NCBI GenBank assembly: GCA_964424775.1
Contig: CAYRJZ010000001.1
Coordinates: 204,748 to 268,747, forward strand
Length of the DNA: 64,000 nucleotides
DNA from: an uncultured Gammaproteobacteria bacterium
Lineage (GTDB): Bacteria > Patescibacteriota > Microgenomatia > Levybacterales > UBA12049
Direction of reading: 5' to 3'
Program-made: the position numbers and the translations under genes
In this document: positions 1 through 64,000 of the stretch, one piece after another
How the letters are laid out: each line of letters opens with the position of its first letter
Position numbering within the stretch: position 1 is the stretch's first letter
The notes under the pieces: model-generated
What the model was told of the DNA's origin: nothing
The model's input: the letters and a program-made list of their open reading frames with translations, nothing else
The model's database searches: none

Positions 1-936
1 TCCGTCACCGAGAACCGTTCTTCCATTTTGAATGACATATGCTTGTCTATATCCTGTACTGGTAGAAATATCACCAATAGTTTTATTAAATGAGAAAACG
101 TCACCTGGTTTAACGAGAACACCGTTTAATTTTGAAGCTGCAAGAGTTAAATTATAAATTCTATTTGGTATCGACCCAGTAAAGAATGATGATCCCACGC
201 CAATTAATTCTTTAATACCCATATTGTTTACTTCTTCTGTCGTTATATCTGGTTGGGAAGTCTTAATTGGGACTTGAAGAGATAATGATCGTGGGCTTCT
301 GAGTAGCTGAGGAGTAACTTCATTTTTTATTTGTTTTTCTATCTCATCAATAGCAACTTTTTTTCCGTCTTTACTAAATTGAAAATCAGTTACTCTCCCA
401 TCCTCAAAAGTAAAGCTTGCATTAACAGGCTCAACATCAATTTTCTCCTGAAGTGGTTTAATAAGTTCCTTTAGTGTTTTATCTGAATAGGTATATGAAG
501 GTGAAAGTCTCACTCCATCAATATATGATTCAAATATAAGGGAAAGATCTGAGAAAAAATTACCACTTCTTCCGACACTATATGCCTGAGATGAAAGAAG
601 ATTGCTGTCATATCCGAGTCCCAACGCTTTTGCTGATGATGTTGCTGCAAGGTCAGAAGTCTCAAATGTAATAGTATTATTTTCAATTTTTTTATTTTTC
701 TGAACAAAATAATTCTTAACTTCTTCTTCAGTCTTTCCACCAAAGTTAGTATTTTCAATAAAGACTCCTGGGTATACTTTATCTTGATAAGATTGTTTGT
801 AGTAAATATAAACAAAGCTAGAGAAGAAAAAAAGGCCAATACATGCACCTAGCAAAAACCAAAAAGATGAGAGTATAAGCGTTTTTACTTTTTTATGTTT
901 ATTAAACTGAAAATGAATTGGGAGGTGAAAATTCAT
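1..936 (-). CDS. VanW-family protein, C-terminal part cut by window edge
   Basis: Hand translation of minus strand from ATG at 936: MNFHLPIHFQFNKHKKVKTLILSSFWFLLGACIGLFFF (N-terminal TM anchor) ... GDVFSFNKTIGDISTSTGYRQAYVIQNGRTVLGDG at the edge, typical of the VanW domain core. Frame is open to position 1 with no stops. Not in the supplied ORF track because it runs off the edge. The listed 510..848(-) ORF is an out-of-frame shadow of this gene. Confidence 0.6.
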   Translation of the reverse strand, partial: MNFHLPIHFQFNKHKKVKTLILSSFWFLLGACIGLFFFSSFVYIYYKQSYQDKVYPGVFIENTNFGGKTEEEVKNYFVQKNKKIENNTITFETSDLAATSSAKALGLGYDSNLLSSQAYSVGRSGNFFSDLSLIFESYIDGVRLSPSYTYSDKTLKELIKPLQEKIDVEPVNASFTFEDGRVTDFQFSKDGKKVAIDEIEKQIKNEVTPQLLRSPRSLSLQVPIKTSQPDITTEEVNNMGIKELIGVGSSFFTGSIPNRIYNLTLAASKLNGVLVKPGDVFSFNKTIGDISTSTGYRQAYVIQNGRTVLGDG

Positions 937-990
937 GTATAAATTGCTAGTAGCACGTATAAGGTATTATACTATAATTACGCATTTATT

Positions 991-2436
991 ATGGATGAAA
1001 ATGTTATCTTCAATACTGATAAGGAACAACAGAAGTCTTCATCTGATCAGACACCTTCAATCCCTGAAGCACAGACTGTCAGTCCAAGTCAGATACCAGT
1101 AGCACCCACCACTTCGCCTAGTGCTCCTTTGCCTAAGCCTCCAGCTCCTTCTTTTTTGCCAAAAATTGCGAAAATAATTGGAGTTATATTAGCCCTCGTA
1201 ATCGTTTTGTTTCTTATTGTACGATTTGTTTTCCCACTTTTTGGAAAAAAAGAGCCAGAGAAAGTAACTCTCACGTACTGGGGATTATGGGAGGACAGAA
1301 ATACAGTTCAGGGAATAATAGAGGATTTCCAAAGAGAAAATCCTCATATTACGATTGAGTATACAAAAAAGGATATAAAGCAGTACCGACAAAGTCTGAC
1401 AACTCAGTTGAGTGAAGGGTCAGGTCCTGATATTTTCCGTTTTCACAATAGTTGGGTAGGAATGATGCAATCATACCTATCCCCTTTAACGAGTGATGTT
1501 ATTTCACCTGATGTTTATAAAAAAACGTATTTCCCTGTCGTCTCTCGAGATCTTATACGTAATGGAGGAATTTATGGAGTGCCTCTTGGATTTGATTCTC
1601 TTGCACTTTTTGTTAATACCGATATATTTGAAGGAGCTGGTTCATCTGTCCCCAAAACATGGGATGATTTTATTATTGTTGCAAAGGAGCTCACAGTGAA
1701 AGATGGTGCTGCTTCTATTCAGACGGCAGGCGCAGCACTTGGAACTTATGACAATATTACTCATGCTCCAGACATTATTGCACTTCTTATGGCACAAAAT
1801 GGAACAGATTTTGCTAATTTTAAAAAAACACAAACCAATGTTTCTCAAGCTCTTGAATTTTATCGCGCATTTGCATCTGGTGAAGGGAGTGTCTGGAATA
1901 ACACTCTGGATCCATCAGTGATAGCTTTTGCGAAAGGGAATTTAGCAATGTATTTTGGTTATTCCTGGGATATTTTTACCCTTAATGAGCTGAATAAAGA
2001 ATTAAAATATAGTGTTCACCCCGTCCCAAGCCTGCCTGGAAGATCAATGACAGTTGCTAGTTACTGGGTCGAGGGTGTATCAAATAAAAGTAAGTATCAA
2101 AAAGAAGCAATGCTATTTATGCAGTACTTAACAAAGAGAGAAACAGTGGAGAAATTCTATACAGAAGTTTCAAAGACTCGGCTTTTTGGAGAACTCTATC
2201 CTCGGCCTGATTTGGCACAAACACTTCAGTCAAATCCTAAGATCTATCCCTTTGTTTCTCAGGGAAATACTGCAGTTTCCACTTACTTTGTAAGTGATAC
2301 ATATGATGAAGGAATTAATGGTCAAATGAATGCCTATTTAGGAAACGCAGTTAGAGGAACTAATTCAAGCCAGACCTCTGTAGAAACACTTGCCCAAGGA
2401 GTAGAACAGGTACTCTCCAAATACGGGCGATGGTAA
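991..2436 (+). CDS. extracellular solute-binding protein of an ABC transporter (family 1, sugar-type)
   Basis: N-terminal low-complexity P/S-rich segment plus TM helix (IIGVILALVIVLFLIV). Then TLTYWGLWEDRNTVQGIIEDFQRENPHITIEYTKKDIKQYRQSLTTQLSEGSGPDIFRFHNSW and later AMYFGYSWDIFTLNE, classic SBP_bac_1 architecture. Confidence 0.7.
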   Translation: MDENVIFNTDKEQQKSSSDQTPSIPEAQTVSPSQIPVAPTTSPSAPLPKPPAPSFLPKIAKIIGVILALVIVLFLIVRFVFPLFGKKEPEKVTLTYWGLWEDRNTVQGIIEDFQRENPHITIEYTKKDIKQYRQSLTTQLSEGSGPDIFRFHNSWVGMMQSYLSPLTSDVISPDVYKKTYFPVVSRDLIRNGGIYGVPLGFDSLALFVNTDIFEGAGSSVPKTWDDFIIVAKELTVKDGAASIQTAGAALGTYDNITHAPDIIALLMAQNGTDFANFKKTQTNVSQALEFYRAFASGEGSVWNNTLDPSVIAFAKGNLAMYFGYSWDIFTLNELNKELKYSVHPVPSLPGRSMTVASYWVEGVSNKSKYQKEAMLFMQYLTKRETVEKFYTEVSKTRLFGELYPRPDLAQTLQSNPKIYPFVSQGNTAVSTYFVSDTYDEGINGQMNAYLGNAVRGTNSSQTSVETLAQGVEQVLSKYGRW

Positions 2437-3287
2437 AAAAAGCTATTCTCAAAACTCTTCATTACAGTGATATTTTCTCTTTTCCATTAACGGAGCAGGA
2501 ACTTTATTATTTCCTCCAATCTGAAACAAAGGTTCCCATTTTAGAATTCAAAAATCAGTTAGAGACAATAAGGGAGATAGCTTTTATGAATGGATATTAC
2601 TGTCTCAAGGGAAAGGAAAAAGTTATTCAGAAGAGAATTCGTCATAAAGGATCGAATGAAGCCAAAATACACGATGCGAAAAGAGTAGCGTCACTTCTCA
2701 GTTTTATTCCGTCAATTCTTTTTATTGGGTTGAGTGGAGGTGTTGCTGCTGGAAGTGGGAGAAATGATGAAGATATTGATTTATTTATTATTACTCAAAA
2801 GAATACGCTTTATGCGACACGTTTTTTTAGTATATTGTTAACAGTTATTCTTGGACGAAAAAGAAAACGGGGAGTACTTCATTCACCAGATAGTATATGT
2901 CTTAATATTTTTTTGAGCGAAGATAACCTTTTATTTCCTCCGATGAGACAAGATCTCTATACAGCCCGTGAAATAGCTCAGCTATACCCTCTTATGGATA
3001 GAGATAATATATATAAAAAATTTCTCACTGAGAATACATGGCGACTACTATTTCTTCCACATACGCGTAATGGGAGAGATATTCCTTACATAAAAAAAGA
3101 AAGAAGAAACTGCCGTGTTATTTCATTAATGGAAAAGCCATTATTTTTTCTTCAGTTATTGTTTATTCAGCGGCATAAAACGACAGAAACTATCTCGAAA
3201 GATGTCGTATTTTTTCACCCGAGGGATAAAAGAAAACAGGTTTTAGATGTTTTCTATAAGAAAATTCAGCAACAAAAATTATTATAA
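2430..3287 (+). CDS. hypothetical protein with putative pol-beta-type nucleotidyltransferase motif
   Basis: Start overlaps the SBP stop by 7 nt. Segment IGLSGGVAAGSGRNDEDIDLFIIT fits the [GS]-x(9-13)-DxD minimal nucleotidyltransferase motif. No further family recognised. Confidence 0.4.
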   Translation: MVKKAILKTLHYSDIFSFPLTEQELYYFLQSETKVPILEFKNQLETIREIAFMNGYYCLKGKEKVIQKRIRHKGSNEAKIHDAKRVASLLSFIPSILFIGLSGGVAAGSGRNDEDIDLFIITQKNTLYATRFFSILLTVILGRKRKRGVLHSPDSICLNIFLSEDNLLFPPMRQDLYTAREIAQLYPLMDRDNIYKKFLTENTWRLLFLPHTRNGRDIPYIKKERRNCRVISLMEKPLFFLQLLFIQRHKTTETISKDVVFFHPRDKRKQVLDVFYKKIQQQKLL

Positions 3288-3347
3288 CTATAGCATTTAT
3301 GTATTATAGAGATGATACCTACTTTTATAGGCTTATTTAGCTTCATA

Positions 3348-3376
3348 TTGACAAAAAAAATATATTTCTTTATACT
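3348..3376 (+). promoter_or_regulatory. candidate sigma-70 promoter for greA (TTGACA-17-TATACT)
   Basis: TTGACA at 3348-3353, 17-nt A/T-rich spacer, TATACT at 3371-3376, upstream of the greA start. Confidence 0.4.
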
Positions 3377-3439
3377 CGTCTAGAATTAAAACAAATGCCA
3401 TTTCTCTCCTCCAAAAAGGGAGAGATTTTCTTTATAAAT

Positions 3440-3907
3440 ATGGACTCTAAAAAAATATACTTAACAAAAGACGGACTCGAAGAACTCAAAAAAGAGTATG
3501 ATGAGTTAACGAAGGTAAAACGACCTGAAGTTGTTAATCGTGTCTCTGATGCGCGTAATCAAGGCGATCTCTCTGAAAATGCTGAGTATTCTGCAGCACG
3601 AGAGGAACTCGCTTTTATTGATGGAAGAATTGATGAACTGGATGAGATGCTCAAACAGGTTCAGTTAATTGAAGAAAATGCAGATGGACACCCAACAGTA
3701 TCACTGGGAGCGGAAGTTACCATTAACGTGAACGGAACTGAGGAAGTGTATAAGGTCGTTGGTGAATGGGAAGCTGATCCAGCACAGAAAAAAATCTCTC
3801 ATGAATCTCCACTCGGAAAAGCACTTCTGGATAAAAAAGTCGGCGAAACGGTAGAAGTTGAAGCTCCAGCAGGAAAAGTACTCTATACGATAGTCTCCGT
3901 TAAGTAA
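3440..3907 (+). CDS. greA: transcription elongation factor GreA
   Basis: MDSKKIYLTKDGLEELKKEYDELTKVKRPEVVNRVSDARNQGDLSENAEYSAAREELAFIDGRIDELDEML... coiled-coil then FKBP-like C-domain. The ORF track starts at 3395, but the Met at 3440 gives the canonical GreA N-terminus. Confidence 0.85.
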   Translation: MDSKKIYLTKDGLEELKKEYDELTKVKRPEVVNRVSDARNQGDLSENAEYSAAREELAFIDGRIDELDEMLKQVQLIEENADGHPTVSLGAEVTINVNGTEEVYKVVGEWEADPAQKKISHESPLGKALLDKKVGETVEVEAPAGKVLYTIVSVK

Positions 3908-3930
3908 TATTTTGACTTAACGATCCTTTC

Positions 3931-4899
3931 ATGAAAGTTCATCAGAATTTACCTCTCTCTTCTCTTACGTATTATCATATCGGTGGAATTGCAAAATATG
4001 TCCTAGAAGTATCGTCAACAGCTGATTTGGATGAAGCATTATATTTTTTAAAAAAAGAAAAAATTGAAAAGGTGCAAATACTTGGATTTGGTGCCAACAT
4101 TTTGCTGCCTGATGAAGATTTCGATGGTGCAGTTTTATGGCTTCATGGTAAAGGTTCATCTATAGAGCTAATTGAGGAGACAGAGGTGAAAGTTTTTGCA
4201 GGAGAGACTATGAACTCACTTATTCTTTTTACATTTAGCCAAGGGCTTGTAGGACTCGAATGGGCAGGAGGCCTTCCAAGTAGTGTTGGAGGAGCAGTGA
4301 GGGGGAATGCAGGCGCTTTTGGATCTGAAATAAAAGATACGGTCAGTAAAGTTGAGGCAGTAAACTACAAACAACAGGGTGTTGACTTCAAAGCTTTTAC
4401 AAATGAAGAGTGTCACTTCTCTTATAGAAATAGTTACTTTAAGGAAAATCAGTCTCTTCTCATTGCATCAGTTACTTTCAGATTGAGAAAAGGAACTGCA
4501 GAAGAGATAGAAGAAGCAAGAAAAGTGTATGAAAAGAACATAATTTATAGAAAGACTCATCACCCTATGGAATATCCATCATGTGGTTCAGTTTTTATGA
4601 ATGTGGTAAAACCAGATGAAGTTGAGAAAATTCTTTCTATCTGGCCAGATGTAAGGGAGTTGAGCGAGAGTAAATGGCACAAAAAAGTATCCATGGGTTA
4701 TGTGATACACAGGCTTGGTTTTACAGGAAAAAGAGTTGGCGATGCACAGGTATCACCAAAGCACTCGAATTATATTGTAAATCTTGGAGACGCAAAGGCT
4801 CAGGATGTAGAGGATCTCATTGAAGAAATAAAAAAGAAGTTCTATGACACATTTGGATTTTATCCTACTCCAGAAGTAATGATTTCCCAAAATACTTGA
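3931..4899 (+). CDS. murB: UDP-N-acetylenolpyruvoylglucosamine reductase MurB
   Basis: LTYYHIGGIAKYV..QILGFGANILLPDEDFDGAVL FAD-binding region. GLEWAGGLPSSVGGAVRGNAGAFGSEI and C-terminal MurB domain. Confidence 0.85.
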   Translation: MKVHQNLPLSSLTYYHIGGIAKYVLEVSSTADLDEALYFLKKEKIEKVQILGFGANILLPDEDFDGAVLWLHGKGSSIELIEETEVKVFAGETMNSLILFTFSQGLVGLEWAGGLPSSVGGAVRGNAGAFGSEIKDTVSKVEAVNYKQQGVDFKAFTNEECHFSYRNSYFKENQSLLIASVTFRLRKGTAEEIEEARKVYEKNIIYRKTHHPMEYPSCGSVFMNVVKPDEVEKILSIWPDVRELSESKWHKKVSMGYVIHRLGFTGKRVGDAQVSPKHSNYIVNLGDAKAQDVEDLIEEIKKKFYDTFGFYPTPEVMISQNT

Positions 4900-4971
4900 C
4901 AAAGCTCAAGAGTTATTTATAATAGGTACTCTTATGCAAACACGAATGACAATTGTTGCAAACAAGAAGAA

Positions 4972-5031
4972 CCTCTCGTAACGAGGGGTCTTTTTCGTGT
5001 AAACGTTAACCCCTCTCAGGAGGGGTTTTTT
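4972..5031 (+). terminator. tandem rho-independent terminators after murB
   Basis: Hairpin cctctcg-taa-cgagggg followed by tcttttt (4972-4996). Perfect 8-bp stem aacccctc/gaggggtt with 4-nt loop followed by tttt (5008-5031). Confidence 0.6.
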
Positions 5032-5055
5032 AGTGTTTGAAAGGAGGTGAATATT

Positions 5056-6090
5056 ATGATTCAAGAAACAGAACAAATTTTTTCAAGTACAGGAAGTGCA
5101 GGTATTTCTAGACGACCTTATGATCGACTTTATGGAAATGCTACTCGTTTCTCTTCGAGTTTTGATGAGGTGAGTAGAAACGTAAGCAGGGTGCAAGAAA
5201 TTGTTGATCAACATCCACGGATCTCACGTGGTGTTTTGCGCGGAATAGTCAGTGATGAAGTAATGCAAGCTATTGAAGGTACAGGGTATGAGAGACTTCT
5301 TGAAGTTGCGCTTCCCTTATCTGAATTCTTACATGACGAGTCACATCTAGTGTATTTTGCACATAATTCAAGTGGAAGAAATCAGATTATCCCTACTCAA
5401 GAAATGATCGAGGCTACTGGAGAAGATGTGATGAGAAGATCACCTGTCGAGAGAGTACATGAAGTTCTGAGATCTGGTCTAAGGTTTACTGATACTTTTC
5501 AAGATGATCAAATTGATCAGCTCCATGAATTATGGGGACCTACCTTTGGGTGGGAACGACACGAAGTTGACGCACTCAGAAGGAGACTTGAAAGTGCTCA
5601 ATACACAGATCCATCAGAACGCGATGTCTGGTTTAGTGCAATAAGAGATAACGGTACAATCATTAGTGCTGCAATGGCTGAACGATTAAGCATTCCAGGA
5701 CGAGATAGAGATCTTCATCTTGTTGAAAATACAGAATGGAGGACAAGGGATGAATATGCAGGACGTGGTCTTATGACATCGACTCTTGCTATGCTAAATG
5801 GACGCATTCTGTCAGACTTTAGGCGAGGTGGAAATGGACTACCACTCATTTATGCTGAATGCAATTTTCAGTCACGATCAGATCGAGCGGGGGGTGGAGC
5901 TGGGTTTGTTATTCCAGATAGGCAAAGCGCGCCCCAAATTATTGTCCAAAATGTACTCGTCAATGATGGACAAGACGTACCAGAAGGAAGTCTTCGTGAC
6001 TTTACCTTTATGTACTTACCACGGGAAGTAATAGAAAGTTATTATGATCCCGTACAAGTAGATACTATGCTTCAGCTCGCTGGAAAATAG
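5056..6090 (+). CDS. hypothetical protein with C-terminal GNAT-like (acetyltransferase) fold
   Basis: Strong SD AAGGAGGTG at 5041-5049, then ATG at 5056 (MIQETEQ). The track uses GTG at 5047. C-terminal region DEYAGRGLMTSTLAMLNGRIL...LPLIYAECNFQSRSDRAGGGAGF resembles GNAT motifs A (R-G-x-G) and B (N...A...GF). N-terminal ~190 aa not recognised. GC content slightly above neighbours. Confidence 0.4.
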   Translation: MIQETEQIFSSTGSAGISRRPYDRLYGNATRFSSSFDEVSRNVSRVQEIVDQHPRISRGVLRGIVSDEVMQAIEGTGYERLLEVALPLSEFLHDESHLVYFAHNSSGRNQIIPTQEMIEATGEDVMRRSPVERVHEVLRSGLRFTDTFQDDQIDQLHELWGPTFGWERHEVDALRRRLESAQYTDPSERDVWFSAIRDNGTIISAAMAERLSIPGRDRDLHLVENTEWRTRDEYAGRGLMTSTLAMLNGRILSDFRRGGNGLPLIYAECNFQSRSDRAGGGAGFVIPDRQSAPQIIVQNVLVNDGQDVPEGSLRDFTFMYLPREVIESYYDPVQVDTMLQLAGK

Positions 6091-6100
6091 TATCATATAT

Positions 6101-6127
6101 CTGTCAGTCGAGGAGACTGACAGGAGG
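6101..6127 (+). promoter_or_regulatory. perfect 9-bp-stem hairpin overlapping the Shine-Dalgarno of the downstream HDAC-family gene
   Basis: ctgtcagtc-gagga-gactgacag (6101-6123) read directly. The 3' arm overlaps the GGAGG SD, 6 nt upstream of ATG at 6134. No T-run follows. Confidence 0.4.
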
Positions 6128-6133
6128 AATATT

Positions 6134-7099
6134 ATGAATATACCAATTATTTATACAAAAAAACATGAAGCGCATAATCCGCCATATGAAATATATGACG
6201 GAGTAAAAGAGCCTTACGCTGAGAAAGCAGATAGGTTGAGGTCTATTGTGGATGAATTACAGAAAAATAATTTTACGCAATTTCAATCTCCTCGTCACTT
6301 TTCTAAAAACCATATTGAGGCATTACATAAAAAAATATATATGGATTTTTTAAGAAAAAAATCTCAGAGTCTAAAACTAGATGAAGTATTATTTCCTTCC
6401 TATTTTATGACAGATACTTACGCCCCAATAACGAGCGGGACATATGAGGCAGCGTACAGGTCGACTTACGTAGCATTAACAGGTGCAGATCTTATTCGAA
6501 ATAATAATAGATTAGTATATTCACTTTGTCGGCCACCTGGTCATCATGCTGATCAAAAATCAATGGGAGGTTATTGTTATTTTAATAATGCAGCAATTGC
6601 AGCTCATTATCTCTCTCAATATGGAAAAGTTGCGATTCTCGATATAGATTTTCATCATGGAAACGGAACACAAAATCTCTTTTATGATCGATCGGATGTT
6701 CTCTATGTTTCACTTCATGCAGATCCTCGGGTGAAATATCCCTATATTTCTGGATTTATTGATGAAGAAGGGATAGGAGAAGGGAAAGGATACACTATTA
6801 ATTATCCTCTTCCATTAGGTATTACTCCTCGAAGATATCGACCGGTATTGAGAAAAGCTATTCAAAATGTTAAAAAATTTAATCCACAGTATCTTTTAAT
6901 TTCACTTGGATTTGATACATATATTCATGATCCAATTGGAGGTTTTGCATTAACTATTCCTTTTTACCAGCAAATGGCAGAAGATATTTCAGCGATAAGT
7001 ATTCCGACTCTTATTATTCAGGAAGGAGGGTATAATGTAAGTGATCTAGGGAAAATGGCTGTCTCGTTTTTAAGAGGATTTGAAAAACTTTCGAAATGA
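6134..7099 (+). CDS. histone-deacetylase-family (arginase/deacetylase fold) protein, AcuC / acetylpolyamine amidohydrolase-like
   Basis: LCRPPGHHADQKSMGGYCYFNNAAIAAHYL...VAILDIDFHHGNGTQNLFYD...YVSLH: the PPGHHA, GFCxxN and DxDxHHGNG metal-binding signature of PF00850. Confidence 0.8.
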   Translation: MNIPIIYTKKHEAHNPPYEIYDGVKEPYAEKADRLRSIVDELQKNNFTQFQSPRHFSKNHIEALHKKIYMDFLRKKSQSLKLDEVLFPSYFMTDTYAPITSGTYEAAYRSTYVALTGADLIRNNNRLVYSLCRPPGHHADQKSMGGYCYFNNAAIAAHYLSQYGKVAILDIDFHHGNGTQNLFYDRSDVLYVSLHADPRVKYPYISGFIDEEGIGEGKGYTINYPLPLGITPRRYRPVLRKAIQNVKKFNPQYLLISLGFDTYIHDPIGGFALTIPFYQQMAEDISAISIPTLIIQEGGYNVSDLGKMAVSFLRGFEKLSK

Positions 7100-7124
7100 T
7101 GAGATTTCACTTATAATAAAGCAC

Positions 7125-9386
7125 ATGTTTTGGGCAGATGAAGTTGCACAACAATTAAAGAAAAGAAATTTTCCCCTCGAATGGGTAGATGATATGAAAA
7201 CTCCATCAGGAAGAGTTCACGTTGGCTCACTTCTGGGAGTTGTCTTCCATGATTTAGTTTTTAAAGCGTTGAAAGATGCCGGAGTAAATACAAAATATAC
7301 CTATGTTTTTGAAAACCATGACCCGATGGATGATATTCCGTCCTATCTTCCACGTGAAGAGTTTGAGAAATATTTAGGGATGCCACTTTATAAAATTCCT
7401 TCTCCAGTTGAAGGCTATAAAGACTTTGCAGAGTATTATGCAATGGAATTTAAAAACGCATTTAATGCGATTGGGTGTCATCCTGAGATTCTTTGGACAA
7501 AAGATCTCTATACAAGTGGCAAGATGAATGAAGGAATTAGAGTAGTTCTTAATAATGCACAGCAAGTAAGAGATATCTACAAGGAAATGTATAAAAAAGA
7601 ACTGTCAAAAGATTGGTATCCATTTCAAGTATATTGTGAAAATTGCGGCAAAGTCTCTACAACAAGAGTATTTGATTGGGATGGTGAAAATGTCTCGTAT
7701 AGATGTCCCGTTGATGCAACTGAATGGACAAAAGGATGTGGTTTTGAAGGGAAAACATCTCCATTTAGCGATGAAAGCGGCATGAAAGGAAAACTTCCTT
7801 GGAAAATTGAGTGGCCAGCAAAATGGCAGGCAATTGGGGTAACAGTTGAAGGAGCAGGAAAAGATCATATGAGTGCTGGAGGATCGCATGACATGGCAAA
7901 GTTATTCTGTGAGAGAATTCTTCACTATCCTGTCCCATACCCAGTGAGTTATGAGTTTATGTTGATAGGTGGACGTAAAATGTCATCTTCCAAAGGTCGG
8001 GGTTTTGCAGCTGCTGATATGGTGACAATTCTTCCTCCTGAACTCATTCGATTTCTCATAGTCAAAATGGATATTCGAAAACAAACTAATTTTGATCCAT
8101 CAGAACCAGACGTGATCCCAAAATTATTTGATGAGTACCAGCGCTTTGCCAAAGCGTATGCAGAGAAATCTGATCCAGAAATGGCTAGGGTATTTGAACT
8201 TTCGCAAATAGGTGACAAGGTTTCAATGCCTCCTGAAGTTCGATTTTCTTCCCTTGCACAGTGGGTGCAGATGCCTAATATGCAGCAGCATATAAAAAAT
8301 GAAGGACTTGAAGAGTGGGCGAAATATGCAAGAATCTGGATAGATCGATTTGCAGCTGATTCAGATAAATTTACCATCCAACAAGATCTTCCAGAAAATG
8401 CGAAAAATCTCTCATTTGAACAAAAAGAATTTTTAAAAGAAGTAGCAGCCCTCCTTGATGAAGAGTGGGAAGCTGAAAGTCTTCAAAAAACAATATATGA
8501 GAAAGCAAAAGAGAAGGGGGTATCTTCAAAAGATGCATTCGGCGCACTTTATATGTCACTTCTTGGAAAATCACATGGTCCCAAAGCTGGATGGCTCATT
8601 CTTTCACTAGATAAAAAATTTGTACAAGAGAGATTTAAGGAAGCATCTGCAATAACAGTTCAAAAAACAGAAATGAAACTTCCAGCTCTCAATCGTCCTG
8701 ATCTTTTCTCTTTTAGTTCTGAGGTAAAAGAGTCATACCCGTCAATAAGTGTTGGTGTAGCAATAATAAGAGGAGTAGAAATACATCAGATAGATGAAGA
8801 GTTAGAAAACGAGAAAAAACAAGTTCTTTCATCCCTTTCAGGACTAACAACAAAGGACATTAATACTTTTAAGGAAGTGCAAAGTTATCGAAAGCTCTAT
8901 AAAGAAATGGGTGTGGACTGGCATTCTCGCCGTCCATCACCGGAGGCTCTTCTTCGAAGGCTGGCAACAGGAAAAGGGTTGTATACCGTAAACACGTGTG
9001 TTGATGCCTATAACTTAACTGTATTACAGAATAAGGTATCTGTGGGAGCATTTGATCTCGACAAAATTTCTTTCCCGACAGTTCTGCGTTTTGCTAAAGA
9101 AGGGGAGAAAATCTCACTCTTAGGAGATGAAGATGAGACACTTTATAAAACATCGGAGATTGCTTATTTTGATCAAGTTGGTGGCTATAATTTAGACTTT
9201 AATTACCGGGACAGTAAAAGGACTGCGGTGAGTCTTGAGACGAAGAATCTCTATATCAATGTCGATGGAGTCTATGATATTACACCTCAAGAAGTCGAGA
9301 GGACATTACGTGATGCTTGTGAGATAATTATAAAATACTGTGGTGGTACACTTGAGGTTTTTGGCATTACTAATGCTACTTCGTAA
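7125..9386 (+). CDS. lysK: class I lysyl-tRNA synthetase with C-terminal B3/4 (PheT-type) domain extension
   Basis: MFWADEVAQQL N-terminus as in archaeal-type LysRS-I. HIGH-like KTPSGRVHVGSL and KMSSSKG (KMSKS) motifs. C-terminal ~230 aa contains LYTVNTCVDAYNLTVLQNKVSVGAFDLDKI, matching the PheRS-beta B3/4 core ([26 protein letters not shown]). The track start is TTG at 7080, overlapping the upstream gene. ATG at 7125 is preferred. Confidence 0.8.
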   Translation: MFWADEVAQQLKKRNFPLEWVDDMKTPSGRVHVGSLLGVVFHDLVFKALKDAGVNTKYTYVFENHDPMDDIPSYLPREEFEKYLGMPLYKIPSPVEGYKDFAEYYAMEFKNAFNAIGCHPEILWTKDLYTSGKMNEGIRVVLNNAQQVRDIYKEMYKKELSKDWYPFQVYCENCGKVSTTRVFDWDGENVSYRCPVDATEWTKGCGFEGKTSPFSDESGMKGKLPWKIEWPAKWQAIGVTVEGAGKDHMSAGGSHDMAKLFCERILHYPVPYPVSYEFMLIGGRKMSSSKGRGFAAADMVTILPPELIRFLIVKMDIRKQTNFDPSEPDVIPKLFDEYQRFAKAYAEKSDPEMARVFELSQIGDKVSMPPEVRFSSLAQWVQMPNMQQHIKNEGLEEWAKYARIWIDRFAADSDKFTIQQDLPENAKNLSFEQKEFLKEVAALLDEEWEAESLQKTIYEKAKEKGVSSKDAFGALYMSLLGKSHGPKAGWLILSLDKKFVQERFKEASAITVQKTEMKLPALNRPDLFSFSSEVKESYPSISVGVAIIRGVEIHQIDEELENEKKQVLSSLSGLTTKDINTFKEVQSYRKLYKEMGVDWHSRRPSPEALLRRLATGKGLYTVNTCVDAYNLTVLQNKVSVGAFDLDKISFPTVLRFAKEGEKISLLGDEDETLYKTSEIAYFDQVGGYNLDFNYRDSKRTAVSLETKNLYINVDGVYDITPQEVERTLRDACEIIIKYCGGTLEVFGITNATS

Positions 9387-9430
9387 TATTTACGATATCA
9401 CACCCTCCATGGTATAGTACAAGTCGCTCT

Positions 9431-10291
9431 ATGAAGAAAGCAATATTTGTTCTTATACCCTCCTTTATTTTTGCATCAATTGTATTTCTTTTGGTTCAGT
9501 CATTTATTTTAAGAGGAAATGAGAAGGGAGCACTTCAGGTAACATCATCTCCTCAAAGTGAAGTTTTTGTAAATGGAAAATCTATAGGAAAGACTCCTCT
9601 TTGTAAATGTGATCCCAAAGATATGCTGAGAACGGGTGAGTATACGGTGAGAGTTGTTCCACTTTCTGGTGGATATCCAGAGTTTCAGGAAAAGATAATT
9701 ATTACGAAATCTGTCCTCACCGTTGTGGATCGGAAATTTGGTAAAGGGGCAACAGGAGAAGGGAGTGTTATTACTCTTGAGCAGTTAAAGGATAGTAGTA
9801 AAAGGGAACTGTTAGTTGTCTCTATTCCAGATAAATCAGAAGTTCTTTTAGATAATACCCCATCTGGCTTTACTCCTGTCCTATTAAAAGATGTAACAGA
9901 ATCTGATCATGAGTTACTGATTAAAAAAACCGGATATAATGAAAAAAGGGTTCGTATTCGTACTCCAAGTGGATATAAACTTGTTGCAACTGTCTATTTA
10001 GGAGTAGATGAGGATGGAATTATTACAACACCAACACCCACTCCAACTCAAATAGCGTCTCCCTCTGCTACACCAACACCTAAAGCAGCAACGGTAACAA
10101 TCCTTCAAACACCAAATGGATTTTTGAGAGTCAGAGCAGCTGCTTCCACTACATCAAGTGAGGTAGCGCGAGTAACTCCTGGGGAAGAATTTGCAATTGA
10201 TGAGGAGACTACTGGTTGGTATAAGATAACACTTCCCACAGGTGAATCAGGATGGATCAGTAGTCAGTATGCACGTAAAGAAAGTAATTAA
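9431..10291 (+). CDS. membrane-anchored surface protein with two PEGA domains and a C-terminal SH3b domain
   Basis: N-terminal TM, LQVTSSPQSEVFVNGKSIGKTPL...GEYTVRVV and LLVVSIPDKSEVLLDNTPSGFTPVLL (PEGA pattern), TPTPTPT linker, C-terminal GFLRVRAAASTTSSEVARVTPGEEFAIDEETTGWYKITLPTGESGWISSQY (SH3 type 3). Confidence 0.6.
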   Translation: MKKAIFVLIPSFIFASIVFLLVQSFILRGNEKGALQVTSSPQSEVFVNGKSIGKTPLCKCDPKDMLRTGEYTVRVVPLSGGYPEFQEKIIITKSVLTVVDRKFGKGATGEGSVITLEQLKDSSKRELLVVSIPDKSEVLLDNTPSGFTPVLLKDVTESDHELLIKKTGYNEKRVRIRTPSGYKLVATVYLGVDEDGIITTPTPTPTQIASPSATPTPKAATVTILQTPNGFLRVRAAASTTSSEVARVTPGEEFAIDEETTGWYKITLPTGESGWISSQYARKESN

Positions 10292-11232
10292 GCCTGAATA
10301 ATATAGATAATGATGATTACCATCATGATCCAGGTAATTACTGTTGCAAGAAGTGGTTTGTCTGAGAGTAATACTTTATCTGGGCTCTCACCTTCATGTT
10401 TTTCATAAATATCTTGTAAATACCGCATTAATCCATAGACAACAGGGATAATCGTCAACATAAGCCATTTTCTTTGAAGGTATCCAGGTAAAAAGTCTGG
10501 TAGAAAGAAATCATTTGTGATGGAGAAACGTCGTGAGTTTTCAAGAAACGTAAAAAGGGAATAAGAGATAAATGTGGATGTAGCAAAAATTGAAGCGTAA
10601 ACGTCAAGAAGTCTTTCTGAGTAATGGGACAAGGATTTACGCATCGCTGCTATGTGAGAACTTGATAGTTGGGAAACAAGCGTTAATTCTGATCGTCTTT
10701 TTCCAATAGCAAGAAAGAGAGAAAGAGAGATTGCAGTTAATAAGAGCCAGACAGATATATGAAATCCACTCAAAAACTCTCCTGCCCAAACACGAAGGAT
10801 ATATCCTCCAGCCAGAGCCAAGATATCAATAATGGCAATATTTTTTAGAATTAACGAGTATGACAACTGGAGAATAAGGTAAACTAAGGTAATCAAAAAG
10901 AATGCCTCAGAAATAAAGAAACTTGCAAAGAGTGATCCTGCGCCCAGAATGACTGCGATAAGAAGAGCTATAGGCAAGGGAATATCCCCATGTGCAAGAG
11001 GTCTAAATCTCTTAAATGGGTGAAGTCTATCTTTTTCAATATCGAAAATATCGTTGATAATATAAATCGCACTTGAGGTTGCACAAAAAACAATAAAACC
11101 AGCAAAAACTGCTTCTAATGTTTGAATATTAAATAATTGTCCGTTAAAAGTTATGGCAGCGAAAACAGCAAGATTTTTAATCCATTGGCGAGGACGGAGT
11201 AATTTAAGGTAACTACGAAGCGTCTTTTTCAT
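10288..11232 (-). CDS. UbiA-family prenyltransferase, decaprenyl-phosphate phosphoribosyltransferase (DPPR synthase)-like
   Basis: MKKTLRSYLKLLRPRQWIKNLAVF...YIINDIFDIEKDRLHPFKRFRPLAHGDI: the NDxxDxxxD motif plus the DR-HP-KR-RP-A-G block I associate with Rv3806c-type DPPR synthases. Polytopic membrane protein. Confidence 0.65.
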   Translation of the reverse strand: MKKTLRSYLKLLRPRQWIKNLAVFAAITFNGQLFNIQTLEAVFAGFIVFCATSSAIYIINDIFDIEKDRLHPFKRFRPLAHGDIPLPIALLIAVILGAGSLFASFFISEAFFLITLVYLILQLSYSLILKNIAIIDILALAGGYILRVWAGEFLSGFHISVWLLLTAISLSLFLAIGKRRSELTLVSQLSSSHIAAMRKSLSHYSERLLDVYASIFATSTFISYSLFTFLENSRRFSITNDFFLPDFLPGYLQRKWLMLTIIPVVYGLMRYLQDIYEKHEGESPDKVLLSDKPLLATVITWIMMVIIIIYIIQA

Positions 11233-12283
11233 GATTTAAGCGTAACATAAAGTGTAAGAAAAGTAATCCTCCTGTCACAATAACAACAAGCATTACAAGA
11301 GCATAGAGCTTACTTCTGCTCTCAAGTGTGAGCGCAACTGTTCCAAGTAGCGCAGAAAAACTCCAGTACGCAAAGGACACCTGGCGCTGTGTATATCCTA
11401 GTCTGAGAAAAATATGATGAAGATGTCTTTTATCACCTTGGAACGGAGATTTTTTATTTAATAGTCTTCTGAGAATAGTAAAGACTGCATCAATAATTGG
11501 TACACCCATTACAAGGATAGCTGTTGCCAATTTAGCTCCGGAGAGAATTGAGACAACAGCAAGTAGCATGTACACACTTGTTGCGCCATATCCAGGAAAG
11601 ATTTTGGCTGGGTAAAAATTGAAAATAAGAAAGCCGATTGCACTCCCAGCGATAATGAATGATAATTTTGCATCAACTAATCCTGCTCCCCCGTCTGCAA
11701 AACGAAGACTTAGAATACCAATGACAAGTGCTGAAATTGCCACAACTCCAGGCATTTGCCCGTCAACCCCTTTACTCCAGTTAAGCATGTTCATTACCCA
11801 AATAATCCAAAGACCTGCAACAATATCTCCAACTGGTCGTCCAATAAAAGGGATGAAGAATGTGTTGAGATCAAGTATTCCACCAAGTGGATTGGTAATA
11901 AAGGAAATACTCACTCCACTCCCAACAACAATAACAGCACAGAGAATATTTACTAAAAAACGGAGATACGGGCTGACGTCTTTTGAGAGTGCGTTAAATT
12001 TGTCATCTATGACGCCAACAATAAGTGCTAAAAGTCCGGCAATAAAAATTGAGATGAGTTGTGGTGAAAATGGAAGGAGAAAAAGCGACACAAGTAATAT
12101 TCCTCCAAAAAAAGGTATTCCTCCTCCACGAGGTGTTGGTTTGGTGTGAATTATTCCCGGATGAATGTGTTTTTTAGGATCATCAATGAGTCCAGCTCTT
12201 TTAATAAGTGGAAGAGTTATGAATGTGAGAACAACTGTGGCAAACAGTCCAAGAATAAAAGGAAGAAGAGTTAATTCAATCAT
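11213..12283 (-). CDS. glycosyltransferase family 4 polyprenyl-phosphate sugar-1-phosphate transferase (MraY/WecA family)
   Basis: IDDPKKHIHPGIIHTKPTPRGGGIPFF and NMLNWSKGVDGQMPG (NxxNxxDGxDG) motifs. ~10 TM helices. Confidence 0.7.
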   Translation of the reverse strand: MIELTLLPFILGLFATVVLTFITLPLIKRAGLIDDPKKHIHPGIIHTKPTPRGGGIPFFGGILLVSLFLLPFSPQLISIFIAGLLALIVGVIDDKFNALSKDVSPYLRFLVNILCAVIVVGSGVSISFITNPLGGILDLNTFFIPFIGRPVGDIVAGLWIIWVMNMLNWSKGVDGQMPGVVAISALVIGILSLRFADGGAGLVDAKLSFIIAGSAIGFLIFNFYPAKIFPGYGATSVYMLLAVVSILSGAKLATAILVMGVPIIDAVFTILRRLLNKKSPFQGDKRHLHHIFLRLGYTQRQVSFAYWSFSALLGTVALTLESRSKLYALVMLVVIVTGGLLFLHFMLRLNHEKDAS

Positions 12284-12284
12284 A

Positions 12285-12647
12285 TTAAATTATTAAACGT
12301 ATAGTTCTGAATACAAAAATGATAGTAAATAAGCTAACAAGAAACCCTGTTGTATGAAGCATACGTGCTATGAGGGGCATTTTTTCATAAATATATCTCG
12401 TCATTATAATATTCATGAAAATAATGAAGAGACTTGTGAGAACAGGAAGAAAAAACATCCATGTTGGTGCTAATCTTCTCTCACCCCAGGGAAGTTGATT
12501 AAATAGTGGCATGAGTGGAGGTAGTGTAGAAAAAAATATAATAATTAATGCAATTGATAAAATTAGGAAAATTCCGGAAATGATTACTGTCCAGCGAATT
12601 ATTTTATCATTGACAATTGGTTTAATAAATTCGTTCATAAATTTCAA
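12285..12647 (-). CDS. small integral membrane protein, hypothetical
   Basis: 120 aa, 3-4 predicted TM helices. Overlaps the upstream gene start by 26 nt. No family recognised. Confidence 0.4.
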   Translation of the reverse strand: MKFMNEFIKPIVNDKIIRWTVIISGIFLILSIALIIIFFSTLPPLMPLFNQLPWGERRLAPTWMFFLPVLTSLFIIFMNIIMTRYIYEKMPLIARMLHTTGFLVSLFTIIFVFRTIRLII

Positions 12648-14124
12648 CTCCTTGGAGCGTTACCCTATGCGCATAATTATACATGGGATAGGGGAATGTT
12701 CCCATATCAGGAAGTATGACAATAAAATGAGGTTTTTCTCTTTCAAGATCTTTTTGCGTCTCTTTTAGTGTTTGGGTATTGAGGAGTGAATGATAGGCGA
12801 CGGTATATCTTCCAGGAGGAAGTTTACCACTCAGGACATACATTTGTGCAGAGTTTCCCCAATAAAAGACAGAGGCATTTTTAGGAAGATGATTTTTAAC
12901 ATAAAGAGCTGCTCCAGTATCTTGCGGAACTCTTTTATCAAAAAATTGCTGGTATTCATCGACCGTTTTGTTATTTATTAAAAAGGAGAGAAAATTTCCA
13001 TAGTATTCTGTTGTTTTCAGAGGATTCCAGTAATTAAATGAACGGAGTGAGAAAAAAATAATGAGGAAGAATAAAAAAAGAAAAAGTATCCTTAATCTCT
13101 TCTTTTCTTCAAGAATAAGTCCTAAGAGGAGACAAAAGCTTGGCAAAAGAACAAGAAGGTAGTGAGTATATGGTCTTTGAGAAAAGAAACTATTGAAGAG
13201 GGAGAATCCTACCCAAAGTAAAATAAAAAGGAAGTGAGTATTTATTTTTTTTCTGAATTTGAATAATGCAGAAACATAAACAAGTAATAAAATGAGTTTT
13301 GTAATAAGAAGACCTTGAGGAATGATAAAGGTGTTATTCAATCCAACATACCCAACGGTGCTTAAAAAAATAGACTCAAAATATGTTAGAAAAGCTCCAT
13401 GGAAAAGAAAGTAGACTGCTGAAATGAGAAAAGGAATGACAAAACCTATTACGTAGTGAGTGAGTATAGTAAAATGCAGCTTTGCGAATTCTATGATAGT
13501 TTTGAGAGATAATTTTTTGTTGAAGTGCACCATAAAATAGAAAAAAGTGAATGCAGCAAAGTCAAAGAGTGCAACTGTTTTAAATAAAAATGCAATTCCC
13601 AGGAGAATTCCTGCAAAAAATAATAATTTTTTTTCGTCTAGGGAACGTCTTTGTCCTTTATATAATGTTGACACCGTAATAATGTAGGCTGCACCCATTA
13701 TAGGAAGAAGCATAAAGTTTTCTGCATTTGCAATATTTCCTTCAAACGTTGGGAGACCAAAGAGAATCAGGAAGAAGACTGTAACAATAACACTCGTTTT
13801 TATTTTATTGAAAAGTATTTTTGAAAGATAATAAAAGGAGATAAGGACACCAATACCAGTAAGGAGAGAAAACAGTCGAATATTGAATTGATTGGAATTG
13901 AAAAAAGCATATATAACATACAAAAGTGGAGGTTTATTATCCCAAATTTCCGTGTAAAGAATTCGTCCATCAAGTATTGCTTTTCCTAGGGTTTGATAAA
14001 TTCCTTCGTCACCATACCAATAGGGTTCAATAAGTGAGGGAAGCCTGAGAAGGAAGAAAAGTGTACTGAAGAGAAGAATACCCCAAAATTCTTTGCTTTT
14101 TTCAAGTCTTGCTAATTGTCTCAT
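12622..14124 (-). CDS. GT-C fold glycosyltransferase (ArnT / PMT, GT39/GT83-like)
   Basis: N-terminal LRLPSLIEPYWYGDEGIYQTLGKAILDGRILYTEIWDNKPPLLYVIYAFF, the DE-containing first loop typical of ArnT/PMT family. More than 10 TM helices, soluble C-terminal domain. Confidence 0.65.
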   Translation of the reverse strand: MRQLARLEKSKEFWGILLFSTLFFLLRLPSLIEPYWYGDEGIYQTLGKAILDGRILYTEIWDNKPPLLYVIYAFFNSNQFNIRLFSLLTGIGVLISFYYLSKILFNKIKTSVIVTVFFLILFGLPTFEGNIANAENFMLLPIMGAAYIITVSTLYKGQRRSLDEKKLLFFAGILLGIAFLFKTVALFDFAAFTFFYFMVHFNKKLSLKTIIEFAKLHFTILTHYVIGFVIPFLISAVYFLFHGAFLTYFESIFLSTVGYVGLNNTFIIPQGLLITKLILLLVYVSALFKFRKKINTHFLFILLWVGFSLFNSFFSQRPYTHYLLVLLPSFCLLLGLILEEKKRLRILFLFLFFLIIFFSLRSFNYWNPLKTTEYYGNFLSFLINNKTVDEYQQFFDKRVPQDTGAALYVKNHLPKNASVFYWGNSAQMYVLSGKLPPGRYTVAYHSLLNTQTLKETQKDLEREKPHFIVILPDMGTFPYPMYNYAHRVTLQGVEIYERIY

Positions 14125-15614
14125 GCTTTTTCAGTGACTTTATACTCCATACGCTTTCCGAGCATTAATTGTGTATGTGAGATAAGTGCTGGCAACGCTG
14201 AGAGAAAGAATCCAACTATTGGCATAAGGATAAACTCAAGAGGAAAAAATATTTTTCTTCTGAGTGGCAACTGTATATTTTCAGGTCTATTTTTATAGTC
14301 AAGAAACATCATTGCGAATATTGCAGCAATACATGCTGTTAAGATAAATCCTGCAAGGCTAGGAAGAGTATAACCAAGGGATGTACGAGAGAATGCAGGA
14401 TTGATAAATGGCATGACATTTGCAGCAACTGTGATGATGAACCAGTTCACTGGCCAGAGGAAGTGATCAAGGACAACATGATACACCATGACCGTTTTTC
14501 TGATAAATGGAACATTTGGAACAGTAAACCACCACTTAATAAAGAGGGGATCATCAGAAACTCCCCATGACCAACGTCTCTCCTGATGGTATTTATTTCT
14601 CAAACTATTGATGTATCCATGGGAGAAAGCTGCATCCATGGAAGTTTTGAGAAAGATTGGTTCGACCCATACCTGCCCTTTGAGTTTAAAAAAGGCTTTA
14701 AAGAAAATACGGTAATCTTCAGGAATAACATCTGCATCCCAAAAGCCAATGTCACGAAGCATCTTGAAGGAGAGTGAATATGTTGATTGGGTAATGAGGC
14801 GGTCTCCTTGAACAAGAAGTGATATTCTCCACAAACTTCCGAAAAAAGAGATAATTCGAATAGGTGCGGGTACTTTCCAGATATTGTTATAGAAAACAGT
14901 CGCTGTTTGCCAAAATTTACTATATCTATTTGGATCGTTAAGGAATTTATAGGAAAGATAGGCGAAAAATTCTTTATGGAAAATTGAGTCGACATCGACT
15001 GAGGAAATTGTTGCGTATTCTATATCAAGTTTGCCATTCTCATAGAGAATTTCATGTGCGGCTTTTCCCGCAAATGCTTCGTTCGATGACTTTCCTTTAA
15101 TTTCACCTGGCTTATCAATGTGGTAGGTGGCAAAGAAGTCACCAAAAAATGGTTTAAATTCTTTTATGAGAACTGCAGCTTTTTCTTTCGCTTCTTTTTC
15201 ACGCTCTTCCATAGCGAGAACAACATACAGTTTTTTTGGTGAAAGAGACTGGTGGGTTAAATTCTCAAGCGTTGTTCTCATTTTTTCAATACTTTCCTTA
15301 TATGAAGTCATAATGAGAACGTGATGAATTTTATCAAAATTTGGAAGTGTTTCAGCTTTCTTTACCCAATTTTCTTTCTCTGCTTTTTTAATTTTTTGAC
15401 TTGCACGGTAAGCATTAATCACAAGTGAGTAGGATTTATAAAACCAATAAATATCAAAAAAGAGAATAAAGTAAGCAAGAAACGCTGGAATGAGAAGCGA
15501 ACCCCAGACTGGAGAGAGGATAATACTCCATGAAGCGAATCCAATTGCAATTTCTAGTGCCCTTTTCGTTTTAATAGGGTATCTGGTAAAGATTTTGTCA
15601 AAAAATGAGGTCAT
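14121..15614 (-). CDS. membrane-integrated processive family-2 glycosyltransferase (cellulose/chitin/hyaluronan-synthase-like)
   Basis: 2 N-terminal TM, cytoplasmic GT-A domain with SVDVDS (DxD) and YHQERRWSWG (QxxRW), 4 C-terminal TM helices. Confidence 0.6.
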   Translation of the reverse strand: MTSFFDKIFTRYPIKTKRALEIAIGFASWSIILSPVWGSLLIPAFLAYFILFFDIYWFYKSYSLVINAYRASQKIKKAEKENWVKKAETLPNFDKIHHVLIMTSYKESIEKMRTTLENLTHQSLSPKKLYVVLAMEEREKEAKEKAAVLIKEFKPFFGDFFATYHIDKPGEIKGKSSNEAFAGKAAHEILYENGKLDIEYATISSVDVDSIFHKEFFAYLSYKFLNDPNRYSKFWQTATVFYNNIWKVPAPIRIISFFGSLWRISLLVQGDRLITQSTYSLSFKMLRDIGFWDADVIPEDYRIFFKAFFKLKGQVWVEPIFLKTSMDAAFSHGYINSLRNKYHQERRWSWGVSDDPLFIKWWFTVPNVPFIRKTVMVYHVVLDHFLWPVNWFIITVAANVMPFINPAFSRTSLGYTLPSLAGFILTACIAAIFAMMFLDYKNRPENIQLPLRRKIFFPLEFILMPIVGFFLSALPALISHTQLMLGKRMEYKVTEKA

Positions 15615-15617
15615 ATA

Positions 15618-16424
15618 TTATTGCAGACGACTAAATATAGTATAAGCATTCTTTGTAGTCTGTTCTACCACATGTTCAAAGGGAATTTGCTTAAGCGAAG
15701 CTATGTGTTCTCCAACAAGTATAACATAGGATGGTTCATTTCGCTGTCCCCGGTGTGGATGAGGGGTGAGAAATGGACTATCAGTCTCGGCAACAATTCT
15801 ATCAAGTGGTGTATACTTAATTTGTTCAGATAATTCAACAGTCTCTCCTGGTGCAAGGCCTTTATAGGTGCTATTGCCATCAAAGCCAATAAAAAATCCA
15901 AGATCAAGCGCATCTTTAAGAACTTCCATTTTTCCTGCAAAGCAGTGAAACATACCAGGGACAGATCGTAGCAAATGTTTTCTCTCCTTAAGCATGGCAA
16001 TAACATCTTCTCCTGCGTGTCTGTTATGAATTTGCAGTGGTAAATCGAGGGTATGTGCTAGTTCAACTTGAGCGGCAAATACTTCTTTCTGGAGTTTGGG
16101 ATCGACAATGCCATTGGTTTTATAAGAAAAATAATCAAGTCCGATCTCACCTATACCAATGACCTTATCCATTCTTGCGATTGTTTCTAACTGTTCAAGC
16201 CAATTTGATGCTAATTCAAATTTATCTGAATGGTGAGGATGAATACCCACAATTGCGTACAAATCATTATATTTTTGTGCAAGGTCTACCGCCCATTTAC
16301 TTGAGTCAATTTGTGTCCCCGTATTAATAATTCTGGTAACACCTGATTCACGCGCCCTTTTAATAACTTCGTCATAATCTTCTTTAAATGAATGGAAATT
16401 CAAGTGACAATGAACGTCTATCAT
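15618..16424 (-). CDS. tatD: TatD-family metal-dependent hydrolase (DNase)
   Basis: MIDVHCHLNFHSF...GVTRIINTGT...AIVGIHPHH...GEIGLD. Confidence 0.85.
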   Translation of the reverse strand: MIDVHCHLNFHSFKEDYDEVIKRARESGVTRIINTGTQIDSSKWAVDLAQKYNDLYAIVGIHPHHSDKFELASNWLEQLETIARMDKVIGIGEIGLDYFSYKTNGIVDPKLQKEVFAAQVELAHTLDLPLQIHNRHAGEDVIAMLKERKHLLRSVPGMFHCFAGKMEVLKDALDLGFFIGFDGNSTYKGLAPGETVELSEQIKYTPLDRIVAETDSPFLTPHPHRGQRNEPSYVILVGEHIASLKQIPFEHVVEQTTKNAYTIFSRLQ

Positions 16425-16428
16425 ATAT

Positions 16429-17898
16429 TTATGAGGTTAATCTTGGAAATAGAGGTGACGAACTTGTTATTTTTCCAGAAAACTGTTTTAGAATTTTTTC
16501 TGAAGTTGATGGGAGAAACGGCTGAAGAGCGTATGCAATTATTCTCAGTTCTTGAATGAGCTCGAGTAATATACTTGTTGCTTCCTCTTGTGAGAGTGAC
16601 CATGGCTTCGTTTCATTTAATTTTTTATCGAGTTTGGCAATGTGTTGCCATATTGACTCAAGAGCATTATGAAACATAAATTGATCAAGGTTATTTTTCA
16701 CCTCGGCTGAGAGAGAAATTTCACTTGTTTCAATTGTTAGTTGATTATTTTCAGCAAGTTTGGCAAGTCTAGAAACAAGATTGCCAAGTCCATTTGCGAG
16801 GTCAGATGTATAGGCTTCGAGAAGTTTTTCTTCAGAAAAGTCTCCGTCTTGAAATGGTGAGATCTTTGCAAGACAGTAGTACCTCAATGCATCTGTTCCA
16901 TACTTTTCGACCATATCAAGTGGATTAATGACATTTCCAAGAGTTTTGGACATCTTCTGACCGTTAACCGTAAAGTATTCATGCACAAAAAGTTTTTTGG
17001 GAAGCTGGAGTCCAGCAGAAATGAGAATAGCAGGCCAATACACTGCATGAAAACGAATAATTCCTTTTCCGATGACATGGAGGTCTGCCGGCCACCACAA
17101 ATTATATTTTTCTTCATCCCAGCCAAATCCTATTCCTGACTGGTAAATGTTAAGCGCATCAAACCACACATAAATTCTCTGAGTTGGATCGTTTGGAACT
17201 GGCACTCCCCAATTTTTTGCTCTGGTGCTACTTCGTGAAATACTGAAATCTTGCAATCCAGACTTTATAAAGGAGAGAATTTCGTTTTTTCTGAACTCAG
17301 GAACAATTTGATACGTGTTACTTTCAAAAAGTTCTAGAAGTTGATCCTGATAACGACTCAGTTTGAAAAAATAATTTTCTTCTTCAATTTCTTCAAGTGG
17401 TTTGCCTGGATGTTCAGGGCATTCTGCATTTTCATTTAGTTCAGAGGTGGCCTTAAATTCCTCACATCCTACACAGTATAATCCTTTATACGCTTTTTTA
17501 TAAATATCGCCATTTTTATCACACAGTTCCCAGAGTTTTTGACTCGATAAAAAATGCTTCTCCTGATCTGATCCTTTTTGAAATATATCAAAGTTGACTG
17601 AGAGACGATTTGCTAACACTTCAAATTTTTTTGCATTTTCATCAATAAATACTTGAATATCCTGCCCGGCTTTTTCAGCTGCCTGAACATTTTTCACAGC
17701 ATTTTCATCAGAGCCGCAAAGATACAGGACATCCTTTCTTAGTAACTTCTGAAATCGTGCGATAGTATCTGCCTGAATAAACTCAAGTGCATGTCCAATA
17801 TGAGGAGCAGCATTGACATAAGGAATAGCGCTCGTAATATAGTATTTGTTCATAAGTTCGTTCATTCTACCAGAGTATTTAGCCTCAAACAAGCTCAC
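16429..17898 (-). CDS. metG: methionyl-tRNA synthetase (short form, no C-terminal tRNA-binding domain)
   Basis: YITSAIPYVNAAPHIGHALEFIQADTIARF, zinc knuckle CVGCEEF...CPEHPGK, KMSKTLGNVINP. Confidence 0.9.
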   Translation of the reverse strand: MSLFEAKYSGRMNELMNKYYITSAIPYVNAAPHIGHALEFIQADTIARFQKLLRKDVLYLCGSDENAVKNVQAAEKAGQDIQVFIDENAKKFEVLANRLSVNFDIFQKGSDQEKHFLSSQKLWELCDKNGDIYKKAYKGLYCVGCEEFKATSELNENAECPEHPGKPLEEIEEENYFFKLSRYQDQLLELFESNTYQIVPEFRKNEILSFIKSGLQDFSISRSSTRAKNWGVPVPNDPTQRIYVWFDALNIYQSGIGFGWDEEKYNLWWPADLHVIGKGIIRFHAVYWPAILISAGLQLPKKLFVHEYFTVNGQKMSKTLGNVINPLDMVEKYGTDALRYYCLAKISPFQDGDFSEEKLLEAYTSDLANGLGNLVSRLAKLAENNQLTIETSEISLSAEVKNNLDQFMFHNALESIWQHIAKLDKKLNETKPWSLSQEEATSILLELIQELRIIAYALQPFLPSTSEKILKQFSGKITSSSPLFPRLTS

Positions 17899-18236
17899 TG
17901 ATGATTTTTACTCGTAAAGAGAAGTTCAAGGGTTAGGAAAAGCGCTAATAAAAGTAGAAAAAAGAAAGGATGGGTAAGTCCCCACAATCGAAAAAGGAGA
18001 TAGAGACCAACAAAGAAAGCTAAGAGTACTCCATGTTTTTTGCTTTTAAGAAAAAAAGTGGTGACTGAATACAGGAGAGTGATAATGAGAATGAAGAAGA
18101 AAGGAATGATTCTAAGTCGAATACCAAAAAAATCATATGTATAAGAAGGTGGGAAGAAGAAAATGAGAAGAGATAATACAACAAAGGAAAAAATACTTAT
18201 GAAGAGATAGAGAAAATTCCGTTGCTTTTTCCGCAT
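17895..18236 (-). CDS. small integral membrane protein, hypothetical
   Basis: 113 aa, 3 TM helices. 4-nt overlap with metG start. No family recognised. Confidence 0.35.
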   Translation of the reverse strand: MRKKQRNFLYLFISIFSFVVLSLLIFFFPPSYTYDFFGIRLRIIPFFFILIITLLYSVTTFFLKSKKHGVLLAFFVGLYLLFRLWGLTHPFFFLLLLALFLTLELLFTSKNHQ

Positions 18237-18285
18237 ACTATTATTGTAATCACAAAAAATCTTCCTGTCTTCTTACAAAATATTA

Positions 18286-18322
18286 TTGACAAAAAATAGC
18301 ACTCCTGTTATTATAGTGCTAA
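18286..18322 (+). promoter_or_regulatory. sigma-70 promoter (TTGACA-17-TATTAT) overlapping a CIRCE operator (HrcA binding site)
   Basis: TTGACA 18286-18291, TATTAT 18309-18314. Inverted repeat TAGCACTC-ctgttatta-TAGTGCTAA at 18297-18322, matching the CIRCE consensus TTAGCACTC-N9-GAGTGCTAA in 16/18 positions. Directly upstream of hrcA. Confidence 0.75.
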
Positions 18323-18337
18323 CATCTGGTACTGACT

Positions 18338-19075
18338 ATGCATAACTTAACACAAAGACAAATTCAGATTCTCAAAGCAATTATTGAAGAGTATATTAAT
18401 ACTGCTGATGCTGTTGGATCTGAAACACTTGAGAAAAAATACAACTTAAGTGCGTCACCAGCGACTATTCGTAACGAAATGGTTCGTCTTTCAGAATTAG
18501 GATATTTGAAAAAACCCCATTCTTCAGCTGGACGAGTACCGACACCTGCAGGGATGAAATTCTATGTGCGAGAGCTCATGAAAGAAAAAGAGCTTTCAAC
18601 AGTAGAAGAAGTTGCGTTAAAGGAAGGTATCTGGGATTATCGAGAGCAAATGCAGCGCTTCCTCAAAGAGGCAACAAAGTCTCTTGCACAAAAAACGGGA
18701 GCACTTGCTATTGCTACGACAAATTCAGGTGATGTTCTCGCTTCCGGATATGCAAATATTCTTGAGATGCCAGAGTTTTTTGATATTGATATTACCAAAG
18801 CGCTTCTCTCAACACTTGATGAGTATGACTATTTCCATGATCTTTGCCAAAAATCATATACATCAATGGGAGAGGACATATACATTTTGATGGGAGATGA
18901 ACTGGGTCAGCAACTCACCGGACCATATAGCTTTGTCTTTACTCATTACGAGACACCACAACATGGTTCAGGAGAGATAGGAGTAATTGGTCCAGTAAGA
19001 CTTAATTATACGACGGTTGTTCCAACGGTCAGATATTTTGGAAATTTAATTGAATCGATTGCAAAAGGATGGTAA
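18338..19075 (+). CDS. hrcA: heat-inducible transcription repressor HrcA (short form)
   Basis: MHNLTQRQIQILKAIIEEYINTADAVGSETLEKKYNLSASPATIRNEMVRLSELGYL winged-helix N-terminus. Position upstream of grpE-dnaK. CIRCE upstream. Confidence 0.8.
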   Translation: MHNLTQRQIQILKAIIEEYINTADAVGSETLEKKYNLSASPATIRNEMVRLSELGYLKKPHSSAGRVPTPAGMKFYVRELMKEKELSTVEEVALKEGIWDYREQMQRFLKEATKSLAQKTGALAIATTNSGDVLASGYANILEMPEFFDIDITKALLSTLDEYDYFHDLCQKSYTSMGEDIYILMGDELGQQLTGPYSFVFTHYETPQHGSGEIGVIGPVRLNYTTVVPTVRYFGNLIESIAKGW

Positions 19076-19578
19076 TGATGAGAGACGACGCAGTATCACA
19101 AAATGACATTCAAGAAAAGGAACAAGTAATGGCGAATGAAAGCGTTGAACCGGAAGAAATTCAGATAAATGAGTGGCAGAATAAATATAAAAGAGCGTTA
19201 GCAGATTATCAGAACCTTGAAAAGCGTGTGCGAGAAGAGAGAGGTGACCTTATTAGGTCGGCAAATAGAGATATTCTCTTGCGATTTTTGCCAATTTTGG
19301 ATACATTACTTATGGCAGAAGCTCATACAAAAGACCAGACACTATCTGTCTGTGTCCAGCAATTTCTCGATACGCTTAAGTCAGAGAATGTGACGAGAAT
19401 AAAAACAGTCGGTGAACAATTTAATCCTGAGATAATGGAAGTTATTACGACAGGACCAGGAAAGGAAGGAGTTGTTATGTCAGAGGTACGATCAGGATTC
19501 CTCTTACATGATAAACTCTTACGACCTGCACAAGTGATTGTGGGGAATGGAGAAAAAGAAATAAAGGAGAAAAATTAA
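19069..19578 (+). CDS. grpE: nucleotide exchange factor GrpE
   Basis: [45 protein letters not shown]. Operon position. Confidence 0.85.
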
Positions 19579-19580
19579 TT

Positions 19581-21470
19581 ATGGGAAAGATTATAGGTAT
19601 TGATTTAGGTACAACAAATTCAGCAATGGCTGTAATGGAGGGAGGATCTCCCAAAGTTATCCATTCTGCAGAAGGACGAAATGTCATTCCATCAGTTGTT
19701 GATCCAAAGACACATGTGGTAGGAGATGTTGCAAAGCGACAGATGGTGTTAAAGCCGAAAGAGACTCTTTTTTCAGTAAAGCGTTTGATGGGTAAGAAAT
19801 TTTCAGATCCATCTGTTCAGCAGGACATGAAATTGCTTCCATACACAGTAAAAGCAGGACGCGATGATATGGCAGTCGTTGAGGTTGATGGCAAAACATA
19901 CACACCTCAAGAAATATCAGCAATGATACTTCAGAAAATTAAAGCTGATGCTGAAGCATATTTAGGTGAAAAAGTGACAGAAGCAGTTATTACTGTTCCT
20001 GCATACTTTGACGATAGTCAGCGTCAGGCTACCAAACAAGCAGGTGAAATTGCAGGTCTTGATGTAAAGCGTATTATTAATGAACCGACAGCAGCAGCTC
20101 TTGCTTACGGACTTGATAAAAAAGATGCTCACACTATTGCTGTGTATGATCTTGGAGGAGGAACATTTGATATTTCTATTCTTGAACTAGGAGAAGGGGT
20201 AACAGAGGTTAAGTCTACGAATGGAGATACGCATCTCGGAGGAGATGATTTTGACCAGGTAATTATTGATTTTATTGCGGATGAATTTAAAAAAGAAAAT
20301 AGTATTGATCTTCGTAAAGACCCTCAGGCTCTTCAGAGATTGAAGGAGTCTGCTGAAAAAGCGAAAATTGAACTTTCAACTTCTCAAGAAGCACAAATTA
20401 ATCAGCCATTTATTACTCAGGGAGAGTCAGGACCACTTCATCTGACCATGAGTCTTTCTCGAGCAAAACTTGAGAGTCTTGTTGATGATCTTATTCAAAA
20501 AACACTTCAACCAGTGGAGAAAGCCTTGAAGGATGCGAATATGAAGGCATCAGATGTTGATGAGGTAGTTCTCGTTGGTGGAATGACACGTATGCCAAAG
20601 ATAGTTGAGACTGTCTCAAAGTTCTTTGGAAAGGAGCCAAATAAATCAGTTAATCCTGATGAAGTAGTTGCAATAGGGGCTGCTGTACAAGGTGGTGTTC
20701 TTTCAGGAGACGTGAAAGATGTCCTACTTTTAGACGTCACGCCTCTTACTCTTGGAATTGAGACTTTGGGTGGCGTCTCAACACCTCTTATCCCACGAAA
20801 TACAACTATTCCTACATCAAAATCTCAGGTGTTCTCAACTGCTTCAGATAATCAAACCCAGGTAGAAATTAATATCTTACAAGGAGAAAGACCAATGGCG
20901 CAGGATAATAAATCGCTTGGGAGATTTATTTTGGATGGAATTCCTCCAGCTCCACGAGGTATGCCACAAGTTGAGGTAACATTTGATATTGATGCGAGTG
21001 GTATCCTTCACGTTAAGGCACAAGATAAAGCGTCAGGAAAAGAGCAGAGTATTAAAATAACTGGAAGTACCGGTCTTTCAAAAGAGGAAGTAGAGCGAAT
21101 GACAAAAGAAGCAGAAATGCATGCAAAAGAAGATGAAGAGAAAAAAGAACAGATTGAAGCGAAAAATCAGGCAGATGCCCTTATTTTTACTGCTGAGAAG
21201 TCCTTAAAGGATGCTGGAGATAAAGTAAGTGATGATGTGAAGAAAGAAGTGGAGGAGAAGATTTCTGCACTGAAGAGTATTCTCGATACTGGTTCAAAAG
21301 AAGAATTACAATCAAAAACTCAAGAACTCTCTGAGAGTCTTCAAAAAGTTGGTCAAGCGATGTATCAGCAAAATACACAGCAAGAAACACCAGCAAAAGA
21401 AGATACCTCTTCCGAGGCAAAATCATCAGATGAGCCAGTTGAAGGGGAGGTAGTCGATGACGGAAAATAA
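19581..21470 (+). CDS. dnaK: chaperone DnaK (Hsp70)
   Basis: [37 protein letters not shown] and C-terminal lid. Unmistakable. Confidence 0.97.
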
Positions 21471-21801
21471 GTTTTCTCCTGAAGAATATAGTCAAGCTCC
21501 TTTAACTTTTTCAGACACGAATGAAGAGTCCATACCTCATCAAAGTGGAAATCCACCTATTCCAGTACAGCCTCGAACAGAGGAAGAGCGCGCTTTAGAC
21601 CTCTATGATGATCAAGGAATTAGAACAAAGTCTCTTCCAGCGTCACGATTGGCTGGACCAGTGAAGTCTGGGGTAAATAGTCTTCCTGATTCATTTTCCC
21701 CTCTTCCTATTCCCGACCCACGAAATAGAAGAACTGAACGTGCACCATGGTGGAGAGGTCCTCGTAAAAAGTCAGTGAAGGGAGTAAGAAATGGCAAGTA
21801 A
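21457..21801 (+). CDS. hypothetical small disordered protein between dnaK and dnaJ
   Basis: 114-aa ORF filling the 320-nt dnaK-dnaJ gap, overlapping both ends. P/S-rich with a basic C-terminal tail. No family. Coding status uncertain. Confidence 0.25.
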
Positions 21802-22678
21802 TGACTATTATCAGATATTAGGTGTTTCTAAATCTGCAACTCAGGATGAAATAAAAAAATCATATCGAAAACTCGCCCTGCAGTATCATCCTGATCGAAA
21901 TAAGACAAAAGAAGGAGAAGAGAAATTTAAAGAAATCACAAAAGCGTATGAAGTTCTGTCCGATCCTCAGAAAAGACAAACGTATGACCAGTTCGGAGCG
22001 AGTGCTTTTGAAGGTGGAGCAGGCACAGGAGCAGGAGGCCCCTTTGGAGGATTTGGCGGACAATCTGGGCGTTATGGACCGTTTTCATATACCTATTCAA
22101 CTGGTGGAGATGGACAGGGGTTTGATTTTGGAGGGTTCTCAGATCCATTTGAAATTTTTGAACAATTTTTCGGAGGTGCATCGCCATTTGGTTCACGTGC
22201 GCGTCGACCCGTCTATTCATTATCGCTTAGCTTTAAAGAAGCTGTTACTGGTGTAGAAAAGGAAGTAAATATTGATGGGAAAAAACAAAAAATAAAAATT
22301 CCCGCTGGAGTGGATACAGGTACTCGTATGAGATTTGGGGAGTTTGATCTCGTTTTTGACGTTGCCAGTGATCCAAAGTACCAGCGTGAAGGCTCAGACG
22401 TTATTACCATTGAAGAAATTACTTTTCCTCAGGCAGTCCTTGGAGACACAATTGAGGTAGAAACAGTAGAAGAAAAAGTATCGATAAAAGTACCGCCTGG
22501 TACGCAGCCTGAAACCCTTATTAGACTCAGAGGAAAAGGTATCCAAAGACTTCAAAGTACGAGTAAAGGTGACCATTATGTTCGAATAAAGGTTGTTATT
22601 CCAAAGACTGTTACGAAAAAACAAAAAGAATTACTTGAGCAATTTGAGAAAGATAACGGTAAAAAAGGCTGGTTCTAA
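21791..22678 (+). CDS. dnaJ: DnaJ-family co-chaperone, class B (CbpA-like, no zinc-finger domain)
   Basis: J domain [36 protein letters not shown]-rich linker and C-terminal substrate-binding domains. No CxxCxGxG repeats anywhere in the 295 aa. Confidence 0.85.
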
Positions 22679-22730
22679 ATAGGAGAAAATTGTTTTTTCC
22701 CCCTAATCCACGTATACTTTTCTTAGCAGT

Positions 22731-22750
22731 ACCGTCTGAAAACGGTTTTT
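22731..22750 (+). terminator. rho-independent terminator after dnaJ
   Basis: accgt-ctgaaa-acggt followed by ttttt. Confidence 0.5.
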
Positions 22751-22762
22751 CTGCTATGAAGC

Positions 22763-23056
22763 ATGTGCGGACCGAATGAAACCTTGACTCAGCTTGGATG
22801 CTTACCAAATGATCCTGTTCAGTTTATCGGTGAGTTTTATACTATTGGGCTAGGAATAATTGGAGGAGTAGCCCTTCTTTTTATTATTTTTGGGGGTTAC
22901 ATTATTCTTACCTCACGAGGAAATCCGCACCAACTCAATACAGGGAAAAGTTATATTTACTACTCGATTTTTGGACTCTTACTGGCAATATTCGGATATC
23001 TCTTTATAGAGGTGGTTCTTGTCGATATTTTGCGTATTCCTGGTATATCTCGATAA
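22763..23056 (+). CDS. small two-TM hairpin membrane protein, hypothetical
   Basis: 97 aa. Helices IGLGIIGGVALLFIIFGGYIIL and IYYSIFGLLLAIFGYLFIEVVLVDIL, separated by a short polar loop. Ends 3 nt before the giant downstream ORF. Confidence 0.5.
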   Translation: MCGPNETLTQLGCLPNDPVQFIGEFYTIGLGIIGGVALLFIIFGGYIILTSRGNPHQLNTGKSYIYYSIFGLLLAIFGYLFIEVVLVDILRIPGISR

Positions 23057-23059
23057 TAT

Positions 23060-26000
23060 ATGAAAAAGTTTCTGCCCAAACTGCTCCTTTTTGTTGTTAT
23101 TCTTACTTGTTTTGTAGCAGTTCCAAGACCGACTCAAGCACAGAATCTAGATACTCAACTTCCCCAAGTAGGATCATGGATACGTGACCCTGAGGTTACA
23201 CGTGTTGGTAAAAATGCATCTCGCTCTGGAATGCTTTTAGACTGGACACTGAAAGAATATCGTTGGACCGCTCAGTCATATGATGGCACCAATAATCCTC
23301 TCGTTCCCTTCTGGCAAATCGTACAAAGAATAGTCTATGCACTCTTTCTGGTCGTCATTATGATAACCGCATTTATTTTAATAGTTACGCGTGGAAAGAG
23401 TCTCTCAGCAAAGAGATTCCTGCCTCGCTTCTTTCTTGTCATCTTACTTGTGACATTTTCTTTTTCACTTGTTCAATTTCTCTATCAAATTACTGATATT
23501 TTTCAAGGATTTTTCCTTCGCAATCCCCAAGGAGCGATTATCTCCTCAAAAGATTTGTTATTTATAGGTTTTGATTATAGGACATTTGAAGGACTGAGAC
23601 GTTTTGGCCCTGATTTTGACGAGACAGCTTTTACTTCATTACTCTTTGTTAAGCTAACAGCCTTTACCTACTATGCAATGTCTATTCTGCTGATTATTCG
23701 AAAAATTATATTATGGTTTTTTGTTGTTATTTCACCTGTTTTTCCTCTGCTAATTCTCTTTTACCCAGTTCGAAATACCGCAAAAATTTGGATAGGGGAA
23801 TTCTTTAGATGGCTGTTATACGCTCCTCTTTTTGCAATATTTCTTTCAGGCCTTGTTCGTCTTTGGCAGTCAAATTTACCATTGCTTTTCAGTAATGAAG
23901 GAGTTGGTGATCCTTCAAAAATAATCTATCCAACTGCAATTAATATTCTTCTCGGTGGTCCGCAACAGCAAGTAGGAATAAATAACAGTATCAACCTTCC
24001 CGATACCTTTGCACTTTATCTTGTTGCAATTATTATGCTCTGGGTAGTTATAATACTGCCTTTTATTTTGCTTCAAATATTTTTAGATTATATGATGGCA
24101 TTTAATTATCGAGAGAATCCAGCAGTAAAGCAGATGATGGGGATTATAAATAATAGACTGGCTCCTCCTTCAAATCCCAAAACGCCAGTTATTCCTGTCG
24201 GACCTGCGACAACAGGAATGGCACGTAATTTGCCTTTCACCAGAAAGTACACAGCTCCAACTTCAACGGGGCTTGCTCGAGAGATTCCACAGGCAAGGAC
24301 TATTTCCCAGAGAACCCGTATTGATCGAACGACACCAGTTTTGAGAAGTAAAACAGCTGAGATCTCACGTCTTACTAACTTATCAATTCCAACAATGAGA
24401 GACATTGCCCGGTATGAGCGTGAGAAACTAGCAAATAGTGTCTTAATGCAGAAAGAATCGGTAAGGACTCAGGAGATATTAAGAAATATTGCCAATCCTG
24501 CATCAATCTCTACAGTAACTGAGCGTGATAGATTTCGACAAATTCGGGAGAAGTTGGTAAATGAAAGTACAAAAGGAGACCAGATTTCTTCATCTGTCTT
24601 AAATGCCGCTTCATTATTCAATTCATATGTAACTTCCACATCTACTCAGTCTGCATCAAGTACGCTTCAAACAATTATTCAGCAGTTAACAAATCCTTCA
24701 GTTATTACAAATACTACTGATCGAGAGAAAATTACTGAGATAAGAGAGAAGCTTAATTCAGTAAAAGATTCTGGAAAAGAGTATGTTTCCTCTATCCTAA
24801 AATCGATCTCAGTTCAGGATAAGAGTCAAATGAAGGAAACATCATTGCAAAGTGTTCTCCAAAAATTGTCTCAGACTAATTCGATAACTGATCAAAAAGA
24901 GAAATTACAGTATCAGTCGCTTCGTGAGAAGATAACTGATGCAAGTCGTTCAGGAAATCAGTTGGCAACATTAGTAAGAGAATCGCTTGAAAAATCGACC
25001 TCAACTGAGCAAGTAAAACATATTCAGCAAGAGCTTATCCGCGCGAAAGAACAAGGTAATCCCCTTGCAGGTGAGATTCTTAAACAAGCCCAAAATGAAA
25101 GTAAGAAAGAAGTTGATTCCCAAACTCTCATCACTCAATTAGAAGAAGCTAAGAAGCAAGGTGATCCGTTAGCAACCCTTCTTCTCCAATTGATTACTCA
25201 AAAGAAATCACAGACACAGAAAGCACCTGTTCCAGCAAATGCAAAAACAAAGACTGGATCCTTCCCTGTAGTAAATAGAATTCAACAGGTAAGCCTTGAT
25301 GATTATGAAGCAGTAAAGAAAATGTGGAGTGAGAACTATCGCGACCTTGAAGTCCCTCAAAGTATTTCAGGTACTCAATCACGAAAGCAGTGGATTAGTA
25401 GTGATATTTTGGATATTGAACAGACTATTAGTCTATTGACATCACAAAATAGTGCAGATGTTGAAGATGGTATGAAACAGGTGGCTGATATCTTGCCATT
25501 CCTTCTCATTGGTGGATTTAGTCAGACAGAGATAGTTGCATATTTAAAAGCAAAACTTGAAGCTGGTAAATCAGTTCTTGAAGAAGTTGAGAAACAAGTT
25601 GAGGAGGAGGATACACTTCTTGAGACAAAGAGGCGAACAACTGAAAATGAGAAACATCTTGCAGCGTCTCAAGAAATTAATGAGACGAACTATTCACAAA
25701 ATAATGCACAAAGTATTACGAATAATTTTAATACGACAAACATAAGTAATGAAAATATTGAAACAACAGACGTTCAGTCAGGCGTAAGTACCCCTTCAAA
25801 TACATTACTTCAGCTTACTCATTTGTCACTTCCAACCATAAAAGATATTGTGAGATTTGAACAAAGCAAAATAGCAGAGAGGAAAGAGATGCTATCAGAA
25901 TCCGAAAGAATTTTAACGTATTTAGCACATCCTGAAAGGTTAAACCCAGAGGAAAGAGTAAAGTATCAGGAACTTCATGATCAACTCCTGTCAGAAAGTG

Positions 26001-27319
26001 AAAGAGGCAATACGATTGCACAGGCTATACTTGCTGCCACAACATCAGATTCAGAGTCAAGCGAAATAACAGATGAGAATATGAGTGAATTTATTGACAA
26101 CCTTCAATCTTCTCTTTCAATAATAAGTAATCAATCAGACGTAAAGCCTGAAGATGTAAAAAAAGTTCTTCTCTCGCTTAGTAACGTCGAAAAAGTAAAT
26201 GATGAAAAAGATAAAGAGTTATATACACAATTAAAACAAGAAATACTCATGAACTCATCGAGCTCGCTTGCTCAACAGCTGAGGGAGGTGCTGAATAATC
26301 CTTCAAATGCTGTTTCACTTGACAAATTATCATCAGATATTCAATTAGCTAAAGCAAATGGGGATAAAATAGCTGAAGATCTTACACTGCTTATCCCCTC
26401 ACAGGCAAAATTGGGAGTTTTACAGCAAAATTCTCTTGTAACAAAAATACAAAATACTCTTCAGACAGTACAGGGCTATCAAGCACAAAACATGATGCGT
26501 TTTCTTGAGAAATTAGGAAATCCTGAGCAGATTAGTGTTGCAACTGAGAGAACGAACTTCACCAAACTTGTTGAGCGTTTAAGTCAGGAACAGGACATGA
26601 ATAATCTTGCAGCAACACTTCTAAAAGTAGCCAAAGATGAAAACAAAGAATTACGGGTTTCTGAAGTGTACAGTGTGCTTAAAAATGAAGTACAAAAAGG
26701 TGATCCATTAGCTCTTTATATAACTCAATCCCTCCTTATTCCTTCAAAAGAAATGGGTTCGTCTGTTAAAGAGATTTATAAAGAAATTGTGCGAGAAAAG
26801 GAAAAAGGAAATAAAGTGGCTGAGGAAATTCTTGATAGTTTAGCAAAACCTCAAGTAAAAACAAGAAAATTTGGATCATTTGCATTACCTCGGCAAAATA
26901 GAGTCCAGCAGGTAACTCTTGATGATTATGAAGCAGTTAAAAAATTATGGTACGAGATATACTTGCAGTCAGATGTACCAAAAAATGGGGAGGCAGTACA
27001 GACACGTGAAGAATGGATTAAGAGCGATCAAAAAGCAATACAGCGTGTCATTAATCTGCTTTCATCAGAGATTGAAGAAGAAAATGCATTAGGAATGGAG
27101 ATGGTAAAGGATATCTTGCCTTTCCTCTTTATCGGAGGGTTTAGTAACGACGAAGTGATAGGGTATTTGAAAGCAAAGTTAGAAGCAGGTAGTATGGCAC
27201 TTGAGACTCTTAAAGCCAGAAATGAGGGGGAAGACACGAAAATTTTGGTAGATAATTTAAATGAACAATCTCAAAACCAGAATGTTCAAGAAATATCGCT
27301 TGAGAAAAAGCAAGGCTAA
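23060..27319 (+). CDS. giant secreted polytopic membrane protein with tandemly duplicated C-terminal helical-repeat module (hypothetical)
   Basis: 1419 aa. Signal peptide MKKFLPKLLLFVVILTCFVAVPRPTQAQ. ~70-aa extracytoplasmic segment. 5-6 TM helices within aa 90-350. Then ~1000 aa hydrophilic, built of two diverged copies of a ~480-540-aa unit, each made of ~35-aa helical repeats of the form ..REKL....G..LA..LL.. Open frame with no stops. Confidence 0.6.
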   Translation: MKKFLPKLLLFVVILTCFVAVPRPTQAQNLDTQLPQVGSWIRDPEVTRVGKNASRSGMLLDWTLKEYRWTAQSYDGTNNPLVPFWQIVQRIVYALFLVVIMITAFILIVTRGKSLSAKRFLPRFFLVILLVTFSFSLVQFLYQITDIFQGFFLRNPQGAIISSKDLLFIGFDYRTFEGLRRFGPDFDETAFTSLLFVKLTAFTYYAMSILLIIRKIILWFFVVISPVFPLLILFYPVRNTAKIWIGEFFRWLLYAPLFAIFLSGLVRLWQSNLPLLFSNEGVGDPSKIIYPTAINILLGGPQQQVGINNSINLPDTFALYLVAIIMLWVVIILPFILLQIFLDYMMAFNYRENPAVKQMMGIINNRLAPPSNPKTPVIPVGPATTGMARNLPFTRKYTAPTSTGLAREIPQARTISQRTRIDRTTPVLRSKTAEISRLTNLSIPTMRDIARYEREKLANSVLMQKESVRTQEILRNIANPASISTVTERDRFRQIREKLVNESTKGDQISSSVLNAASLFNSYVTSTSTQSASSTLQTIIQQLTNPSVITNTTDREKITEIREKLNSVKDSGKEYVSSILKSISVQDKSQMKETSLQSVLQKLSQTNSITDQKEKLQYQSLREKITDASRSGNQLATLVRESLEKSTSTEQVKHIQQELIRAKEQGNPLAGEILKQAQNESKKEVDSQTLITQLEEAKKQGDPLATLLLQLITQKKSQTQKAPVPANAKTKTGSFPVVNRIQQVSLDDYEAVKKMWSENYRDLEVPQSISGTQSRKQWISSDILDIEQTISLLTSQNSADVEDGMKQVADILPFLLIGGFSQTEIVAYLKAKLEAGKSVLEEVEKQVEEEDTLLETKRRTTENEKHLAASQEINETNYSQNNAQSITNNFNTTNISNENIETTDVQSGVSTPSNTLLQLTHLSLPTIKDIVRFEQSKIAERKEMLSESERILTYLAHPERLNPEERVKYQELHDQLLSESERGNTIAQAILAATTSDSESSEITDENMSEFIDNLQSSLSIISNQSDVKPEDVKKVLLSLSNVEKVNDEKDKELYTQLKQEILMNSSSSLAQQLREVLNNPSNAVSLDKLSSDIQLAKANGDKIAEDLTLLIPSQAKLGVLQQNSLVTKIQNTLQTVQGYQAQNMMRFLEKLGNPEQISVATERTNFTKLVERLSQEQDMNNLAATLLKVAKDENKELRVSEVYSVLKNEVQKGDPLALYITQSLLIPSKEMGSSVKEIYKEIVREKEKGNKVAEEILDSLAKPQVKTRKFGSFALPRQNRVQQVTLDDYEAVKKLWYEIYLQSDVPKNGEAVQTREEWIKSDQKAIQRVINLLSSEIEEENALGMEMVKDILPFLFIGGFSNDEVIGYLKAKLEAGSMALETLKARNEGEDTKILVDNLNEQSQNQNVQEISLEKKQG
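24380..27300 (+). repeat. intragenic tandem duplication (two ~1.45-1.6 kb units) inside the giant ORF
   Basis: Protein blocks LSIPTMRDIARYEREK / LSLPTIKDIVRFEQSK (nt ~24381 and ~25826). FPVVNRIQQVSLDDYEAVKKMW / FALPRQNRVQQVTLDDYEAVKKLW (nt ~25261 and ~26881). VADILPFLLIGGFSQTEIVAYLKAKLEAGKSVLEEVEKQVEEEDTLLE / VKDILPFLFIGGFSNDEVIGYLKAKLEAGSMALETLKARNEGEDTKIL (nt ~25488 and ~27111). Short stretches are near-identical at DNA level (gatgattatgaagcagt, gatatcttgcc). Confidence 0.7.
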
Positions 27320-27358
27320 GTACTTGCTCTTTCCTGTCTATTAGTATTTAATTAATGT

Positions 27359-30031
27359 ATGCTTGGTAACCTGTTCAACCAACATAAAGAAGAGAAGTTA
27401 GATGCAGCTCCTCAGTCAAATGGAGATGCAACACAGACTGATCCTCAGCAACCACAAGAGCCATCTTCAAGTCCAACTGTAGGATCACGCATGGATCCAA
27501 GTTTTCGACAGAATTTATCAGCCTTATCTCATTTAGACTCTCGTACTACTCAAGTCCTCCATCATGCTCAAGATGAAACGAAGAGAATTAGACAACCTCT
27601 CATTGAACCTGAACAAATATTAATTGGTCTTTTATATGACGAGTCAGTTTTTAAATTGCTAGAACAATTTGATGTAGATGTAGCAAAGCTTGCACAAGAG
27701 CTCCAGACAAAGGAGCAACTCGGAACATTTTCTGGACAGCCAACATTAAGTAATGATACGACATCACTTTTTGAACAAGCATACAGAGAGGCAAAAGGAA
27801 GAGATGCAAGTTTTGTAACTCCTGAAGATGTCTTACTCATTCTATGTAATAGTAATATGGAAGCTGCAAAAAAATTGCAAGAAAAGGGGATATCCAAACA
27901 GGCTGTCTCTGAGAAAATCACGAAAAGTGCTAATTTTTCAAAAGGTGGAAAAAAATCTGTATTAGAACAGTTTGCAATTGATCTTACTGAGGAAGCGCGT
28001 GCAGGCAAACTCGATCCAATTGCTGGTCGAGATAAAGAAACAGAACGACTCATTCATATTCTTCTTAGACGAACAAAAAATAATCCTATCATTATCGGAG
28101 AAGCTGGTGTTGGTAAGACAGCAATAGTGGAAGGTCTCGCATTAAAAATTGTTTCTTCACAAGTGCCTAAAGAGTTAAGTGGACGGAAGATTTTTCAACT
28201 CGATCTGGCTTCTCTTGTTGCAGGCGCGAGTCATAGAGGAGAGTTTGAAGAAAGACTCAAAGGAGTAATTAATGAGGCGATAGCATCTCAGGGTCAGATA
28301 ATTCTATTTATAGATGAGATCCATACCCTTATTGGTGCTGGAGACACTGATGGAGCATTGGATGCGTCAAATATTATTAAACCTCATCTGGCTCGTGGTC
28401 ATATGCAGATAATTGGGACCACAACGACTACAGAGTATCGAAAGCATTTTGAGAAGGATAAAGCTTTTGAGAGAAGATTTCAGCCAATAATAGCTGAAGA
28501 GCCAACTGAAGAAGTTGCTGTCGAAATGTTAAAAGTACTTAAAACTAAGTACGAAAAATTCCATAATGTTACTCTTCCTGATGACACCTTAACAGCAGCT
28601 GTTAAGTTGTCCAAAAAGTATATTGGTGAGCGGTACCTTCCTGATAAGGCAGTTGACCTTCTCGATGAAGCAGCAGCTGAGGTAAAACTTGAGAGTGGCG
28701 GAGGTAAACGACAGGATACACAGGTCGTGAAGAAAGATATTGAAAAGGTTGTTTCTGATTGGACAGGAATTCCAATTACTAAATTAACAGAAGATGAGAG
28801 TCAAAAACTTCTTAATCTTGAAAAGAAAATTCATGACCGACTTATAGATCAAGTAGAGGCAGTGACAGCGGTTGCTGAAGCTGTAAGGAGAGGTCGAATA
28901 GGTCTTGCACCTGCAAATAGACCAATTGCTTCATTTATTTTTCTTGGTCCAACCGGAGTAGGAAAGACAGAACTTGCCAAAACATTAGCAGAAATTTTAT
29001 TTGGCCGTGACGATGCATTAGTTCGACTTGATATGAGTGAGTATATGGAAAAGCATGAAGTGGCTAAATTAATTGGTGCACCTCCTGGGTATGTCGGATA
29101 TGAAGAAGGAGGACAACTTACTGAAGCAGTCCGGGCAAAACCATACTCTATTGTCCTTCTTGATGAAGTTGAAAAGGCCCATCCAGATGTCTTTAATATT
29201 CTCCTTCAGCTTTTGGAAGACGGTCGTCTAACTGATAATAAAGGAAATACAATCTCGTTTAAAAATACGATTGTGATATGTACTTCTAATATAGGAAGCG
29301 CACTTATTCAGCAACAACTGACTGAAAAGGATGATGTTACTCTAACTCAAACAGATGAACAACAAGCGCAGCTCTTTGCAGAACTAACCTCAACTGTTAA
29401 TGGTGAGCTTCGAAAATTCTTCAGACCTGAATTATTAAATAGATTTGATGACGTGGTAATATTTAAGCCTTTAAGACGACAAGACATGTCACAAATTGCA
29501 AAGCTTGGCATTGCTAAAACTGGTAAACTTCTTGAGGAACAAGGATATCATATTCAGACAAGTGACAAAGCACTTGCTCAACTTGCAAAAGAAGGATATG
29601 AACCTGCAAATGGTGCTAGACCATTACGAAGACTTATACAGTCTTCTATTGAAAATCAAATTGCACTTCTTCTTATTAATAAAACGTTCGCACCTGGAGA
29701 TACAATAGTAATCGATTATGATGAGAGTAAGTCTGAATTTGTCTTCAACAAAGGAACAGCACAAGTTGTATCACCTACAGCGGATAATGTATCAGAAAAG
29801 ACAGATTCTTCTCCAGATTCAATGCCTGTTGCAACAAATACACAAGAAGTTACACAACAGCCCTCACAACCGCAAGTCGTATCTGGAGACATGCAAGCAA
29901 ATTCAGCAGTCAATCAGCCACAGACTCAGTTTGCCCCACCGAATTTTAACCCTCCTTTTCTGAAAAAAGAGGATAATAATTCACAAACAACGCCAAATGG
30001 CGTCATCCAAGCCTCAGCTGCTGTCAATTAA
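27359..30031 (+). CDS. clpC: ClpC-type AAA+ chaperone ATPase (two NBDs, Clp N-domain repeats, short linker, Q/P-rich C-terminal tail)
   Basis: Clp_N repeats in aa 60-200. NBD1 Walker [16 protein letters not shown] and Walker [12 protein letters not shown]2 [49 protein letters not shown]. No long ClpB-type middle coiled coil. C-terminal ~90 aa low-complexity. Confidence 0.85.
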
Positions 30032-30404
30032 CTTGTTCTTTCAGGTTAAAGATCCTATACTTTTATATGTAGGAATGTCTGCCTTAATTTCTCTGCCAGT
30101 TTATTTTTTGCGATTTTGGTACTTAGAAGTACCTTCTCGCATGCTTGATTATTTCCTTACTCTCAATCAGGCATTCTTTCAATTATTCTCATTGCCACTT
30201 TTTGTCAGGACATTTTTCCTCCCTCTTAAAAATGAATATAGGAAAGGTCTTGTTGGATTTTCTTTAGGTATGGGAATTGCAGTCAAACTTCTTCTCATAA
30301 TTGTAGATGTCTTATTATTTCTTCTCTTATTACTGCTTGAACTTGTTCTAATTGCAGGATTTATGCTTTTTCCTATACTTACTTTACTTATACTTATATG
30401 GTAG
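29997..30404 (+). CDS. small integral membrane protein, hypothetical
   Basis: 135 aa, 3-4 TM helices. Starts inside the clpC 3' end. Its stop overlaps the next start in an ATGGTAG arrangement. Confidence 0.35.
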   Translation: MASSKPQLLSINLFFQVKDPILLYVGMSALISLPVYFLRFWYLEVPSRMLDYFLTLNQAFFQLFSLPLFVRTFFLPLKNEYRKGLVGFSLGMGIAVKLLLIIVDVLLFLLLLLLELVLIAGFMLFPILTLLILIW

Positions 30405-32803
30405 CTTCACAGAAACAACTTATTTCAATCTACGCAATATACCGTTCTGCGCTCATTCGAACGATACGCTTTTTTCTTTTCATATCTCTGTTATTACTTC
30501 TTGTGTTTACTACAACTCAAGGCGGGGATATACGTATCCCATTATTCTTTTTTAACATTTTCCTTATGACGGAGATCTTTTATCGATATAAAATTTCTCG
30601 TCTCAGACCTGCGAGAAAAGTCTCGGAAATATCTGAGGATGAAGCAGTTGCAGCTTGTACACAGCTCGTTTTATATGCACTCTATTCTGCAAGTTCAGCA
30701 GAAGAGCTCGTCAGACATCTTTTTTCTACTCACCAAGCAAAATTTATGCTAGAGAGATGCGGGCTTTCTCCAGAAGAGCTTCCTCACAGTCAGATTGATG
30801 CAGGAACGCTTCTTCGTTATGCACACAAGCTTGTGAAGAGTGTTGAAGGTGAGTACATAACTACTGCTGACATATTAGCTGCCTACATTATGTATGTTGA
30901 GCCTGAAGCACACTTACTCCTTTCAAAGAAACTTCGTGAAGATGAATTTATGGACATATTAAAGTGGACTCGTTGGAGGTTTCAGCAAGAAGAAAAACCG
31001 CAGAAATTAGAAGTTCATTTTAGCGGAAGCGGTATAGGAGATGGTCTCATCACAGGTTGGACACTTGAAACGAAGAAATACACGCGTGATTTTAGTCTGG
31101 ATGCTCTTCAAAAAAATACGTCAATCTTTGGAAGAGAAAAAGAGTATGATCTTGTTCAGGAAACATTGGCAAAAGCACAAAATAACAATATTCTTCTCAT
31201 AGGGGAACAAGGAGCAGGAAAAGAAGGTCTCATTCGGAAGTTTGCTATTGAAAGTTATATGGGGAAGAGTACTCCACATACGAGACACAAGAAAATTCTT
31301 GAAATTCTTGTAGGGCCACTTATTGCTGGTGCAACAAGTAGAGGAGATCTGGAAACACGACTTCAAGCAATAATAGAAGAAGTTTCTCATTCTGGAAATG
31401 TCATTCTCTATATTCCTGAACTTCAGGATATACTAGGAAGTTCATCTTTTTCGATGGATTTATCAGGTGCTCTTTATCCATATCTTCAGAGTGGTAAATT
31501 CCCAATCATCGCGTCATTGACACCTGGCAACTTTAAAACGTACTTGGAAGGAAAGCCACTTGCTCAATTATTTACGCAGATTTCTTTAACAGAGCCTAAA
31601 GAGGAGTCTGCCCTTCGTATGTTAATGGAAGTAAGTCGAGACATTGAGCAGGAGTCTCATGTAGCCATAACATATCGTGCAATCTCCAGTGCTGTATCAC
31701 TTGGAAATAGATATATGCAGGATATGCAACTTCCAGGAAGCGCAGTGCGCCTTCTCCAAGATACTGTAGTAAGGGTGCAACAAACACCTGCGGCGCAACA
31801 AACCTATACTAGAAAACGAATAGTAACTGAAGAAGCGGTTGTTAAGACTGTAGAGGATAAAACTCATATTGCTCTTTCTGAGCCGAATGATGAGGAAAAA
31901 CAGTTGTTATTGCATCTTGAAGACACGCTTCATAAAAAAATTATTGGACAGGATGAGGCTATTAAAGTATTAGCTCAAGCGCTTCGAAGACTGAGGTCAG
32001 GGATGGTTGAAAAAACACGTCCTACGTCATTTCTCTTTTTGGGGCCAACTGGAGTTGGAAAAACAGAAACTGCTAAGACACTCTCTGAGATATATTTTGG
32101 TGGTGAACGGGCAATGATCCGACTCGACATGAGTGAATATGCTGATAGTACTGGTGAGAAAAGATTGCTCGGAGCTCCTCCGGGAGAAGGAGAAGAGCGA
32201 GGAGAATTAACGGAGAAAGTTCGGGACAATCCTTATTCTCTTATTCTTCTCGATGAATTTGAAAAAGCTCATCCGCGCATACTGGATCTCTTCCTACAGG
32301 TTTTTGATGACGGAAGACTGACGGATAATAAAGGACGTACTGTTTCTTTTGTAAATACGATAATTATTGCGACATCGAATGCAGGATCATCTTATATAAG
32401 TGAAGAAGTAAGACAGGGGAGACCTCTGGACAGTAAAAAACTTATTGAGTATCTCCAGTCTCAACACCTCTTTAAACCGGAACTCCTTAATAGATTTGAT
32501 GATGTTGTTACCTTTAGGCCGCTTTCTCAAGTTGAAATACAGAAAATCTCAAAATTACTTCTAGAAGAGATGAAAGAGCGGATGAAAGAACGGGATATCC
32601 ATCTGTCGTTTACGGAAGCAGTTATTCAAAAGATAGGAAAAGATGGATTTGATCCTCAGTTTGGTGCTCGTCCAATTAGACGATACATTCAGGATTCAAT
32701 TGAAGATCTTTTGTCACGAAAAATATTAGCAAACGAAATTCAACGAGGAAATACTCTTCATATTGATGTGAAGGAGAATGTATTTGATGTCACAGTTTCT
32801 TAA
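30398..32803 (+). CDS. membrane-anchored Clp/Hsp100-family ATPase paralog with degenerate NBD1 and intact NBD2
   Basis: Two N-terminal TM helices (FFLFISLLLLLVFTT, IPLFFFNIFLMTEIF). NBD1 Walker A GEQGAGKEG (K followed by E, not S/T) and Walker B position ILYIPEL (Asp replaced). NBD2 intact: [45 protein letters not shown], sensor SNAGS, GARPIRR. Confidence 0.7.
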   Translation: MVASQKQLISIYAIYRSALIRTIRFFLFISLLLLLVFTTTQGGDIRIPLFFFNIFLMTEIFYRYKISRLRPARKVSEISEDEAVAACTQLVLYALYSASSAEELVRHLFSTHQAKFMLERCGLSPEELPHSQIDAGTLLRYAHKLVKSVEGEYITTADILAAYIMYVEPEAHLLLSKKLREDEFMDILKWTRWRFQQEEKPQKLEVHFSGSGIGDGLITGWTLETKKYTRDFSLDALQKNTSIFGREKEYDLVQETLAKAQNNNILLIGEQGAGKEGLIRKFAIESYMGKSTPHTRHKKILEILVGPLIAGATSRGDLETRLQAIIEEVSHSGNVILYIPELQDILGSSSFSMDLSGALYPYLQSGKFPIIASLTPGNFKTYLEGKPLAQLFTQISLTEPKEESALRMLMEVSRDIEQESHVAITYRAISSAVSLGNRYMQDMQLPGSAVRLLQDTVVRVQQTPAAQQTYTRKRIVTEEAVVKTVEDKTHIALSEPNDEEKQLLLHLEDTLHKKIIGQDEAIKVLAQALRRLRSGMVEKTRPTSFLFLGPTGVGKTETAKTLSEIYFGGERAMIRLDMSEYADSTGEKRLLGAPPGEGEERGELTEKVRDNPYSLILLDEFEKAHPRILDLFLQVFDDGRLTDNKGRTVSFVNTIIIATSNAGSSYISEEVRQGRPLDSKKLIEYLQSQHLFKPELLNRFDDVVTFRPLSQVEIQKISKLLLEEMKERMKERDIHLSFTEAVIQKIGKDGFDPQFGARPIRRYIQDSIEDLLSRKILANEIQRGNTLHIDVKENVFDVTVS

Positions 32804-32821
32804 TTGATGTAGAGTAAATAT

Positions 32822-33892
32822 ATGATGAGTAAACTACTAAAATATAATCTCCAAAAAGCTCTTTATTCAAAGTTTAAAGGGAATGGCAGCATGTATGTAC
32901 TTTTTATTTTAGGTACTGCAATGGCTGGTGCTTTCGCATTGACTGGTGGTCTTACTCCTCAACTTAATCCCACCCCTAAAGCTTCAGACCAGGTATTAAT
33001 TGATGAAGAGTCAGCGAACAGAAGTTCAGAGAAGTCTCTTCAATTAGTAGATATTCGTATAAAACCTTCTCCTACTCCCACTTTTACACCGACTCCAACT
33101 CGAACACCGACAGTTACCCCAACACCAGTTGCTTGCCTTAACAGGACTGCAATTTTCGTTCTCGCTGATCTTTCTGCATCCATGCAATTTGACAATAAAA
33201 TGGTTGAATTAAGAAGAGCATTACGACTTCTTCGTGACAAGTTACAGCCAGAAACAGGAATTGGACTTTACGCATTTGGATCATATACAGACTTCTCGTA
33301 TGCGAGTAAACGTGGAGTAAGAGAAATTGTCGCGCTTAATAAATATAGAGATAATAAAGATACGTTTGATCCTGCTGTGAACGGGTTAAGTGAAGGCGGT
33401 CTTGGGGGAACGTATATGAGACCTGGTTTTGAGGTGGCAATAGATAGGCTTAATCGAGCTCAGGAAAGAACGTCATACTTTAGGGATTATCAGTACGTTA
33501 CTATTGTATTCTCCGATGGTGTCCCGGAGAGATCAGGAGCGGATAATCTGGCTGATCGTAACCTTGGAGCATGTGCTCCAGGACGTCAAACAACGTCCGG
33601 GTATTATCAAAAATGTTTTGCACAAGAGCTTGATCCACGGACAGATCTCACGACTCAATTGAAGAGTGAAGGAAAAGTTTATTCTGTCGTAGTCTATGAT
33701 ACTCGAGCGGGTGAAGACGACAGTTACTTTGTTTCACCGGTTGATTCAAATGATAGGCTAAGAACACTTATGAAAGCTGTGGCAACTCAACCTTCAGGTT
33801 CATCGAGTACATATTACGATGTTGAAGTACGAGGAGTAAGTAGACTTGCAAATATTTTTGATAGCATTGTTCAAGGTATCTGTACAAATTAA
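32822..33892 (+). CDS. membrane-anchored extracytoplasmic von Willebrand factor A (vWA) domain protein
   Basis: N-terminal TM (MYVLFILGTAMAGAFALTGGL), TPTFTPTPTRTPTVTPTP linker, complete MIDAS (DLSASM = DxSxS, GGTYMRPG Thr, FSDGVPE Asp). Confidence 0.7.
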   Translation: MMSKLLKYNLQKALYSKFKGNGSMYVLFILGTAMAGAFALTGGLTPQLNPTPKASDQVLIDEESANRSSEKSLQLVDIRIKPSPTPTFTPTPTRTPTVTPTPVACLNRTAIFVLADLSASMQFDNKMVELRRALRLLRDKLQPETGIGLYAFGSYTDFSYASKRGVREIVALNKYRDNKDTFDPAVNGLSEGGLGGTYMRPGFEVAIDRLNRAQERTSYFRDYQYVTIVFSDGVPERSGADNLADRNLGACAPGRQTTSGYYQKCFAQELDPRTDLTTQLKSEGKVYSVVVYDTRAGEDDSYFVSPVDSNDRLRTLMKAVATQPSGSSSTYYDVEVRGVSRLANIFDSIVQGICTN

Positions 33893-33939
33893 ACTCTTAG
33901 GTTGAAGCTATTCCTCTTATCTGGTATACTTAACAGACT

Positions 33940-35061
33940 ATGCCAGCAATACAAAGAAGCGAATTTGCATTAGCACTCAATCAAGTAGCCACAGAGCGTG
34001 GCGTTGACGTCCAAGTTGTACTCGAGACAGTTCAAAACGCTATTCTTGCTGCATACCGAAAAGATCATCCAGATATTGTTGTTGAAGAATTTGCGGCAGA
34101 ACTCAATCCTAATACAGGTGAAGCAAAGATTCTTCACAACGGTGATGATGTTACCCCTCCTGGCTTTGGACGTATTGCAGCTCAGACTGCAAAGCAAGTG
34201 ATTCTTCAAAAGATTCGGGAGAAAGAAAAAGAAGCAATCATTTCTGATTTTCGAGTAAAGATCGGAACTATCGTGAATGGTACTGTTCTTCGTTTTGCAG
34301 GTCCAAATATTATTGTCGATATTGGGAAAACTGAGGCACTTATGCCTGTCTCTGAACAAATTCAGTCAGAAAAGTACCATCAAAATCAACGACTTGTTGT
34401 CTATCTTAAGGAAATTAGGGAAGGTCTCAAAGGAGAGGAAGTTATTGTTTCACGTGCTGATAATGGCCTTTTGGAAGGACTCTTTAAAAGGGAAGTTCCA
34501 GAAGTTGCTCAGGGAAGTGTTGAGATACGGGCAATTGTGAGAGAGCCTGGTAACAGGTCAAAGATTGCCGTGTACTCAGGTCAGCCAGGAATTGATCCAG
34601 TTGGGAGTTGTGTAGGACAAAAAGGAGTTCGTGTTCAAGCAATTATTCAAGAATTTAATGGCCTCGAAAAGATAGATATTATTCAGTGGCAAGAAAATAT
34701 AGCAGCCTATGTTGCAGCAGCTCTCTCTCCTGCAAAACAAGTAAGAGTTGAGTTAAATGAAGAGGAAAAGGTGGCTAAAGTATTTGTACCACAGGAAGAA
34801 CTTTCTCTTGCAATTGGAAAAGAAGGACAAAATGTTCGTCTTGCATCCAAGCTCACAGGTTATAGAATTGAGATAGAAGGAAATGAATCTCCTGTAGAAT
34901 CAACTACTTCAGATGAACAGCCATTAGATGAAGTAGCAGAAGTCTCAGAAGAAACAAGCACGAAAGAAGAAGCATCTGAGGAAGTTGGAGTAGCAGCACC
35001 AGAAGAAACACCAGCAGCCGAAGAATCAACAAAAGAACCAGTAAGCGATGAACAGAAGTAG
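33940..35061 (+). CDS. nusA: transcription termination/antitermination factor NusA (with acidic C-terminal tail)
   Basis: N-terminal NusA domain, S1 and two KH domains (VGSCVGQKGVRVQAI..., AIGKEGQNVRLASKLTGYRIEI). E/S/T-rich tail. Confidence 0.9.
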   Translation: MPAIQRSEFALALNQVATERGVDVQVVLETVQNAILAAYRKDHPDIVVEEFAAELNPNTGEAKILHNGDDVTPPGFGRIAAQTAKQVILQKIREKEKEAIISDFRVKIGTIVNGTVLRFAGPNIIVDIGKTEALMPVSEQIQSEKYHQNQRLVVYLKEIREGLKGEEVIVSRADNGLLEGLFKREVPEVAQGSVEIRAIVREPGNRSKIAVYSGQPGIDPVGSCVGQKGVRVQAIIQEFNGLEKIDIIQWQENIAAYVAAALSPAKQVRVELNEEEKVAKVFVPQEELSLAIGKEGQNVRLASKLTGYRIEIEGNESPVESTTSDEQPLDEVAEVSEETSTKEEASEEVGVAAPEETPAAEESTKEPVSDEQK

Positions 35062-35097
35062 TACTATGAATCAGGCTTACACACATTATCAATTTAT

Positions 35098-36558
35098 ATG
35101 TCAGACAGTAATACAACAGCATTCTATCCTCCAGTCGTAGCCGTTCTCGGTCATGTTGACCATGGTAAAACAACTCTTCTTGATGCCATTCGTAAATCAT
35201 CTATTGCTGAGCGCGAACATGGTGGCATTACGCAGAAAATTGGAGCATCCTCTGTTGAAGTTCTCCATGATGGAGTAAAGAAAAAAATTACGTTTATTGA
35301 TACCCCTGGTCACGAGGCATTTACAAAGATGCGATCCAGAGGTGCACAGGCTGCAGATATTTGTCTCCTTATTATCTCAGCTGTGGATGGAATTATGCCT
35401 CAGACTCGTGAAAGTATCAATCTTTTAAAAGAATCGAAGTTACCTTTTATTGTCGTATTGACCATGTCTGACCTTCCTACTAAAAATCCCGAAAAGGCAA
35501 AACAGCAGCTTCTGAGCGAAAGTATTCTCCTTGAGGGAATGGGTGGAGATACTCCAGTAATTGAAGTGTCCGCAAAGACCAATCACAACATTAAAGAGCT
35601 TCTTGATCTTATTCTTTTGGTAAGAGAAGTTTCTTTAACTGATCATCCTTTAACAGCTTCACCAGATGGAGAGTTGAATGCCATTGTTATTGAATCAAAG
35701 CTAGACTCAAAGAGTGGTCCTCGTGCAACAGCAATTGTGAAAAACGGTACATTAAAGGTTCGAGAGGAAGTTTTTAGCGAAAATGGTGCATTTAAGGTTC
35801 GATCACTTGTGACAGATGATGGCAAACAAGTTCAGGAAGTTACTGTTGGGGACGCTGTTGAGATTACTGGTTTTTCAAAAGTTCCAAGCGTAGGTAGTCT
35901 TATCACTAGAACTCAACAGATTGCAGAGCAAAGTACTCAAAAAGCACCAGCAGCGTTTACGCTTGAGTCAGCATTTGCAGCTCGCAAGATGGGGGATGAG
36001 TTAGCAATGATTCTTGTTACCGATACAGAAGGCTCACTTGAGGCTATTACCCAAGCTCTTCCTGAGAAAGCTCAGATAATCACCAAAAAAACAGGAGAAA
36101 TAGCTGAAGCTGATGTTTTGATGGCAAAATCAACTGGTGCACTTGTGATTGGGTTTAATACGAAAATTAGACCAGAAGTAGCTAAGTTGGCTCGGACAGA
36201 GAAGGTATTAATGAAAAACTATACCATTATTTATGAACTATTGGATGAAATTAGTGAAGTACTTGAAGGAAAGGCACTTGCTTTAGTTGAGCAAATTTTT
36301 GGTACAGCGAGAATTCTCGCAAAATTCCCATTTGAAAAGACTTTTGCGTTGGGAATTTCAGTGATTGATGGCCGAATTGCACGAGGAGATAAGGCACGAA
36401 TAATGCGTGGAGAAGAGATAATCGGAGAAACCCAGATAAATTCTCTCCGTGTTGGAAAGAACCCTACTTCTAAGGTTGAAAAAGGGAATGAAGCAGGTAT
36501 AGTTATTACACCTATGCTTGACTTTCAGGTCGGAGATGTGCTAATATCCCATGAATAA
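35098..36558 (+). CDS. infB: translation initiation factor IF-2, short form starting at the G domain
   Basis: VVAVLGHVDHGKTTLLDAIRKS...DTPGHEAF...; only 486 aa, no N-terminal domains. Confidence 0.85.
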   Translation: MSDSNTTAFYPPVVAVLGHVDHGKTTLLDAIRKSSIAEREHGGITQKIGASSVEVLHDGVKKKITFIDTPGHEAFTKMRSRGAQAADICLLIISAVDGIMPQTRESINLLKESKLPFIVVLTMSDLPTKNPEKAKQQLLSESILLEGMGGDTPVIEVSAKTNHNIKELLDLILLVREVSLTDHPLTASPDGELNAIVIESKLDSKSGPRATAIVKNGTLKVREEVFSENGAFKVRSLVTDDGKQVQEVTVGDAVEITGFSKVPSVGSLITRTQQIAEQSTQKAPAAFTLESAFAARKMGDELAMILVTDTEGSLEAITQALPEKAQIITKKTGEIAEADVLMAKSTGALVIGFNTKIRPEVAKLARTEKVLMKNYTIIYELLDEISEVLEGKALALVEQIFGTARILAKFPFEKTFALGISVIDGRIARGDKARIMRGEEIIGETQINSLRVGKNPTSKVEKGNEAGIVITPMLDFQVGDVLISHE

Positions 36559-36569
36559 TATAGGATATT

Positions 36570-37478
36570 ATGGATAACACATCACTTCAGAGAATTAAAG
36601 AGACAATTTCACGAAGTACGAACGTTGCAATCGTCGTATCTGCAAATCCAGCTATTGATCAAATGGCTGCGGCACTCTCTTTCTATTTAACCCTTTCTGC
36701 TCTTGATAAAAGAGTTTCTGTGCTTTCTCCAACAGAGCCTATTGTTGAACTTTCATCTCTTGTTGGTATTGATAAGGTAAAAGGATCAACTGAGGGATCA
36801 AGTGGTGATCTCGTGGTCTCATTCCCATATCGAGAAGGTGAAATTGAGAAAGTCTCATATACGATTGAAGGCGGATTTCTCAATATTGTTGTTAAAGCTG
36901 GAGAACAAGGCCTCACATTCGCTGAAGATCAGGTTCAGTTTAAGCGTGGATCCGATAAAGCAGATCTTGTTATTGCGATAGGTGCACAAACAATGAATGA
37001 CGTGAATGTCCTTCTTTCTGAAGAGTCCCTCAAAGAAGCAACAATAATAAATATTGATAATTCAGATAGAAATGAAGGATATGGAAATATTGTTCTTGTT
37101 TCACCTAAATTCTCATCTCTCTCAGAACAAGTTGCTGACCTTATGCTCAATCTTGAAATGGATATGGACATAGATACTGCACAGAATTTGTTAGCTGGTA
37201 TAACAAGTGCGACTGCTAATTTCCAAAGTCCAAATACATCGTACCTGGCATTTGAGATTGCAGCTATACTTATGAAACGTGGTGCAGTAAGAGCACAACA
37301 GGTTGTTATGCCTAGTCGGGAAGAATCACGACGTGAACAGCCACGAGAACAGCGTTCACAACGCCCACAGCAGCAAAATCAGCCAAGACAGGAACAAAAA
37401 ACAGAAAATCGTGGTGGTCAAAAACCTCCATCTGATTGGTTAACACCGAAAGTATATAAGGGATCAACTTCTGTTTAA
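36570..37478 (+). CDS. DHH/DHHA1-family (NrnA-like) protein with substituted catalytic motifs, Q/R-rich C-terminal tail
   Basis: NVAIVVSANPAIDQMAAALSFYLTL (NrnA motif I position but AID instead of DGD). DLVIAIGAQ instead of the DHH motif. LLAGITSATANFQSPNTSYLAFEIAAILMKRGA resembles the NrnA DHHA1-linker region. Sits where rbfA/truB/nrnA usually lie between infB and rpsO. Confidence 0.4.
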   Translation: MDNTSLQRIKETISRSTNVAIVVSANPAIDQMAAALSFYLTLSALDKRVSVLSPTEPIVELSSLVGIDKVKGSTEGSSGDLVVSFPYREGEIEKVSYTIEGGFLNIVVKAGEQGLTFAEDQVQFKRGSDKADLVIAIGAQTMNDVNVLLSEESLKEATIINIDNSDRNEGYGNIVLVSPKFSSLSEQVADLMLNLEMDMDIDTAQNLLAGITSATANFQSPNTSYLAFEIAAILMKRGAVRAQQVVMPSREESRREQPREQRSQRPQQQNQPRQEQKTENRGGQKPPSDWLTPKVYKGSTSV

Positions 37479-37488
37479 GAGATAGTGG

Positions 37489-37518
37489 TTGCGATTCTCC
37501 TCTTCTTTCTGGTATAAT
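37489..37518 (+). promoter_or_regulatory. candidate promoter for rpsO (TTGCGA-18-TGgTATAAT extended -10)
   Basis: TTGCGA 37489-37494, TG at 37510-11, TATAAT 37513-37518. Confidence 0.4.
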
Positions 37519-37526
37519 ACAAGCCT

Positions 37527-37796
37527 ATGCCGCTTTCAACTACGCAAAAACAAGACATAATAAAGTCATTTCAGACAGCAGACGGAGATACAGGAAGTCC
37601 AGAAGTTCAAATTGCACTTCTTACTCATCGTATTACTCGACTTGCTGAGCATCTCAAAGATCATGCTCATGATGTACATAGTCGACGTGGACTTCTCTCA
37701 ATGATTGCAAAAAGACGTCGACTTCTTAACTTTTTAGTTAAAGTTGATAAGACACGATCCTCAGAGATCAAGAAGAAGATAGGATTGAAAGATTAA
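37527..37796 (+). CDS. rpsO: 30S ribosomal protein S15
   Basis: MPLSTTQKQDIIKSFQTADGDTGSPEVQIALLTHRITRLAEHLKDHAHDVHSRRGLLSMIAKRRRLLNFL. Confidence 0.95.
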   Translation: MPLSTTQKQDIIKSFQTADGDTGSPEVQIALLTHRITRLAEHLKDHAHDVHSRRGLLSMIAKRRRLLNFLVKVDKTRSSEIKKKIGLKD

Positions 37797-40138
37797 TGGA
37801 AAAAACCTCTATATCGGTTGATTTTGCTGGAAAAACAGTTACATTTGAAACAGGCCAATTAGCACCTCAAGCTACGACCTCTATTCTTGCGCGAACTGGT
37901 GACACTATGGTGCTTGTTACTGTTGTTCAAGGACAGGACCGCGAGGATCTTGGCTATTTCCCACTCTCCATTGAATACGTTGAAAGATTGTATGCTGGAG
38001 GGCGAATTAAGGGTTCACGTTGGGTAAAGCGTGAAGGACGCCCGACTGATGAAGCAATTCTCATAGGTCGCCTTATTGATCGATCAGTAAGACCACTCTT
38101 TCCAAAGGAATATAAGAGAGAAGTACAGGTCATGGTTACCGTACTCTCAGTAGATGGCGAGAACGCTCCAGATATTCTCGCTCTTAATGCAGTTTCAGCA
38201 GCACTTACTGCATCCCCAATCCCATGGAATGGTCCTGTTAGTGCAGTTCGAATGGGTTATGTTAAAAATCCAGAGAATGGCTCAGGTGAGTTCATTGCGA
38301 ATCCGACAACAGCTCAAGGAGATACTTCAGAACTAGATATCGTCGTTACTCAATCTCAAGATCTTACTCTCATGATTGAAGCTGGAGCAAATCAGGTTTC
38401 AGAGGAAATTCTTGCTGAGTCAATTAAAAGAGCACATGAGGACACCCGCAAGATGATTGCCGCTATTAATGAATTTGCTGCAAAGGTTGGTCAGCCAAAA
38501 GTTGATGTCCCAAGTAACTCAGCAATGCTTGATATGGCAAAGAAAATTGAGAAAGCTTTTTCAACTGAAATTGCTGAGCTTGCAAAAGCAATGGCAAATA
38601 AAGAGTCAGGTGGAGGAGTTATGGGTGCACTCATTGATAAGGTAGTTGAGAACGAAAAAATGAGTGAAAAGAGTGAAGAAGTTGATAAGAAAGTAGTTGC
38701 AAAAGCTGTTGAGTATGTTCTTTATAAGCACATTCGTCATGCAGCAGTTGCAAAAAAGGAAAGACAAGATGGGCGAAAAGTAGATGAACTTAGGCCTCTT
38801 GGAGCTCGGGTTGGCGTTGTCCCACGTGTTCATGGATCAGCGATTTTTGAAAGAGGTATTACACAGTCATTAACAGTCGCTACTCTTGGATCACCTCGGA
38901 TGGAGCAGCTTATTGAATCTGCAGAAGGTGAAGAATCAAAAAGATACATTCATCACTACTCCATGCCGCCTTATTCAGTTGGAGAAGCAGGACGAGTAGG
39001 TACACCATCACGACGAGAAATTGGACATGGTGCACTTGCTGAACGAGCACTTGAGCCAGTCATTCCGTCTCAAGATAAATTCCCTTATACCATCAGAATG
39101 GTTTCTGAAATTCTTTCATCTAATGGTTCTACCTCAATGGCTGCAACGTGTGCATCAACTCTTGCTCTTATGGATGCTGGAGTTCCAATTTTAAAGCCAG
39201 TCGCTGGAATCTCAATTGGACGAATGTCTGAGGGAGAAAATTCAATTCTTTTAACTGACATTATTGGACTTGAGGATTTTTCAGGAGACATGGACTTTAA
39301 AGTGGCAGGTACTGAAGATGGGGTCACTGCAATTCAACTCGATGTGAAGATCCCGGGACTGAAAGATGAAGAAATTGTTGAAATTTTTGAACGTGCTAAG
39401 ACAGCACGGGCTAAGATCTTGGAAGTTATGCTCTCAGCAATTCCAGAGTCTCGAACACAGGTATCAGAGTATGCACCAAAGATTGAGCAGGTAACTATAC
39501 CTGTTGAAAAAATTGGTGAAGTAATTGGTCCTGGTGGACGAGTTATCAAAAATATCATTGCTACAACTGGTGCAACAGTTGATGTTGAAGATGATGGTAC
39601 AGTCACTATCTCAGGTACAACAGAAGAGTCAGTACAACAAGCTGTGGATTGGGTCAAAGGCCTTACACGGGAAGTGTTAGCTGGAGAGCTTTTTGAAGGA
39701 CCTGTTAAAAGAATTCTTCCATTCGGAGCTTTTGTTGAGATTTTACCTGGAAAAGAAGGAATGGTCCATGTTTCAAAGATGGGACAGGGATTTGTAAATA
39801 GTCCAGAAGATGTTGTTGCAATTGGTGACATTGTGAAAGTAAAAGTAAGTGAGATTGATGATCAGGGTCGAATTAACTTAACAATGAAGCTTGATGATAG
39901 TGGAGAAGATACAAATTCAGGACCGAGAGATGACTCAGGACCACGCAGAGGTGGAAATGAAGGATTTAGACGTGAGCCACGCGGTGAACGACGAGATTTT
40001 CGACCACGAGGAAATGATCGGGGAAATGATCGGGATCGAGGAATCGCTCCACGAAGCAAACACCCACTCGCACAGCAATTTGAAAGAGAACGTCGAAGTA
40101 CTGATCGAAATAATCCAAGAAGAAAGACTCACTATTAA
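37796..40138 (+). CDS. pnp: polyribonucleotide nucleotidyltransferase (PNPase) with RG/RD-rich C-terminal extension
   Basis: Two RNase PH domains, KH and S1 (GELFEGPVKRILPFGAFVEILPGKEGMVHVSKM). ~80-aa tail GPRRGGNEGFRREPRGERRDFRPRGNDRGNDRDRG... Confidence 0.95.
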   Translation: MEKTSISVDFAGKTVTFETGQLAPQATTSILARTGDTMVLVTVVQGQDREDLGYFPLSIEYVERLYAGGRIKGSRWVKREGRPTDEAILIGRLIDRSVRPLFPKEYKREVQVMVTVLSVDGENAPDILALNAVSAALTASPIPWNGPVSAVRMGYVKNPENGSGEFIANPTTAQGDTSELDIVVTQSQDLTLMIEAGANQVSEEILAESIKRAHEDTRKMIAAINEFAAKVGQPKVDVPSNSAMLDMAKKIEKAFSTEIAELAKAMANKESGGGVMGALIDKVVENEKMSEKSEEVDKKVVAKAVEYVLYKHIRHAAVAKKERQDGRKVDELRPLGARVGVVPRVHGSAIFERGITQSLTVATLGSPRMEQLIESAEGEESKRYIHHYSMPPYSVGEAGRVGTPSRREIGHGALAERALEPVIPSQDKFPYTIRMVSEILSSNGSTSMAATCASTLALMDAGVPILKPVAGISIGRMSEGENSILLTDIIGLEDFSGDMDFKVAGTEDGVTAIQLDVKIPGLKDEEIVEIFERAKTARAKILEVMLSAIPESRTQVSEYAPKIEQVTIPVEKIGEVIGPGGRVIKNIIATTGATVDVEDDGTVTISGTTEESVQQAVDWVKGLTREVLAGELFEGPVKRILPFGAFVEILPGKEGMVHVSKMGQGFVNSPEDVVAIGDIVKVKVSEIDDQGRINLTMKLDDSGEDTNSGPRDDSGPRRGGNEGFRREPRGERRDFRPRGNDRGNDRDRGIAPRSKHPLAQQFERERRSTDRNNPRRKTHY

Positions 40139-40184
40139 ATTCGCTTCTCTTTTGCTTTTCTCAAAAAGTTAGTATGATTAAATA

Positions 40185-41339
40185 ATGGTTGACGCTGCCC
40201 TCCCTACTACTCCTCCAGTGAATGGAAAAGGAGCTCAAACTCCTTCTTCTCCTTCCTTTATGACACCAACAGGAAAAGGAGAATCAAATGATCAGATCAG
40301 AAAATTGGGAGAAAGAATAGAAAAAGCTGAACTCCCTGATGTTCTTAAACAAAATCTTCTTGAACGTGTTTCACGCCTTGCACTTCTTCGAGCAAGTTCC
40401 GGGTTTATGAGCGCAAATTATATTCTTGAGTATGAGAACACATCGAATTATATCAATTGGGTAGTTGGACTTCCTTGGCATATGAACACCCAGGATGTGC
40501 TTGATTTAGTAAAAGCGAAGGAAATAATGGACAAACATCATTATGGGCTCGATGTTATAAAGAATAGAATTCTTGATTATCTAGCAACAATTATTTTAAA
40601 TATGAAACAACAACGACATGATTTAGTTACACGAGCTCCTATTTTATGCCTTGTAGGTCTGGCTGGAACTGGTAAAACGACGCTTGCTTCATCTATTGCT
40701 GAAGCACTGGGGAAAAAATTTGAACGTATACCATTTGGAGGAATGGCAGATTCGCGTGCTCTGCGTGGACAATCAAAAGCATTTCCAGATGCAGAGCCTG
40801 GATTTGTTGCTAAAAAATTATTTCATGCAAAATCAAATAACCCGGTTATTCTGCTTGACGAGTTAGATCGTGTCACAGAGTCTGCTCGAGCTGATATTAT
40901 GGGAGTTCTCGTTGAGCTTTTGGATCCTGAGCAGAACTTTGCGTTTACTGATCACTATATTGATTATCCTTTCAATTTATCTAATGTTCTGTTTATTGCT
41001 ACTGCAAATAACACAAGCAGCATCTCAACTGCTGTTCTCGATCGTCTTGAGATCATTCAGATGCCATCTTATACCGATGAGGAGAAAATTGTCATTGCTA
41101 AGCAATATTTGTTCAATCAAATCAGATCAGAAGCAGGGTTAAGTGATCAAAATTTAATTATAGATGAAGCAGTTTGGCCTGGAGTCATTCGACCCTTGGG
41201 CTTTGATTCAGGGATTCGATCACTTGAACGAACGATTCAGGGTATTTGTCGAAAGGTTGCTAGACAAATAGTTGAAGGAAAAGTCACAGCTGTGCGCATT
41301 ACAGATACTAATCTTAAGGAGTATCTCCCACAGTGGTAA
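40185..41339 (+). CDS. Lon-like AAA+ ATPase module lacking N-domain and S16 peptidase domain
   Basis: Colinear with the Lon region from the helical bundle through the AAA+ alpha-subdomain: YINWVVGLPWHMNTQDVLDLVKAKEIMDKHHYGLDVIKNRILDYLA; ILCLVGLAGTGKTTLASSIAEALGKKFERIPFGGMADSRALRGQSKAFPDAEPGF; VILLDELDRV; VLVELLDPEQNFAFTDHYIDYPFNLSNVLFIATAN; LDRLEIIQMPSYTDEEK. Stops at TAA 41337-9 exactly where the protease domain would begin. RNase J begins 57 nt later. Confidence 0.8.
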   Translation: MVDAALPTTPPVNGKGAQTPSSPSFMTPTGKGESNDQIRKLGERIEKAELPDVLKQNLLERVSRLALLRASSGFMSANYILEYENTSNYINWVVGLPWHMNTQDVLDLVKAKEIMDKHHYGLDVIKNRILDYLATIILNMKQQRHDLVTRAPILCLVGLAGTGKTTLASSIAEALGKKFERIPFGGMADSRALRGQSKAFPDAEPGFVAKKLFHAKSNNPVILLDELDRVTESARADIMGVLVELLDPEQNFAFTDHYIDYPFNLSNVLFIATANNTSSISTAVLDRLEIIQMPSYTDEEKIVIAKQYLFNQIRSEAGLSDQNLIIDEAVWPGVIRPLGFDSGIRSLERTIQGICRKVARQIVEGKVTAVRITDTNLKEYLPQW

Positions 41340-41396
41340 ATGTAATCTATTAGATTGAATTAACAAGATGAATCCCTTATACTGAACAAACAATTT

Positions 41397-43097
41397 ATGG
41401 AAGAGAAAAAGATAAAAAATCCCCCACATAGAAATCCACATATGCCATCACTTTCACTTATACCTTTAGGTGGAATGGAAGATGTCACCAAGAACATGTA
41501 TGTCTATGAGTATAAAGATGAAATACTCATCGTTGATTGTGGCATCGGATTTGCTGATGCTTCAATGCTTGGGGTAGATCTTTTACTTCCTGATATTACG
41601 TATCTGTTGCAGACTAAGAAAAAAATTGTAGGAATGATTCTTAGTCATGGCCATGAAGATCATATTGGAGCAGTTCCTTATATTCTTCCTCAACTCCCAC
41701 CTCAATTACCTGTCTATGCTTCCCCTTTTACTGCAGCGTTAACGAACGAAAAACTCAAGGAGTTTAAGATGCCTGCCAGTGTAAAGACTTTCTCATTTGG
41801 TGATCGTCCACTTACACTTGGACATTTTACGGTTAACTTACTTCGCATAACTCATTCAGTTCCAGATAGCGCAAATATTGTCATTAAGACTCCGGCAGGT
41901 GTCTTTTATCATGGAAGTGATTTCAAAATTGATTTAACTCCACATGACAAAGAGCGTATGGACTTTCAAGGTATTGTGAAAGTAGGAAATGAAGGAGTAT
42001 TAGCTATGTTGACTGATTCGTTAGGATCAGACAGGCCAGGTCATACTCCCTCAGAAGATGGGTTGCAACAGGCGTTTGAGAATGTGTTACAGCATTGTAA
42101 AGGAAAATTAATTATCACAACGTACTCATCAAATGTTGCTCGTATTAACCAAGTCATTGCTGCAGCAGAACGCTTTAAGCGAAGAGTATGTTTTGTTGGT
42201 CGCTCTCTTATAAAAGTTGCAGATGTAGCAAAGAGAGCAGGGTATTTAGAAGTACAAGATGGGACAATTATTGAGCTTGAACATGTTTCTAATCTTCCAG
42301 ATAACCAAGTTGTGATGATAGTAGCGGGAAGTCAAGGGCAAGAAAATTCGGCCTTGACTCGTATAGCAGAAGGAGAACATCGAGAAGTTCATTTGACACC
42401 AGATGACATTGTCATATTTTCAGCAGATCCGATTCCGGGCAATGAAGAGCCTGTCAATCAATTAATCGATACAATTGCTAAAACTGGCGCAAGCGTTATT
42501 ACGTCAGGTCATGGAACTTTATATCATGTGTCAGGACATGGATCTCAACAGGATCATTTGATGATGATGTCTCTTATCAAACCTCGCTTTATTACTCCAA
42601 TTAGTGGAAATTATAAGCACCTTCTGGGATATCAGAAGCTTGCTATTAAGATGGGTTATAAAGCAAAAGATGTTCTTCTCCTTGAAAATGGTCAAGAAGT
42701 TATCTTCAGCAAAGATGGTGTGACTTTTGGGAGGAAGATTCCCACCAAGAACGTGTATGTGGATCAAGTTTCCGGTGAAGAAGTAGAAGGATTTGTATTG
42801 AGAGATAGAGAGAAGTTAGCAAAAGACGGAATAGTTATTTTAATGATTGAAATAAATGCATCTGATGGTCAGCTTACAGGTAAGCCAGATATTATAGAAA
42901 GAGGGTTTCTCCCTAAAGAAGGGGAAGTACTCGAAGGAACACTCATGAAGGAAATAAAAGGTGTTTTATCTACTAAGAAAGGGAGAGTAACGAACTGGGT
43001 ACATCTTCGTAAACAACTTGAGGCTGTAGCTAGTAAGCATATCTTTAAAAAGTTCAGACGTCGCCCACTTGTTCTTCCTGTTATTATAGAAGTATAA
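41397..43097 (+). CDS. rnj: ribonuclease J (metallo-beta-lactamase / beta-CASP family)
   Basis: ILSHGHEDHIGAVPYI HxHxDH motif. beta-CASP region and C-terminal domain. 566 aa. Confidence 0.85.
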   Translation: MEEKKIKNPPHRNPHMPSLSLIPLGGMEDVTKNMYVYEYKDEILIVDCGIGFADASMLGVDLLLPDITYLLQTKKKIVGMILSHGHEDHIGAVPYILPQLPPQLPVYASPFTAALTNEKLKEFKMPASVKTFSFGDRPLTLGHFTVNLLRITHSVPDSANIVIKTPAGVFYHGSDFKIDLTPHDKERMDFQGIVKVGNEGVLAMLTDSLGSDRPGHTPSEDGLQQAFENVLQHCKGKLIITTYSSNVARINQVIAAAERFKRRVCFVGRSLIKVADVAKRAGYLEVQDGTIIELEHVSNLPDNQVVMIVAGSQGQENSALTRIAEGEHREVHLTPDDIVIFSADPIPGNEEPVNQLIDTIAKTGASVITSGHGTLYHVSGHGSQQDHLMMMSLIKPRFITPISGNYKHLLGYQKLAIKMGYKAKDVLLLENGQEVIFSKDGVTFGRKIPTKNVYVDQVSGEEVEGFVLRDREKLAKDGIVILMIEINASDGQLTGKPDIIERGFLPKEGEVLEGTLMKEIKGVLSTKKGRVTNWVHLRKQLEAVASKHIFKKFRRRPLVLPVIIEV

Positions 43098-43143
43098 AGG
43101 TGCATACTGAGGCTACATGTGCTATGATGATTAAACTTCTCAG

Positions 43144-45300
43144 TTGTATATGAAAGCAAAACGCCGCCCAACTCGAAGACGTGCCGGTCGAGTTAAGTTG
43201 AAGAAAAATACAATATACACCCTCTTTGCTGTAGGACTTTTTCTAGCATCTGCCTTGCTCCTTCTTTCCTTTACGAAAAGTGGATCATCAGCTATCGCTT
43301 TAAATTCGATGCTTACTGATAAATTTGGAGGAACAGCATTTTTAGTGCCTTTTGTTCTTTTCTTCTTTGCTTTTTTTGTCCTTCATCTCAAGAAATTTTT
43401 TCTTTCCCAGGCAAATGTAGCATTCGGATTTTTAGTATTCTTTGTTTCTCTTCTCGGACTCACAAAGAGTGGAACAATTGGAAGCGGAATGTTTCAGATC
43501 TTAGAAGAAATTCTTACGACTGTGGGTGCAGATCTTGTTTTTATTGCAGGACTTATTGTCGGAAATATCGTCTTTTTTGATACGTCAGTTGATGAGATTT
43601 TTCAATTCCTTCGGACGATTGGAAATAATATGCATCGGCTTGTTCCCCTAAGTTTATTCAGTAGAGGGGATAAGGAGGCAAAGCCATCTATTCTTGACCG
43701 AAGTAAGCCAATGGCGATAAAAGGTGGACAAAAGATAGAGAGCGCTCCAAATCCGGCGAAGATTGCACCTGCTCCGGTTATAAATAAAAAAGAGCCAGAA
43801 GAATTGATTTCTGCAAAATTAGTGACGAATGTTCTTGCAGATACAGGAAATGGTATCTGGGAGTACCCTCCTCTCTCTCTCCTCAATGAAAATCCAGGGG
43901 CAAAAGCTGATAGAGGTGATATTAATAAAATTGCGAAGAAAATTGAAGATACACTGCAAAGCTTTGGTGTTGATGCTCGTGTAGCTGAAGTCAATTTGGG
44001 TCCAGCTGTCACACAATACGCTCTTGAGATTGCGCTTGGAACAAAAGTATCAAAAATCACTGCACTTGCAAATGACTTGGCGCTTGCAACTGAAGCACCA
44101 ACAGGACAGATTCGTATTGAAGCTCCTATTCCAGGAAGGAATCTGGTGGGTATCGAAATTCCAAATCGTTCACTTGAAGTCGTTACACTTCGAACGATGT
44201 TAAGTTCTGCAACAATGCAGAAGATGAAGAATAAGCTGGCTGTTTCTATGGGACTTGATGTATCAGGAAGTCCACTCGTTGCTGATATTGCCAAAATGCC
44301 ACACGTATTAGTTGCAGGTACAACGGGATCAGGAAAGTCTGTTCTTGTGAATTCATTTATTTGTTCACTTCTCTTTAGAGCATCACCACAAGAAGTAAAA
44401 TTAATTCTCGTTGACCCTAAGAGAGTTGAGTTCACTGCCTATAATGGCATCCCTCACCTGCTCACTCCTGTTATTGTTGAAGTTGAAAAAATTCTTTCAG
44501 CTCTGAAGTGGAGTATGGGTGAAATGGACAGAAGGTACAAATTATTTGCTGAACGAGGAGTTCGAAATATTGAAGGATATAATGAACTCTCAGGATTTCA
44601 GGCATTACCATATATAGTCATTGTTGTTGACGAACTTGCTGATCTTATGATGTTTGCTCCTGTTGAGGTTGAAGATGCTATTGCTCGCCTTGCACAGATG
44701 GCACGTGCAACAGGTATTCATCTGGTTATAGCAACACAGAGGCCGTCTGTAAATGTCATTACAGGACTTATTAAGGCAAATATTCCTTGTCGAATTGCCT
44801 TTAATGTATCTTCCATGATTGATTCACGTGTCATCATTGATGGTCCAGGAGCTGAAAAATTGCTTGGAAGAGGAGACATGCTATACGTACCACCAGAGTC
44901 TTCAAAACCAACTCGTATTCAGGGCGCTTTTGTATCAGAGAAAGAAGTAAAGAAGTTAGTAGAGTTCCTCAAGAGTAGCAATTTTCCTGTTGAATATACT
45001 GAAGAAGTACTCACACAGCCTGTCGGTGGGGGTAAAGGGAAAATGGGAATGGGTGATGGATCGGGAGACGGTAAGGATGCAATGTTTGAGGATGCAGTTA
45101 GAATCGTATGTCAGTTTGATACGGCGTCAGCTTCCTTCTTACAGCGAAAAATGTCTATTGGTTATTCTCGTGCTGCTCGAATTATTGATCAATTAGAAGA
45201 AGCAGGTATAATAGGTCCAGGAGCTGGATCAAAACCACGCGATGTACTCGTGCGTAACGCAGACGAATATCTCACCAATCTCCAGCAACAGCAATCATAA
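43144..45300 (+). CDS. ftsK: DNA translocase FtsK/SpoIIIE
   Basis: 4 N-terminal TM helices, linker, motor domain HVLVAGTTGSGKSVLVNSFICSLL, ...VVDELADLMM, C-terminal gamma winged-helix FLQRKMSIGYSRAARIIDQLEEAGIIG. Confidence 0.9.
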   Translation: MYMKAKRRPTRRRAGRVKLKKNTIYTLFAVGLFLASALLLLSFTKSGSSAIALNSMLTDKFGGTAFLVPFVLFFFAFFVLHLKKFFLSQANVAFGFLVFFVSLLGLTKSGTIGSGMFQILEEILTTVGADLVFIAGLIVGNIVFFDTSVDEIFQFLRTIGNNMHRLVPLSLFSRGDKEAKPSILDRSKPMAIKGGQKIESAPNPAKIAPAPVINKKEPEELISAKLVTNVLADTGNGIWEYPPLSLLNENPGAKADRGDINKIAKKIEDTLQSFGVDARVAEVNLGPAVTQYALEIALGTKVSKITALANDLALATEAPTGQIRIEAPIPGRNLVGIEIPNRSLEVVTLRTMLSSATMQKMKNKLAVSMGLDVSGSPLVADIAKMPHVLVAGTTGSGKSVLVNSFICSLLFRASPQEVKLILVDPKRVEFTAYNGIPHLLTPVIVEVEKILSALKWSMGEMDRRYKLFAERGVRNIEGYNELSGFQALPYIVIVVDELADLMMFAPVEVEDAIARLAQMARATGIHLVIATQRPSVNVITGLIKANIPCRIAFNVSSMIDSRVIIDGPGAEKLLGRGDMLYVPPESSKPTRIQGAFVSEKEVKKLVEFLKSSNFPVEYTEEVLTQPVGGGKGKMGMGDGSGDGKDAMFEDAVRIVCQFDTASASFLQRKMSIGYSRAARIIDQLEEAGIIGPGAGSKPRDVLVRNADEYLTNLQQQQS

Positions 45301-45335
45301 GAGAATCGCTGTAACAATTTTCTTAAGTTTTTTTT

Positions 45336-45974
45336 ATGATACGTGTAGGACAACGGTTAAAGGAAGTAAGACTTGCGAAACATCTCTCGCTTGAGGATGT
45401 TGCGAAACACACGAAGATTCGTGCATCTTTTCTATCAGCAATAGAAAGAGGAGAATACCATAAATTACCTTCAAGTTCTTATGCCCAAGGATTTGTAAGA
45501 AATTATGCTGAATATCTCGGCCTGCCTGTTAATGAGATTATGGCACTGTTTCGTCGAGAGTTTGATGAGGAAAAAAGTTTTCGAGTCATTCCGGAAGGAT
45601 TTGTAAAAGAAGATGGACTTCCAGTACGGAAAATTAAGTTTCATCAGTCGATTTTGCTGGTGATCGCAGCTCTCGTATTACTAGGAGGATTTCTTTTATT
45701 TCAATACAGGGCTGCTTTTATAGATCCAAAATTAATCGTTGAATCGCCAAAAGAAAATGATATTACCTCAACTGATGTGAAAGTTACGGGTGAATCAGAT
45801 CCGAATGCTACAGTGACAGTTAATAATACTCCTGTTATTTTAACCAAACAGGGTAAGTTCACAAAACAAATTGCTGTATTTCCTGGAAAAGCAACAGTTG
45901 TTATTCGAGCAGTGAATACATTTGGAAGAGAAAGTATTATTGAGCGAACAATTGAGGTCAGAACGACTCCTTGA
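45336..45974 (+). CDS. RodZ-like HTH (XRE-family) membrane protein
   Basis: LKEVRLAKHLSLEDVAKHTKIRASFLSAIERGEYHKLPSSSYAQGFVRNYAEYLGL HTH, single TM, C-terminal beta-rich domain. Confidence 0.6.
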   Translation: MIRVGQRLKEVRLAKHLSLEDVAKHTKIRASFLSAIERGEYHKLPSSSYAQGFVRNYAEYLGLPVNEIMALFRREFDEEKSFRVIPEGFVKEDGLPVRKIKFHQSILLVIAALVLLGGFLLFQYRAAFIDPKLIVESPKENDITSTDVKVTGESDPNATVTVNNTPVILTKQGKFTKQIAVFPGKATVVIRAVNTFGRESIIERTIEVRTTP

Positions 45975-46006
45975 CACCTCAGTGTGGGTAGAGTAAGCTA
46001 AATAAT

Positions 46007-46297
46007 ATGGTTGATACAGTTCAGCTAGTTCTTTTTTTCGTCATTATTGTGCTCACGATTCTTCTTGTCGTACTTGGAATACAAGTTTACTATATTTTGA
46101 AAGAAGTACGAAAAACTATTGAAAAAACGAATAAAGTTCTCGATGATACAGGGACGATCACAGAAAGTATTTCCAAACCTGTCTCCTCTCTCTCAACTGT
46201 TACCATGGGCTTGAAAGCTAGTTCAGTGCTGACGGTTGCAAAGGTTATTAAAAGTCTCCTAAGTCGTGATGATGACGACAAGCGTAGAAAGGAATAA
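46007..46297 (+). CDS. DUF948 (YtxG-like) small membrane protein
   Basis: N-terminal TM LVLFFVIIVLTILLVVLGIQVYYIL followed by helical region KEVRKTIEKTNKVLDD. Paired with the YtxH-like gene as in the Bacillus ytxG-ytxH pair. Confidence 0.45.
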   Translation: MVDTVQLVLFFVIIVLTILLVVLGIQVYYILKEVRKTIEKTNKVLDDTGTITESISKPVSSLSTVTMGLKASSVLTVAKVIKSLLSRDDDDKRRKE

Positions 46298-46299
46298 AG

Positions 46300-46698
46300 A
46301 TGGATTCTAAAAGACACGGGGGAAATCTCAATCTATTTGTTTTTGGTGTTCTTGTAGGTGTGGCTGCAACTCTTCTCTTAACGACAAAAAAAGGTCGAAA
46401 ACTTCTCAAAGCACTCACCGATGAAGGTGTAGATAAATTATCTCAACTTGAGAATATGGTCAAAGAGATTGAAATTGAAGAAGAGGAAGATGAATACGAC
46501 GCAGATGAAGAAGGTCCAGTTGGCGAGTCTGAAGTCAGTGATTATGTTGAAGAACCCGAGAGACGGGGAGAGAAGAAGATAGAGCGAATTGAAGTTAAAT
46601 CTCGACCTAAAATAGGTGAAATGAATGAAAAAGAAGAGAGTTCCAAATCTCGAAAAAGACTATTTAGAGGTATTCGTAAAAAAACTGCTAAAACTTAA
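46300..46698 (+). CDS. YtxH-like protein
   Basis: FVFGVLVGVAATLLLTTKKGRKLL matches the YtxH G-x3-G-x3-G...APKSG-type N-terminal helix. Acidic middle, basic C-terminus. Confidence 0.5.
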   Translation: MDSKRHGGNLNLFVFGVLVGVAATLLLTTKKGRKLLKALTDEGVDKLSQLENMVKEIEIEEEEDEYDADEEGPVGESEVSDYVEEPERRGEKKIERIEVKSRPKIGEMNEKEESSKSRKRLFRGIRKKTAKT

Positions 46699-47657
46699 GA
46701 ACTCAATCCGTACCTTTGTATATTCTCCTGATGCTGTTCACCTGTTCGAGCGTACCTGTTGATGCCATTTTTATCGGTAATGTAGTATAAGTATTCTGTA
46801 TTAGCAGGATTGGCAGCTGCTTCGAGTGCTTTAATCCCTGGATTTGAGATAGGGCCTGGTGGAAGACCTGGTTGAAGATATGTATTATATGGTGATTTAA
46901 CAGATTGGTACTCAGCTAGTGTAACTGGTGTCCACCAATTTCCATTAATATTCCCTTTTGCGTACTGGATAGTTGCATCAATTTGGAGTGCCATATTTAT
47001 TTCAAGTCGGTTATACATAACTGATGCGATAAGTGGTCGATCTTCATCATGTCTTGCTTCACGTTCTATCATCGAGGCTAAGATGACAAGTTGTTCTTTA
47101 GGAAGTGCCCGAGTACTTTTTGAGATGCTCTTATATCTTTCCTCAAATGTACCTGTTAAGAGGTTGATAATTGTCTCAATTGTTGCATCACGCGGAATGA
47201 GGTAGGTGTCAGGGAAAAGATACCCTTCTTGAGCTATAAGACTTTCTCTCCATGATGGCTCAAAGGTTGGAATTTTTTCTTCAAGTATTTGAGCAACCTC
47301 TTCAGCTCTCTTCCCCTCAGGAATAGTTACCCAAATATCAAGACTTCCTTTCGTCATTGCTTCAGCAATTTGTTCAGCAGTCATAGAAGGCGAGAGTCGA
47401 AAATCTCCTGCTTGAATCTTTTTGTCATATCCCTTTTGACGCACCATGAGGAAAAAGACAATTGAGTCTTTTATAAGACCTTGTTCTTTCAAATTATTTG
47501 AAATCGCTCGTATTCCAGTCCCTGGTTCAATAACAAACATTTTTTGTGATTTGTCACGAGCATTCAAGGGGCTTAGACCATTGTTCCACCAGAGAAGACC
47601 AATGAACCCTATCAATACAAATATACCTAATAATATAAATAATTTTCTCATGAGCAC
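46695..47657 (-). CDS. mltG: endolytic murein transglycosylase MltG (YceG family)
   Basis: N-terminal TM, FVIEPGTGIRAISNNLKEQGLIKD...QAGDFRLSPSMTAEQI..., YceG-like domain. Classical linkage to alaS on the same strand. Confidence 0.8.
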   Translation of the reverse strand: MLMRKLFILLGIFVLIGFIGLLWWNNGLSPLNARDKSQKMFVIEPGTGIRAISNNLKEQGLIKDSIVFFLMVRQKGYDKKIQAGDFRLSPSMTAEQIAEAMTKGSLDIWVTIPEGKRAEEVAQILEEKIPTFEPSWRESLIAQEGYLFPDTYLIPRDATIETIINLLTGTFEERYKSISKSTRALPKEQLVILASMIEREARHDEDRPLIASVMYNRLEINMALQIDATIQYAKGNINGNWWTPVTLAEYQSVKSPYNTYLQPGLPPGPISNPGIKALEAAANPANTEYLYYITDKNGINRYARTGEQHQENIQRYGLSS

Positions 47658-48931
47658 TAATTATACAAGAAAAGTGGGAAATGATGAACTGAATCTTTTG
47701 CCTCACGTAAATTATAAATTGAGTTACTATAAAGCGTATAGAGTACTTCTCCCTTTCTTACTTTTTGCCCAATTTTTTTATTAAGATAAATTCCCGCTTT
47801 TTTTTCATCAGGAGCACCGAGTATTTTTGCCAATACTGTTGCATTTTTACTATGAATTTTTTTTACAGTACCATTCGTTTTTGCAATAATTTCGTGAGAA
47901 TATCTCCCAGGTTTCAAACGTTCACTTGAGACTTTTGGGTCTCCTCCTTGGGCTTTAATTATTTCCTTCATTTTTCCCCAAGCTTTTCCAGAAGAGAGAA
48001 GATGCCTTGCCCATTCATGTCCGCTACCGAAGTCTTTTTTTATTTTTTCCTGGAGCGTTTTTGATGCATCATCAAGGCAAAGGTCAAGAAGGGCTCCAGC
48101 TAAGTTAAGTGCGCGTTCTTCAAGATCATATGGTCTATATTCTTGTTGTTCAAGGACGAGAATTGATTCTCGGGTTTCAAGTATTGGACCGATTCCTCTT
48201 CCTGCTGGTTCATCTGTTTTATGGATGAGAACACGGATTTTAATATCAAATTTTTTTGCTAATTTTTCAAACTTTCCTTTGAGTATCTCGGCATCTCTTA
48301 GTCTATGCACCTTTACCATCTCACCATATGGGAGATCTATGACAACATGTGTTGATCCAAAAGCAATTTTCTTTGCCATGATAGAAACAAGAATCTTATC
48401 AAAGCTTTCAAAGAGAAGTGGCTCTTCAACTTTTATAATGACATCATCAGCTGGGGCAATGTTGAAACTTCCTCCCCAGACAATACATCCATTTGTTTTT
48501 TCAACTATCTTATATATCTCTTTCTCATCAAAATCCACTTTTGATAAAACTTCCATATCATCAGCAGTACCACCTGGAGTTGTAATTGCGCGGCTTGAGC
48601 TTTTGGGAATCTTAAAACCCGCAGCTGCAATAATGGGGACGACGATAAGTGTTGTACGCGTACCAGGTACACCTCCAATGGAGTGCTTGTCTGCAACAAT
48701 TCCCTTAAAGTGCAATTTTTGACCCGTTTCTACCATTGCTTTAGTGAGGTAGTAAATTTCTTGATCAGTAAATCCTTCAGAATATCCTGATGCTGCGAAA
48801 TATGTTGTCAGTACATCACCCAGTCGTTCATTTGCGATTTCATCCATGATCGCGTAGATTTCAGCATAGTTGAGTTTTTTCCCAACTAACTTTTTTTGTA
48901 TTGCTTTGAGAGCAAGGTTTTGTTTATCCAT
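47657..48931 (-). CDS. AMP/thymidine (pyrimidine-nucleoside) phosphorylase family protein (glycosyl transferase family 3 fold)
   Basis: ADKHSIGGVPGTRTTLIVVPIIAAAGFKIPKSSSRAITTPGGTADDMEVL and C-terminal PYNP domain. 424 aa. Confidence 0.75.
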   Translation of the reverse strand: MDKQNLALKAIQKKLVGKKLNYAEIYAIMDEIANERLGDVLTTYFAASGYSEGFTDQEIYYLTKAMVETGQKLHFKGIVADKHSIGGVPGTRTTLIVVPIIAAAGFKIPKSSSRAITTPGGTADDMEVLSKVDFDEKEIYKIVEKTNGCIVWGGSFNIAPADDVIIKVEEPLLFESFDKILVSIMAKKIAFGSTHVVIDLPYGEMVKVHRLRDAEILKGKFEKLAKKFDIKIRVLIHKTDEPAGRGIGPILETRESILVLEQQEYRPYDLEERALNLAGALLDLCLDDASKTLQEKIKKDFGSGHEWARHLLSSGKAWGKMKEIIKAQGGDPKVSSERLKPGRYSHEIIAKTNGTVKKIHSKNATVLAKILGAPDEKKAGIYLNKKIGQKVRKGEVLYTLYSNSIYNLREAKDSVHHFPLFLYN

Positions 48932-49072
48932 TAATATGACCCCCCACCTTTAATTTGTTGCTTAGCGATAGCAATTCCTGCTCGGATAAGACGATAGAGA
49001 AAAAAAAGAAAGCCGTTTATTATTCGATAAATAGTTGGCCAGATTTGTTTTAAGTATGCGATAAGTTGTTCT

Positions 49073-49801
49073 TTATTCATTTGATACCATTCGTGTTTTT
49101 AAGATAAGTCTTTTCCATGTTGTCCCCGGCGGAGTACAGGTAACAATAGTTAAATAATTATCATCATAGTTTTGAGCGAAAAATGATGTGTCTGATGGAT
49201 CTGTAATTGATATTTCAAAAATTTTATATGTATACCGTACTCCCTCTACAGTTAATTCAATAGTATCATTGATTTGTAAGGTATGGAGGTTGGCAAATAT
49301 CGTTTTGTAATCATTTGCTTTATAGAGTTGCGGTAGTGTTGAGTGACCAAAAACAACTGCATTTCCTTTATTCGGAGGGACAGCTGTTCCTCCATAATGA
49401 ACAAGATGAGAAGATAAATTATTGTCTGTCGTCGAAACAATTGCATTTGTTATAGATAGTTTTGGAATACTCAGTTGGTATGCTGTAACGGCTGGTGTTG
49501 CTTTTGCCTGCTGGAAAGATGGGAACCAATTTTGCGCATTTGAATAATCGATTCCACTTAATGAGTGGGTAGCTTGTTGAATTAAACTCTTTATCGAAAC
49601 TTCATTCAGAACAGTTGAGTGTGGAATAGGAGCAGTGACATCATCAGCTGCAAAAGCAGGTCTGAGGTAGAGTTGAAATGAGATAAGTGGAAATGAAAAA
49701 TATGTCACTGCCAAGAGTCCACCTGCAAAGAGAAACAAGCCCAGTGCTTTTACTGAACGTCTTTTAAATTGTGTATTACTCTTTGTATAAACTTTTTTCA
49801 T
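49073..49801 (-). CDS. sortase-family transpeptidase
   Basis: N-terminal TM. AVVFGHSTLPQL and catalytic TIVTCTPPG (TLxTC Cys motif). Conserved Arg region near C-terminus. Confidence 0.7.
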   Translation of the reverse strand: MKKVYTKSNTQFKRRSVKALGLFLFAGGLLAVTYFSFPLISFQLYLRPAFAADDVTAPIPHSTVLNEVSIKSLIQQATHSLSGIDYSNAQNWFPSFQQAKATPAVTAYQLSIPKLSITNAIVSTTDNNLSSHLVHYGGTAVPPNKGNAVVFGHSTLPQLYKANDYKTIFANLHTLQINDTIELTVEGVRYTYKIFEISITDPSDTSFFAQNYDDNYLTIVTCTPPGTTWKRLILKTRMVSNE

Positions 49802-52146
49802 TATGTATTAAGTGTTACCGTTATATTCTTTTTTATTCGTGGGAGAAATTTAGGCAGAAGAGGTATGTTTGGTGATAATTGAATTTCTGATGTTTTAACT
49901 TGCGGTAGTGAATTTAAGTATTCAGTTGCATTCACTTCAGATTTACCTGTTATTTCTGAAATAATGTCATCATTTTGAATCTTTGGAAGAAGACCTCCTT
50001 TCATACTAAGAGTAGCTGTAGCCTCATCTTTTTCGACTTCAATATCTCTCAACTCTGTTTGAGTATCTTTGTCAGAAAGAGATAAGTCATCAGTTGATTC
50101 TTCCTTGAGAAGAGTTTGTGCGAGGTCTTTTACATCTTTTGTACTATACGCAAGTGTGGTAAAGAGTACTGTTGCTTTCAATGTAACTTGTTTTGCCTCC
50201 TCATTGATATCTTTATCAAAATTTTTCTTTGTTAATGTAATATCAATAAATTCACTAAGCGCTTCTTCATCACTTCCAAGTTTTTCCCTGAGCGCTTCTT
50301 TTGCTTTTTCTTCAAGAGATTCTGGTAAATCCTCAGATAATGCATCGGCATCTTTTTTAGAAAAAACGGTGACTTCTTTCTTAGATCCTCCAGAAAAAGC
50401 AGATTCGTTTCGTGCAGCAACTCCTGACAGACCATTAAAATCGAATTCTGTTTTGGAAGGGAGGTTGTATTCATTTCCAATTTGTTTAGCTGTAACTGCA
50501 ACTTGAGCTGTCCCAGACTTAATGCCAGAGAAGATATCTCCAGAAGCAGATGCAATAGCCACTTCTTTATCTGTTATAAATTCTCGATTATTTTTTGAAG
50601 TAAGTGTTGATCCTGCTGGGATGACTTTTCGTGCGGAGGACTGATTATAAACAGTTACAGTCCCTTTCGCCTTTTCTCCAATTTCTTTTTTTCCAGTAAC
50701 ATTTATGGTCGCACTTCCTTCAAGTTGAACTTCAACTTCTTTTGCTCCCAGAATTCGTTCACTAAAATTGTTTCCTGAGTTAAGTGCAAGAGTAATTGTC
50801 TCTTCTCTTTCAATATCTTTTGGTTCAAGTGTCAAGACGACATTCGCTTTGACATTGAGTACATAGAGAAGAATGAGAGCTATGAGTCCGATAAGGACAG
50901 CGGGAATGAAAAGTGTTAACTTTCCTTTTGGAAGAGGAAGGGTACTAAACGACATTCCTTTTGGTATAAAACGGCTAAGTGATGAGAAAGCCCCAAGGAG
51001 TGCGTTCAAAGGAGAAGATTTTCCAGCTTGTTCTTCATCATCATTATGATTTCGATTGTTGGAATGGGATGTAAAATCAGGAGCTGTGAGATTGTCTGAT
51101 TGAGCTGCATTAATAGTAAAAGATGGAGGTTCTTCATTTGTGTGAACATAAGGAGGGGTTTTGACAGTGGTTACATCTTTCCCTAGAACAAATCCAAAAT
51201 CATCCGCTTCAGTTTCTTCAACTTTTGATTCTTTTTTCTTATCTTCTTCTTGTGTCTCATCACTTATTTTTTCTTCAATTGCATCCTCTTCATTGTTATG
51301 TACTTCTTTTTTATGATGGGATCCTTTTTCATGAGCTTTTTCTTCCTGATGATCAAGGTCAGTAATTTTCAAATCGTCAAAGATATGAGTTGCGCTCAGC
51401 CCCATTTGATCTGCTGCCCCATATACCATGGCTTTTCCATCAAATCCGTTTGGTAAGACCGAAATCTGCGGTACATGAAGAAAAGGGATGCTTTTACTAA
51501 AGTGATGCGCTATAAACTCTTGTGCCAGATTTTCATTAGGTGTGTCATTAAGAAGGACGATTCGAGAGGGTAAGACATCAACGGTAAAGTGATGGAGGAG
51601 TTTATCAACCATTTGAGTGACAGAGCCTGTGATTTCAGAAGAATTACTCTCAAGTATTTTACCCGCTCTAAAAAGTGAGAGTGAAACATGTGTCGGTGTT
51701 ATATCTGCGAGTACTGCGGAAAGTGGGGCGCCTTCTTCTTTTTGAATTAGGTGAGAGATTGCCTCAGATATGACCATAAATCCAATTGGCTTGAGAGACA
51801 ATTCATCACAAATTCTTTTTAATTTAGATAAGTATTCTTTTTTTATTTTTTTATCTTCAACCCATGATTCTTTAACCCCAAATACGGTACTTTCTGTCTC
51901 AACTGAAGGGGGAAGTGTCTCTTCTGCGCGACTTATCGTTTTATCAAGAACAGTAAGTAATTCCTCATAGGCGAAATCTTCGAGAGGGGAGGTCAGAGCT
52001 TCTTCGTGTCGTCCAATTACTTTAATAGCTCCTTGTACTTCTTCTATAATAATTGCAACAGCTTTTTCGTCACGAAGAAGAAGCGCTAAATAATGCACTG
52101 AAGAACTATTCTTTTTCTGTAGGAGGCTAGGGATAGGCAGTTTCAT
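49801..52146 (-). CDS. bitopic protein: cytoplasmic FtsA/PilM/GspL-like actin-fold domain (no ATP-binding motifs) + acidic linker + TM + ~370-aa extracytoplasmic domain
   Basis: N-terminal LALLLRDEKAVAIIIEEVQGAIKVIGRHEE aligns by eye with the FtsA/PilM N-terminus (LVVGLEIGTAKVAALVGEV...) but without the DxG phosphate motifs. His/Glu/Lys-rich linker. Single TM LFIPAVLIGLIALILLYVL. Unrecognised beta-rich ectodomain. Confidence 0.45.
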   Translation of the reverse strand: MKLPIPSLLQKKNSSSVHYLALLLRDEKAVAIIIEEVQGAIKVIGRHEEALTSPLEDFAYEELLTVLDKTISRAEETLPPSVETESTVFGVKESWVEDKKIKKEYLSKLKRICDELSLKPIGFMVISEAISHLIQKEEGAPLSAVLADITPTHVSLSLFRAGKILESNSSEITGSVTQMVDKLLHHFTVDVLPSRIVLLNDTPNENLAQEFIAHHFSKSIPFLHVPQISVLPNGFDGKAMVYGAADQMGLSATHIFDDLKITDLDHQEEKAHEKGSHHKKEVHNNEEDAIEEKISDETQEEDKKKESKVEETEADDFGFVLGKDVTTVKTPPYVHTNEEPPSFTINAAQSDNLTAPDFTSHSNNRNHNDDEEQAGKSSPLNALLGAFSSLSRFIPKGMSFSTLPLPKGKLTLFIPAVLIGLIALILLYVLNVKANVVLTLEPKDIEREETITLALNSGNNFSERILGAKEVEVQLEGSATINVTGKKEIGEKAKGTVTVYNQSSARKVIPAGSTLTSKNNREFITDKEVAIASASGDIFSGIKSGTAQVAVTAKQIGNEYNLPSKTEFDFNGLSGVAARNESAFSGGSKKEVTVFSKKDADALSEDLPESLEEKAKEALREKLGSDEEALSEFIDITLTKKNFDKDINEEAKQVTLKATVLFTTLAYSTKDVKDLAQTLLKEESTDDLSLSDKDTQTELRDIEVEKDEATATLSMKGGLLPKIQNDDIISEITGKSEVNATEYLNSLPQVKTSEIQLSPNIPLLPKFLPRIKKNITVTLNT

Positions 52147-52161
52147 AATTTCATCGATATT

Positions 52162-54060
52162 CTAATCCGAATCGACAAGGGCATATACTCTTTTTTGATT
52201 ATTACCTAAGTTCTCTTGCTTTATTATCTTAAATGATTTTAATTGTCCTGTAAAATCAACATGAGGTCCCCCGCAAAATTCAATTGAATATGCATCTTTA
52301 TATGACTTGCTAGTATCACCAATAAAGTAAATTTTTGATTTCTCGCCATACGTGTCCATAAAAAGCCCGATCGCCCCCATCTTGTGTGCTTCATCTGTTG
52401 AAATAAGTTCAAAGTGAACAGGAAGATTCTCGCGAATTTTTTCATTGACAATGGATTCGACTCTGTTCAACTCATCATCAGTTAATTTTTGATCAAAGTT
52501 GAAGTCAAATCGGACACGCTCTGTTGTAATATTTGATCCTGTTTGGTGAACATGGTTACCAAGTACATCCCGAAGAGCTTGATGGAGAAGATGAGTAGCT
52601 GTATGCCCCATGATTGTCCTTTCTTGATGATCTGCAAGTCCACCTCTGAACTTTCCAGCTGATTGAGTACGTGAAAGATCACGATGTTTTTGAAGTGCCT
52701 CATCAAATTTGTCTTTATTTACGCTTTTACCTTTCTCATGAGCTAGCTCAGCAATAATTTCAAAAGGAAAACCATGTGTCTGGAAAAGGTCAAATGCTAC
52801 ATCATCTAGCGTATTTATATTTTTTTCCATCTCTTTCATTCCTTTTCCAAGAGTTTTTATGAATTTGTTGAGTTCTTCTTCAATAACTGAGTAAATTTCA
52901 TCAGTATTATTTTCATCAAAGTTATTATCATTAATACCTTTTTCGCTTACAAGAACAGCCTGACAGATTGATTTGAAAGAAGAAACATTAATAACTCCAT
53001 TCTGGAGAAGATACATCTTCACAGCTGCTCTTCTGAGGAGTCGTCGCAGGACATATCCCTGTTCTTTATTTGAAGGAGTCACTCCATCTCTAATTAAAAA
53101 GACTGCAGCTTTCATGTGATCAGCAATAACTCTCATTGAGGCAGTTGCGTTTGGGTCCTGGTAACTCTTTTGGGTAGATGTCTCAATTTCAGAAATTATT
53201 TTATTGTAGAGATCTGAGGTAAAAACATCAGAATTGTTATTAACAGCTGCGGCAAAGCGTTCAAATCCACCACCGAAGTCAACATTTTTTTGTGGAAGTT
53301 CCTTAAAAGTTCCATCATCTTGCTTTTGATATTGCATAAAGACAGAATTGCCAATTTCCATAAACCGTCCACAGTCACAGTTGGGATGACAGTTTTCTCC
53401 AAATTTTTTATCATGCGGAGTTCCAAAGTCATAAAATACTTCTGAATCAGGTCCACCTGGCTCACCACTCGGCATGTTATCAGGAACACCAGCACGACTC
53501 CACCAGTTCTTCTTCACGTCGTAATAGAAAATACGACCATCCTGCATTCCAAGTTGCGCACCTTGTTCTTCATTGAGGAGTTCTACTTCTTTTGCTTCAA
53601 TTCCCTTATTATGAAAAAGTTCTTTCCAAATTGCTGCAGACTCAGTATCTTTTGGAATTGCATTTTTCTCATCCCCTGCAAAAACAGTGACATATAATTT
53701 ATGTGGATCAAGGCCAAGGCCTTTCTCTTTACTTGTCAAAAACTCGAAAAACCAAGGTAACTGTTCTTTTTTGAAATAGTCACCCAGACTCCAGTTTCCC
53801 ACCATTCTAAAAAACGTTGTGTGCCTATTGTCTCCGACTTCTTCAATATCCTGCGTTCGGATACAGTTCTGTGCATTTACCAGTCTCCTCCCATCAGGAT
53901 GGACTTCACCTAGAAGATAAGGGATAAGAGCTTGCATGCCACTTGAAGTAAAGAGAGTTGTGGGGTCGTTTTGCAGAACGAGGGGAGCGTTAACAATACG
54001 CTTATGGCCATTTTCTGTAAAGAAAGATATGTATCTTTGAAGTATCTCAGCTGATGTCAT
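52162..54060 (-). CDS. alaS: alanyl-tRNA synthetase (catalytic + tRNA-binding + editing domains; no C-Ala domain)
   Basis: FTSSGMQ, RHTTFFRMVGNWSLGDYFK, editing HxxxH...CGGPH motifs. 632 aa. Confidence 0.9.
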   Translation of the reverse strand: MTSAEILQRYISFFTENGHKRIVNAPLVLQNDPTTLFTSSGMQALIPYLLGEVHPDGRRLVNAQNCIRTQDIEEVGDNRHTTFFRMVGNWSLGDYFKKEQLPWFFEFLTSKEKGLGLDPHKLYVTVFAGDEKNAIPKDTESAAIWKELFHNKGIEAKEVELLNEEQGAQLGMQDGRIFYYDVKKNWWSRAGVPDNMPSGEPGGPDSEVFYDFGTPHDKKFGENCHPNCDCGRFMEIGNSVFMQYQKQDDGTFKELPQKNVDFGGGFERFAAAVNNNSDVFTSDLYNKIISEIETSTQKSYQDPNATASMRVIADHMKAAVFLIRDGVTPSNKEQGYVLRRLLRRAAVKMYLLQNGVINVSSFKSICQAVLVSEKGINDNNFDENNTDEIYSVIEEELNKFIKTLGKGMKEMEKNINTLDDVAFDLFQTHGFPFEIIAELAHEKGKSVNKDKFDEALQKHRDLSRTQSAGKFRGGLADHQERTIMGHTATHLLHQALRDVLGNHVHQTGSNITTERVRFDFNFDQKLTDDELNRVESIVNEKIRENLPVHFELISTDEAHKMGAIGLFMDTYGEKSKIYFIGDTSKSYKDAYSIEFCGGPHVDFTGQLKSFKIIKQENLGNNQKRVYALVDSD

Positions 54061-54244
54061 CGTGCGATCTATTATAACAGGTGAATCTATTCGAGGCTAG
54101 TCCATGATGGAAAGAAATAATACCTCTTGACAGGCCCGATTTAGCTATGATATATATAGAGCAATAAATCCCGAAAGATGCAGGGGAATGCCTCCTGCGT
54201 CTTACTGTCGTTTTATTTAGAAAGACCTGCCACCCAAAACAAGC

Positions 54245-57200
54245 ATGCCAAAATCCAGTAACGATAATAAGTCAACAATAATCCGCCATAACTGGGGGAA
54301 ACAATATTCTTCTCTTCCACAGCTTGATCTTCTTGCTGTTCAAAAAGCTTCATATCAAAACTTCCTCGATGAACAAATCGGACAAGTACTCCAAGAAATT
54401 TCACCAATTGATGATTTTACCGGAAAGAACTGGAGTCTCTCTTTCAAAGAGTATAGATTAGGTCAACCAACTCTTACTCCTGATATCGCACTCGTTAAAG
54501 GTCTTACCTACGATGCGCCACTCTATGTAAAAGTAACCCTCACCAATCTTAAAACAAATACTACTCATGATGCTGAAGTTTTCTTAGGAGATATTCCTCA
54601 AATGACACAACAAGGAACATTTGTCGTCAATGGAATCGAAAGAGCTGTCGTAAGTCAGATTGTTCGAAGTCCTGGAGTTTTCTTTACAGCTACTCATGAT
54701 CCAGCTACTGGCCGTACTCTCTACTCAGCAGAAATAAGACCAACTCATGGATCATGGCTTGAGTTCTCAACAACTCGATATGGAACTATCACAGTGAAGA
54801 TTGATCGACGTAGAAAGTTCTTGGCCACAACATTTCTCAGAGCAATTGGAGTTTCAGCTAACGAATCTATTCTTGAAAAATTTGCTGATGTTGAAGAAGG
54901 AGAAAATGAGTCATTTATCCAAGCAACACTTCAAAAAGATGAAACAGGATCTGAGACAGAAGCTGTCATTGAGATTTTTAAGAAAATGCATCCTGGAGAG
55001 CCAATTGTTTATGACAAGGTTAAAGAAAACTTTGTCAATCTTTTCTTTAATAACAGACGATATGATCTTGGTGAAGTTGGTCGTTACAAATTAAATAAAA
55101 AATTAGCAGAAGTTCCAAATTTTTCAGGAACAGAAGAAAGAGTACTTACTCTTGATGACATTATTGGCACAATTAAATATCTTATCCTCCTTACTCAGGG
55201 GAAAGGAATGGTCGATGATATTGATTCTCTTGCAAACCGACGTATTCGAAGTGTTGGAGAACTCGTTTCTACAAACGCATTCCGTGTCGGTTGTCTTCGA
55301 CTTGAGAGATCTATTAAAGAGCGTATGAGTCTTATGCAGCCAGATATGCCTGTTGCAGTTGCTAACCTTATTAATGCTCGACCAATTATGGCTTCAATTA
55401 ATGAATTCTTCCGAACATCTCAGCTTTCAACTATTCTTGATCAAACCAACCCACTTTCTGAAATTGATAACTTAAATCGTCTTACTGTGATGGGAGCAGG
55501 TGGAATTTCACGTGAGCGTGCAGCCTTCTCTATTCGTGATATCAATGCGTCACAGTATGGTCGTATTGATCCTATCCGTTCTCCTGAAGGACCAAATATT
55601 GGACTTGTTACCTACATGGCGCTTTATTCTAGAGTAAACGATTATGGCTTTCTTGAAGCTCCATACCGGAAAGTTGTAAAAGAGCAAAAGGGTGGAAAGA
55701 CAGTTGTTCGACTCACTGATGAGATTGAATACATGTCAGCTGATGATGAGAGAGTGAAGTATATTACTCACGCTGGAATTAATATTGATGAAAATGGGGT
55801 TATTCTTGATGATCGTATTCCTGCACGATACAAGGGTGACTTTATTGAAGTTGACTCTGAGAGAATTGAATATATAGATGTCGTTCCACGACAGGTAGTT
55901 GGAACGAGTGCTTCACTTATTCCATTTGTTGCTCATGATGAAGCAAATCGTGCTCTCATGGGAACTCACATGCAATGTCAGGCAGTTCCACTTGTCAAAC
56001 CAGATAGTCCAACGGTTGGAACAGGCATGGAAGCTGCAGTTGCTGAAGTTATGGGGAGAGTTGTGAAAGCACCTTTTGACGGAACTGTAACTTTCGTTGA
56101 CGCAAATAAAGTTGTCCTTGAAGGAGAAAAGGGTGAGAAAGGATCATTTGCTATTACTTCATTCATGAGAACTTCACAGGCAACATCTTACACACAGCGG
56201 GCAGTAGTTGCTGAAGGACAAAAAGTAAAGAAAGGTGATCTTCTTATTGATGGCCCAGCTGCACAAAATGGAGAGCTCGCACTTGGACAAAATCTTCTTA
56301 TTGCATATGCGTCACTTGAAGGACTTGGGTATGAGGATGCTATCGTTATCTCAGATAGACTTGTAAAAGAGGACGTTCTTTCAAGTATCCACATTGAAAA
56401 GCATGAAGCAGCAGTTGTCGAAACAAAGCTGGGACCTGAAGAAATTACACCTGATATTCCAAATGTCAGTGAAGAGGAATTAGCTCATCTTGATCCTGAA
56501 GGAATAATCGTTGTTGGATCTGAAGTAGGACCAGGCGATATTCTAGTCGGAAAGATTGCACCAAAAGGCGAAACAGAATTAACAGCAGAAGAAAGACTTC
56601 TCCGCGCTATCTTTGGAGAACAGGCTCGAGAGGTTCGAGATACTTCACTTCGTATGCCTCATGGAGAGCGTGGAACTGTTATTAGTGTTCAGATTCTTGA
56701 TCGTAAGAAAGGTGATGAACTTGAACCAGGAACATTGAAGAAGATAATTGTAGAAGTTGCGCAGTTCCGACATGTTGTTGTAGGAGACAAACTCGCAGGA
56801 CGTCATGGTAACAAAGGAATTATTTCACGAATTCTCCCAGCAGCAGATATGCCTTACCTTGAGGATGGAACACCGGTTGATATTATCATCTCACCAATGT
56901 CTATTCTTGCTCGTATGAATCTCGGACAGATTCTTGAAGCTCATCTTGGATTTGCAGCTCAAAAGCTCGATATGAAGATCGGTGCTCCAGTATTTGAACA
57001 TATCCCAGAAGAAAAGATTACCTCACTTCTTCAAGAAGCAGGACTTCCAGTTAATGGAAAAGTTCGTCTTTATGATGGAAAAACAGGAAATGCATTTGAA
57101 AATAATGTAGTTGTCGGAATTGAGTACATGATGAAACTTATTCACATGGTTGAGGATAAGACTCATGCTCGATCAACTGGACCATACTCTCTTGTTACCC

Positions 57201-57661
57201 AGCAACCTCTTGGAGGAAAAGCTCAAATGGGAGGTCAGAGACTTGGAGAAATGGAAGTGTGGGCACTAGAAGCACATCGAGCACGACATATTCTTCAGGA
57301 AATGTTAACAATTAAAGCTGACGATGTTATCGGACGTGCAAAAGCATTTGAGGCAATTGTGAAGGGAACTGATATCCCAACACCAAAAGTTCCTGAATCA
57401 TTCAAAGTTCTTATTAAAGAACTTCAATCTCTTGGACTTAATGTTGTTCCAGTTGGAGCTACAGTGTATAATGAAGTTTCCGAGAATAAAGATGAGTTTG
57501 TTTCTGAAGATGTCAAACAGGAAGTTGAAGCATTAAAAGAGACACTTGAGGCAACTGAGGTTGCTGAGGAAGCACCAGAAGTTGGAGTAGAAGTCGCTGA
57601 AGCTGGAGCAGAAGTCGAGCCAAGTGATGCAATGCTTGCGGAGGGAGCAGAAAATGAATAA
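54245..57661 (+). CDS. rpoB: DNA-directed RNA polymerase subunit beta
   Basis: 1138 aa with canonical rpoB blocks (GTFVVNGIERAVVSQ, NRLTVMGAGGIS, HGNKGIISRILP...). Confidence 0.97.
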   Translation: MPKSSNDNKSTIIRHNWGKQYSSLPQLDLLAVQKASYQNFLDEQIGQVLQEISPIDDFTGKNWSLSFKEYRLGQPTLTPDIALVKGLTYDAPLYVKVTLTNLKTNTTHDAEVFLGDIPQMTQQGTFVVNGIERAVVSQIVRSPGVFFTATHDPATGRTLYSAEIRPTHGSWLEFSTTRYGTITVKIDRRRKFLATTFLRAIGVSANESILEKFADVEEGENESFIQATLQKDETGSETEAVIEIFKKMHPGEPIVYDKVKENFVNLFFNNRRYDLGEVGRYKLNKKLAEVPNFSGTEERVLTLDDIIGTIKYLILLTQGKGMVDDIDSLANRRIRSVGELVSTNAFRVGCLRLERSIKERMSLMQPDMPVAVANLINARPIMASINEFFRTSQLSTILDQTNPLSEIDNLNRLTVMGAGGISRERAAFSIRDINASQYGRIDPIRSPEGPNIGLVTYMALYSRVNDYGFLEAPYRKVVKEQKGGKTVVRLTDEIEYMSADDERVKYITHAGINIDENGVILDDRIPARYKGDFIEVDSERIEYIDVVPRQVVGTSASLIPFVAHDEANRALMGTHMQCQAVPLVKPDSPTVGTGMEAAVAEVMGRVVKAPFDGTVTFVDANKVVLEGEKGEKGSFAITSFMRTSQATSYTQRAVVAEGQKVKKGDLLIDGPAAQNGELALGQNLLIAYASLEGLGYEDAIVISDRLVKEDVLSSIHIEKHEAAVVETKLGPEEITPDIPNVSEEELAHLDPEGIIVVGSEVGPGDILVGKIAPKGETELTAEERLLRAIFGEQAREVRDTSLRMPHGERGTVISVQILDRKKGDELEPGTLKKIIVEVAQFRHVVVGDKLAGRHGNKGIISRILPAADMPYLEDGTPVDIIISPMSILARMNLGQILEAHLGFAAQKLDMKIGAPVFEHIPEEKITSLLQEAGLPVNGKVRLYDGKTGNAFENNVVVGIEYMMKLIHMVEDKTHARSTGPYSLVTQQPLGGKAQMGGQRLGEMEVWALEAHRARHILQEMLTIKADDVIGRAKAFEAIVKGTDIPTPKVPESFKVLIKELQSLGLNVVPVGATVYNEVSENKDEFVSEDVKQEVEALKETLEATEVAEEAPEVGVEVAEAGAEVEPSDAMLAEGAENE

Positions 57662-60600
57662 TAACGGCAAAAAAGCAGTAAAAGATTTAACAATTTTAGA
57701 TTTCAAATCATTAAAGATTCTTCTTGCGAATAATGAAGATATTGCAAATTGGTCTTATGGAGAAGTAACAAAACCTGAGACTATCAATTATCGTACACTT
57801 CGACCAGAAAAAGATGGACTTTTTGATGAAAGAATTTTTGGTCCTACAAAAGACTGGGAATGTTATTGTGGTAAATATAAGAGAATTCGATATCGAGGAA
57901 TTATTTGTGATAAATGTGGTGTTGAAGTAACTCTTTCCCGAGTTCGCCGTGAGAGACTTGGTCATATTACGCTTTCTGCACCAGTTGCACACGTTTGGTA
58001 TTTTAAAGGAGCATCATCTGCACTTGCATCACTTCTTGATATTCCTCAAAAGAACTTAGAGTCTGTTATTTATTACGCATCATACCTCGTCACAGAAGTT
58101 GATGAGCAAAAGAAGAAAGAAGCAATTGATGCTCTTATGCAAAATATTGAGAATCGAAAGCAGGCACTTAAAGACAAGATGCAGGATGAAGAATCAAAGA
58201 TTACAGACGATGCAAAAGACAAGAAGGATGAAACAAAAACAGCAAAAGGTGAGCAAAAAGAGCTTATCTCACAAGAATTAGAGCTCGCAAAGAGACAGCG
58301 ATTAACACGTCTTCATGAAACATTTGAGAATGAATCAAAGAAGATTGATGAAATCGCTGATACCCTCGCACGACTTCTGAAGAGTCTTCGAGTGGGAAGT
58401 GTGCTTTCTGAAGATGAATATTACAAGATTCTTGAGTATGAAATCCCAGTTTTCTTCACGATGAAGACTGGATCTGAAGCCCTCTTGCAGCTTATTAAAG
58501 GTCTTGATCTTTCTAAAGTTATTGCAGAACTTCGAACAGAAGCTGAGAAATCAACTGGTCAACGGTATCTTAAAGTTGTGAAGAGACTTCGACTTATTGA
58601 GAACATGCGAAAAGCTGGTGCGACACCAACAGCTATGATCATGACAACTCTTCCTGTTATCCCACCAGATCTTCGACCTATGGTACAGCTTGCCGGTGGA
58701 AGATTTGCAACATCAGATCTTAATGATCTTTATCGACGTGTTATTAACCGAAATAATCGTTTGAAGCACCTTATTGCTCTAGGAGCGCCAGAAATTATCT
58801 TGAGAAATGAGAAGAGAATGCTTCAGGAATCAGTTGACTCTCTTATTGATGCATCACAGAGAGGAAGTCAGGCTATCGCATCTCCTCTTCGCTCACTTTC
58901 AGACATGCTTCGAGGTAAGCAGGGACGATTTAGACAGAATCTTCTTGGAAAACGTGTTGATTACTCAGGACGATCAGTTATCGTTGTTGGACCAGATCTT
59001 AAGTTAACACAGTGTGGACTTCCAAAAGAAATGGCACTTGAGATGTTTAAGCCATTTGTTCTTCGTGAAGTAATTGTTCGTGGACTTGCTACTAACATTA
59101 AGTCAGCAAAGAGATATATTGAAAAAAGACCACCAGAAGTATTTGATATTCTTGAAGAAATTACAAAGAATCATCCAGTTCTTCTTAATCGTGCTCCTAC
59201 ACTTCATAAGTTAGGTATTCAGGCTTTCTATCCTGTTCTTATTGAAGGTTCAGCTATTCAACTCCATCCTTGTGTATGTGCAGGTTATAACGCTGACTTT
59301 GACGGAGATCAGATGGCTGTTCACATCCCACTTTCACAAAAAGCTCAGGAAGAAGCAGTTAGTCTTATGATGCCAAGTCGAAATCTCTTAAAACCAGCTG
59401 ATGGATCTCCAATTACACTTCCAAATAAAGAAATGGCGCTTGGAATCTTCTTCTTAACTTCAGTTAATGAAGATTTGAGAAAGAGTGAAGAAGAGATGTC
59501 ATACTTCGAAAACGAAGTTGCTGCAATCATGGCATATGATATGGGTAAAGTCGCTCTTCGAGAACCAATTAAAGTTCGTGTTGGTGCAACAGGTGATCGA
59601 GAGCTCATGGAGACAACTGTAGGGAGAATTCGATTTAATGAACTTCTTCCAGGTGTCTTTGGATATATTAATGAATCAGTAAACGCTGCAGGAATCAAAA
59701 AGCTTATTACTACAGCTATGAAACTCATCTCTCAAGATGAGGTGACAGCACTTATTGACAGTATTAAGAGTCTTGGATTTCACGGCGCAACAATTTCTGG
59801 TCTTTCAGTTGGTGTATTTGATAACTACATGCATCCAGACAAAGATAAGATGATTGCTGAAGCAGAGAAGAAAGTTGCGGCAATTGATGATGAGTATCAA
59901 AGAGGACTTATCACTCTTGATGAGAAAAAGAGACTTTCAAATGATGTCTGGCTTAAAGCTACAGATGAAATTGCAAAACTGACATGGAATAACTTAAAGC
60001 CTTCAAATCCTATTAAAATCACCATTGATTCAGGAGGATCACGTGCTGGAGTAGAACAGCTTAAGCAGCTTTCAGCTATCCGAGGACTTATTGTTGATCC
60101 ACTTGGAAAGATCGTTGAACTTCCAGTTAAGTCTAACTTCCGAGAAGGTCTTTCAATCTTTGAATACGTTGCATCCGCTCGAGGATCACGAAAAGGACTT
60201 ACAGACTCAGCGCTTAAGACTGCAAACGCTGGATACCTGACACGACGTCTCGTTGACGTATCACACGAAGTGATTGTTATGGTCGATGATTGTGGAACAA
60301 CAGAGGGTCTTACTATTAGTGTTGATGATCCAGAAAGAACAGCACCATTTGCAGATCGCATCTTAGGACGAATTCTCCTCTCAGATGCAGTTACAAAGTC
60401 TCGAAAAGCTATCTTGAAAGCAGGAGAAGAATTGAGTGAAGAAAATGTGAAGCTTCTTGTTGATAATGAGGTTACTGAAGTTGATGTTCGATCACCGATG
60501 GGCTGCAAACTCGCATACGGAATTTGTGCGAACTGTTATGGTTGGGACTTTTCAACGAAAAAGAAAGTATCTCTTGGTGTCCCAGTTGGAGTTATCGCTG

Positions 60601-61481
60601 CACAAAGTATTGGAGAGCCAGGAACTCAGCTTACAATGCGTGTTCGCCACTTCGGTGGAGTTGTTATGAGTGACGTGACACAGGGTCTCCCTCGTGTTGA
60701 AGAACTCTTTGAGATGAGAACACCAAAGAACTTAGCTCCAATTTCTGAAATTGCTGGAAAAGTAAAAATTGAGACAACAGATGAAGGATATAGAGTCCAA
60801 GTTCGAAATACACGAATCAAACCAATTGAAGTTCAGGAATACTTTGTTCCACTTGCTGCAACACTTGCAGTGAAAGATGGAGATGATATCTCAGCAGGAA
60901 CACCACTTGCTCAGGGTTATCTTGATCCAAAAGAGGTTTTGAAGATCGGTGGAATTGGACGTGCACAAAATTACCTTATCACTGAGGTTCAGAAAGTATA
61001 CGAATCTCAAGGTATTGCAATTAACGACAAGCACTTTGAAGTAATTGCACGCAAGATGTCAGATAAGATCATCGTTGAGACTGTTGGTGATACCCCACTT
61101 ATTCCAGGCGACTTTGTAACAAGAGCACGATTTGAAGAAATGAATGCTGAAATCCTCTCAGAAGGCGGAGTCCCAGCAACTGGTCGACAAGTGATCCTTG
61201 GAATTACCAAAGCAGCTCTTTTCTCAGATAGTTGGCTCTCAGCAGCATCATTCCAAGAGACAACAAAAGTTCTGACAGAAGCTGCGCTTGAAGGTCGAGA
61301 AGACAAGCTTATCGGACTTAAGGAGAATGTTATTATCGGACGACTTATTCCTGTTGAAGGAAAAGAACTTGCAGATGCACGTGAGGCTTCTCAGGATATA
61401 ACTGAGGCAGCTGATGCAGAAGGAGTTGCTGAGACTATTATACCTGCTGATTCAGCTGAGGTTTCTGAAGTTACTGCCTAA
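57654..61481 (+). CDS. rpoC: DNA-directed RNA polymerase subunit beta'
   Basis: MNNNGKK start at 57654 overlaps the rpoB stop by 8 nt. Zinc-binding CYCGKYKRIRYRGIICDKCGVEV, NADFDGDQMAVH catalytic motif. 1275 aa from this start. Confidence 0.97.
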   Translation: MNNNGKKAVKDLTILDFKSLKILLANNEDIANWSYGEVTKPETINYRTLRPEKDGLFDERIFGPTKDWECYCGKYKRIRYRGIICDKCGVEVTLSRVRRERLGHITLSAPVAHVWYFKGASSALASLLDIPQKNLESVIYYASYLVTEVDEQKKKEAIDALMQNIENRKQALKDKMQDEESKITDDAKDKKDETKTAKGEQKELISQELELAKRQRLTRLHETFENESKKIDEIADTLARLLKSLRVGSVLSEDEYYKILEYEIPVFFTMKTGSEALLQLIKGLDLSKVIAELRTEAEKSTGQRYLKVVKRLRLIENMRKAGATPTAMIMTTLPVIPPDLRPMVQLAGGRFATSDLNDLYRRVINRNNRLKHLIALGAPEIILRNEKRMLQESVDSLIDASQRGSQAIASPLRSLSDMLRGKQGRFRQNLLGKRVDYSGRSVIVVGPDLKLTQCGLPKEMALEMFKPFVLREVIVRGLATNIKSAKRYIEKRPPEVFDILEEITKNHPVLLNRAPTLHKLGIQAFYPVLIEGSAIQLHPCVCAGYNADFDGDQMAVHIPLSQKAQEEAVSLMMPSRNLLKPADGSPITLPNKEMALGIFFLTSVNEDLRKSEEEMSYFENEVAAIMAYDMGKVALREPIKVRVGATGDRELMETTVGRIRFNELLPGVFGYINESVNAAGIKKLITTAMKLISQDEVTALIDSIKSLGFHGATISGLSVGVFDNYMHPDKDKMIAEAEKKVAAIDDEYQRGLITLDEKKRLSNDVWLKATDEIAKLTWNNLKPSNPIKITIDSGGSRAGVEQLKQLSAIRGLIVDPLGKIVELPVKSNFREGLSIFEYVASARGSRKGLTDSALKTANAGYLTRRLVDVSHEVIVMVDDCGTTEGLTISVDDPERTAPFADRILGRILLSDAVTKSRKAILKAGEELSEENVKLLVDNEVTEVDVRSPMGCKLAYGICANCYGWDFSTKKKVSLGVPVGVIAAQSIGEPGTQLTMRVRHFGGVVMSDVTQGLPRVEELFEMRTPKNLAPISEIAGKVKIETTDEGYRVQVRNTRIKPIEVQEYFVPLAATLAVKDGDDISAGTPLAQGYLDPKEVLKIGGIGRAQNYLITEVQKVYESQGIAINDKHFEVIARKMSDKIIVETVGDTPLIPGDFVTRARFEEMNAEILSEGGVPATGRQVILGITKAALFSDSWLSAASFQETTKVLTEAALEGREDKLIGLKENVIIGRLIPVEGKELADAREASQDITEAADAEGVAETIIPADSAEVSEVTA

Positions 61482-61557
61482 TTACTTCAATTTTTTACCC
61501 TCAAGGTATTTCCCTCCTGAAGTGTGTATGCTATAATAGCCAGAGGAAAATTTACGT

Positions 61558-61974
61558 ATGCCAACATTATCACAACTTGCACGAAAAGGACGATCATTTA
61601 AAACGAAAAAGGTTAAAGCAACCGGTCTTCGTCGATTTTTTAATGCAAAAGATCGTGAATATAAGGAGTTAGCAGCACCTCAAAAAAGAGGCGTTGTTAC
61701 CTTAGTCAAGACAATGACTCCTAAAAAGCCTAATTCAGCTCTTCGAAAGGTCGCTCGTGTGAAGTTATCAAATAAAGTTGAAGTGACAGCATATATTCAA
61801 GGAGTCGGTCATTCTCTCTCAGAACACGGAATCGTTCTTGTTCGAGGAGGTCGTGTAAAAGATTTACCAGGAGTTAAGTATCATATCGTTCGCGGTAAAT
61901 TTGATCTTCAGGGAGTTGAAGGACGAAAGACTTCACGAAGTAAGTATGGGGCTAAAATGCCACAAGCTAAGTAA
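61558..61974 (+). CDS. rpsL: 30S ribosomal protein S12
   Basis: [12 protein letters not shown]...[18 protein letters not shown]... Confidence 0.97.
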
Positions 61975-61979
61975 ATAAT

Positions 61980-62453
61980 ATGAGACACGCTAAAATCCAA
62001 AAAAGACAAACATCACCTGATAAACTCCATAACAACGTTATGGTAGCAAAGCTTATTAACTACATCATGCAAGATGGTAAAAAGACCATTGCTGAGAAGT
62101 GTGTATACGGCTCATTTGACGTTCTTAAAAATAACAATCAGGAGCCACTTGATATCTTCGAGAGAGCTATCCAAAATGTTGGACCAAAAGTTGAAGTAAA
62201 AGCACGACGTATCGGAGGAGCTAATTTCCAAGTCCCTACAGAAGTTCGACATGACAGACGTATGTCACTTGCTCTCAGATGGATAGTTGAAGCAGCTCGA
62301 AAGAGATCAAATAAAGAGTATCATTCATTTGCAGAAAAGCTCGCTGCAGAATTTAATGCTGCTGCAAATAATGAAGGTGAAGCAATCAGAAAACGTGACG
62401 TCACTCTCAAACAAGCTGAAGCTAACAAAGCTTTTGCACATTTCCGCTGGTAA
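61980..62453 (+). CDS. rpsG: 30S ribosomal protein S7
   Basis: Canonical S7. Follows rpsL by 5 nt. Confidence 0.95.
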   Translation: MRHAKIQKRQTSPDKLHNNVMVAKLINYIMQDGKKTIAEKCVYGSFDVLKNNNQEPLDIFERAIQNVGPKVEVKARRIGGANFQVPTEVRHDRRMSLALRWIVEAARKRSNKEYHSFAEKLAAEFNAAANNEGEAIRKRDVTLKQAEANKAFAHFRW

Positions 62454-62519
62454 ACCCTCTTCTTCTCATCTTATAGTTTTCAAATTTATCTCAAATAGTG
62501 TAAAATACTGGTTCTCCAA

Positions 62520-63075
62520 AGCTTGAGCGGATTTCGTTCGAGTCAGGGGGATTTTTGGGGTCAGATGGTGACTCCTGTCGTTTTACGCAAGGAGAATCCT
62601 GCGTGGCATCTCAGAGAACGCTCGTGATCGTCAAGCCGGACGCGTTTTCACACTTTCGGAGAATCAGGTACCTGCTCTGTGAAGATGGATTCAAGGTCAT
62701 CAAGTACAACGTCGCCCGGTTGTCGAGAGAACAGGCCGAGGCGCTGTACGCCGAGCATAAGGGGAAGGACTTCTTTGAAGGCATGATTGCCTTCATGATG
62801 GAAGGTCCTGTCTTCCTGATGGTTCTGGAGGGCGAGGAGGCCATCCGCAAGACCCGCGAGCGAATCGGGAACACGTATCCTGAGAAGGCGGCGGAGGGGA
62901 CGATCCGTAAACTGTTCGGTACGCCGAACAGCCAACCGACCCGCAATGCGGTTCATGCCTCAGACAGCGAGGTTTCGGCACTGCGTGAGATCGCGATCTT
63001 CTACCCAGAGCTCGTCTAGGGCTCATCTGACCTTGCTCCTCCTCCCTGCCACATGGTAGGGGGGAGGACAGTCAC
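62520..63075. other. high-GC (~58%) island in a ~37% GC genome
   Basis: Abrupt compositional shift visible by eye (gcggatttcgttcgagtcaggggg ... ggtaggggggaggacag). Many long shadow ORFs on the opposite strand typical of GC-rich DNA. Returns to AT-rich flanks on both sides. Confidence 0.8.
62603..63019 (+). CDS. ndk: nucleoside diphosphate kinase, encoded within the GC-rich island
   Basis: SD AAGGAG at 62589-94, then GTG at 62603 (the track uses TTG at 62555 in the same frame). (M)ASQRTLVIVKPDAF...YAEHKGKDFFEGMIAFMMEGPVFLMVLEGEEAIRKTRERIGNTYP...NAVHASDSEVSALREIAIFF, an NDK fold with the catalytic His in the HxSDS motif. Confidence 0.75.
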   Translation: MASQRTLVIVKPDAFSHFRRIRYLLCEDGFKVIKYNVARLSREQAEALYAEHKGKDFFEGMIAFMMEGPVFLMVLEGEEAIRKTRERIGNTYPEKAAEGTIRKLFGTPNSQPTRNAVHASDSEVSALREIAIFYPELV

Positions 63076-63084
63076 ACGAAAGAT

Positions 63085-63744
63085 TTATTCGATAATAACA
63101 CTCAGGATCGTATCTCCAATTTCTATTTTTTCAACAACGTCCATTCCCTCAGTAACAATACCGAAATTAGTGTATTGATTGTTCAGGTGAGAAGATTCTT
63201 CTTTCGTAATAAAGAATTGTGAGTCATTTGAGATTTGGATATTACCACCTCGAGCTACACCAAGTGAGCCTTTTACAAACGGTTTATCATTTATCTCTGT
63301 TTGGATGTTTCCTCCTCCTGTGCCATTTCCTTCTGGATCTCCTCCTTGTATGACCCATCCTTCCACCCGATGAAAGGTTAAGTTGTTATAAAATTCTTCT
63401 TTTGATTTTTTAATAAAGTTAGCGACTGTATACGGAGCATCATCACCAAAAAGCTGTAAGACTATTTTGCCTTTATTTGTTTCAATAGTCGCAGTTGCTG
63501 AGGCTGTTTTAAATTTTTCTAAAGTAGATCTATTGACAACTTGAACTGACTGTTCCTGTTGTTGTCCTTGGCTTTGTCCACGAGTTGGGACGAATGTAAT
63601 TTGATCAGGGATTTGAGATATTGAGACTTGTCCTTTTGGAGCAGTATTAAGACCGAGGGTTCCTGCCTGGGTTATATAGAAAAGGACACCAAAGATAAGG
63701 ATGATAACAAGAAAGATGGTGATCTGGAGCTTATTCATATCCAC
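63085..63744 (-). CDS. cyclophilin-type peptidyl-prolyl cis-trans isomerase with N-terminal membrane anchor
   Basis: KGKIVLQLFGDDAPYTVANFIKKSKEEFYNNLTFHRVEGWVIQGGDPEGNGTGGG. Confidence 0.85.
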   Translation of the reverse strand: MDMNKLQITIFLVIILIFGVLFYITQAGTLGLNTAPKGQVSISQIPDQITFVPTRGQSQGQQQEQSVQVVNRSTLEKFKTASATATIETNKGKIVLQLFGDDAPYTVANFIKKSKEEFYNNLTFHRVEGWVIQGGDPEGNGTGGGNIQTEINDKPFVKGSLGVARGGNIQISNDSQFFITKEESSHLNNQYTNFGIVTEGMDVVEKIEIGDTILSVIIE

Positions 63745-63831
63745 TATTGTAACAATTTTTCTTGATTTAACAAGATAAAAATAGAGTAATTTTTTGCCTT
63801 AGGAGTCCCAATCAGGTACAATACGGAGGCT

Positions 63832-64000
63832 ATGAATCAATCCCACATCAGAAATTTTGCCATTATTGCACATATCGATCACGGGAAATCAACGTTATCA
63901 GATAGACTTTTAGAAATAACGCATACGATTTCTAAGGAAAAGCTTCAAGAACAGTTCTTGGATCAGAATCCTATTAGTCGTGAGCGTGGCATTACGATCA
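63832..64000 (+). CDS. lepA: elongation factor 4 (LepA), N-terminal part, continues past the window
   Basis: [56 protein letters not shown]. Preceded by TTGCCT-17-TACAAT and a GGAGG SD. Confidence 0.85.

What the first reader, a model, noticed from the sequence alone, without database searches (positions are those of the whole stretch)
22763..27319. Orphan two-gene membrane module: small two-TM protein plus 1419-aa signal-peptide multi-pass protein with a giant repeat-built C-terminus
A rho-independent terminator (22731-22750) ends the dnaK/dnaJ operon. Right after it, a 97-aa hairpin membrane protein is followed 3 nt later by a 1419-aa ORF. The large ORF has a cleavable signal peptide, a short extracytoplasmic segment, 5-6 TM helices and a ~1000-aa hydrophilic tail. 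This topology (secreted N-terminus, multi-pass core, very long C-terminal extension, preceded by a VirB2/TrbC-sized two-TM protein) is reminiscent of VirB2 + VirB6/TrbL pairs of type IV secretion / conjugation systems. VirB6 homologues with giant repeat extensions are known in Rickettsiales. However, no VirB4, VirD4 or relaxase is in the window. I do not recognise the C-terminal repeats as any named family. The module is therefore a candidate for an undescribed envelope or cell-cell-interaction system of a CPR-like episymbiont.
Basis: partly seen in the sequence, partly recalled or inferred. Interest (0 to 1): 0.7.

Follow-up and report, generated by a model that had tools for sequence, protein, structure and literature searches.

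The report
Pilin, giant VirB6-like protein, Clp partner
The two genes encode relatives of the pilin (VirB2) and membrane platform (VirB6) of type IV secretion systems, and in about 200 Levybacteria genomes they are kept together with an unusual Clp/Hsp100 ATPase inside the heat-shock gene cluster, which hints that a chaperone-type motor works with this secretion-like module.

Summary

The module is not an orphan pair. Across 80 Levybacteria (Microgenomates, CPR) species, the pilin gene lies directly upstream in 75 of 78 loci. A Clp/Hsp100 ATPase lies directly downstream in 61 of 69. The trio is embedded in the hrcA-grpE-dnaK-dnaJ locus, and dnaJ follows the trio in 25 loci.

The Clp lacks both the M-domain and the ClpP-docking loop. 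In 10 genomes its C-terminal extension is built from the same helical repeats as the VirB6-like tail.

The tail consists of two ~450-aa modules. Each holds a short HTH-like motif, helical repeats and an unassigned four-helix-bundle domain.

No VirB4, VirD4 or relaxase lies in the window, and the rest of the genome could not be searched. My best reading is a lineage-specific variant of the Patescibacteria T4SS parts, coupled to an Hsp100 motor. The mechanism is inferred.

The parts
22763..23056 (+). VirB2-type T4SS pilin-like protein (97 aa). It has two hydrophobic helices (30-48, 69-87), a conserved N-terminal Cys pair (C2, C13) and no signal peptide.
   Evidence: ORF. Pfam PF18895 scores 30.8 bits against a gathering score of 26.6. 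All 16 orthologues hit PF18895. Hydropathy. The orthologue alignment shows an invariant C-x10-C and starts at M-x-C.
23060..24100 (+). N-terminal VirB6/TrbL-like membrane domain of the 1419-aa protein (residues 1-347). It comprises a signal-like segment (1-27), a conserved ectodomain, and long hydrophobic helices at 81-110, 116-152, 184-233, 235-270 and 314-347.
24101..24367 (+). Proline-rich, net basic linker (residues 348-436) with conserved LPF and GLAREIP motifs.
   Evidence: Net charge from residue 348 to 420 is +9 in this protein, with a mean of +3.8 and about 11 Pro across 20 family members. Consensus.
24368..25615 (+). Tail module A (residues 437-852): an HTH-like motif LTNLSIPTMRDIARYE (24371-24406), helical repeats (residues 470-730) and a four-helix-bundle end domain (about residues 746-860).
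   Evidence: Internal duplication, 30% identity, E = 4e-48. Motif. The repeat region is homologous to Clp C-terminal extensions in 10 loci. End-domain model has pLDDT 81.5.
25811..27238 (+). Tail module B (residues 918-1393), with the same architecture as module A. The HTH-like motif lies at 25814-25849 and the end domain at about residues 1275-1400.
27359..30031 (+). Atypical Clp/Hsp100 class-I AAA+ ATPase (890 aa): Clp_N domain plus two intact AAA modules, with no M-domain, no ClpP-docking loop and no TM segment. It is the conserved third gene of the unit.
   Evidence: Pfam. It scores below every NCBIfam equivalog cut-off (ClpB 893 against 1232 bits). Alignment to S. aureus ClpC shows the M-domain and the AGF loop are missing. 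Walker motifs are intact and no TM segment is found. A Clp gene lies directly downstream of the VirB6-like gene in 61 of 69 loci.
22731..22754 (+). Weak hairpin plus T-run between dnaJ and the pilin gene.
   Evidence: 5-bp stem with 3 GC pairs. Terminator-like sites in the region number 15, against 9.4 +/- 3.1 in shuffles. Sequence.
18286..22678 (+). Upstream heat-shock operon: a sigma-70-like promoter overlapping a CIRCE operator (18286-18322), then hrcA (18338-19075), grpE (19069-19578), dnaK (19581-21470) and dnaJ (21791-22678).
   Evidence: CIRCE with 2 mismatches and 0 matches in shuffles. Promoter matches 11 of 12 positions. ORFs. Gene identities come from the Pfam annotation of the syntenic loci.

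Best explanation
**What the genes are (shown).** The two genes encode a VirB2-type pilin-like protein and an 'extended' VirB6/TrbL-type polytopic membrane protein. Together with the next gene, an Hsp100/Clp ATPase that lacks the M-domain and the ClpP loop, they form a vertically inherited three-gene unit of Levybacteria. The unit is embedded in the HrcA/CIRCE heat-shock locus.

**How it most likely works (inferred).** This follows the solved R388 system, where a VirB6 pentamer is the membrane base that recruits VirB2 from the membrane.
1. The N-terminal VirB6-like domain forms an oligomeric platform or channel in the single membrane of the cell. It binds the co-encoded two-helix pilin.
2. The 1000-residue tail consists of two modules, each with an HTH-like motif, helical repeats and a four-helix bundle. 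It probably lies in the cytoplasm.
3. The tail serves as a scaffold that brings the Clp unfoldase, and possibly DnaK/DnaJ, to the platform. The Clp then supplies ATP-driven unfolding or extraction for export or pilus dynamics.

**Left open.** Whether the unit also works with a VirB4-based apparatus encoded elsewhere in the genome.
For: **Homology**
- PF18895 scores above the gathering score.
- Foldseek's top 9 matches are all TrwI chains.
- Pfam TrbL is above threshold in two orthologues and weak here.

**Unit conservation across 80 species loci**
- The pilin gene lies directly upstream in 75 of 78 loci, with a median gap of 3 nt.
- A Clp gene lies directly downstream in 61 of 69 loci, plus 5 more within 2.5 kb.
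- dnaJ lies upstream in 40 loci and downstream in 25, while the trio stays contiguous.
- In L064/L006 the upstream context is entirely different, but pilin, VirB6-like gene and Clp remain together.

**Beyond Levybacteria-type synteny**
- In remote homologues (36-42% identity in the N-domain) placed in other contexts, a Clp ATPase lies next to or near the gene in 3 of 5 assessable loci: L088, L090 and L091.

**Domain sharing**
- The tail repeats (residues 470-730) match the 320-640-aa C-terminal extensions of the neighbouring Clp in 10 loci, with E from 1e-24 to 6e-11.
- Among all ORFs of the 80 loci, only VirB6-like proteins (74) and these Clp proteins (10) are hit.
- Twenty shuffled queries gave 0 hits, and the alignments share the same motifs.
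- These Clp proteins have no TM segment, which places the repeat in the cytoplasm.

**The Clp is specialised**
- It has no M-domain and no ClpP loop, and it scores below all NCBIfam equivalog cut-offs.

**Mechanistic precedent**
- In R388, the VirB6 pentamer is the proposed VirB2 recruitment and assembly platform (PMC9259494).
Against: - No VirB4, VirB3, VirB8, VirD4 or relaxase lies in the 64-kb window. Without an identified T4SS ATPase, the pair's membership of a working T4SS is unproven.
- The pilin-like protein lacks the leader peptide typical of VirB2.
- Tail topology is unresolved.
  - Counting hydrophobic segments (a signal segment plus six) would place the tail outside the cell.
  - Loop charges are ambiguous.
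  - Only the basic linker and the Clp-fused repeats argue for a cytoplasmic tail.
- The ten repeat-bearing Clp proteins come from related genomes and may reflect a single fusion event.
- Two remote homologues (L092, L093) have no Clp within 10 kb.
- No physical interaction was computed or measured.
- Levybacteria synteny could be partly frozen ancestry.
Confidence: 0.55

Rival explanations
1. The pair is simply the VirB2 and VirB6 component set of the ordinary VirB4-driven Patescibacteria T4SS, whose other genes lie elsewhere (typically near dnaA/rnpA). Under this reading the position next to clp and dnaK is inherited gene order with no physical or functional coupling.
For: - VirB4 was found in 2,417 of 3,035 Patescibacteria genomes and usually lies near dnaA/rnpA.
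- In Microgenomatia, T4SS parts are often dispersed and VirB6 is reported as 'scarce', which suggests divergent copies (PMC12102498).
- Remote homologues of this protein sit next to rnpA-yidC-jag (L088, L089, L093).
- A CIRCE operator is found only at the head of the heat-shock operon, not in front of the pair.
Against: - Tail repeats are shared with the neighbouring Clp.
- Clp adjacency survives loss of the dnaK context (L064, L090, L091, L088).
- dnaJ moves relative to the trio, but the trio stays intact.
- The Clp is a specialised form lacking the M-domain.
- No VirB4 was seen next to any family member examined.
Confidence: 0.22
2. The long tail is displayed outside the cell as a modular adhesin or host-contact arm. 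This would resemble the C-terminal domain of F-plasmid TraG or the proposed role of the extended VirB6 proteins of Rickettsiales. The pair would then mediate attachment to a host cell.
For: - A signal segment plus six hydrophobic segments gives an outside C-terminus by simple counting.
- A proline-rich linker follows the last hydrophobic helix.
- The number of tail modules varies from 1 to 5 and total length from about 400 to 2790 aa, as is common for surface proteins.
- The episymbiotic lifestyle of cultivated Patescibacteria fits such a role (PMC10633639).
Against: - The same repeats are fused to the C-terminus of soluble Clp ATPases that have no TM segment.
- The linker is net basic: +9 here, mean +3.8.
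- AF2 models residues 184-233 as one continuous helix rather than a TM hairpin, which would give an odd number of crossings and an inside tail.
- The tail is lysine/glutamate-rich and contains no cysteine.
Confidence: 0.15
3. The genes are a decaying remnant of an integrated conjugative element, or an unrelated transporter with a low-complexity tail, and have no secretion-related role.
For: No relaxase, VirB4 or VirD4 lies nearby. The large protein has no Pfam or NCBIfam hit above threshold.
Against: - The ORFs are intact, and the N-domain is 50-73% identical across hundreds of clusters and 227 species genomes.
- Base composition shows no deviation from the flanking DNA.
- The genes sit among core housekeeping genes.
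- The fold match to VirB6 is specific.
Confidence: 0.03

Closest known systems
VirB2/VirB6 of conjugative T4SS (R388 TrwL/TrwI; Pfam PF04956/PF18895 and PF04610)
   Same: - A small two-helix pilin gene sits next to a polytopic helical membrane protein.
- The pilin passes the PF18895 threshold.
- In R388, VirB6 is the membrane base proposed to recruit VirB2 (PMC9259494).
   Different: - No VirB4, VirB3, VirB5, VirB8 or VirD4 lies nearby.
- The pilin has no leader peptide.
- VirB6 here carries a 1000-aa modular tail.
- The locus is chromosomal, in a monoderm CPR lineage, inside a heat-shock locus.
- Sequence similarity to TrbL is below the Pfam threshold for this protein (14.4 against 25.9 bits).
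T4SS of Patescibacteria (Southlakia epibionticum SEML1_0006-0019; survey by Quinonero-Coronel et al. 2025)
   Same: It occurs in a CPR lineage, has a monoderm-type system with VirB2-like pilins (PF18895) and VirB6 homologues, is chromosomal, and has no relaxase (PMC10633639, PMC12102498).
   Different: - The described clusters are centred on virB4 and usually lie near dnaA. VirB6 homologues were reported as scarce in Microgenomatia.
- This family lies apart from any virB4 seen, and is coupled to a Clp/Hsp100 gene and the dnaK operon.
- I found no mention of that link in the papers searched.
Extended VirB6 proteins (Rickettsiales VirB6 paralogues; F-plasmid TraG)
   Same: An N-terminal VirB6-like membrane domain is followed by a very large hydrophilic C-terminal extension of unknown role. 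The FEMS review PMC12857230 notes that the roles of such extensions are unknown. The F-plasmid TraG architecture is recalled from my own knowledge, not checked here.
   Different: - The extension here has its own architecture (HTH-like motif, about 95-aa helical repeats, four-helix bundle).
- It matches no Pfam family and no solved structure.
- It is shared with a Clp ATPase rather than with any known extended VirB6.
ClpV (TssH) of type VI secretion: an Hsp100 paralogue dedicated to a secretion machine
   Same: This is a functional analogy only. A ClpB-family double-ring AAA+ gene is kept next to genes of an envelope machine. NCBIfam TssH is among the hits to the Clp here, but below its cut-off (694 against 885 bits).
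   Different: - No T6SS genes are present.
- The Clp here lacks the M-domain entirely.
- The link to the membrane protein is inferred from gene order and shared repeats, not from a known N-domain/substrate pair.

Membership tests
T4SS_pilin / VirB2-like (Pfam PF18895) | Profile score at or above the Pfam gathering score | tested here: met
   30.8 bits against 26.6, E = 3e-7. 16 of 16 orthologues hit. NCBIfam NF045849 (pilin-like conjugal transfer protein) scores only 26.7 against a cut-off of 40.
T4SS_pilin / VirB2-like (Pfam PF18895) | Two hydrophobic helices joined by a short polar, positively charged loop | tested here: met
   Segments 30-48 and 69-87, with a loop containing R52 and K62.
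T4SS_pilin / VirB2-like (Pfam PF18895) | N-terminal leader or signal peptide removed on maturation | tested here: not met
   The longest ORF starts at M-C-G. Many orthologues start at M-x-C with no hydrophobic leader.
T4SS_pilin / VirB2-like (Pfam PF18895) | Polymerises into a pilus | not testable with these tools
   Needs microscopy or biochemistry.
VirB6/TrbL (Pfam PF04610) | Profile score at or above the Pfam gathering score | tested here: not met
   This protein scores 14.4 bits against 25.9, E = 0.032, over residues 98-270 matching profile positions 2-181 of 215. Orthologues P0013 (27.8) and P0018 (27.1) pass, and P0059 (24.6) nearly passes.
VirB6/TrbL (Pfam PF04610) | Fold of solved VirB6 (bundle of long, mostly hydrophobic helices) | tested here: met
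VirB6/TrbL (Pfam PF04610) | Encoded with a VirB4 ATPase and other T4SS parts | tested here: not met
   None lies in the 64-kb window or in any flanking region of relatives inspected. The rest of the genome could not be searched.
VirB6/TrbL (Pfam PF04610) | Genetic pairing with a VirB2-type pilin | tested here: met
   A pilin gene lies directly upstream in 75 of 78 loci, with a median gap of 3 nt.
ClpB disaggregase (TIGR03346), for the neighbouring ATPase | Coiled-coil M-domain between the two AAA modules, and a score above the equivalog cut-off | tested here: not met
   893 bits against a cut-off of 1232, matched in two pieces. About 10 residues stand where the M-domain should be.
ClpA/ClpC (ClpP-coupled unfoldases), for the neighbouring ATPase | ClpP-docking loop ([IVLA]-G-[FL]) in the second AAA module | tested here: not met
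   The S. aureus ClpC segment 'RFAGFG' aligns to '[13 protein letters not shown]', which contains no G-F/L.

The most novel reading that the evidence does not exclude
Levybacteria run a T4SS-derived envelope machine built from a VirB2-like pilin and an extended VirB6-like platform. Its motor is not, or not only, VirB4/VirD4 but a dedicated M-domain-less Hsp100 unfoldase. That unfoldase would be tethered through a shared helical-repeat module and expressed with the DnaK system. This would be a new way of powering a type IV-like secretion or pilus apparatus.
Probability: 0.2. Interest if true: 0.85.

Novelty: new variant of a known kind. Interest (0 to 1): 0.6.

Why it matters
- T4SS-like genes are essential for the epibiotic growth of the one genetically tractable Patescibacterium. 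Yet these systems lack a recognisable coupling protein and relaxase, and what they move and how is unknown (PMC10633639, PMC12857230).
- The 2025 survey could hardly find VirB6 in Microgenomatia (PMC12102498). This family is a strong candidate for that missing component in Levybacteria.
- Its fixed partnership with a specialised Hsp100 gives a concrete, testable idea for substrate unfolding or energy input. The partnership includes a repeat module shared between the two proteins.
- It also defines two unassigned protein modules that could be added to family databases: a helical repeat of about 95 aa and a terminal four-helix bundle.

Tried and rejected
- **Self-BLAST of the tail.** It reported only the identity hit. 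Splitting the tail in two solved this.
- **N-domain profile against PDB sequences.** Nothing meaningful was found. Only the fold comparison worked.
- **Database search with the end-domain profile.** It returned only short fragments.
- **Database search with a Clp C-terminal extension.** It was swamped by common words and gave one hit. The wider frequency of the Clp-repeat fusion is therefore unknown.
- **The afdb50 fold library.** It was not available.
- **The exact window protein (P0001).** It is not on record for contig look-up.
- **Pilin profile against PDB sequences.** Only chance hits to membrane proteins appeared.
- **VirB4 in the variant locus L075.** Its two large ORFs gave no VirB4 match in PDB.
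- **A CIRCE operator in front of the pilin or Clp genes.** None was found in 80 loci.
- **Positive-inside counting of loops.** It did not settle the topology.
- **Rejected readings.** A mobile-element remnant and an unrelated transporter (see the rival explanations).
Full report
**Observation**

The two ORFs are present exactly as described: 22763-23056 (+, 97 aa) and 23060-27319 (+, 1419 aa), 3 nt apart.

Kyte-Doolittle scanning finds two hydrophobic segments in the small protein (30-48, 69-87). In the large protein it finds a signal-like segment (4-22) and six hydrophobic segments between residues 91 and 337. About 1080 hydrophilic residues follow.

The tail is a tandem duplication. Residues 437-852 align to 918-1393 at 30% identity, E = 4e-48.

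Base composition shows no break at the locus.

The 'terminator' after dnaJ is a 5-bp hairpin with a T-run. Terminator-like sites in this region are not clearly more frequent than in shuffled sequence (15 against 9.4 +/- 3.1). It is therefore weak evidence for an operon boundary.

**Window context**

Pfam scans of every ORF of at least 120 aa show a core-genome region. It contains aminoacyl-tRNA synthetases, murB, greA, nusA, infB, pnp, RNase J, chromosomal ftsK, rpoB/rpoC and rpsL/rpsG. There is no VirB4, VirD4 or relaxase.

Immediately upstream lie hrcA-grpE-dnaK-dnaJ. A strong promoter-like site overlaps a CIRCE operator at 18286-18322 (2 mismatches, none in shuffles).

Immediately downstream lie four genes:
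- a Clp/Hsp100 ATPase (27359-30031);
- a small membrane protein (29997-30404);
- a second Clp-like ATPase (30398-32803);
- a VWA protein.

**The small protein**

It scores 30.8 bits on Pfam PF18895 (T4SS_pilin, gathering score 26.6). All 16 orthologues tested hit the same family.

The alignment of 76 orthologues is very conserved. Its consensus is C-x10-C...PNDP..FV.KFY.IGL.LIGGVALLFII.GGY.ILTS.GNP..L..GKSYI.YAI.GLLLAIFG.

Many orthologues begin at M-x-C. This subfamily therefore has no leader peptide, which differs from classical VirB2.

**The large protein, N-terminal domain**

Direct Pfam and NCBIfam scans of the whole protein give nothing significant.

Scanned alone, the first 420 residues give a weak TrbL/VirB6 match: E = 0.032, residues 98-270 against profile positions 2-181 of 215. 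Orthologues P0013 and P0018 pass the TrbL gathering score (27.8 and 27.1 against 25.9).

An AlphaFold2 model built on a 20-sequence alignment has pLDDT 78 and pTM 0.71. The fold comparisons are specific:
- Foldseek against the whole PDB returns TrwI chains as its nine best matches.

The N-domain is therefore a VirB6-fold protein. By sequence it is a very divergent TrbL/VirB6 relative.

**The family**

The N-domain is far more conserved than the tail, at 50-73% identity in the closer representative clusters. The representative library holds 895 clusters at E <= 1e-3 and 235 at E <= 1e-30. Their total lengths run from about 400 to 2790 aa.

A scan of one genome per species found relatives in 227 genomes. 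The named ones are almost all Candidatus Levyibacteriota/Levybacteria or 'Patescibacteria group'. Their lineage is Microgenomates group, Patescibacteria.

**The tail**

Each of the two modules has three elements:
- It starts with a short HTH-like motif, LTNLSIPTMRDIARYE or LTHLSLPTIKDIVRFE.
- It continues with helical repeats of roughly 95 aa. Their recurring motifs are NP..I....E+..F..L.EK....S..GN.LA and L..AK..GDPLA.EIL.
- It ends in a conserved domain of about 115 aa.

That end domain occurs in 214 of the 240 family proteins held, in 1 to 5 copies. It lies at the very C-terminus, with a median of 9.5 residues left after it. It models as a four-helix bundle with pLDDT 81.5.

**Gene neighbourhood**

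For 80 species loci I called ORFs and searched them with the window's proteins:

| Feature | Count |
|---|---|
| Pilin gene directly upstream | 75 of 78 (median gap 3 nt) |
| Clp ATPase directly downstream | 61 of 69 (median gap 50 nt) |
| Clp ATPase within 2.5 kb but not adjacent | 5 more |
| dnaK upstream | 66 of 80 |
| dnaJ upstream of the trio | 40 |
| dnaJ downstream of the trio | 25 |

Where dnaJ is downstream, the trio usually sits between dnaK and dnaJ. The surroundings have thus been rearranged while pilin, VirB6-like gene and Clp stayed contiguous.

In L064/L006 the upstream genes are a two-component system rather than dnaK/dnaJ, and the trio is still intact.

Seven remote homologues (36-42% identity in the N-domain) lie in other contexts:
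- A Clp ATPase is adjacent or within two genes in L088, L090 and L091.
- It is absent within 10 kb in L092 and L093.
- L087 and L089 are too short to tell.

No pilin of the Levybacteria type was detected next to these remote members.

CIRCE-like operators occur only upstream of hrcA/dnaK (44 of 80 loci). None lies in front of the pilin or Clp genes.

**The Clp partner**

It has a Clp_N domain and two AAA modules with intact Walker motifs, and no TM segment. It scores below every NCBIfam equivalog cut-off; for ClpB, 893 bits against 1232.

Alignment to S. aureus ClpC shows two absences:
- The M-domain is missing, with about 10 residues in its place.
- The ClpP-docking AGF loop has no counterpart.

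It is thus neither a canonical ClpB nor a ClpA/ClpC. It is a stand-alone Hsp100 of a specialised kind.

**Shared repeats**

In ten loci the neighbouring Clp is 1167-1513 aa long, and in nine of them this is because of a 320-640-aa C-terminal extension. These extensions are homologous to the tail repeats of the VirB6-like protein:
- With window residues 470-730 as the query, E runs from 1e-24 to 6e-11.
- Among all ORFs of at least 50 aa in the 80 loci, only VirB6-like proteins (74) and these Clp proteins (10) are hit.
- Twenty shuffled queries give no hit.
- The alignments show the same motifs.

These Clp proteins have no TM segment.

This is the strongest indication that the two proteins work together and that the repeat acts in the cytoplasm. 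The ten genomes are related, so this may be one evolutionary event.

**Topology**

This remains unsettled.
- Simple segment counting puts the tail outside the cell.
- AF2 models residues 184-233 as one continuous 50-residue helix, as in VirB6, which would give an inside tail.
- Loop charges are ambiguous.
- The linker after the last helix is proline-rich and net basic: +9 here, mean +3.8.

Together with the Clp-fused repeats, I favour a cytoplasmic tail at roughly 60-65%.

**Interpretation**

Shown:
- a VirB2-type pilin-like protein;
- a VirB6-fold membrane domain with a modular extension;
- a conserved three-gene unit with a specialised Hsp100;
- embedding of the unit in the heat-shock locus;
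- repeats shared between the tail and the Clp.

Inferred:
- By analogy with R388 (PMC9259494), the N-domain is a membrane platform for the pilin.
- The tail scaffolds the Clp unfoldase, and perhaps DnaK/DnaJ, at that platform.

Whether a VirB4 apparatus elsewhere in the genome takes part could not be tested.

**Comparison with the literature**

Patescibacteria T4SS-like clusters with pilin arrays and VirB6 are known. They are essential in Southlakia epibionticum (PMC10633639).

The 2025 survey found VirB4 in 2,417 of 3,035 genomes. It reported VirB6 homologues as 'scarce' in Microgenomatia, 'suggesting extreme sequence divergence' (PMC12102498). This family fits that gap.

Extended VirB6 proteins are known elsewhere, and their extensions are functionally unexplained (PMC12857230).

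I found no paper linking VirB6 or T4SS parts of CPR bacteria to Clp/Hsp100 genes. The searched library is limited to open-access papers and preprints.

**Verdict**

The module is larger and better embedded than 'orphan' suggests.

It is a new variant of a known kind. The Clp coupling and the shared repeat are the unexpected parts.

Noticed in passing
window 29997-32803: A small membrane protein (135 aa, hydrophobic segments 20-38 and 101-119) overlaps by 7 nt the start of a second Clp-like ATPase (801 aa). That ATPase has an N-terminal hydrophobic anchor (19-37) and a degenerate first AAA module (Walker A reads GEQGAGKE, with no canonical Walker B). The pair recurs in many Levybacteria loci, often directly after dnaJ.
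   Followed up: partly
window 18286-18322: A near-consensus sigma-70-type promoter (11 of 12 positions, with a TG extension) overlaps a CIRCE operator (ATAGCACTC-N9-TAGTGCTAA) just upstream of hrcA. CIRCE-like sites occur at the same place in 44 of 80 related loci.
   Followed up: yes
L048, L052, L053, L058, L065, L076, L078, L081 (e.g. L053 4122-5384, minus strand): In a subset of Levybacteria, a much larger protein (about 270-420 aa) carrying a T4SS_pilin domain lies upstream of hrcA on the opposite strand. Seven of these eight loci (all but L058) also have a Clp gene with the tail-like repeat extension.
   Followed up: no
L075 3099-12092: A variant locus has three pilin paralogues, two large secreted-looking proteins (one with a weak pectin-lyase-like match), a short VirB6-like protein (524 aa) and a separate ORF carrying the tail end domain. 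It has no dnaK or Clp nearby.
   Followed up: partly
window 24371-24406 and 25814-25849; L087, L088 tails: The motif that opens each tail module (LxxLSxPTxxDIAxxE) looks like a helix-turn-helix. In remote homologues, repeated copies add up to weak Pfam hits to HTH families (Sigma70_r4, HTH_IclR, HU-HIG). Whether the tail binds nucleic acid is open.
   Followed up: no
window 40185-41339: A 384-aa protein matches only the AAA+ module and lid of Lon (profile positions 250-569 of 795). It has no N-terminal domain and no protease domain.
   Followed up: no
window 7080-9386: A class-I lysyl-tRNA synthetase domain is fused to a C-terminal B3/4 domain, the domain type of the phenylalanyl-tRNA synthetase beta chain, in one 768-aa ORF.
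   Followed up: no
window 49073-52146, minus strand: A sortase gene directly follows a 781-aa protein with weak Baseplate_J-like and GlxA beta-barrel matches. This may be a sortase/substrate pair for the cell surface.
   Followed up: no
L088, L089, L093: Remote family members recur directly after (rnpA-)yidC(-jag)-Wzy_C, the origin-proximal region where the 2025 survey places virB4 in Microgenomatia. No VirB4 was visible in the short flanks available.
   Followed up: partly

Follow-up and report, generated by a model that had tools for sequence, protein, structure and literature searches.

The window considered here (the whole 64,000-nucleotide stretch analysed) encodes a membrane-anchored Hsp100/Clp paralog, tmClp, preceded by a small membrane protein, sTM, and surrounded by genes for a soluble ClpC-like protein, a giant membrane protein and a vWA protein. 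The locus raises the question of which of these proteins belong together and what a Clp-type ATPase could do at the membrane. In the first-pass annotation the membrane Clp, the vWA protein, ClpC and the small membrane protein, perhaps with the giant, were suggested to form a single envelope-associated machine that extracts, remodels or secretes surface proteins. Comparison with related loci instead identifies a conserved module of two genes, with sTM and tmClp as its subunits.

The sTM-tmClp module

The two genes of the module are:

30075-30404, + strand: sTM, small membrane protein of about 109 aa, obligate partner of tmClp
30398-32803, + strand: tmClp, 801-aa membrane-anchored Hsp100/Clp paralog

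The gene layout first described for the locus was confirmed: the genes lie on the same strand, and the TAG stop of sTM overlaps the ATG start of tmClp as ATGGTAG. Across loci the overlap of the two reading frames is typically 4-7 nt. Among the Levybacteria loci with enough upstream sequence, sTM is found immediately 5' of tmClp in all (73/73), as a separate gene in 68 and as an in-frame fusion in 5; one fusion spans an N-run, so that at least four remain otherwise. Where the two genes are fused, TM1 of tmClp is missing, and the C-terminal helix of sTM takes its place beside TM2. Distant sTM relatives, detected by profile search, were each located directly upstream of a gene for an 817-872-aa TM-anchored Clp-like protein (7/7 loci examined), in distant Patescibacteria (Berkelbacteria-type) and in unrelated genomic contexts. 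Besides Levybacteria, at least two further branches of Patescibacteria (CPR) carry the module. Functional coupling of tmClp to sTM is supported, because the genes stand side by side in every case, often overlap at their ends and in some genomes form an in-frame fusion. No description of the pair was found in the searchable literature, and it is apparently an undescribed CPR two-gene module.

The open reading frame of sTM as mechanically called encodes 135 aa (29997-30404, + strand); its true start is probably M27 at 30075, because the homologues are about 109 aa long. All 109 homologues have this length and are annotated as 'hypothetical'. They share the motifs FL+FW(F/Y)xE(A/V)P and FSLPLxx+TFFKPxKNEYRxGLVGFS. 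A hydrophobic helix of 45 residues comes next, with K71, E89 and P100 invariant. In the AF2 model (pLDDT 94.5) residues 57-108 are predicted as a single helix of 52 residues, the topology of which is not fixed by the model. The protein matched no family in Pfam or NCBIfam, a PDB fold search gave no relative, and a profile search among 1.84 billion proteins returned only 67 representatives.

Membrane anchor and fold of tmClp

Two elements distinguish the N-terminal part of tmClp:

30464-30589, + strand: N-terminal TM hairpin, residues 23-40 and 45-64, from conserved columns, AF2 helices and hydropathy
31019-31084, + strand: Gly-rich linker motif FSGSGIGDGLITGWTLETKKYT, joining NBD1 to the preceding Clp_N-like helical domain

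The anchoring of the paralog by two N-terminal helices, proposed from the outset, is borne out by hydropathy (windows beginning at residues 17 and 45) and by AF2 (helices 18-40 and 46-66; mean pLDDT 87 and pTM 0.76 for the whole model). Within the hairpin R24 and E59 are near-invariant, and the flanking basic residues are consistent with an N-in/C-in topology. In a Foldseek comparison of the AF2 model with ClpC, ClpC1 and ClpB protomers taken from hexamers, target-normalised TM-scores of 0.82-0.86 were obtained; the two-tier Hsp100 fold is retained in the predicted structure. The Clp_N-like helical N-domain is kept as well. The linker motif is family-specific, ranks second in conservation among tmClp segments and is still recognisable in distant branches as GGIGRDWAYGYTP and SGIGLSWASGFTP. 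A domain search found no protease domain, alignment to ClpB and to the ClpC-like neighbour revealed no M-domain, and the ClpP-docking loop [ILVMA]G[FL] was not found in 190/192 family members. By automatic annotation the tmClp family is assigned as 'ATP-dependent Clp protease ATP-binding subunit ClpC/ClpA'.

ATPase tiers and pore loops

NBD1 was aligned with ClpB of T. thermophilus, ClpB of E. coli and the neighbouring ClpC-like protein. The following elements of tmClp were located:

31202-31582, + strand: degenerate NBD1 catalytic core (alignment)
31202-31228, + strand: NBD1 Walker A, GEQGAGKEG (reference GEPGVGKTA)
31325-31354, + strand: pore loop 1, AGATSRGDLE, without Tyr (alignment)
31403-31426, + strand: NBD1 Walker B, ILYIPELQ (reference ILFIDELH)
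31559-31582, + strand: lost NBD1 Arg finger, LAQLFTQI (reference RR replaced by QL)
32042-32683, + strand: intact NBD2 catalytic core (alignment)
32042-32068, + strand: NBD2 Walker A, intact
32171-32206, + strand: pore loop 2, shortened and acidic, GAPPGEGEERGE (alignment)
32243-32269, + strand: NBD2 Walker B, ILLDEFEKA, intact
32363-32386, + strand: NBD2 sensor-1, IIATSNAG, intact
32663-32683, + strand: NBD2 GARPIRR, intact

The alignment confirms the loss of the NBD1 Walker motifs on which the first-pass annotation had based a dead NBD1, and adds the loss of the Arg finger and of sensor-1. In every tmClp branch NBD1 has lost the Thr of Walker A, the Asp or Glu of Walker B and its Arg finger, and the form of the loss differs: GKE and IPE in one branch, GK(K/R)T and DG or EN in another. 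Despite this catalytic loss the domain is well conserved, with a mean pairwise identity of 0.50, and 29 of its columns reach at least 90%. By its sequence, the D1 tier is a conserved pseudo-ATPase, catalytically dead. Such degenerate features are not due to chance, because the same motifs recur in more than 200 homologues. The intactness of NBD2 was likewise upheld: Walker A, Walker B, sensor-1 and GARPxRR are kept in 120/120 Levybacteria members, where they are essentially invariant, and in 91/91 members of the other branches. As judged from these motifs, the D2 tier holds every residue for ATP hydrolysis, including the trans-acting arginine.

These data bear on the idea that the main role of tmClp is that of a scaffold or pseudo-enzyme, which would anchor a soluble, fully active Hsp100 (e.g. 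the ClpC-like protein) or other chaperones at the membrane by recruitment or co-assembly. The dead D1 and the lost pore loops would fit such a role. Mixed rings are conceivable, as tmClp shares 34% identity with the ClpC-like protein and both are devoid of an M-domain at the same junction; their genes are adjacent in about half of the Levybacteria loci. However, D2 catalytic residues invariant in more than 200 homologues favour an active ATPase, and the module is also found at loci that have no ClpC-like gene beside it; a scaffold is therefore judged improbable.

In the tmClp family the KYR of pore loop 1 is replaced by TSR or similar, and GYVGYEEGG of pore loop 2 by a shortened G(E/Q/K)GEE, and in essentially all Levybacteria members the aromatics are gone from both rings. 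Lacking both pore-loop tyrosines, the M-domain and the ClpP-docking loop, tmClp would neither work with ClpP nor thread proteins in the manner of a canonical unfoldase. Of the membrane-tethered, single-active-ring Clp unfoldase proposed earlier, the anchor, the dead D1 and the live D2 stand, whereas the label 'unfoldase' is doubtful because both tyrosines are missing family-wide. Since the D2-loop Tyr is kept by 13/91 members of the second branch (GSPAGYSEKIEG), a certain capacity for threading may persist in the family.

A true FtsH- or Msp1-like extractase or unfoldase of membrane proteins, threading via non-aromatic loops with sTM as substrate adaptor or gate, would agree with this retained tyrosine, with the geometry of a tethered AAA+ ring, the intact D2 motor, the kept Clp_N-like domain and the proximity of tmClp to dnaK/dnaJ in Levybacteria. 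It is nevertheless considered unlikely: besides the loss of both aromatics in nearly all Levybacteria members, the D2 loop is short and acidic (GEGEE), unlike that of any characterised translocating Hsp100, and tmClp has neither a protease partner motif nor a protease domain.

Genomic context and facultative neighbours

The genes and sites around the module are:

18286-22678, + strand: hrcA-grpE-dnaK-(114-aa ORF)-dnaJ heat-shock cluster, upstream of the module
18286-18314, + strand: best sigma-70-like promoter, containing the CIRCE operator
18296-18322, + strand: CIRCE operator
22763-27319, + strand: pilin and giant region of a facultative cassette, inserted together with the ClpC-like gene between dnaJ and sTM
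22763-23056, + strand: T4SS_pilin-like gene, cassette member
23060-27319, + strand: giant membrane protein, 1419 aa, with a sub-threshold TrbL/VirB6 match in the N-terminal region
27359-30031, + strand: ClpC-like soluble Hsp100, 890 aa, a neighbour outside the conserved module
32822-33892, + strand: vWA protein, 356 aa (PF00092), TM-anchored, a lineage-specific neighbour
33167-33184, 33404-33412 and 33512-33520, + strand: complete MIDAS of the vWA protein (DLSASM, GGT and SDG, respectively)

In Levybacteria without the cassette the heat-shock cluster directly abuts sTM-tmClp. The ancestral Levybacteria order is hrcA-grpE-dnaK-dnaJ-sTM-tmClp-nusA; in deep branches dnaJ-sTM-tmClp-nusA is contiguous, and nusA starts less than 500 nt downstream of tmClp in 27/62 loci. 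CIRCE was found solely before hrcA and beside sTM-tmClp in none of the lineages examined, and outside Levybacteria the pair is not near dnaK, so the heat-shock link is positional only. Co-transcription says little, because housekeeping genes follow one another on one strand over a long distance here.

The ClpC-like protein, initially taken for a normal ClpC, has all ATPase motifs and the D2 GYVG loop intact, but it lacks the M-domain and the ClpP loop, carries SHR in place of the D1 pore motif KYR and scores below all NCBIfam ClpB/ClpA cut-offs. Its gene lies upstream of sTM-tmClp in 29/55 loci, always within the pilin/VirB6-like giant/ClpC cassette, and co-occurs with the giant gene in 25/25 loci; in the window the two are separated by 39 nt. 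This distribution marks ClpC-like, pilin and giant genes as a separate facultative cassette.

The membrane-anchored vWA protein with Thr/Pro linker and complete MIDAS is present as first reported. A Lys/Arg-rich N-terminus, the TM anchor (residues 24-44), the T/P linker and four conserved Cys make an extracytoplasmic vWA domain probable. AAA+/vWA partnerships are a known theme, and the gene, with its complete MIDAS, begins 18 nt after tmClp. A MoxR/RavA-ViaA- or CbbQO-like pair of ATPase and vWA protein is nevertheless hardly credible here: the vWA domain is predicted outside the cell and the ATPase in the cytoplasm, tmClp is of Hsp100 and not MoxR type, and vWA homologues follow tmClp in just 7/78 related loci, confined to two small subclades.

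The same distribution bears on the single envelope machine. In its favour, the genes concerned all share one strand in the window and either overlap or lie no more than 43 nt apart, and in cassette-carrying relatives genes for secreted M4/S8 peptidases and SdrD/vWA adhesins flank sTM-tmClp on either side. However, the vWA gene is rare, the ClpC-like gene is missing from many loci where dnaJ abuts sTM, many genomes have dnaJ-sTM-tmClp-nusA without any cassette gene or vWA, and other Patescibacteria carry the pair without any of these neighbours. As a general model the single machine already looks refuted by its facultative neighbours, and it is very improbable. Gene order across relatives is therefore conserved for sTM-tmClp and not for the vWA and ClpC-like genes; together with pilin and giant, the latter are, on the evidence of these loci, facultative neighbours and excluded as subunits.

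Proposed mode of action

The functional reading of sTM-tmClp is inferred from anatomy only. The explanation we favour, and hold to be moderately probable, is a two-subunit, membrane-embedded, Hsp100-derived ATPase driven by D2 alone, non-threading (Torsin-like) or atypical, with envelope or membrane clients. To judge from the Arg finger, synteny and gene fusions, tmClp probably works as a ring in contact with sTM; its own TM hairpin, together with sTM, would keep this ring on the cytoplasmic side of the membrane. Conserved intramembrane charges, R24 and E59 in tmClp and K71 and E89 in sTM, suggest that the two proteins come together inside the membrane. Energy from ATP turnover in D2 would serve something other than processive threading. 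Most likely it would be spent on remodelling, holding or releasing proteins of the membrane or envelope, or on switching the membrane domain between states. Because the pair sits at the 3' end of a CIRCE/HrcA-controlled dnaK cluster in Levybacteria, the simplest conjecture for its role there is membrane proteostasis during stress.

Comparison with known systems

With ClpB/Hsp104, a class-1 Hsp100 disaggregase, tmClp shares (i) the two-tier AAA+ body; (ii) AAA_lid_9, AAA_2 and ClpB_D2-small; (iii) a Clp_N-like N-domain; (iv) the length after D2 sensor-1 and the absence of a ClpP loop. Its best PDB sequence match is ClpB 1qvr (E = 6e-118), with a structural TM-score to ClpB of about 0.83. In contrast to ClpB, it has no M-domain (the Hsp70-coupling element), a dead D1, no pore tyrosines, an N-terminal TM hairpin and an obligate small membrane subunit, and it reaches 487 bits against the TIGR03346 cut-off of 1232 bits. 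ClpC, ClpA and ClpE, the Hsp100 unfoldases coupled to ClpP, resemble it in overall fold; unlike them, tmClp lacks the (I/V/A)G(F/L) ClpP-docking loop, the half M-domain or adaptor site, an active D1 and pore tyrosines, and is membrane-embedded. Its D2 region also matches the PADLOC models DolB (Dodola) and PDC-M37B, ClpB-like defence ATPases (E = 1e-38). This is generic D2 homology, as the ClpC-like neighbour matches equally; sTM-tmClp, unlike these systems, is vertically inherited in a fixed housekeeping position and not in a defence island.

FtsH, Msp1/ATAD1 and Bcs1 are likewise AAA+ rings tethered by N-terminal TM helices, and share with tmClp a plausible role on membrane proteins. These machines have only one ATPase tier and are members of the classical AAA clade; aromatic pore loops occur in FtsH and Msp1, and a protease domain in FtsH, whereas tmClp is of Hsp100 type with two tiers, no pore tyrosines and no protease domain. 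A tier serving as structural or assembly ring while the other works is known from NSF D2, p97 D1 and Pex1/Pex6 D1, which differ in being soluble and in keeping aromatic pore loops in the active tier.

The action of tmClp would resemble that of Torsins with their membrane cofactors more than that of ClpB, ClpC or FtsH. Torsins are Clp/Hsp100-related AAA+ proteins, membrane-associated via an N-terminal hydrophobic segment and devoid of aromatic pore loops; they need dedicated membrane cofactors, and a non-threading mechanism is suspected (PMC5425593). However, Torsins are eukaryotic and luminal, with a single AAA+ domain and an Arg finger supplied by the cofactor (LAP1/LULL1), whereas tmClp faces the cytoplasm with two tiers and its own D2 Arg finger, and sTM is a helical membrane protein and not a degenerate AAA+ fold. 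Membrane association, pore loops without aromatics and a membrane partner are points of analogy only.

Organization of the tmClp region

The gene for tmClp, the membrane-anchored Hsp100/Clp paralog, is located among the following ORFs:

27359-30031, + strand: ClpC-like protein, 890 aa
29997-30404, + strand: small hydrophobic ORF (sTM) as called; probable real start at 30075
30398-32803, + strand: tmClp, Clp paralog of 801 aa
32822-33892, + strand: vWA protein, 356 aa

The sTM stop codon overlaps the tmClp ATG (ATGGTAG), and spacers of 39 and 18 nt precede the ClpC-like and vWA genes, respectively. Since almost all sTM homologues are 108-109 aa long, translation of sTM probably starts at Met27 (30075), 43 nt past the stop codon of the ClpC-like gene.

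Domain structure and catalytic state of tmClp

Pfam analysis of tmClp revealed AAA_lid_9 (residues 402-500), AAA_2 (543-702) and ClpB_D2-small (709-789). The protein thus possesses the two tandem AAA+ modules of class 1 Hsp100/Clp ATPases, AAA_lid_9 following D1 and D2 comprising AAA_2 and the D2-small domain; over the first nucleotide-binding domain (NBD1, the D1 tier) Pfam gives no significant AAA match. Its scores are far under the NCBIfam equivalog cut-offs of ClpB, ClpA and ClpV (TIGR03346, 487 vs 1232; TIGR02639, 436 vs 993; TIGR03345, 391 vs 885). In the AlphaFold2 model, built with 105 homologues (pLDDT 87, pTM 0.76), a helical hairpin (18-40, 46-66) is followed by an eight-helix Clp_N-like domain, a Gly-rich linker of lower confidence and two AAA+ tiers. 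Superposition of the AAA+ body on protomers of ClpC, ClpC1 and ClpB taken from hexamers gives TM-scores of 0.82-0.86. The basic residues flanking the hairpin fit an N-in/C-in topology, which would place the ATPase in the cytoplasm.

The tmClp sequence has been aligned to ClpB of Thermus thermophilus and Escherichia coli and to the adjoining ClpC-like protein. The first-pass annotation had described NBD1 as degenerate, and the alignment confirms this reading: (i) Walker A is GEQGAGKEG; (ii) Walker B is ILYIPELQ; (iii) the Arg-finger RR is replaced by QL; (iv) the sensor-1 Thr/Asn is missing. The motifs of NBD2 (the D2 tier), including GARPIRR, are intact. Both pore loops are devoid of tyrosine: the reference AGAKYRGEFE of D1 corresponds to AGATSRGDLE, while the D2 loop, GAPPGEGEERGE, is shorter and acidic relative to the reference. 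The M-domain is absent as well, as residues 463-475 match T. thermophilus ClpB 395-520, so that about 110 residues are missing, and no coiled coil is present in the model. The ClpP-docking (I/L/V/A)G(F/L) loop after D2 sensor-1 was found neither in tmClp, where this segment has a ClpB-like length, nor in 190 of the 192 family members. No ClpP gene was found within the 64-kb window, and Pfam indicates no Peptidase_M41 or other protease domain in tmClp.

Taken jointly, alignment and model characterize tmClp as a membrane-anchored protein of Hsp100 fold with a catalytically complete D2 and a conserved pseudo-ATPase D1, and the sequence motifs define it as lacking pore tyrosines, M-domain and ClpP loop. 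The anomaly pointed out in the first-pass annotation is real, and it is both more widespread and more deviant than described there.

The tmClp family in Levybacteria

A homologue search of 5.8 billion proteins returned 840 matches. The best 120 of these are all about 800 aa long, with full-length coverage and 44-97% identity, and their names, where given, refer to Levybacteria or Patescibacteria. NBD1 Walker A reads GxxGxG(K/R)E in most family members, the Pro of the Walker B ILYIP(E/D) is near universal, and the NBD2 motifs are essentially invariant. The loss of the pore-loop tyrosines in both tiers is common to all 120 Levybacteria homologues, none of which has an aromatic pore loop. Mean pairwise identity amounts to 0.69 for the NBD2 large domain, 0.50 for NBD1 and 0.33 for the TM hairpin, within which R24 and E59 are near-invariant. 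The linker motif FxGxGIGExLxxGWTxETKKYT, with an identity of 0.54, is the second most conserved segment. An inactive NBD1 might be regarded as a pseudogene-like, decaying domain; this reading is rejected because NBD1 and its altered motifs (GxxGxG[KR]E, ILYIP[ED]) are strongly conserved.

The small subunit sTM and its pairing with tmClp

The sTM protein belongs to no family in Pfam, NCBIfam or PADLOC and has no structural relative in the PDB. Its AlphaFold2 model (pLDDT 94.5) consists of an amphipathic helix (3-37), a short helix, an invariant loop TFFKPxKNEYRxG and a 52-residue hydrophobic helix with invariant K71, E89 and P100. Residues 57-108 may cross the membrane once or twice, and the parity in the fused forms does not discriminate between the two. 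The conserved intramembrane charges of sTM and tmClp suggest an assembly of the two within the membrane.

Synteny has been analysed in one genome per species (GTDB representatives), scanned with family-specific N-terminal patterns. The proteins of the window were mapped onto the 78 loci obtained, which all come from MAGs of Levybacteria or Patescibacteria, although many are labelled generically as "uncultured Gammaproteobacteria". The resulting Levybacteria backbone is hrcA-grpE-dnaK-dnaJ-[pilin-giant-ClpC-like]-sTM-tmClp-[variable]-nusA-infB-..., where "giant" stands for a membrane protein of 1419 aa. Among the 73 loci with enough upstream sequence, sTM lies directly upstream of tmClp in 68 and is fused in frame to its N-terminus in the remaining five, one of them across an N-run; the pair, adjacent or fused, is therefore present in 73/73 Levybacteria loci. 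Deep branches have dnaJ right next to sTM, at distances as short as 16-46 nt, and in 27 of 62 loci nusA starts less than 500 nt past the tmClp stop codon. The in-frame fusions are as follows:

L056:9767-12385
L067:8968-11097
L068:9728-12193
L074:6742-9219
L042: fusion across an N-run

Since the fused forms have lost the first TM helix of tmClp, the C-terminal helix of sTM takes the place beside TM2. As Rosetta-stone evidence, drawn from gene structure, the fusions argue that sTM and tmClp physically associate.

The module outside Levybacteria

An sTM profile (69 sequences) was run against 1.84 billion representative proteins and gave only 67 matches, all of them small proteins. The weakest (120-141 aa) carry WWYxE...FSxxxLL(R/K)T(L/F)FxPW(K/R)(R/K) ahead of a long hydrophobic helix. 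Three weak matches could be placed on contigs, and each lies immediately upstream of a Clp-like gene that encodes 817-850 aa or is partial. The surroundings are unrelated: one locus follows rplJ-rplL, one is beside LytR, and one comes after a CsoR-like repressor and a ferredoxin. A profile built from two of the distant Clp N-termini retrieved about 90 more full-length proteins of 830-872 aa, named as Berkelbacteria, "Patescibacteria group" or ADurb bins. Members of this distant branch have two to three hydrophobic segments at the N-terminus and intact NBD2 motifs. Their NBD1 is degenerate in a different manner (GK(K/R)T; Walker B FIDGIE or FIENIQ), and their pore loops are non-aromatic in D1 and mostly so in D2, where 13/91 keep one Tyr. 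On four further distant-branch contigs an sTM-like ORF is located directly upstream of the Clp gene in all cases; on one of them it overlaps the Clp start and is uncalled in the annotation. With an sTM-like ORF upstream in all three plus four distant loci (7/7 non-Levybacteria loci examined), the two-gene module is conserved beyond Levybacteria.

The module is defined by the sTM motif W(W/F)Y...FSxxxLL(R/K)T(L/F)FxPW(K/R) or KNEYR and by the tmClp linker motif G-x-G-I-G...G-(W/Y/F)-T. The window carries all of its features, namely a TM-anchored Hsp100 with degenerate D1, intact D2 and the linker, preceded by or joined to a small membrane protein. Gene order and sequence motifs together establish sTM and membrane-anchored tmClp as a conserved two-gene module.

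In the Berkelbacteria-type loci L079, L084, L085 and L087 the surroundings of sTM-tmClp are conserved. Upstream are found genes for a Zip transporter, a metal repressor of the CsoR-like type (PF02583) and a small ferredoxin; the downstream genes encode a YkuD L,D-transpeptidase and a protein with a CAP domain. In another relative the gene past a distant sTM (L081:5210-6172) has a tmClp-like start with TM segments, N-domain and a GGIGRDWASGYTP motif, and continues past a GSGKT Walker A with RecG-like helicase motifs (LMVPTEILAEQH). This hybrid is either an assembly chimera (contig coverage 3.9x) or a real domain swap.

Facultative neighbours

The first-pass annotation had tentatively combined ClpC, the small membrane protein, tmClp and the vWA protein, perhaps with the giant protein, into a single envelope machine. 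Synteny upholds the central pair, which is present in all the Levybacteria and other loci assessed, and does not support the rest: vWA homologues follow tmClp in only 7/78 loci, forming two small subclades around the lineage of the window, and the ClpC-like gene lies upstream in 29/55. Together with a rough NJ tree, the 78 species-level loci rule out vWA or ClpC as conserved partners of tmClp. As judged from gene order, ClpC, the giant protein and the vWA protein are facultative neighbours.

The ClpC-like protein can hardly be called normal-looking, as had been stated. It retains every ATPase motif as well as the GYVG loop of D2; M-domain and ClpP loop are absent, D1 KYR is changed to SHR, low-complexity tails occur at both termini, and its scores are under the ClpB and ClpA NCBIfam cut-offs. 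It shares 34% identity with tmClp, and the M-domain is missing at the same junction in both. The gene forms part of a cassette:

22763-30031: T4SS_pilin-like gene, 1419-aa giant protein gene and ClpC-like gene, together in 25/25 related genomes

The giant protein gene precedes the ClpC-like gene in 25/25 loci where the sequence reaches far enough. Type IV secretion systems are characterized by a VirB2/TrbC-like pilin, a VirB6/TrbL-like polytopic protein and VirB4/VirD4 ATPases. The pilin-like gene matches PF18895 over its cut-off (E = 3e-7) and an NCBIfam ICE pilin-like family under cut-off. The N-terminal polytopic region of the giant protein matches TrbL/VirB6 at a sub-threshold level (E = 0.03), and the protein further contains two internal repeats of about 110 aa, which end in ...ILPFL(L/F)IGGFS...YLKAKLEAG. 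No VirB4 or VirD4 ATPase was seen within the window. These features suggest a pilus- or T4SS-like apparatus with its own soluble Hsp100 ATPase.

In the vWA protein a basic N-terminus precedes a TM anchor and a T/P linker; four conserved cysteines and a complete MIDAS (DxSxS, GGT, SDG) are present. These features fit a putative extracytoplasmic, adhesin-like protein, and surface-protein genes of several kinds, this one among them, occupy the variable position. In relatives, the two variable slots flanking sTM-tmClp often contain genes for secreted peptidases (M4, S8) and SdrD-B/vWA adhesins, besides genes for unrelated proteins; the peptidases and adhesins may serve the pilin/giant/ClpC cassette as cargo or accessories. 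Examples of thermolysin-like (M4) and subtilisin-like (S8) peptidases and SdrD-B/vWA adhesins are:

L012:7773-9620
L018:7893-9584
L031:6926-9652
L058:7258-9546
L066:7705-9585
L019:12492-15437

Regulation and further features of the window

Two regulatory elements have been identified upstream of hrcA:

18296-18322: CIRCE operator, ATAGCACTC-N9-TAGTGCTAA, 2 mismatches
from 18286: best sigma-70-like promoter, TTGACA-17-TATTAT with TG, the CIRCE operator lying inside it

At two mismatches none would be expected by chance. In 1.3 Mb of related loci, CIRCE sites (up to 3 mismatches) occur only in front of hrcA and never beside sTM-tmClp, which excludes the module from the heat-shock regulon by operator. 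Its link to stress is thus positional only; heat-shock control in Levybacteria would need read-through, and it is no family-wide property of the module.

A defence function was also considered. The PADLOC matches (DolB, PDC-M37B) reflect generic ClpB-D2 homology, the ClpC-like protein being matched too, and the fixed housekeeping position of sTM-tmClp speaks against a defence island.

Further features of the window are listed below:

21457-21801: 114-aa ORF between dnaK and dnaJ, overlapping both; no Pfam or NCBIfam family
7080-9386: class I lysyl-tRNA synthetase (tRNA-synt_1f and anticodon-binding domain) with a fused C-terminal B3_4 domain, otherwise typical of PheRS beta subunits
40185-41339: 384-aa Lon-like AAA+ protein (AAA and Lon_lid) without protease domain, between PNPase and RNase J
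49073-52146, - strand: possible surface protein anchored by sortase (781 aa), containing a Baseplate_J-like/GlxA beta-barrel segment and located directly upstream of a sortase gene

Proposed function

Because the D2 Arg finger acts in trans, tmClp would be expected to form a ring, which would be assembled with sTM at the inner membrane face. ATP turnover in D2 could then drive a non-threading or atypical remodelling or switching of membrane or envelope components. As sTM-tmClp adjoins dnaK-dnaJ in Levybacteria, the simplest guess, although a weak one, is that it serves membrane proteostasis. In public annotation the proteins are named "ClpC/ClpA, ATP-dependent Clp protease ATP-binding subunit", which is misleading since the ClpP-docking motif is absent. 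Neither a bacterial Hsp100 anchored in the membrane nor the pair was found described in the full-text literature available without subscription.

To our knowledge, most conserved genes of the CPR have no assigned role, and with sTM-tmClp a further candidate becomes available for envelope or proteostasis functions specific to the CPR. If functional, tmClp, which is shared by several CPR lineages, widens the known range of the Hsp100 fold. The module would also offer a bacterial system for studying how pore-loop-less Clp-related ATPases such as Torsins work at membranes, and it is expressible in principle, as it comprises only two genes and natural single-chain fusions exist, which would also suit structure prediction.

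Comparison with known AAA+ systems

Hsp100/Clp ATPases are classically soluble, pore-threading unfoldases. ClpB is characterized by a D1 small domain interrupted by a long coiled-coil M-domain, two competent NBDs (Walker A GK(T/S), Walker B hhhhDE, Arg fingers) and pore-loop tyrosines in D1 (KYR) and D2 (GYVG). In contrast, tmClp has no M-domain, no pore tyrosines and a dead NBD1, NBD2 alone being intact. It also differs from the ClpP partners of the ClpC/ClpA/ClpX type, which present the (I/L/V/A)G(F/L) docking loop past D2 sensor-1, a loop that tmClp lacks. In FtsH one classical AAA module is followed by an M41 zinc-protease domain, whereas tmClp has no protease domain. In the MoxR/RavA systems an AAA+ protein of the MoxR clade forms a conserved pair with a vWA partner located in the cytoplasm; tmClp is of Hsp100 type, its vWA neighbour is predicted to be extracytoplasmic, and the pairing is limited to 7/78 loci. 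tmClp is an Hsp100 of new architecture, probably with a new mode of action.

The closest functional analogy of the module would be Torsin with its membrane cofactors. A Torsin has a single AAA+ domain without an arginine finger of its own, the finger being supplied by a membrane cofactor with a degenerate AAA+ fold. The presence of two tiers and of an Arg finger within tmClp itself (GARPIRR, in D2) places it outside the Torsin class, and sTM, a helical protein of 109 aa, differs from the Torsin cofactor. Torsins are Clp-related, membrane-associated and devoid of aromatic pore loops (PMC5425593). What tmClp shares with them is limited to the lack of aromatic pore loops, the membrane association and a dedicated membrane partner. 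By this analogy we tentatively put forward, as a possibility with the odds against it, that sTM and tmClp represent an unrecognised prokaryotic class of membrane-embedded AAA+ machine. Such a machine would be a non-threading, Hsp100-derived ring in which D2 ATP turnover, acting via the pseudo-ATPase D1 and the Gly-rich linker, remodels or gates a membrane assembly with sTM, in the manner of Torsin-LAP1/LULL1 or Bcs1. CPR/Patescibacteria would then possess a lineage-defining device for envelope or proteostasis functions, and the Torsin mechanism would have a bacterial counterpart.

Follow-up and report, generated by a model that had tools for sequence, protein, structure and literature searches.

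A conserved Lon-derived AAA+ ATPase without a peptidase domain in Patescibacteria

The lon' gene and its domain content

A complete gene for a protease-less Lon-type AAA+ ATPase, here called lon', is located on the forward strand of the window (the whole 64-kb stretch of DNA analyzed), between pnp, whose stop codon (40138) lies 46 nt upstream, and rnj, the gene for RNase J (Table 1). The 57-nt gap to RNase J given in the original prediction was confirmed, as the ATG of rnj is at position 41397. The start codon of lon' is backed by the N-terminal tip of the protein, M-x-D-x-A-[LQ]-P, which is kept in the homologues, and the stop codon is TAA, not TGA, the codon that is recoded in some candidate-phyla lineages. 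The surrounding genes, nusA-infB-rpsO-pnp ... ftsK, make up a conserved block of housekeeping functions, and upstream there is also a proteostasis cluster composed of hrcA-grpE-dnaK-dnaJ and two Hsp100-type genes, one encoding a ClpB/C-type protein and the other an Hsp100-like one.

Table 1. Features of the lon' locus, with positions in the window
Feature	Position	Strand	Remarks
Hsp100 genes	27359-30031 and 30398-32803		8-13 kb upstream of lon'
rpsO and pnp, upstream neighbors	37527..40138	+	Synteny lineage-specific, functional link not shown
Protease-less Lon-type AAA+ ATPase gene, complete	40185..41339	+	ATG to TAA, 384 aa
Disordered P/S/T/Q-rich N-terminal tail with conserved tip, residues 1-32	40185..40280	+	AF2 pLDDT <50
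Three-helix bundle, residues 31-95, C-terminal part of the LonA HI(CC) domain	40275..40469	+	Alignment to LonA ~248-310
AAA+ large alpha/beta (NB) subdomain, residues ~108-295	40506..41069	+	Pfam AAA, model secondary structure, Foldseek to LonA/LONP1
Walker A, GLAGTGKTT, residues 158-166	40656..40682	+	K164 and T165 each 139/139 in the family
Pore-loop 1, RGQSKAFPDAEPG, residues 194-206	40764..40802	+	F200 at the LonA Tyr position
Walker B, ILLDELD, residues 222-228	40848..40868	+	D225 and E226 each 139/139
Pore-loop 2, TESARADIMG, residues 231-240	40875..40904	+	Ala234 at the LonA aromatic (MtaLonA Trp431)
Pre-sensor-1 beta-hairpin D-P-E loop	40923..40931	+	D247 139/139; L-D-P-E-Q-N at 246-251
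Sensor-1 Asn275	41007..41009	+	139/139
Arginine finger Arg287 (LDRLE)	41043..41045	+	139/139; equivalent to MtaLonA Arg484
AAA+ small (lid) subdomain, residues 296-384	41070..41336	+	Pfam Lon_lid, residues 316-366
Sensor-2 Arg345	41217..41219	+	139/139; equivalent to MtaLonA Arg541
Conserved C-terminus, Y-L-P-Q-W followed by TAA	41322..41339	+	Aligns with LonA 'YLG' entering the protease-domain linker
Spacer to rnj, 57 nt	41340..41396	.	Too short for any domain
rnj (RNase J), downstream neighbor	41397..43097	+	Synteny lineage-specific

In the Pfam analysis, the 384-aa protein matched AAA (residues 154-292) and Lon_lid, and showed no match to Lon_C or LON_substr_bdg. The lon model TIGR00763 covered it only at model positions 250-569 of 795, with 324.5 bits against a cutoff of 608.05, and NF008053 was also below its cutoff (250.5 against 891 bits). 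The best sequence matches in the PDB were LonA proteins, with residues 35-381 aligned to residues 7-338 of the B. subtilis Lon chain 3m6a and to residues 248-583 of 7p6u, and residues ~36-381 aligned to residues 9-339 of 6n2i, the E. coli 'Lon AAA+ domain' construct. The protein is thus colinear with LonA ~248-586 and consists of the AAA+ core with the three-helix bundle before it and the lid after it. The AF2 model (pLDDT 81, pTM 0.72) matched the AAA+ modules of LonA and LONP1 in Foldseek, with 6N2I covered at TM 0.87, and placed the helices of the bundle at residues 31-47, 52-72, and 77-95. These are helices alpha8-alpha10 of the E. coli protein, following the definition of the HI(CC) domain in PMC6722904. 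The N-terminal tail varies in length, from 25 to 320 aa across the family, and the extensions of four members (P0123, P0136, P0146, and P0080) are of low complexity. At the other end, the ORF terminates within the linker that precedes the S16 peptidase, which in MtaLonA comprises residues 584-589 (PMC8503904), and the C-terminal motif [FY]-L-P-x-W is present in the close family members and in the loci L015 and L016.

These results confirmed that the gene encodes an AAA+ module of Lon origin, whose end coincides exactly with the domain boundary and which has no N-domain and intact ATPase motifs. In this respect the original prediction held: the colinearity with Lon from the pre-AAA bundle to the alpha-subdomain, the clean TAA at the S16 boundary, and the loss of most of the Lon N-domain (no LON_substr_bdg, and a LonA match beginning at ~residue 248) were all recovered, and the Walker A and B motifs, the sensor-1 Asn and the LDR arginine that it listed are present, together with the sensor-2 Arg345.

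Conservation of the family and search for an S16 peptidase

More than 130 homologues, with 46-98% identity and distributed among Levy-, Gottesman-, Woyke- and Dojkabacteria, end at the same domain boundary. The window protein itself had no record in the assembly index. The best 120 clusters at 90% identity all have 320-451 aa and contain AAA and Lon_lid only, and in ~25 more clusters, defined at 50% identity, the chain stops 0-8 residues beyond the lid. At the loci of 12 relatives, the ORF stops where the match ends, with an offset of 0 or -1 residues. In a neighbor-joining tree, which is a rough distance tree, 35 of the 38 short forms grouped with P0155 and P0161 in one clade that has no LonA within it. 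Proteins P0250, P0262, and P0142 lie outside this clade and resemble ordinary or tandem Lons that have been truncated. Two candidates for an intermediate form were rejected: P0175 is a frameshifted LonA, and P0188, which appeared to have AAA+ plus S16 and no N-domain, is a normal LonA interrupted by sequencing errors, since frameshifts split genes throughout its contig and there is a separate LON_substr_bdg ORF just upstream.

The dN/dS of lon' was 0.022 (92 synonymous and 9 non-synonymous differences), with values of 0.014-0.048 for the neighboring housekeeping genes, and in most of the compared loci its product was at least as conserved in identity as PNPase, RNase J and IF2. The gene is a member of a strongly conserved candidate-phyla-radiation family, and not a broken Lon protease. 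The single stop codon located exactly where the protease domain should begin could raise the suspicion of an assembly truncation, a sequencing-error stop or a LonA pseudogene remnant, but an artefact or a decaying gene can for practical purposes be dismissed. The stop position and the C-terminal motif are common to independent assemblies from ENA, JGI, NCBI and Logan, the catalytic residues are conserved in 139 of 139 sequences, the gene is under the purifying selection indicated above, and no frame of the window holds an S16 remnant. The degraded or truncated Lon contemplated in the original prediction is therefore refuted, also by the comparison with orthologues, which share the same architecture and the same stop boundary throughout.

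The peptidase was searched for with the P-domain of E. coli Lon, a probe which as a control found S16 in 13 of 13 full-length Lon loci at E values of 1e-61 to 1e-73. Using phmmer --max on ORFs of at least 40 aa, and also motif regexes, no S16 fragments were observed in any of the six frames of the whole 64-kb window. The original prediction had already noted that no such fragments were visible in other frames. By Pfam, no peptidase domain was present in 31 of the large ORFs of the window. The probe also detected no S16 in the flanks, up to 10 kb on each side, of 12 relatives (L001, L004, and L007-L016), and there was no Lon_C among the Pfam calls for the loci L087, L088, L091, and L092. Even in loci with a different gene order, S16 stays absent near the gene. 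A simple split gene with an adjacent peptidase is thus contradicted by the window and by the loci of these 12 probed and four Pfam-called relatives. The C-terminal extensions of P0155 and P0161, considered as possible peptidase remnants, are in fact low-complexity S/N-rich tails.

ATPase residues and pore loops

The protein shares ~35-43% identity with LonA across the region that begins with the last three HI(CC) helices and continues through the AAA+ NB domain to the lid, and has the same fold (TM 0.7-0.8). It also has the same Walker A and B, pre-sensor-1 hairpin D-P-E, sensor-1, arginine finger and sensor-2, with GPPGVGKTS as the Walker A of LonA in place of the sequence in Table 1. What it does not have are the LON_substr_bdg N-domain, the long coiled-coil helix and the S16 Ser-Lys peptidase. 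The pre-sensor-1 hairpin base loop and the alpha/beta core with a helical lid are traits of the HCLR (HslU/ClpX/Lon/RuvB-type) clade of the AAA+ superfamily, and the Walker motifs, sensor-1, trans arginine finger, sensor-2 and Lon lid are those of a Lon-type AAA+ module.

In LonA, the D-P-E loop forms the trans-ATP-interacting group, and the arginine finger likewise works in trans (PMC8503904). As the finger and the Asp of this loop are invariant in the family, an oligomeric ring is implied. A close counterpart is the E. coli Lon(235-584) fragment of 6N2I, which has almost exactly the same boundaries; it was produced by limited proteolysis, binds ADP, and in its crystal packing forms an open helical hexamer (PMC6722904). 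From the invariant trans-acting residues and from this packing, we infer that the protein would form a Lon-type hexamer and hydrolyze ATP. The N-terminal region and the protease ring of LonA both contribute to holding its hexamer together, and the E. coli fragment is only open helical in crystals (PMC6722904); since the stabilizing parts are absent from the 384-aa protein and the equivalent fragment is known only in that open packing, a closed ring can only be presumed. 6N2I was obtained in the laboratory from a protease whose pore loops are canonical. In contrast, the window protein is the product of a gene that occurs naturally and is under selection, and it has a disordered tail and rewritten loops.

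Both pore loops, which normally grip the substrate protein, differ from those of LonA. In pore-loop 1, the sequence HRRTY[VI]GAMPG, preceded by RG in LonA, is replaced by an acidic one, QS[KR]A-x-PDAEPG, whose acidic residues D202 (133/139) and E204 (137/139) are specific to the family, and which ends with P205-G206 (138/139). The aromatic position is Tyr in 76 of 76 LonA modules, but in the family (n=139) it is F in 102, Y in 13 and L in nine, with Q/E/S/N/M and others in the remainder, followed by P-D. It is F or Y in the close family, and among the divergent members (n=18) an aromatic residue (F) was observed in four only, the others having Q/E/S/N/R/H/D. In pore-loop 2, the RGDP of LonA is RADI in the window protein and the aromatic is gone; this position is A in 90, S in 30 and L in six of the 139 sequences. 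Canonical LonA pore loops, with the Tyr of the Ar-hydrophobic-Gly motif and an aromatic in pore-loop 2, are therefore not present. The lid carries a family-specific Trp331 (138/139), and at residues 338-341 the Y-T-R-E of LonA is LG[FY]D in the family (L-G-F-D in the window protein).

This pattern bears on a second kind of split Lon, in which the ATPase ring would dock in trans on an S16 ring encoded elsewhere, like ClpX-ClpP or HslU-HslV. Such an arrangement would be consistent with a protein that ends precisely in the protease-domain linker, where the conserved [FY]-L-P-x-W could be a docking element, and that has all its ATPase residues intact, and the peptidase search extended only over the window and the flanks of the relatives. 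We consider it unlikely, however, as S16 was found neither in the window nor in the flanks of the 12 relatives or the four loci called by Pfam, and as a protease feeder should keep its translocation paddles, whereas this family can do without the pore-1 aromatic and has lost the one in pore-loop 2. Where LonA has the Ar-hydrophobic-Gly motif, the family has x-P-D. Both Tyr397 and Trp431 are needed for degradation by MtaLonA (PMC8503904), and the Y-T-R-E motif of the lid is rewritten as well. In addition, no natural split Lon is described in the Lon reviews consulted, one of which states that every Lon has both domains in one chain (PMC9569914).

With rewritten sequences in both pore loops, and with a pore-1 aromatic that only part of the family has, a classical threading unfoldase is doubtful. 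The unfoldase or chaperone originally proposed is therefore supported in part only. In the Levybacteria-type lineage, polypeptide threading may nonetheless occur, given the Phe at pore-1 in the family consensus (102/139). The central pore itself seems still to matter, because the pore loops are strongly conserved within the family.

This last point also weighs on the reading in which the protein would be a nucleotide switch that threads nothing, or would serve another AAA+ machine, such as the two upstream Hsp100-type proteins or FtsH, as adaptor or regulator, and in which ATP binding and hydrolysis would control assembly with no mechanical work on a client. In its favor, aromatic paddles are lost in divergent members, and the proteostasis cluster is encoded upstream; but few segments of the family are as conserved as the pore loops (D202, E204 and P205-G206 in 133 to 138 of 139), which would be surprising for a pore without a role, and in divergent members the Hsp100 genes are not adjacent to lon'. 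A switch or adaptor thus appears rather improbable.

Possible function and relation to known systems

The order rpsO-pnp-lon'-rnj is shared with 10 relatives in the comparison, the most distant of them at 53% identity, and the row is interrupted by insertions of 1.7-4 kb in L008, L010, L012, and L013. In the Woykebacteria-type L015 and L016, the Dojkabacteria L087 and the divergent L088, the pnp/rnj adjacency is absent and the neighbors are greA, histidine kinases or alaS. The conserved RNA-metabolism row described in the original prediction is consequently valid only for Levybacteria-type relatives, with insertions in several, and not for these four loci. A promoter and terminator scan, whose counts were no higher than in shuffled sequence, did not reveal any terminator-like site on the + strand in the pnp-lon'-rnj intervals. 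In these organisms, PNPase carries an Arg-rich disordered tail, the end of which is conserved (HPLAQQFERERR..RRKTHY).

One explanation for this arrangement would be an accessory role in RNA decay, with the ATPase working together with PNPase and RNase J, either remodeling RNP or gripping the Arg-rich tail of PNPase with its acidic pore. The short spacers (46 and 57 nt) without a terminator-like site, the row kept in 10 relatives, and the combination of an Arg-rich tail with an acidic pore loop would fit such a role. The chances of it are nevertheless low, since the adjacency is broken by insertions or missing in the loci mentioned above, an acidic pore speaks against threading RNA itself, and the synteny may only reflect shared ancestry, because the region is a conserved housekeeping block. 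Similarly speculative is a dedicated non-degradative remodeler whose acidic pore, composed of six D202 and E204 pairs, would grip basic disordered tails and regulate the RNA-decay or RNP machinery of candidate-phyla-radiation bacteria, with clients such as the Arg-rich tail of the PNPase encoded upstream, or ribosomal or nucleoid proteins. If true, it would be the first case in nature of a Lon motor put to a new use, with its pore electrostatics inverted and its peptidase gone.

The interpretation that we regard as probable is broader: a functional stand-alone LonA-derived ATPase that forms a ring and performs remodeling without a peptidase of its own, on an altered substrate chemistry. An ancestor of the Microgenomatia-type and Dojkabacteria-type Patescibacteria would have lost the substrate-binding N-domain and the S16 peptidase from LonA, and what remains is the nucleotide-binding domain with its lid, preceded by the final three helices of HI(CC). 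The ATPase would most likely hydrolyze ATP in active sites formed jointly by its subunits, within a Lon-like ring that is probably hexameric. The basic, aromatic and hydrophobic Lon paddles have given way to the acidic P-D-A-E-P-G loop, in which the aromatic is dispensable, and the aromatic of the second pore loop has disappeared. The resulting machine would be of an ATP-driven remodeling or chaperone type, remodeling its clients instead of degrading them. These clients would differ from those of Lon and probably be fewer in kind, with basic or other non-canonical segments as plausible targets. The disordered N-terminal tail with its conserved tip may tether partners or clients.

Among the known systems, the protein is not a LonA protease (MEROPS S16 subfamily A; TIGR00763), having no S16, no N-domain or full HI(CC), and a score below the model cutoff. 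It is also not a LonB (the archaeal or Bacillus membrane-type Lon, with a transmembrane insertion in the AAA+ module), as its alignment to the AAA+ of LonA is contiguous, with no insertion, and S16 is absent. LonC (e.g., of M. taiwanensis) keeps the S16 peptidase next to an ATPase-dead AAA-like module, and a chaperone-like role was reported for it (PMC3391209, PMC13069640). Like the present family, it was retained despite the loss of one of the two catalytic activities, but it is its mirror image, since the protease-less proteins keep a fully equipped ATPase with intact Walker motifs and no S16. Nor is it a Hsp100/ClpB-type disaggregase, in which two AAA+ modules are combined with an M-domain, a Clp_N and a ClpB_D2-small domain, as it has one AAA+ module and only weak partial matches to the ClpA and ClpB models. 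A component of anti-phage defense was rejected, because the best PADLOC match was DolB with 38.9 bits, the others being generic P-loop matches, and the context is housekeeping.

The use of an AAA+ unfoldase without a peptidase has parallels. Yeast mitochondrial ClpX (Mcx1) acts with no ClpP, and a proteolytically inactive Lon/Pim1 acts as an assembly chaperone, although Pim1 still carries its peptidase domain. Both follow the same logic, a protease-type AAA+ ring employed for remodeling, and both keep canonical aromatic pore loops; Mcx1 is of a lineage unrelated to the protease-less family, Pim1 being the exception in this respect. Tandem-AAA Lon proteins were also encountered, as P0121 (Candidatus Dependentiae), P0124, P0125, P0128 and others. 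Like the protease-less family, they have a Lon-type AAA+ with Lon_lid and no LonA N-domain, and some of their modules group beside the short family in the neighbor-joining tree, but they have two to three AAA+ modules, a Lon_C peptidase at the end, and heterogeneous pore loops without the P-D-A-E-P-G signature.

In the literature, Lon is a single chain with both the ATPase and the protease (PMC9569914). The protease-less family is a natural exception to this one-chain definition and is widespread in Microgenomatia-type and Dojkabacteria-type Patescibacteria. No curated model was found for it, and no description of a protease-less or a tandem-AAA Lon was found in the open-licence literature, which is weak evidence of absence. 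The family is a natural experiment in which the ATP-dependent remodeling activity of Lon would be separated from proteolysis, and in which an AAA+ protease motor survived the exchange of its 'universal' aromatic paddles for an acidic loop, making the rules for pore loops and for recognition of substrates directly testable. If the S16 peptidase is truly absent from these organisms, their protein quality control would be unlike the textbook bacterial set. The genes are labeled 'ATP-dependent Lon protease' in IMG, so that reduced genomes are wrongly credited with a Lon protease, and 'AAA family ATPase' in NCBI, a label that conceals their Lon ancestry.

A LonA-derived ATPase module without N-domain or peptidase

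The gene lon' runs from ATG to TAA, 46 nt after the pnp stop codon and 57 nt before the rnj start, and encodes a protein made of a LonA-derived three-helix bundle and an AAA+ module, with neither the N-domain nor the peptidase. The stop codon is TAA, so a reassigned UGA, as occurs in certain candidate-phyla lineages, is of no concern. No Pfam match to the peptidase (S16, Lon_C) or to the LonA N-domain (LON_substr_bdg) was obtained in the protein, and the NCBIfam lon equivalog model (TIGR00763) was matched only at positions 250–569 of 795, with 324.5 bits against a cutoff of 608. By sequence comparison, the best matches among solved structures were LonA without exception, residues 35–381 aligning to the B. 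subtilis Lon 3M6A, to residues 248–583 of 7P6U, and, in the engineered E. coli construct named 'Lon AAA+ domain' (6N2I), to residues 9–339. The ORF, Pfam, TIGR00763, and structure alignments confirmed in every detail the original prediction of a stand-alone Lon AAA+ module ending at the domain boundary; the Walker motifs, sensor-1 Asn, and LDR arginine that it listed are all present, and most of the Lon N-domain is missing as claimed, given the lack of a LON_substr_bdg match and the start of the 7P6U alignment at 248.

Features of the window and of the Lon' protein
Feature	Window position (strand)	Protein residues	Remarks
hrcA-grpE-dnaK-dnaJ	18338–22678		DnaJ short, 295 aa
1419-aa ORF	23060–27319		Flanked by dnaJ and the ClpB/C-type gene; without Pfam match at E 1e-6
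ClpB/C-type Hsp100	27359–30031		With Clp_N
Second Hsp100-like protein, then VWA protein	30398–33892		801 aa and 356 aa
nusA, short infB, 302-aa ORF
rpsO
pnp	37796–40138
PNPase C-terminal extension	39890–40138		~80 aa, disordered, Arg-rich
lon'	40185–41339 (+)		384 aa
Disordered tail	40185–40280	1–32	AlphaFold2 model
Three helices		31–95	AlphaFold2 model
Alpha/beta AAA+ core			AlphaFold2 model
AAA		154–292	Pfam
Lon_lid		316–366	Pfam
Helical lid			AlphaFold2 model
rnj, ftsK
RodZ-like HTH protein
alaS, rpoB, rpoC, rpsG, ndk			Further on
Class I lysyl-tRNA synthetase (tRNA-synt_1f) with C-terminal B3_4	7080–9386		768 aa in total
Sortase and 781-aa protein	49073–52146 (−)

The protein descends from the LonA AAA+ module and would work like it. 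It falls outside the Lon protease family, as the S16 domain and N-domain are absent, the score is below the TIGR00763 cutoff, and the pore loops are non-canonical. LonB, characterized by a membrane insertion along with S16, is also a different protein, and so is LonC, whose ATPase is dead and whose peptidase is active, the mirror image of the present case. An Hsp100 identity was rejected, as was that of a catalogued defence AAA+ protein, with no PADLOC match specific to lon'.

Foldseek superposed the AlphaFold2 model (pLDDT 81, pTM 0.72) on the AAA+ modules of LonA and LONP1, 6N2I being covered almost completely (TM 0.87, target-normalised). The 6N2I fragment, E. coli Lon residues 235–584 obtained by limited proteolysis, binds ADP and packs in the crystal as an open helical hexamer (PMC6722904). 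The Lon' protein is the natural counterpart of this fragment.

A search of all six frames of the 64-kb window, with motif patterns and with the P-domain of E. coli Lon as probe, revealed no S16 domain, in keeping with the claim that peptidase-domain fragments are not visible in other frames. The probe sequence was validated on positive controls and recovered S16 in all 13 full-length Lon loci (E 1e-61 to 1e-73). Pfam detected no peptidase of any kind in 31 of the large ORFs of the window, and ClpP, FtsH, HslV, and HtrA genes were not found there. S16 was also absent from the fetched flanks (up to 10 kb per side) of 12 of 12 Patescibacteria-type loci, which, together with the window, refutes the simple split from an adjacent peptidase gene that had been considered.

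A conserved family of short Lon proteins

The best 120 matches among 5.8 billion protein clusters have 320–451 aa (median 380), 68–98% identity to the Lon' protein, and AAA and Lon_lid domains and nothing else. They are named 'AAA family ATPase' at NCBI (Candidatus Levybacteria, Patescibacteria group) and 'ATP-dependent Lon protease' at IMG; the public annotations of these homologues, the short family, are generic or wrong. NCBIfam and PADLOC have no model specific for the family, and Pfam gives generic AAA and Lon_lid only. A literature search of open-licence texts, which is weak negative evidence, found no description of it, and according to a 2022 classification every Lon combines ATPase and protease in a single polypeptide (PMC9569914).

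In all 12 Patescibacteria-type loci examined from species-representative genomes (L001, L004, L007–L016; 46–80% identity; contig titles including Gottesmanbacteria, Woykebacteria, Levyibacteriota, and Microgenomates), the ORF ends right where the match ends, and every locus examined from other phyla (≤43% identity) has a Lon ORF of ~800–880 aa that includes the peptidase. HMMER on a library clustered at 50% identity added ~25 divergent short representatives, Dojkabacteria among them, ending 0–8 residues past the lid. A C-terminal [FY]-L-P-x-W followed by the stop is common to the window protein, its close family, and even the distant L015 and L016, so the stop position is ancestral. When 186 Lon-type AAA+ modules were placed in a neighbor-joining distance tree, a single clade free of canonical LonA took in 35 of the 38 short forms as well as the homologues P0155 and P0161; the three outliers resemble truncated ordinary or tandem Lons.

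The lon' gene is under strong purifying selection. Between lon' and a 98%-identical relative, 92 differences are synonymous and nine non-synonymous (dN/dS 0.022; neighbors nusA, infB, rpsO, pnp, rnj, and ftsK, 0.014–0.048), and in most comparisons with more distant loci lon' is at least as conserved as PNPase, RNase J, and IF2. The conserved architecture, shared stop motif, single clade, and this dN/dS exclude the degraded Lon or assembly truncation entertained originally, and it is extremely improbable that lon' is an artefact or a pseudogene.

Some database entries call for separate mention. The apparent N-domain-less Lon P0188 was rejected as an artefact because most genes of its contig (L089; ENA ERZ25039490 contig_16561), among them dnaK, groEL, htrA, lon, and pnp, are split into fragments, a pattern typical of uncorrected long-read indel errors, which advises caution when mining short Lon variants. 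In L015 (Candidatus Woykebacteria MHCR01000001.1, 10700–11319), the short Lon gene shows a tandem duplication of its 3' end, the ~100 aa from MDRLEVIFMPRYTDD... to the C terminus being present twice in different frames. The duplication is either recent or an artefact of assembly, and the contig has runs of N. Among L007, L008, L013, L016, and L009, several MAG contigs that show the clear Patescibacteria order nusA-infB-rpsO-pnp-lon'-rnj-ftsK bear the titles 'uncultured Gammaproteobacteria', 'Pseudomonadales', or 'Lysobacterales'; these public taxonomy labels are probably wrong.

Outside the window, we also observed many tandem Lons, bacterial proteins of 890–1700 aa with two or three AAA+ and Lon_lid modules, then a single Lon_C, and without the LonA N-domain (P0121, named Candidatus Dependentiae, P0124–P0130, P0132–P0135, P0137, P0138, P0140, P0141, and others). 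Pore loops and Walker motifs vary between modules, some being degenerate, and some modules adjoin the short family in the tree. The gene context of P0128 is ordinary bacterial housekeeping. No paper on such 'stacked-ring' Lons was found in the open-licence texts searched.

ATPase residues and pore loops

When 139 family members were aligned with 76 canonical LonA modules, the residues predicted for ATP binding, hydrolysis, and inter-subunit coupling were all invariant in the short family. In the M. taiwanensis LonA (MtaLonA), each subunit acts in trans on the ATP of its neighbor through its D-P-E loop and its Arg finger, Arg484 (PMC8503904). The invariance of these residues points to an oligomeric ring whose subunits share their active sites, with motor and ring preserved.

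Residues of canonical LonA and the short family
Element	LonA	Short family	Lon' protein	Invariance in family
Walker A	GPPGVGKTS	GLAGTGKTT	GLAGTGKTT	Lys and Thr, 139/139 each
Walker B			ILLDELD	Asp and Glu, 139/139 each
Pre-sensor-1 hairpin base loop (D-P-E)				Asp, 139/139
Sensor-1			N275	Asn, 139/139
Arg finger			R287	139/139
Sensor-2			R345	Arg, 139/139
Pore-loop 1	H-R-R-T-Y-[VI]-G-A-M-P-G, Tyr 76/76	Q-S-[KR]-A-x-P-D-A-E-P-G
Pore-loop 2 aromatic (MtaLonA Trp431)	Aromatic	Ala, Ser, or Leu
Pore-loop 2 core	R-G-D-P	R-A-D-I
Lid motif	Y-T-R-E	L-G-[FY]-D
Residue 331	Leu or Ile	Trp		138/139

Conservation extends to the altered pore loops, which places the pore under selection, its chemistry having moved from basic, aromatic, and hydrophobic to acidic. 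In pore-loop 1, Asp202 (133/139), Glu204 (137/139), and Pro-Gly (138/139) are maintained, and the LonA Tyr position is Phe in 102 of the 139 members, the state of the Levybacteria-type lineage; among the 18 most divergent members it is aromatic in four and Q, E, S, N, R, H, or D in the others. Tyr397 and Trp431 are each needed for degradation by MtaLonA (PMC8503904), and GYVG-type pore-1 loops have been described for all AAA+ proteases and the ClpB/Hsp104 chaperones (PMC6722904).

On these residues, the Lon' protein is probably a Lon-like ring ATPase that would hydrolyse ATP and act as a remodeller or chaperone, not a protease. Its pore would engage clients recognized differently from those of Lon, plausibly segments that are basic or specific in some other way, and not hydrophobic unfolded chains in general. 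The N-terminal tail, compared in the window protein and the homologues P0123, P0136, P0146, and P0080, has ~25 to 320 aa in the family; behind a short tip that is conserved (M-x-D-x-A-[LQ]-P or MD..AQ) it is of low complexity, with many Q, P, S, and T residues. Tail and tip are a candidate tether to partners or clients. The yeast mitochondrial ClpX (Mcx1) is an AAA+ protease motor used without peptidase, and proteolytically inactive Lon/Pim1 serves as an assembly chaperone. These would be the closest functional analogues, although they keep aromatic pore loops, unlike the short family. A split Lon, its peptidase ring encoded elsewhere in the genome, is doubtful: a protease feeder ought to retain the pore paddles that the family has altered, and no peptidase lies nearby in any gene context examined. 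That lon' encodes a non-threading switch or adaptor for another AAA+ machine is likewise a minor possibility.

Genomic surroundings

The run of housekeeping genes in the window is typical of Patescibacteria. The conserved RNA-metabolism row of the original prediction held for Levybacteria-type relatives, the order rpsO-pnp-lon'-rnj-ftsK being retained down to 53% identity, with insertions in L008, L010, L012, and L013. It did not hold for L015 and L016 (greA and a Pro-rich membrane protein upstream of the short Lon), the Dojkabacteria L087 (between histidine kinases), or L088 (alaS and a UDG gene as neighbors), so the row is a lineage-specific synteny and not a family property. No consistently adjacent partner gene was found across the short family loci compared. 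No + strand terminator-like site lay between pnp, lon', and rnj in a scan that did not reach significance; their co-transcription is plausible.

Together with the acidic pore and the Arg-rich tail conserved on PNPase, this synteny suggests that the protein is an accessory of PNPase and RNase J, yet the adjacency is not family-wide and we consider such a role unlikely. The PNPase extension, which closes with the conserved motif HPLAQQFERERR..RRKTHY, occurs in the Levybacteria-type relatives L001, L004, L007, L008, L010, L091, and L092; in L011 and L012 it is shorter but remains basic. The extension may bind RNA or a partner, and any connection with the acidic pore of the ATPase encoded next to it is speculative.

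The proteostasis cluster of hrcA-grpE-dnaK-dnaJ and the ClpB/C-type Hsp100 lies 10–22 kb upstream of lon'. In the second Hsp100-like protein the D2 module is intact and D1 barely recognizable; the VWA gene directly follows, and the pair is kept in L091, L092, L001, and L007. The pairing recalls that of MoxR-VWA systems, with a ClpB-type ATPase instead. The fusion of the lysyl-tRNA synthetase to B3_4, a domain of the PheRS beta subunit, is an unusual architecture. Finally, the sortase gene adjoins that of the 781-aa protein, which has a weak Baseplate_J/GlxA beta-barrel match, and this pair is kept in all Levybacteria-type relatives examined.
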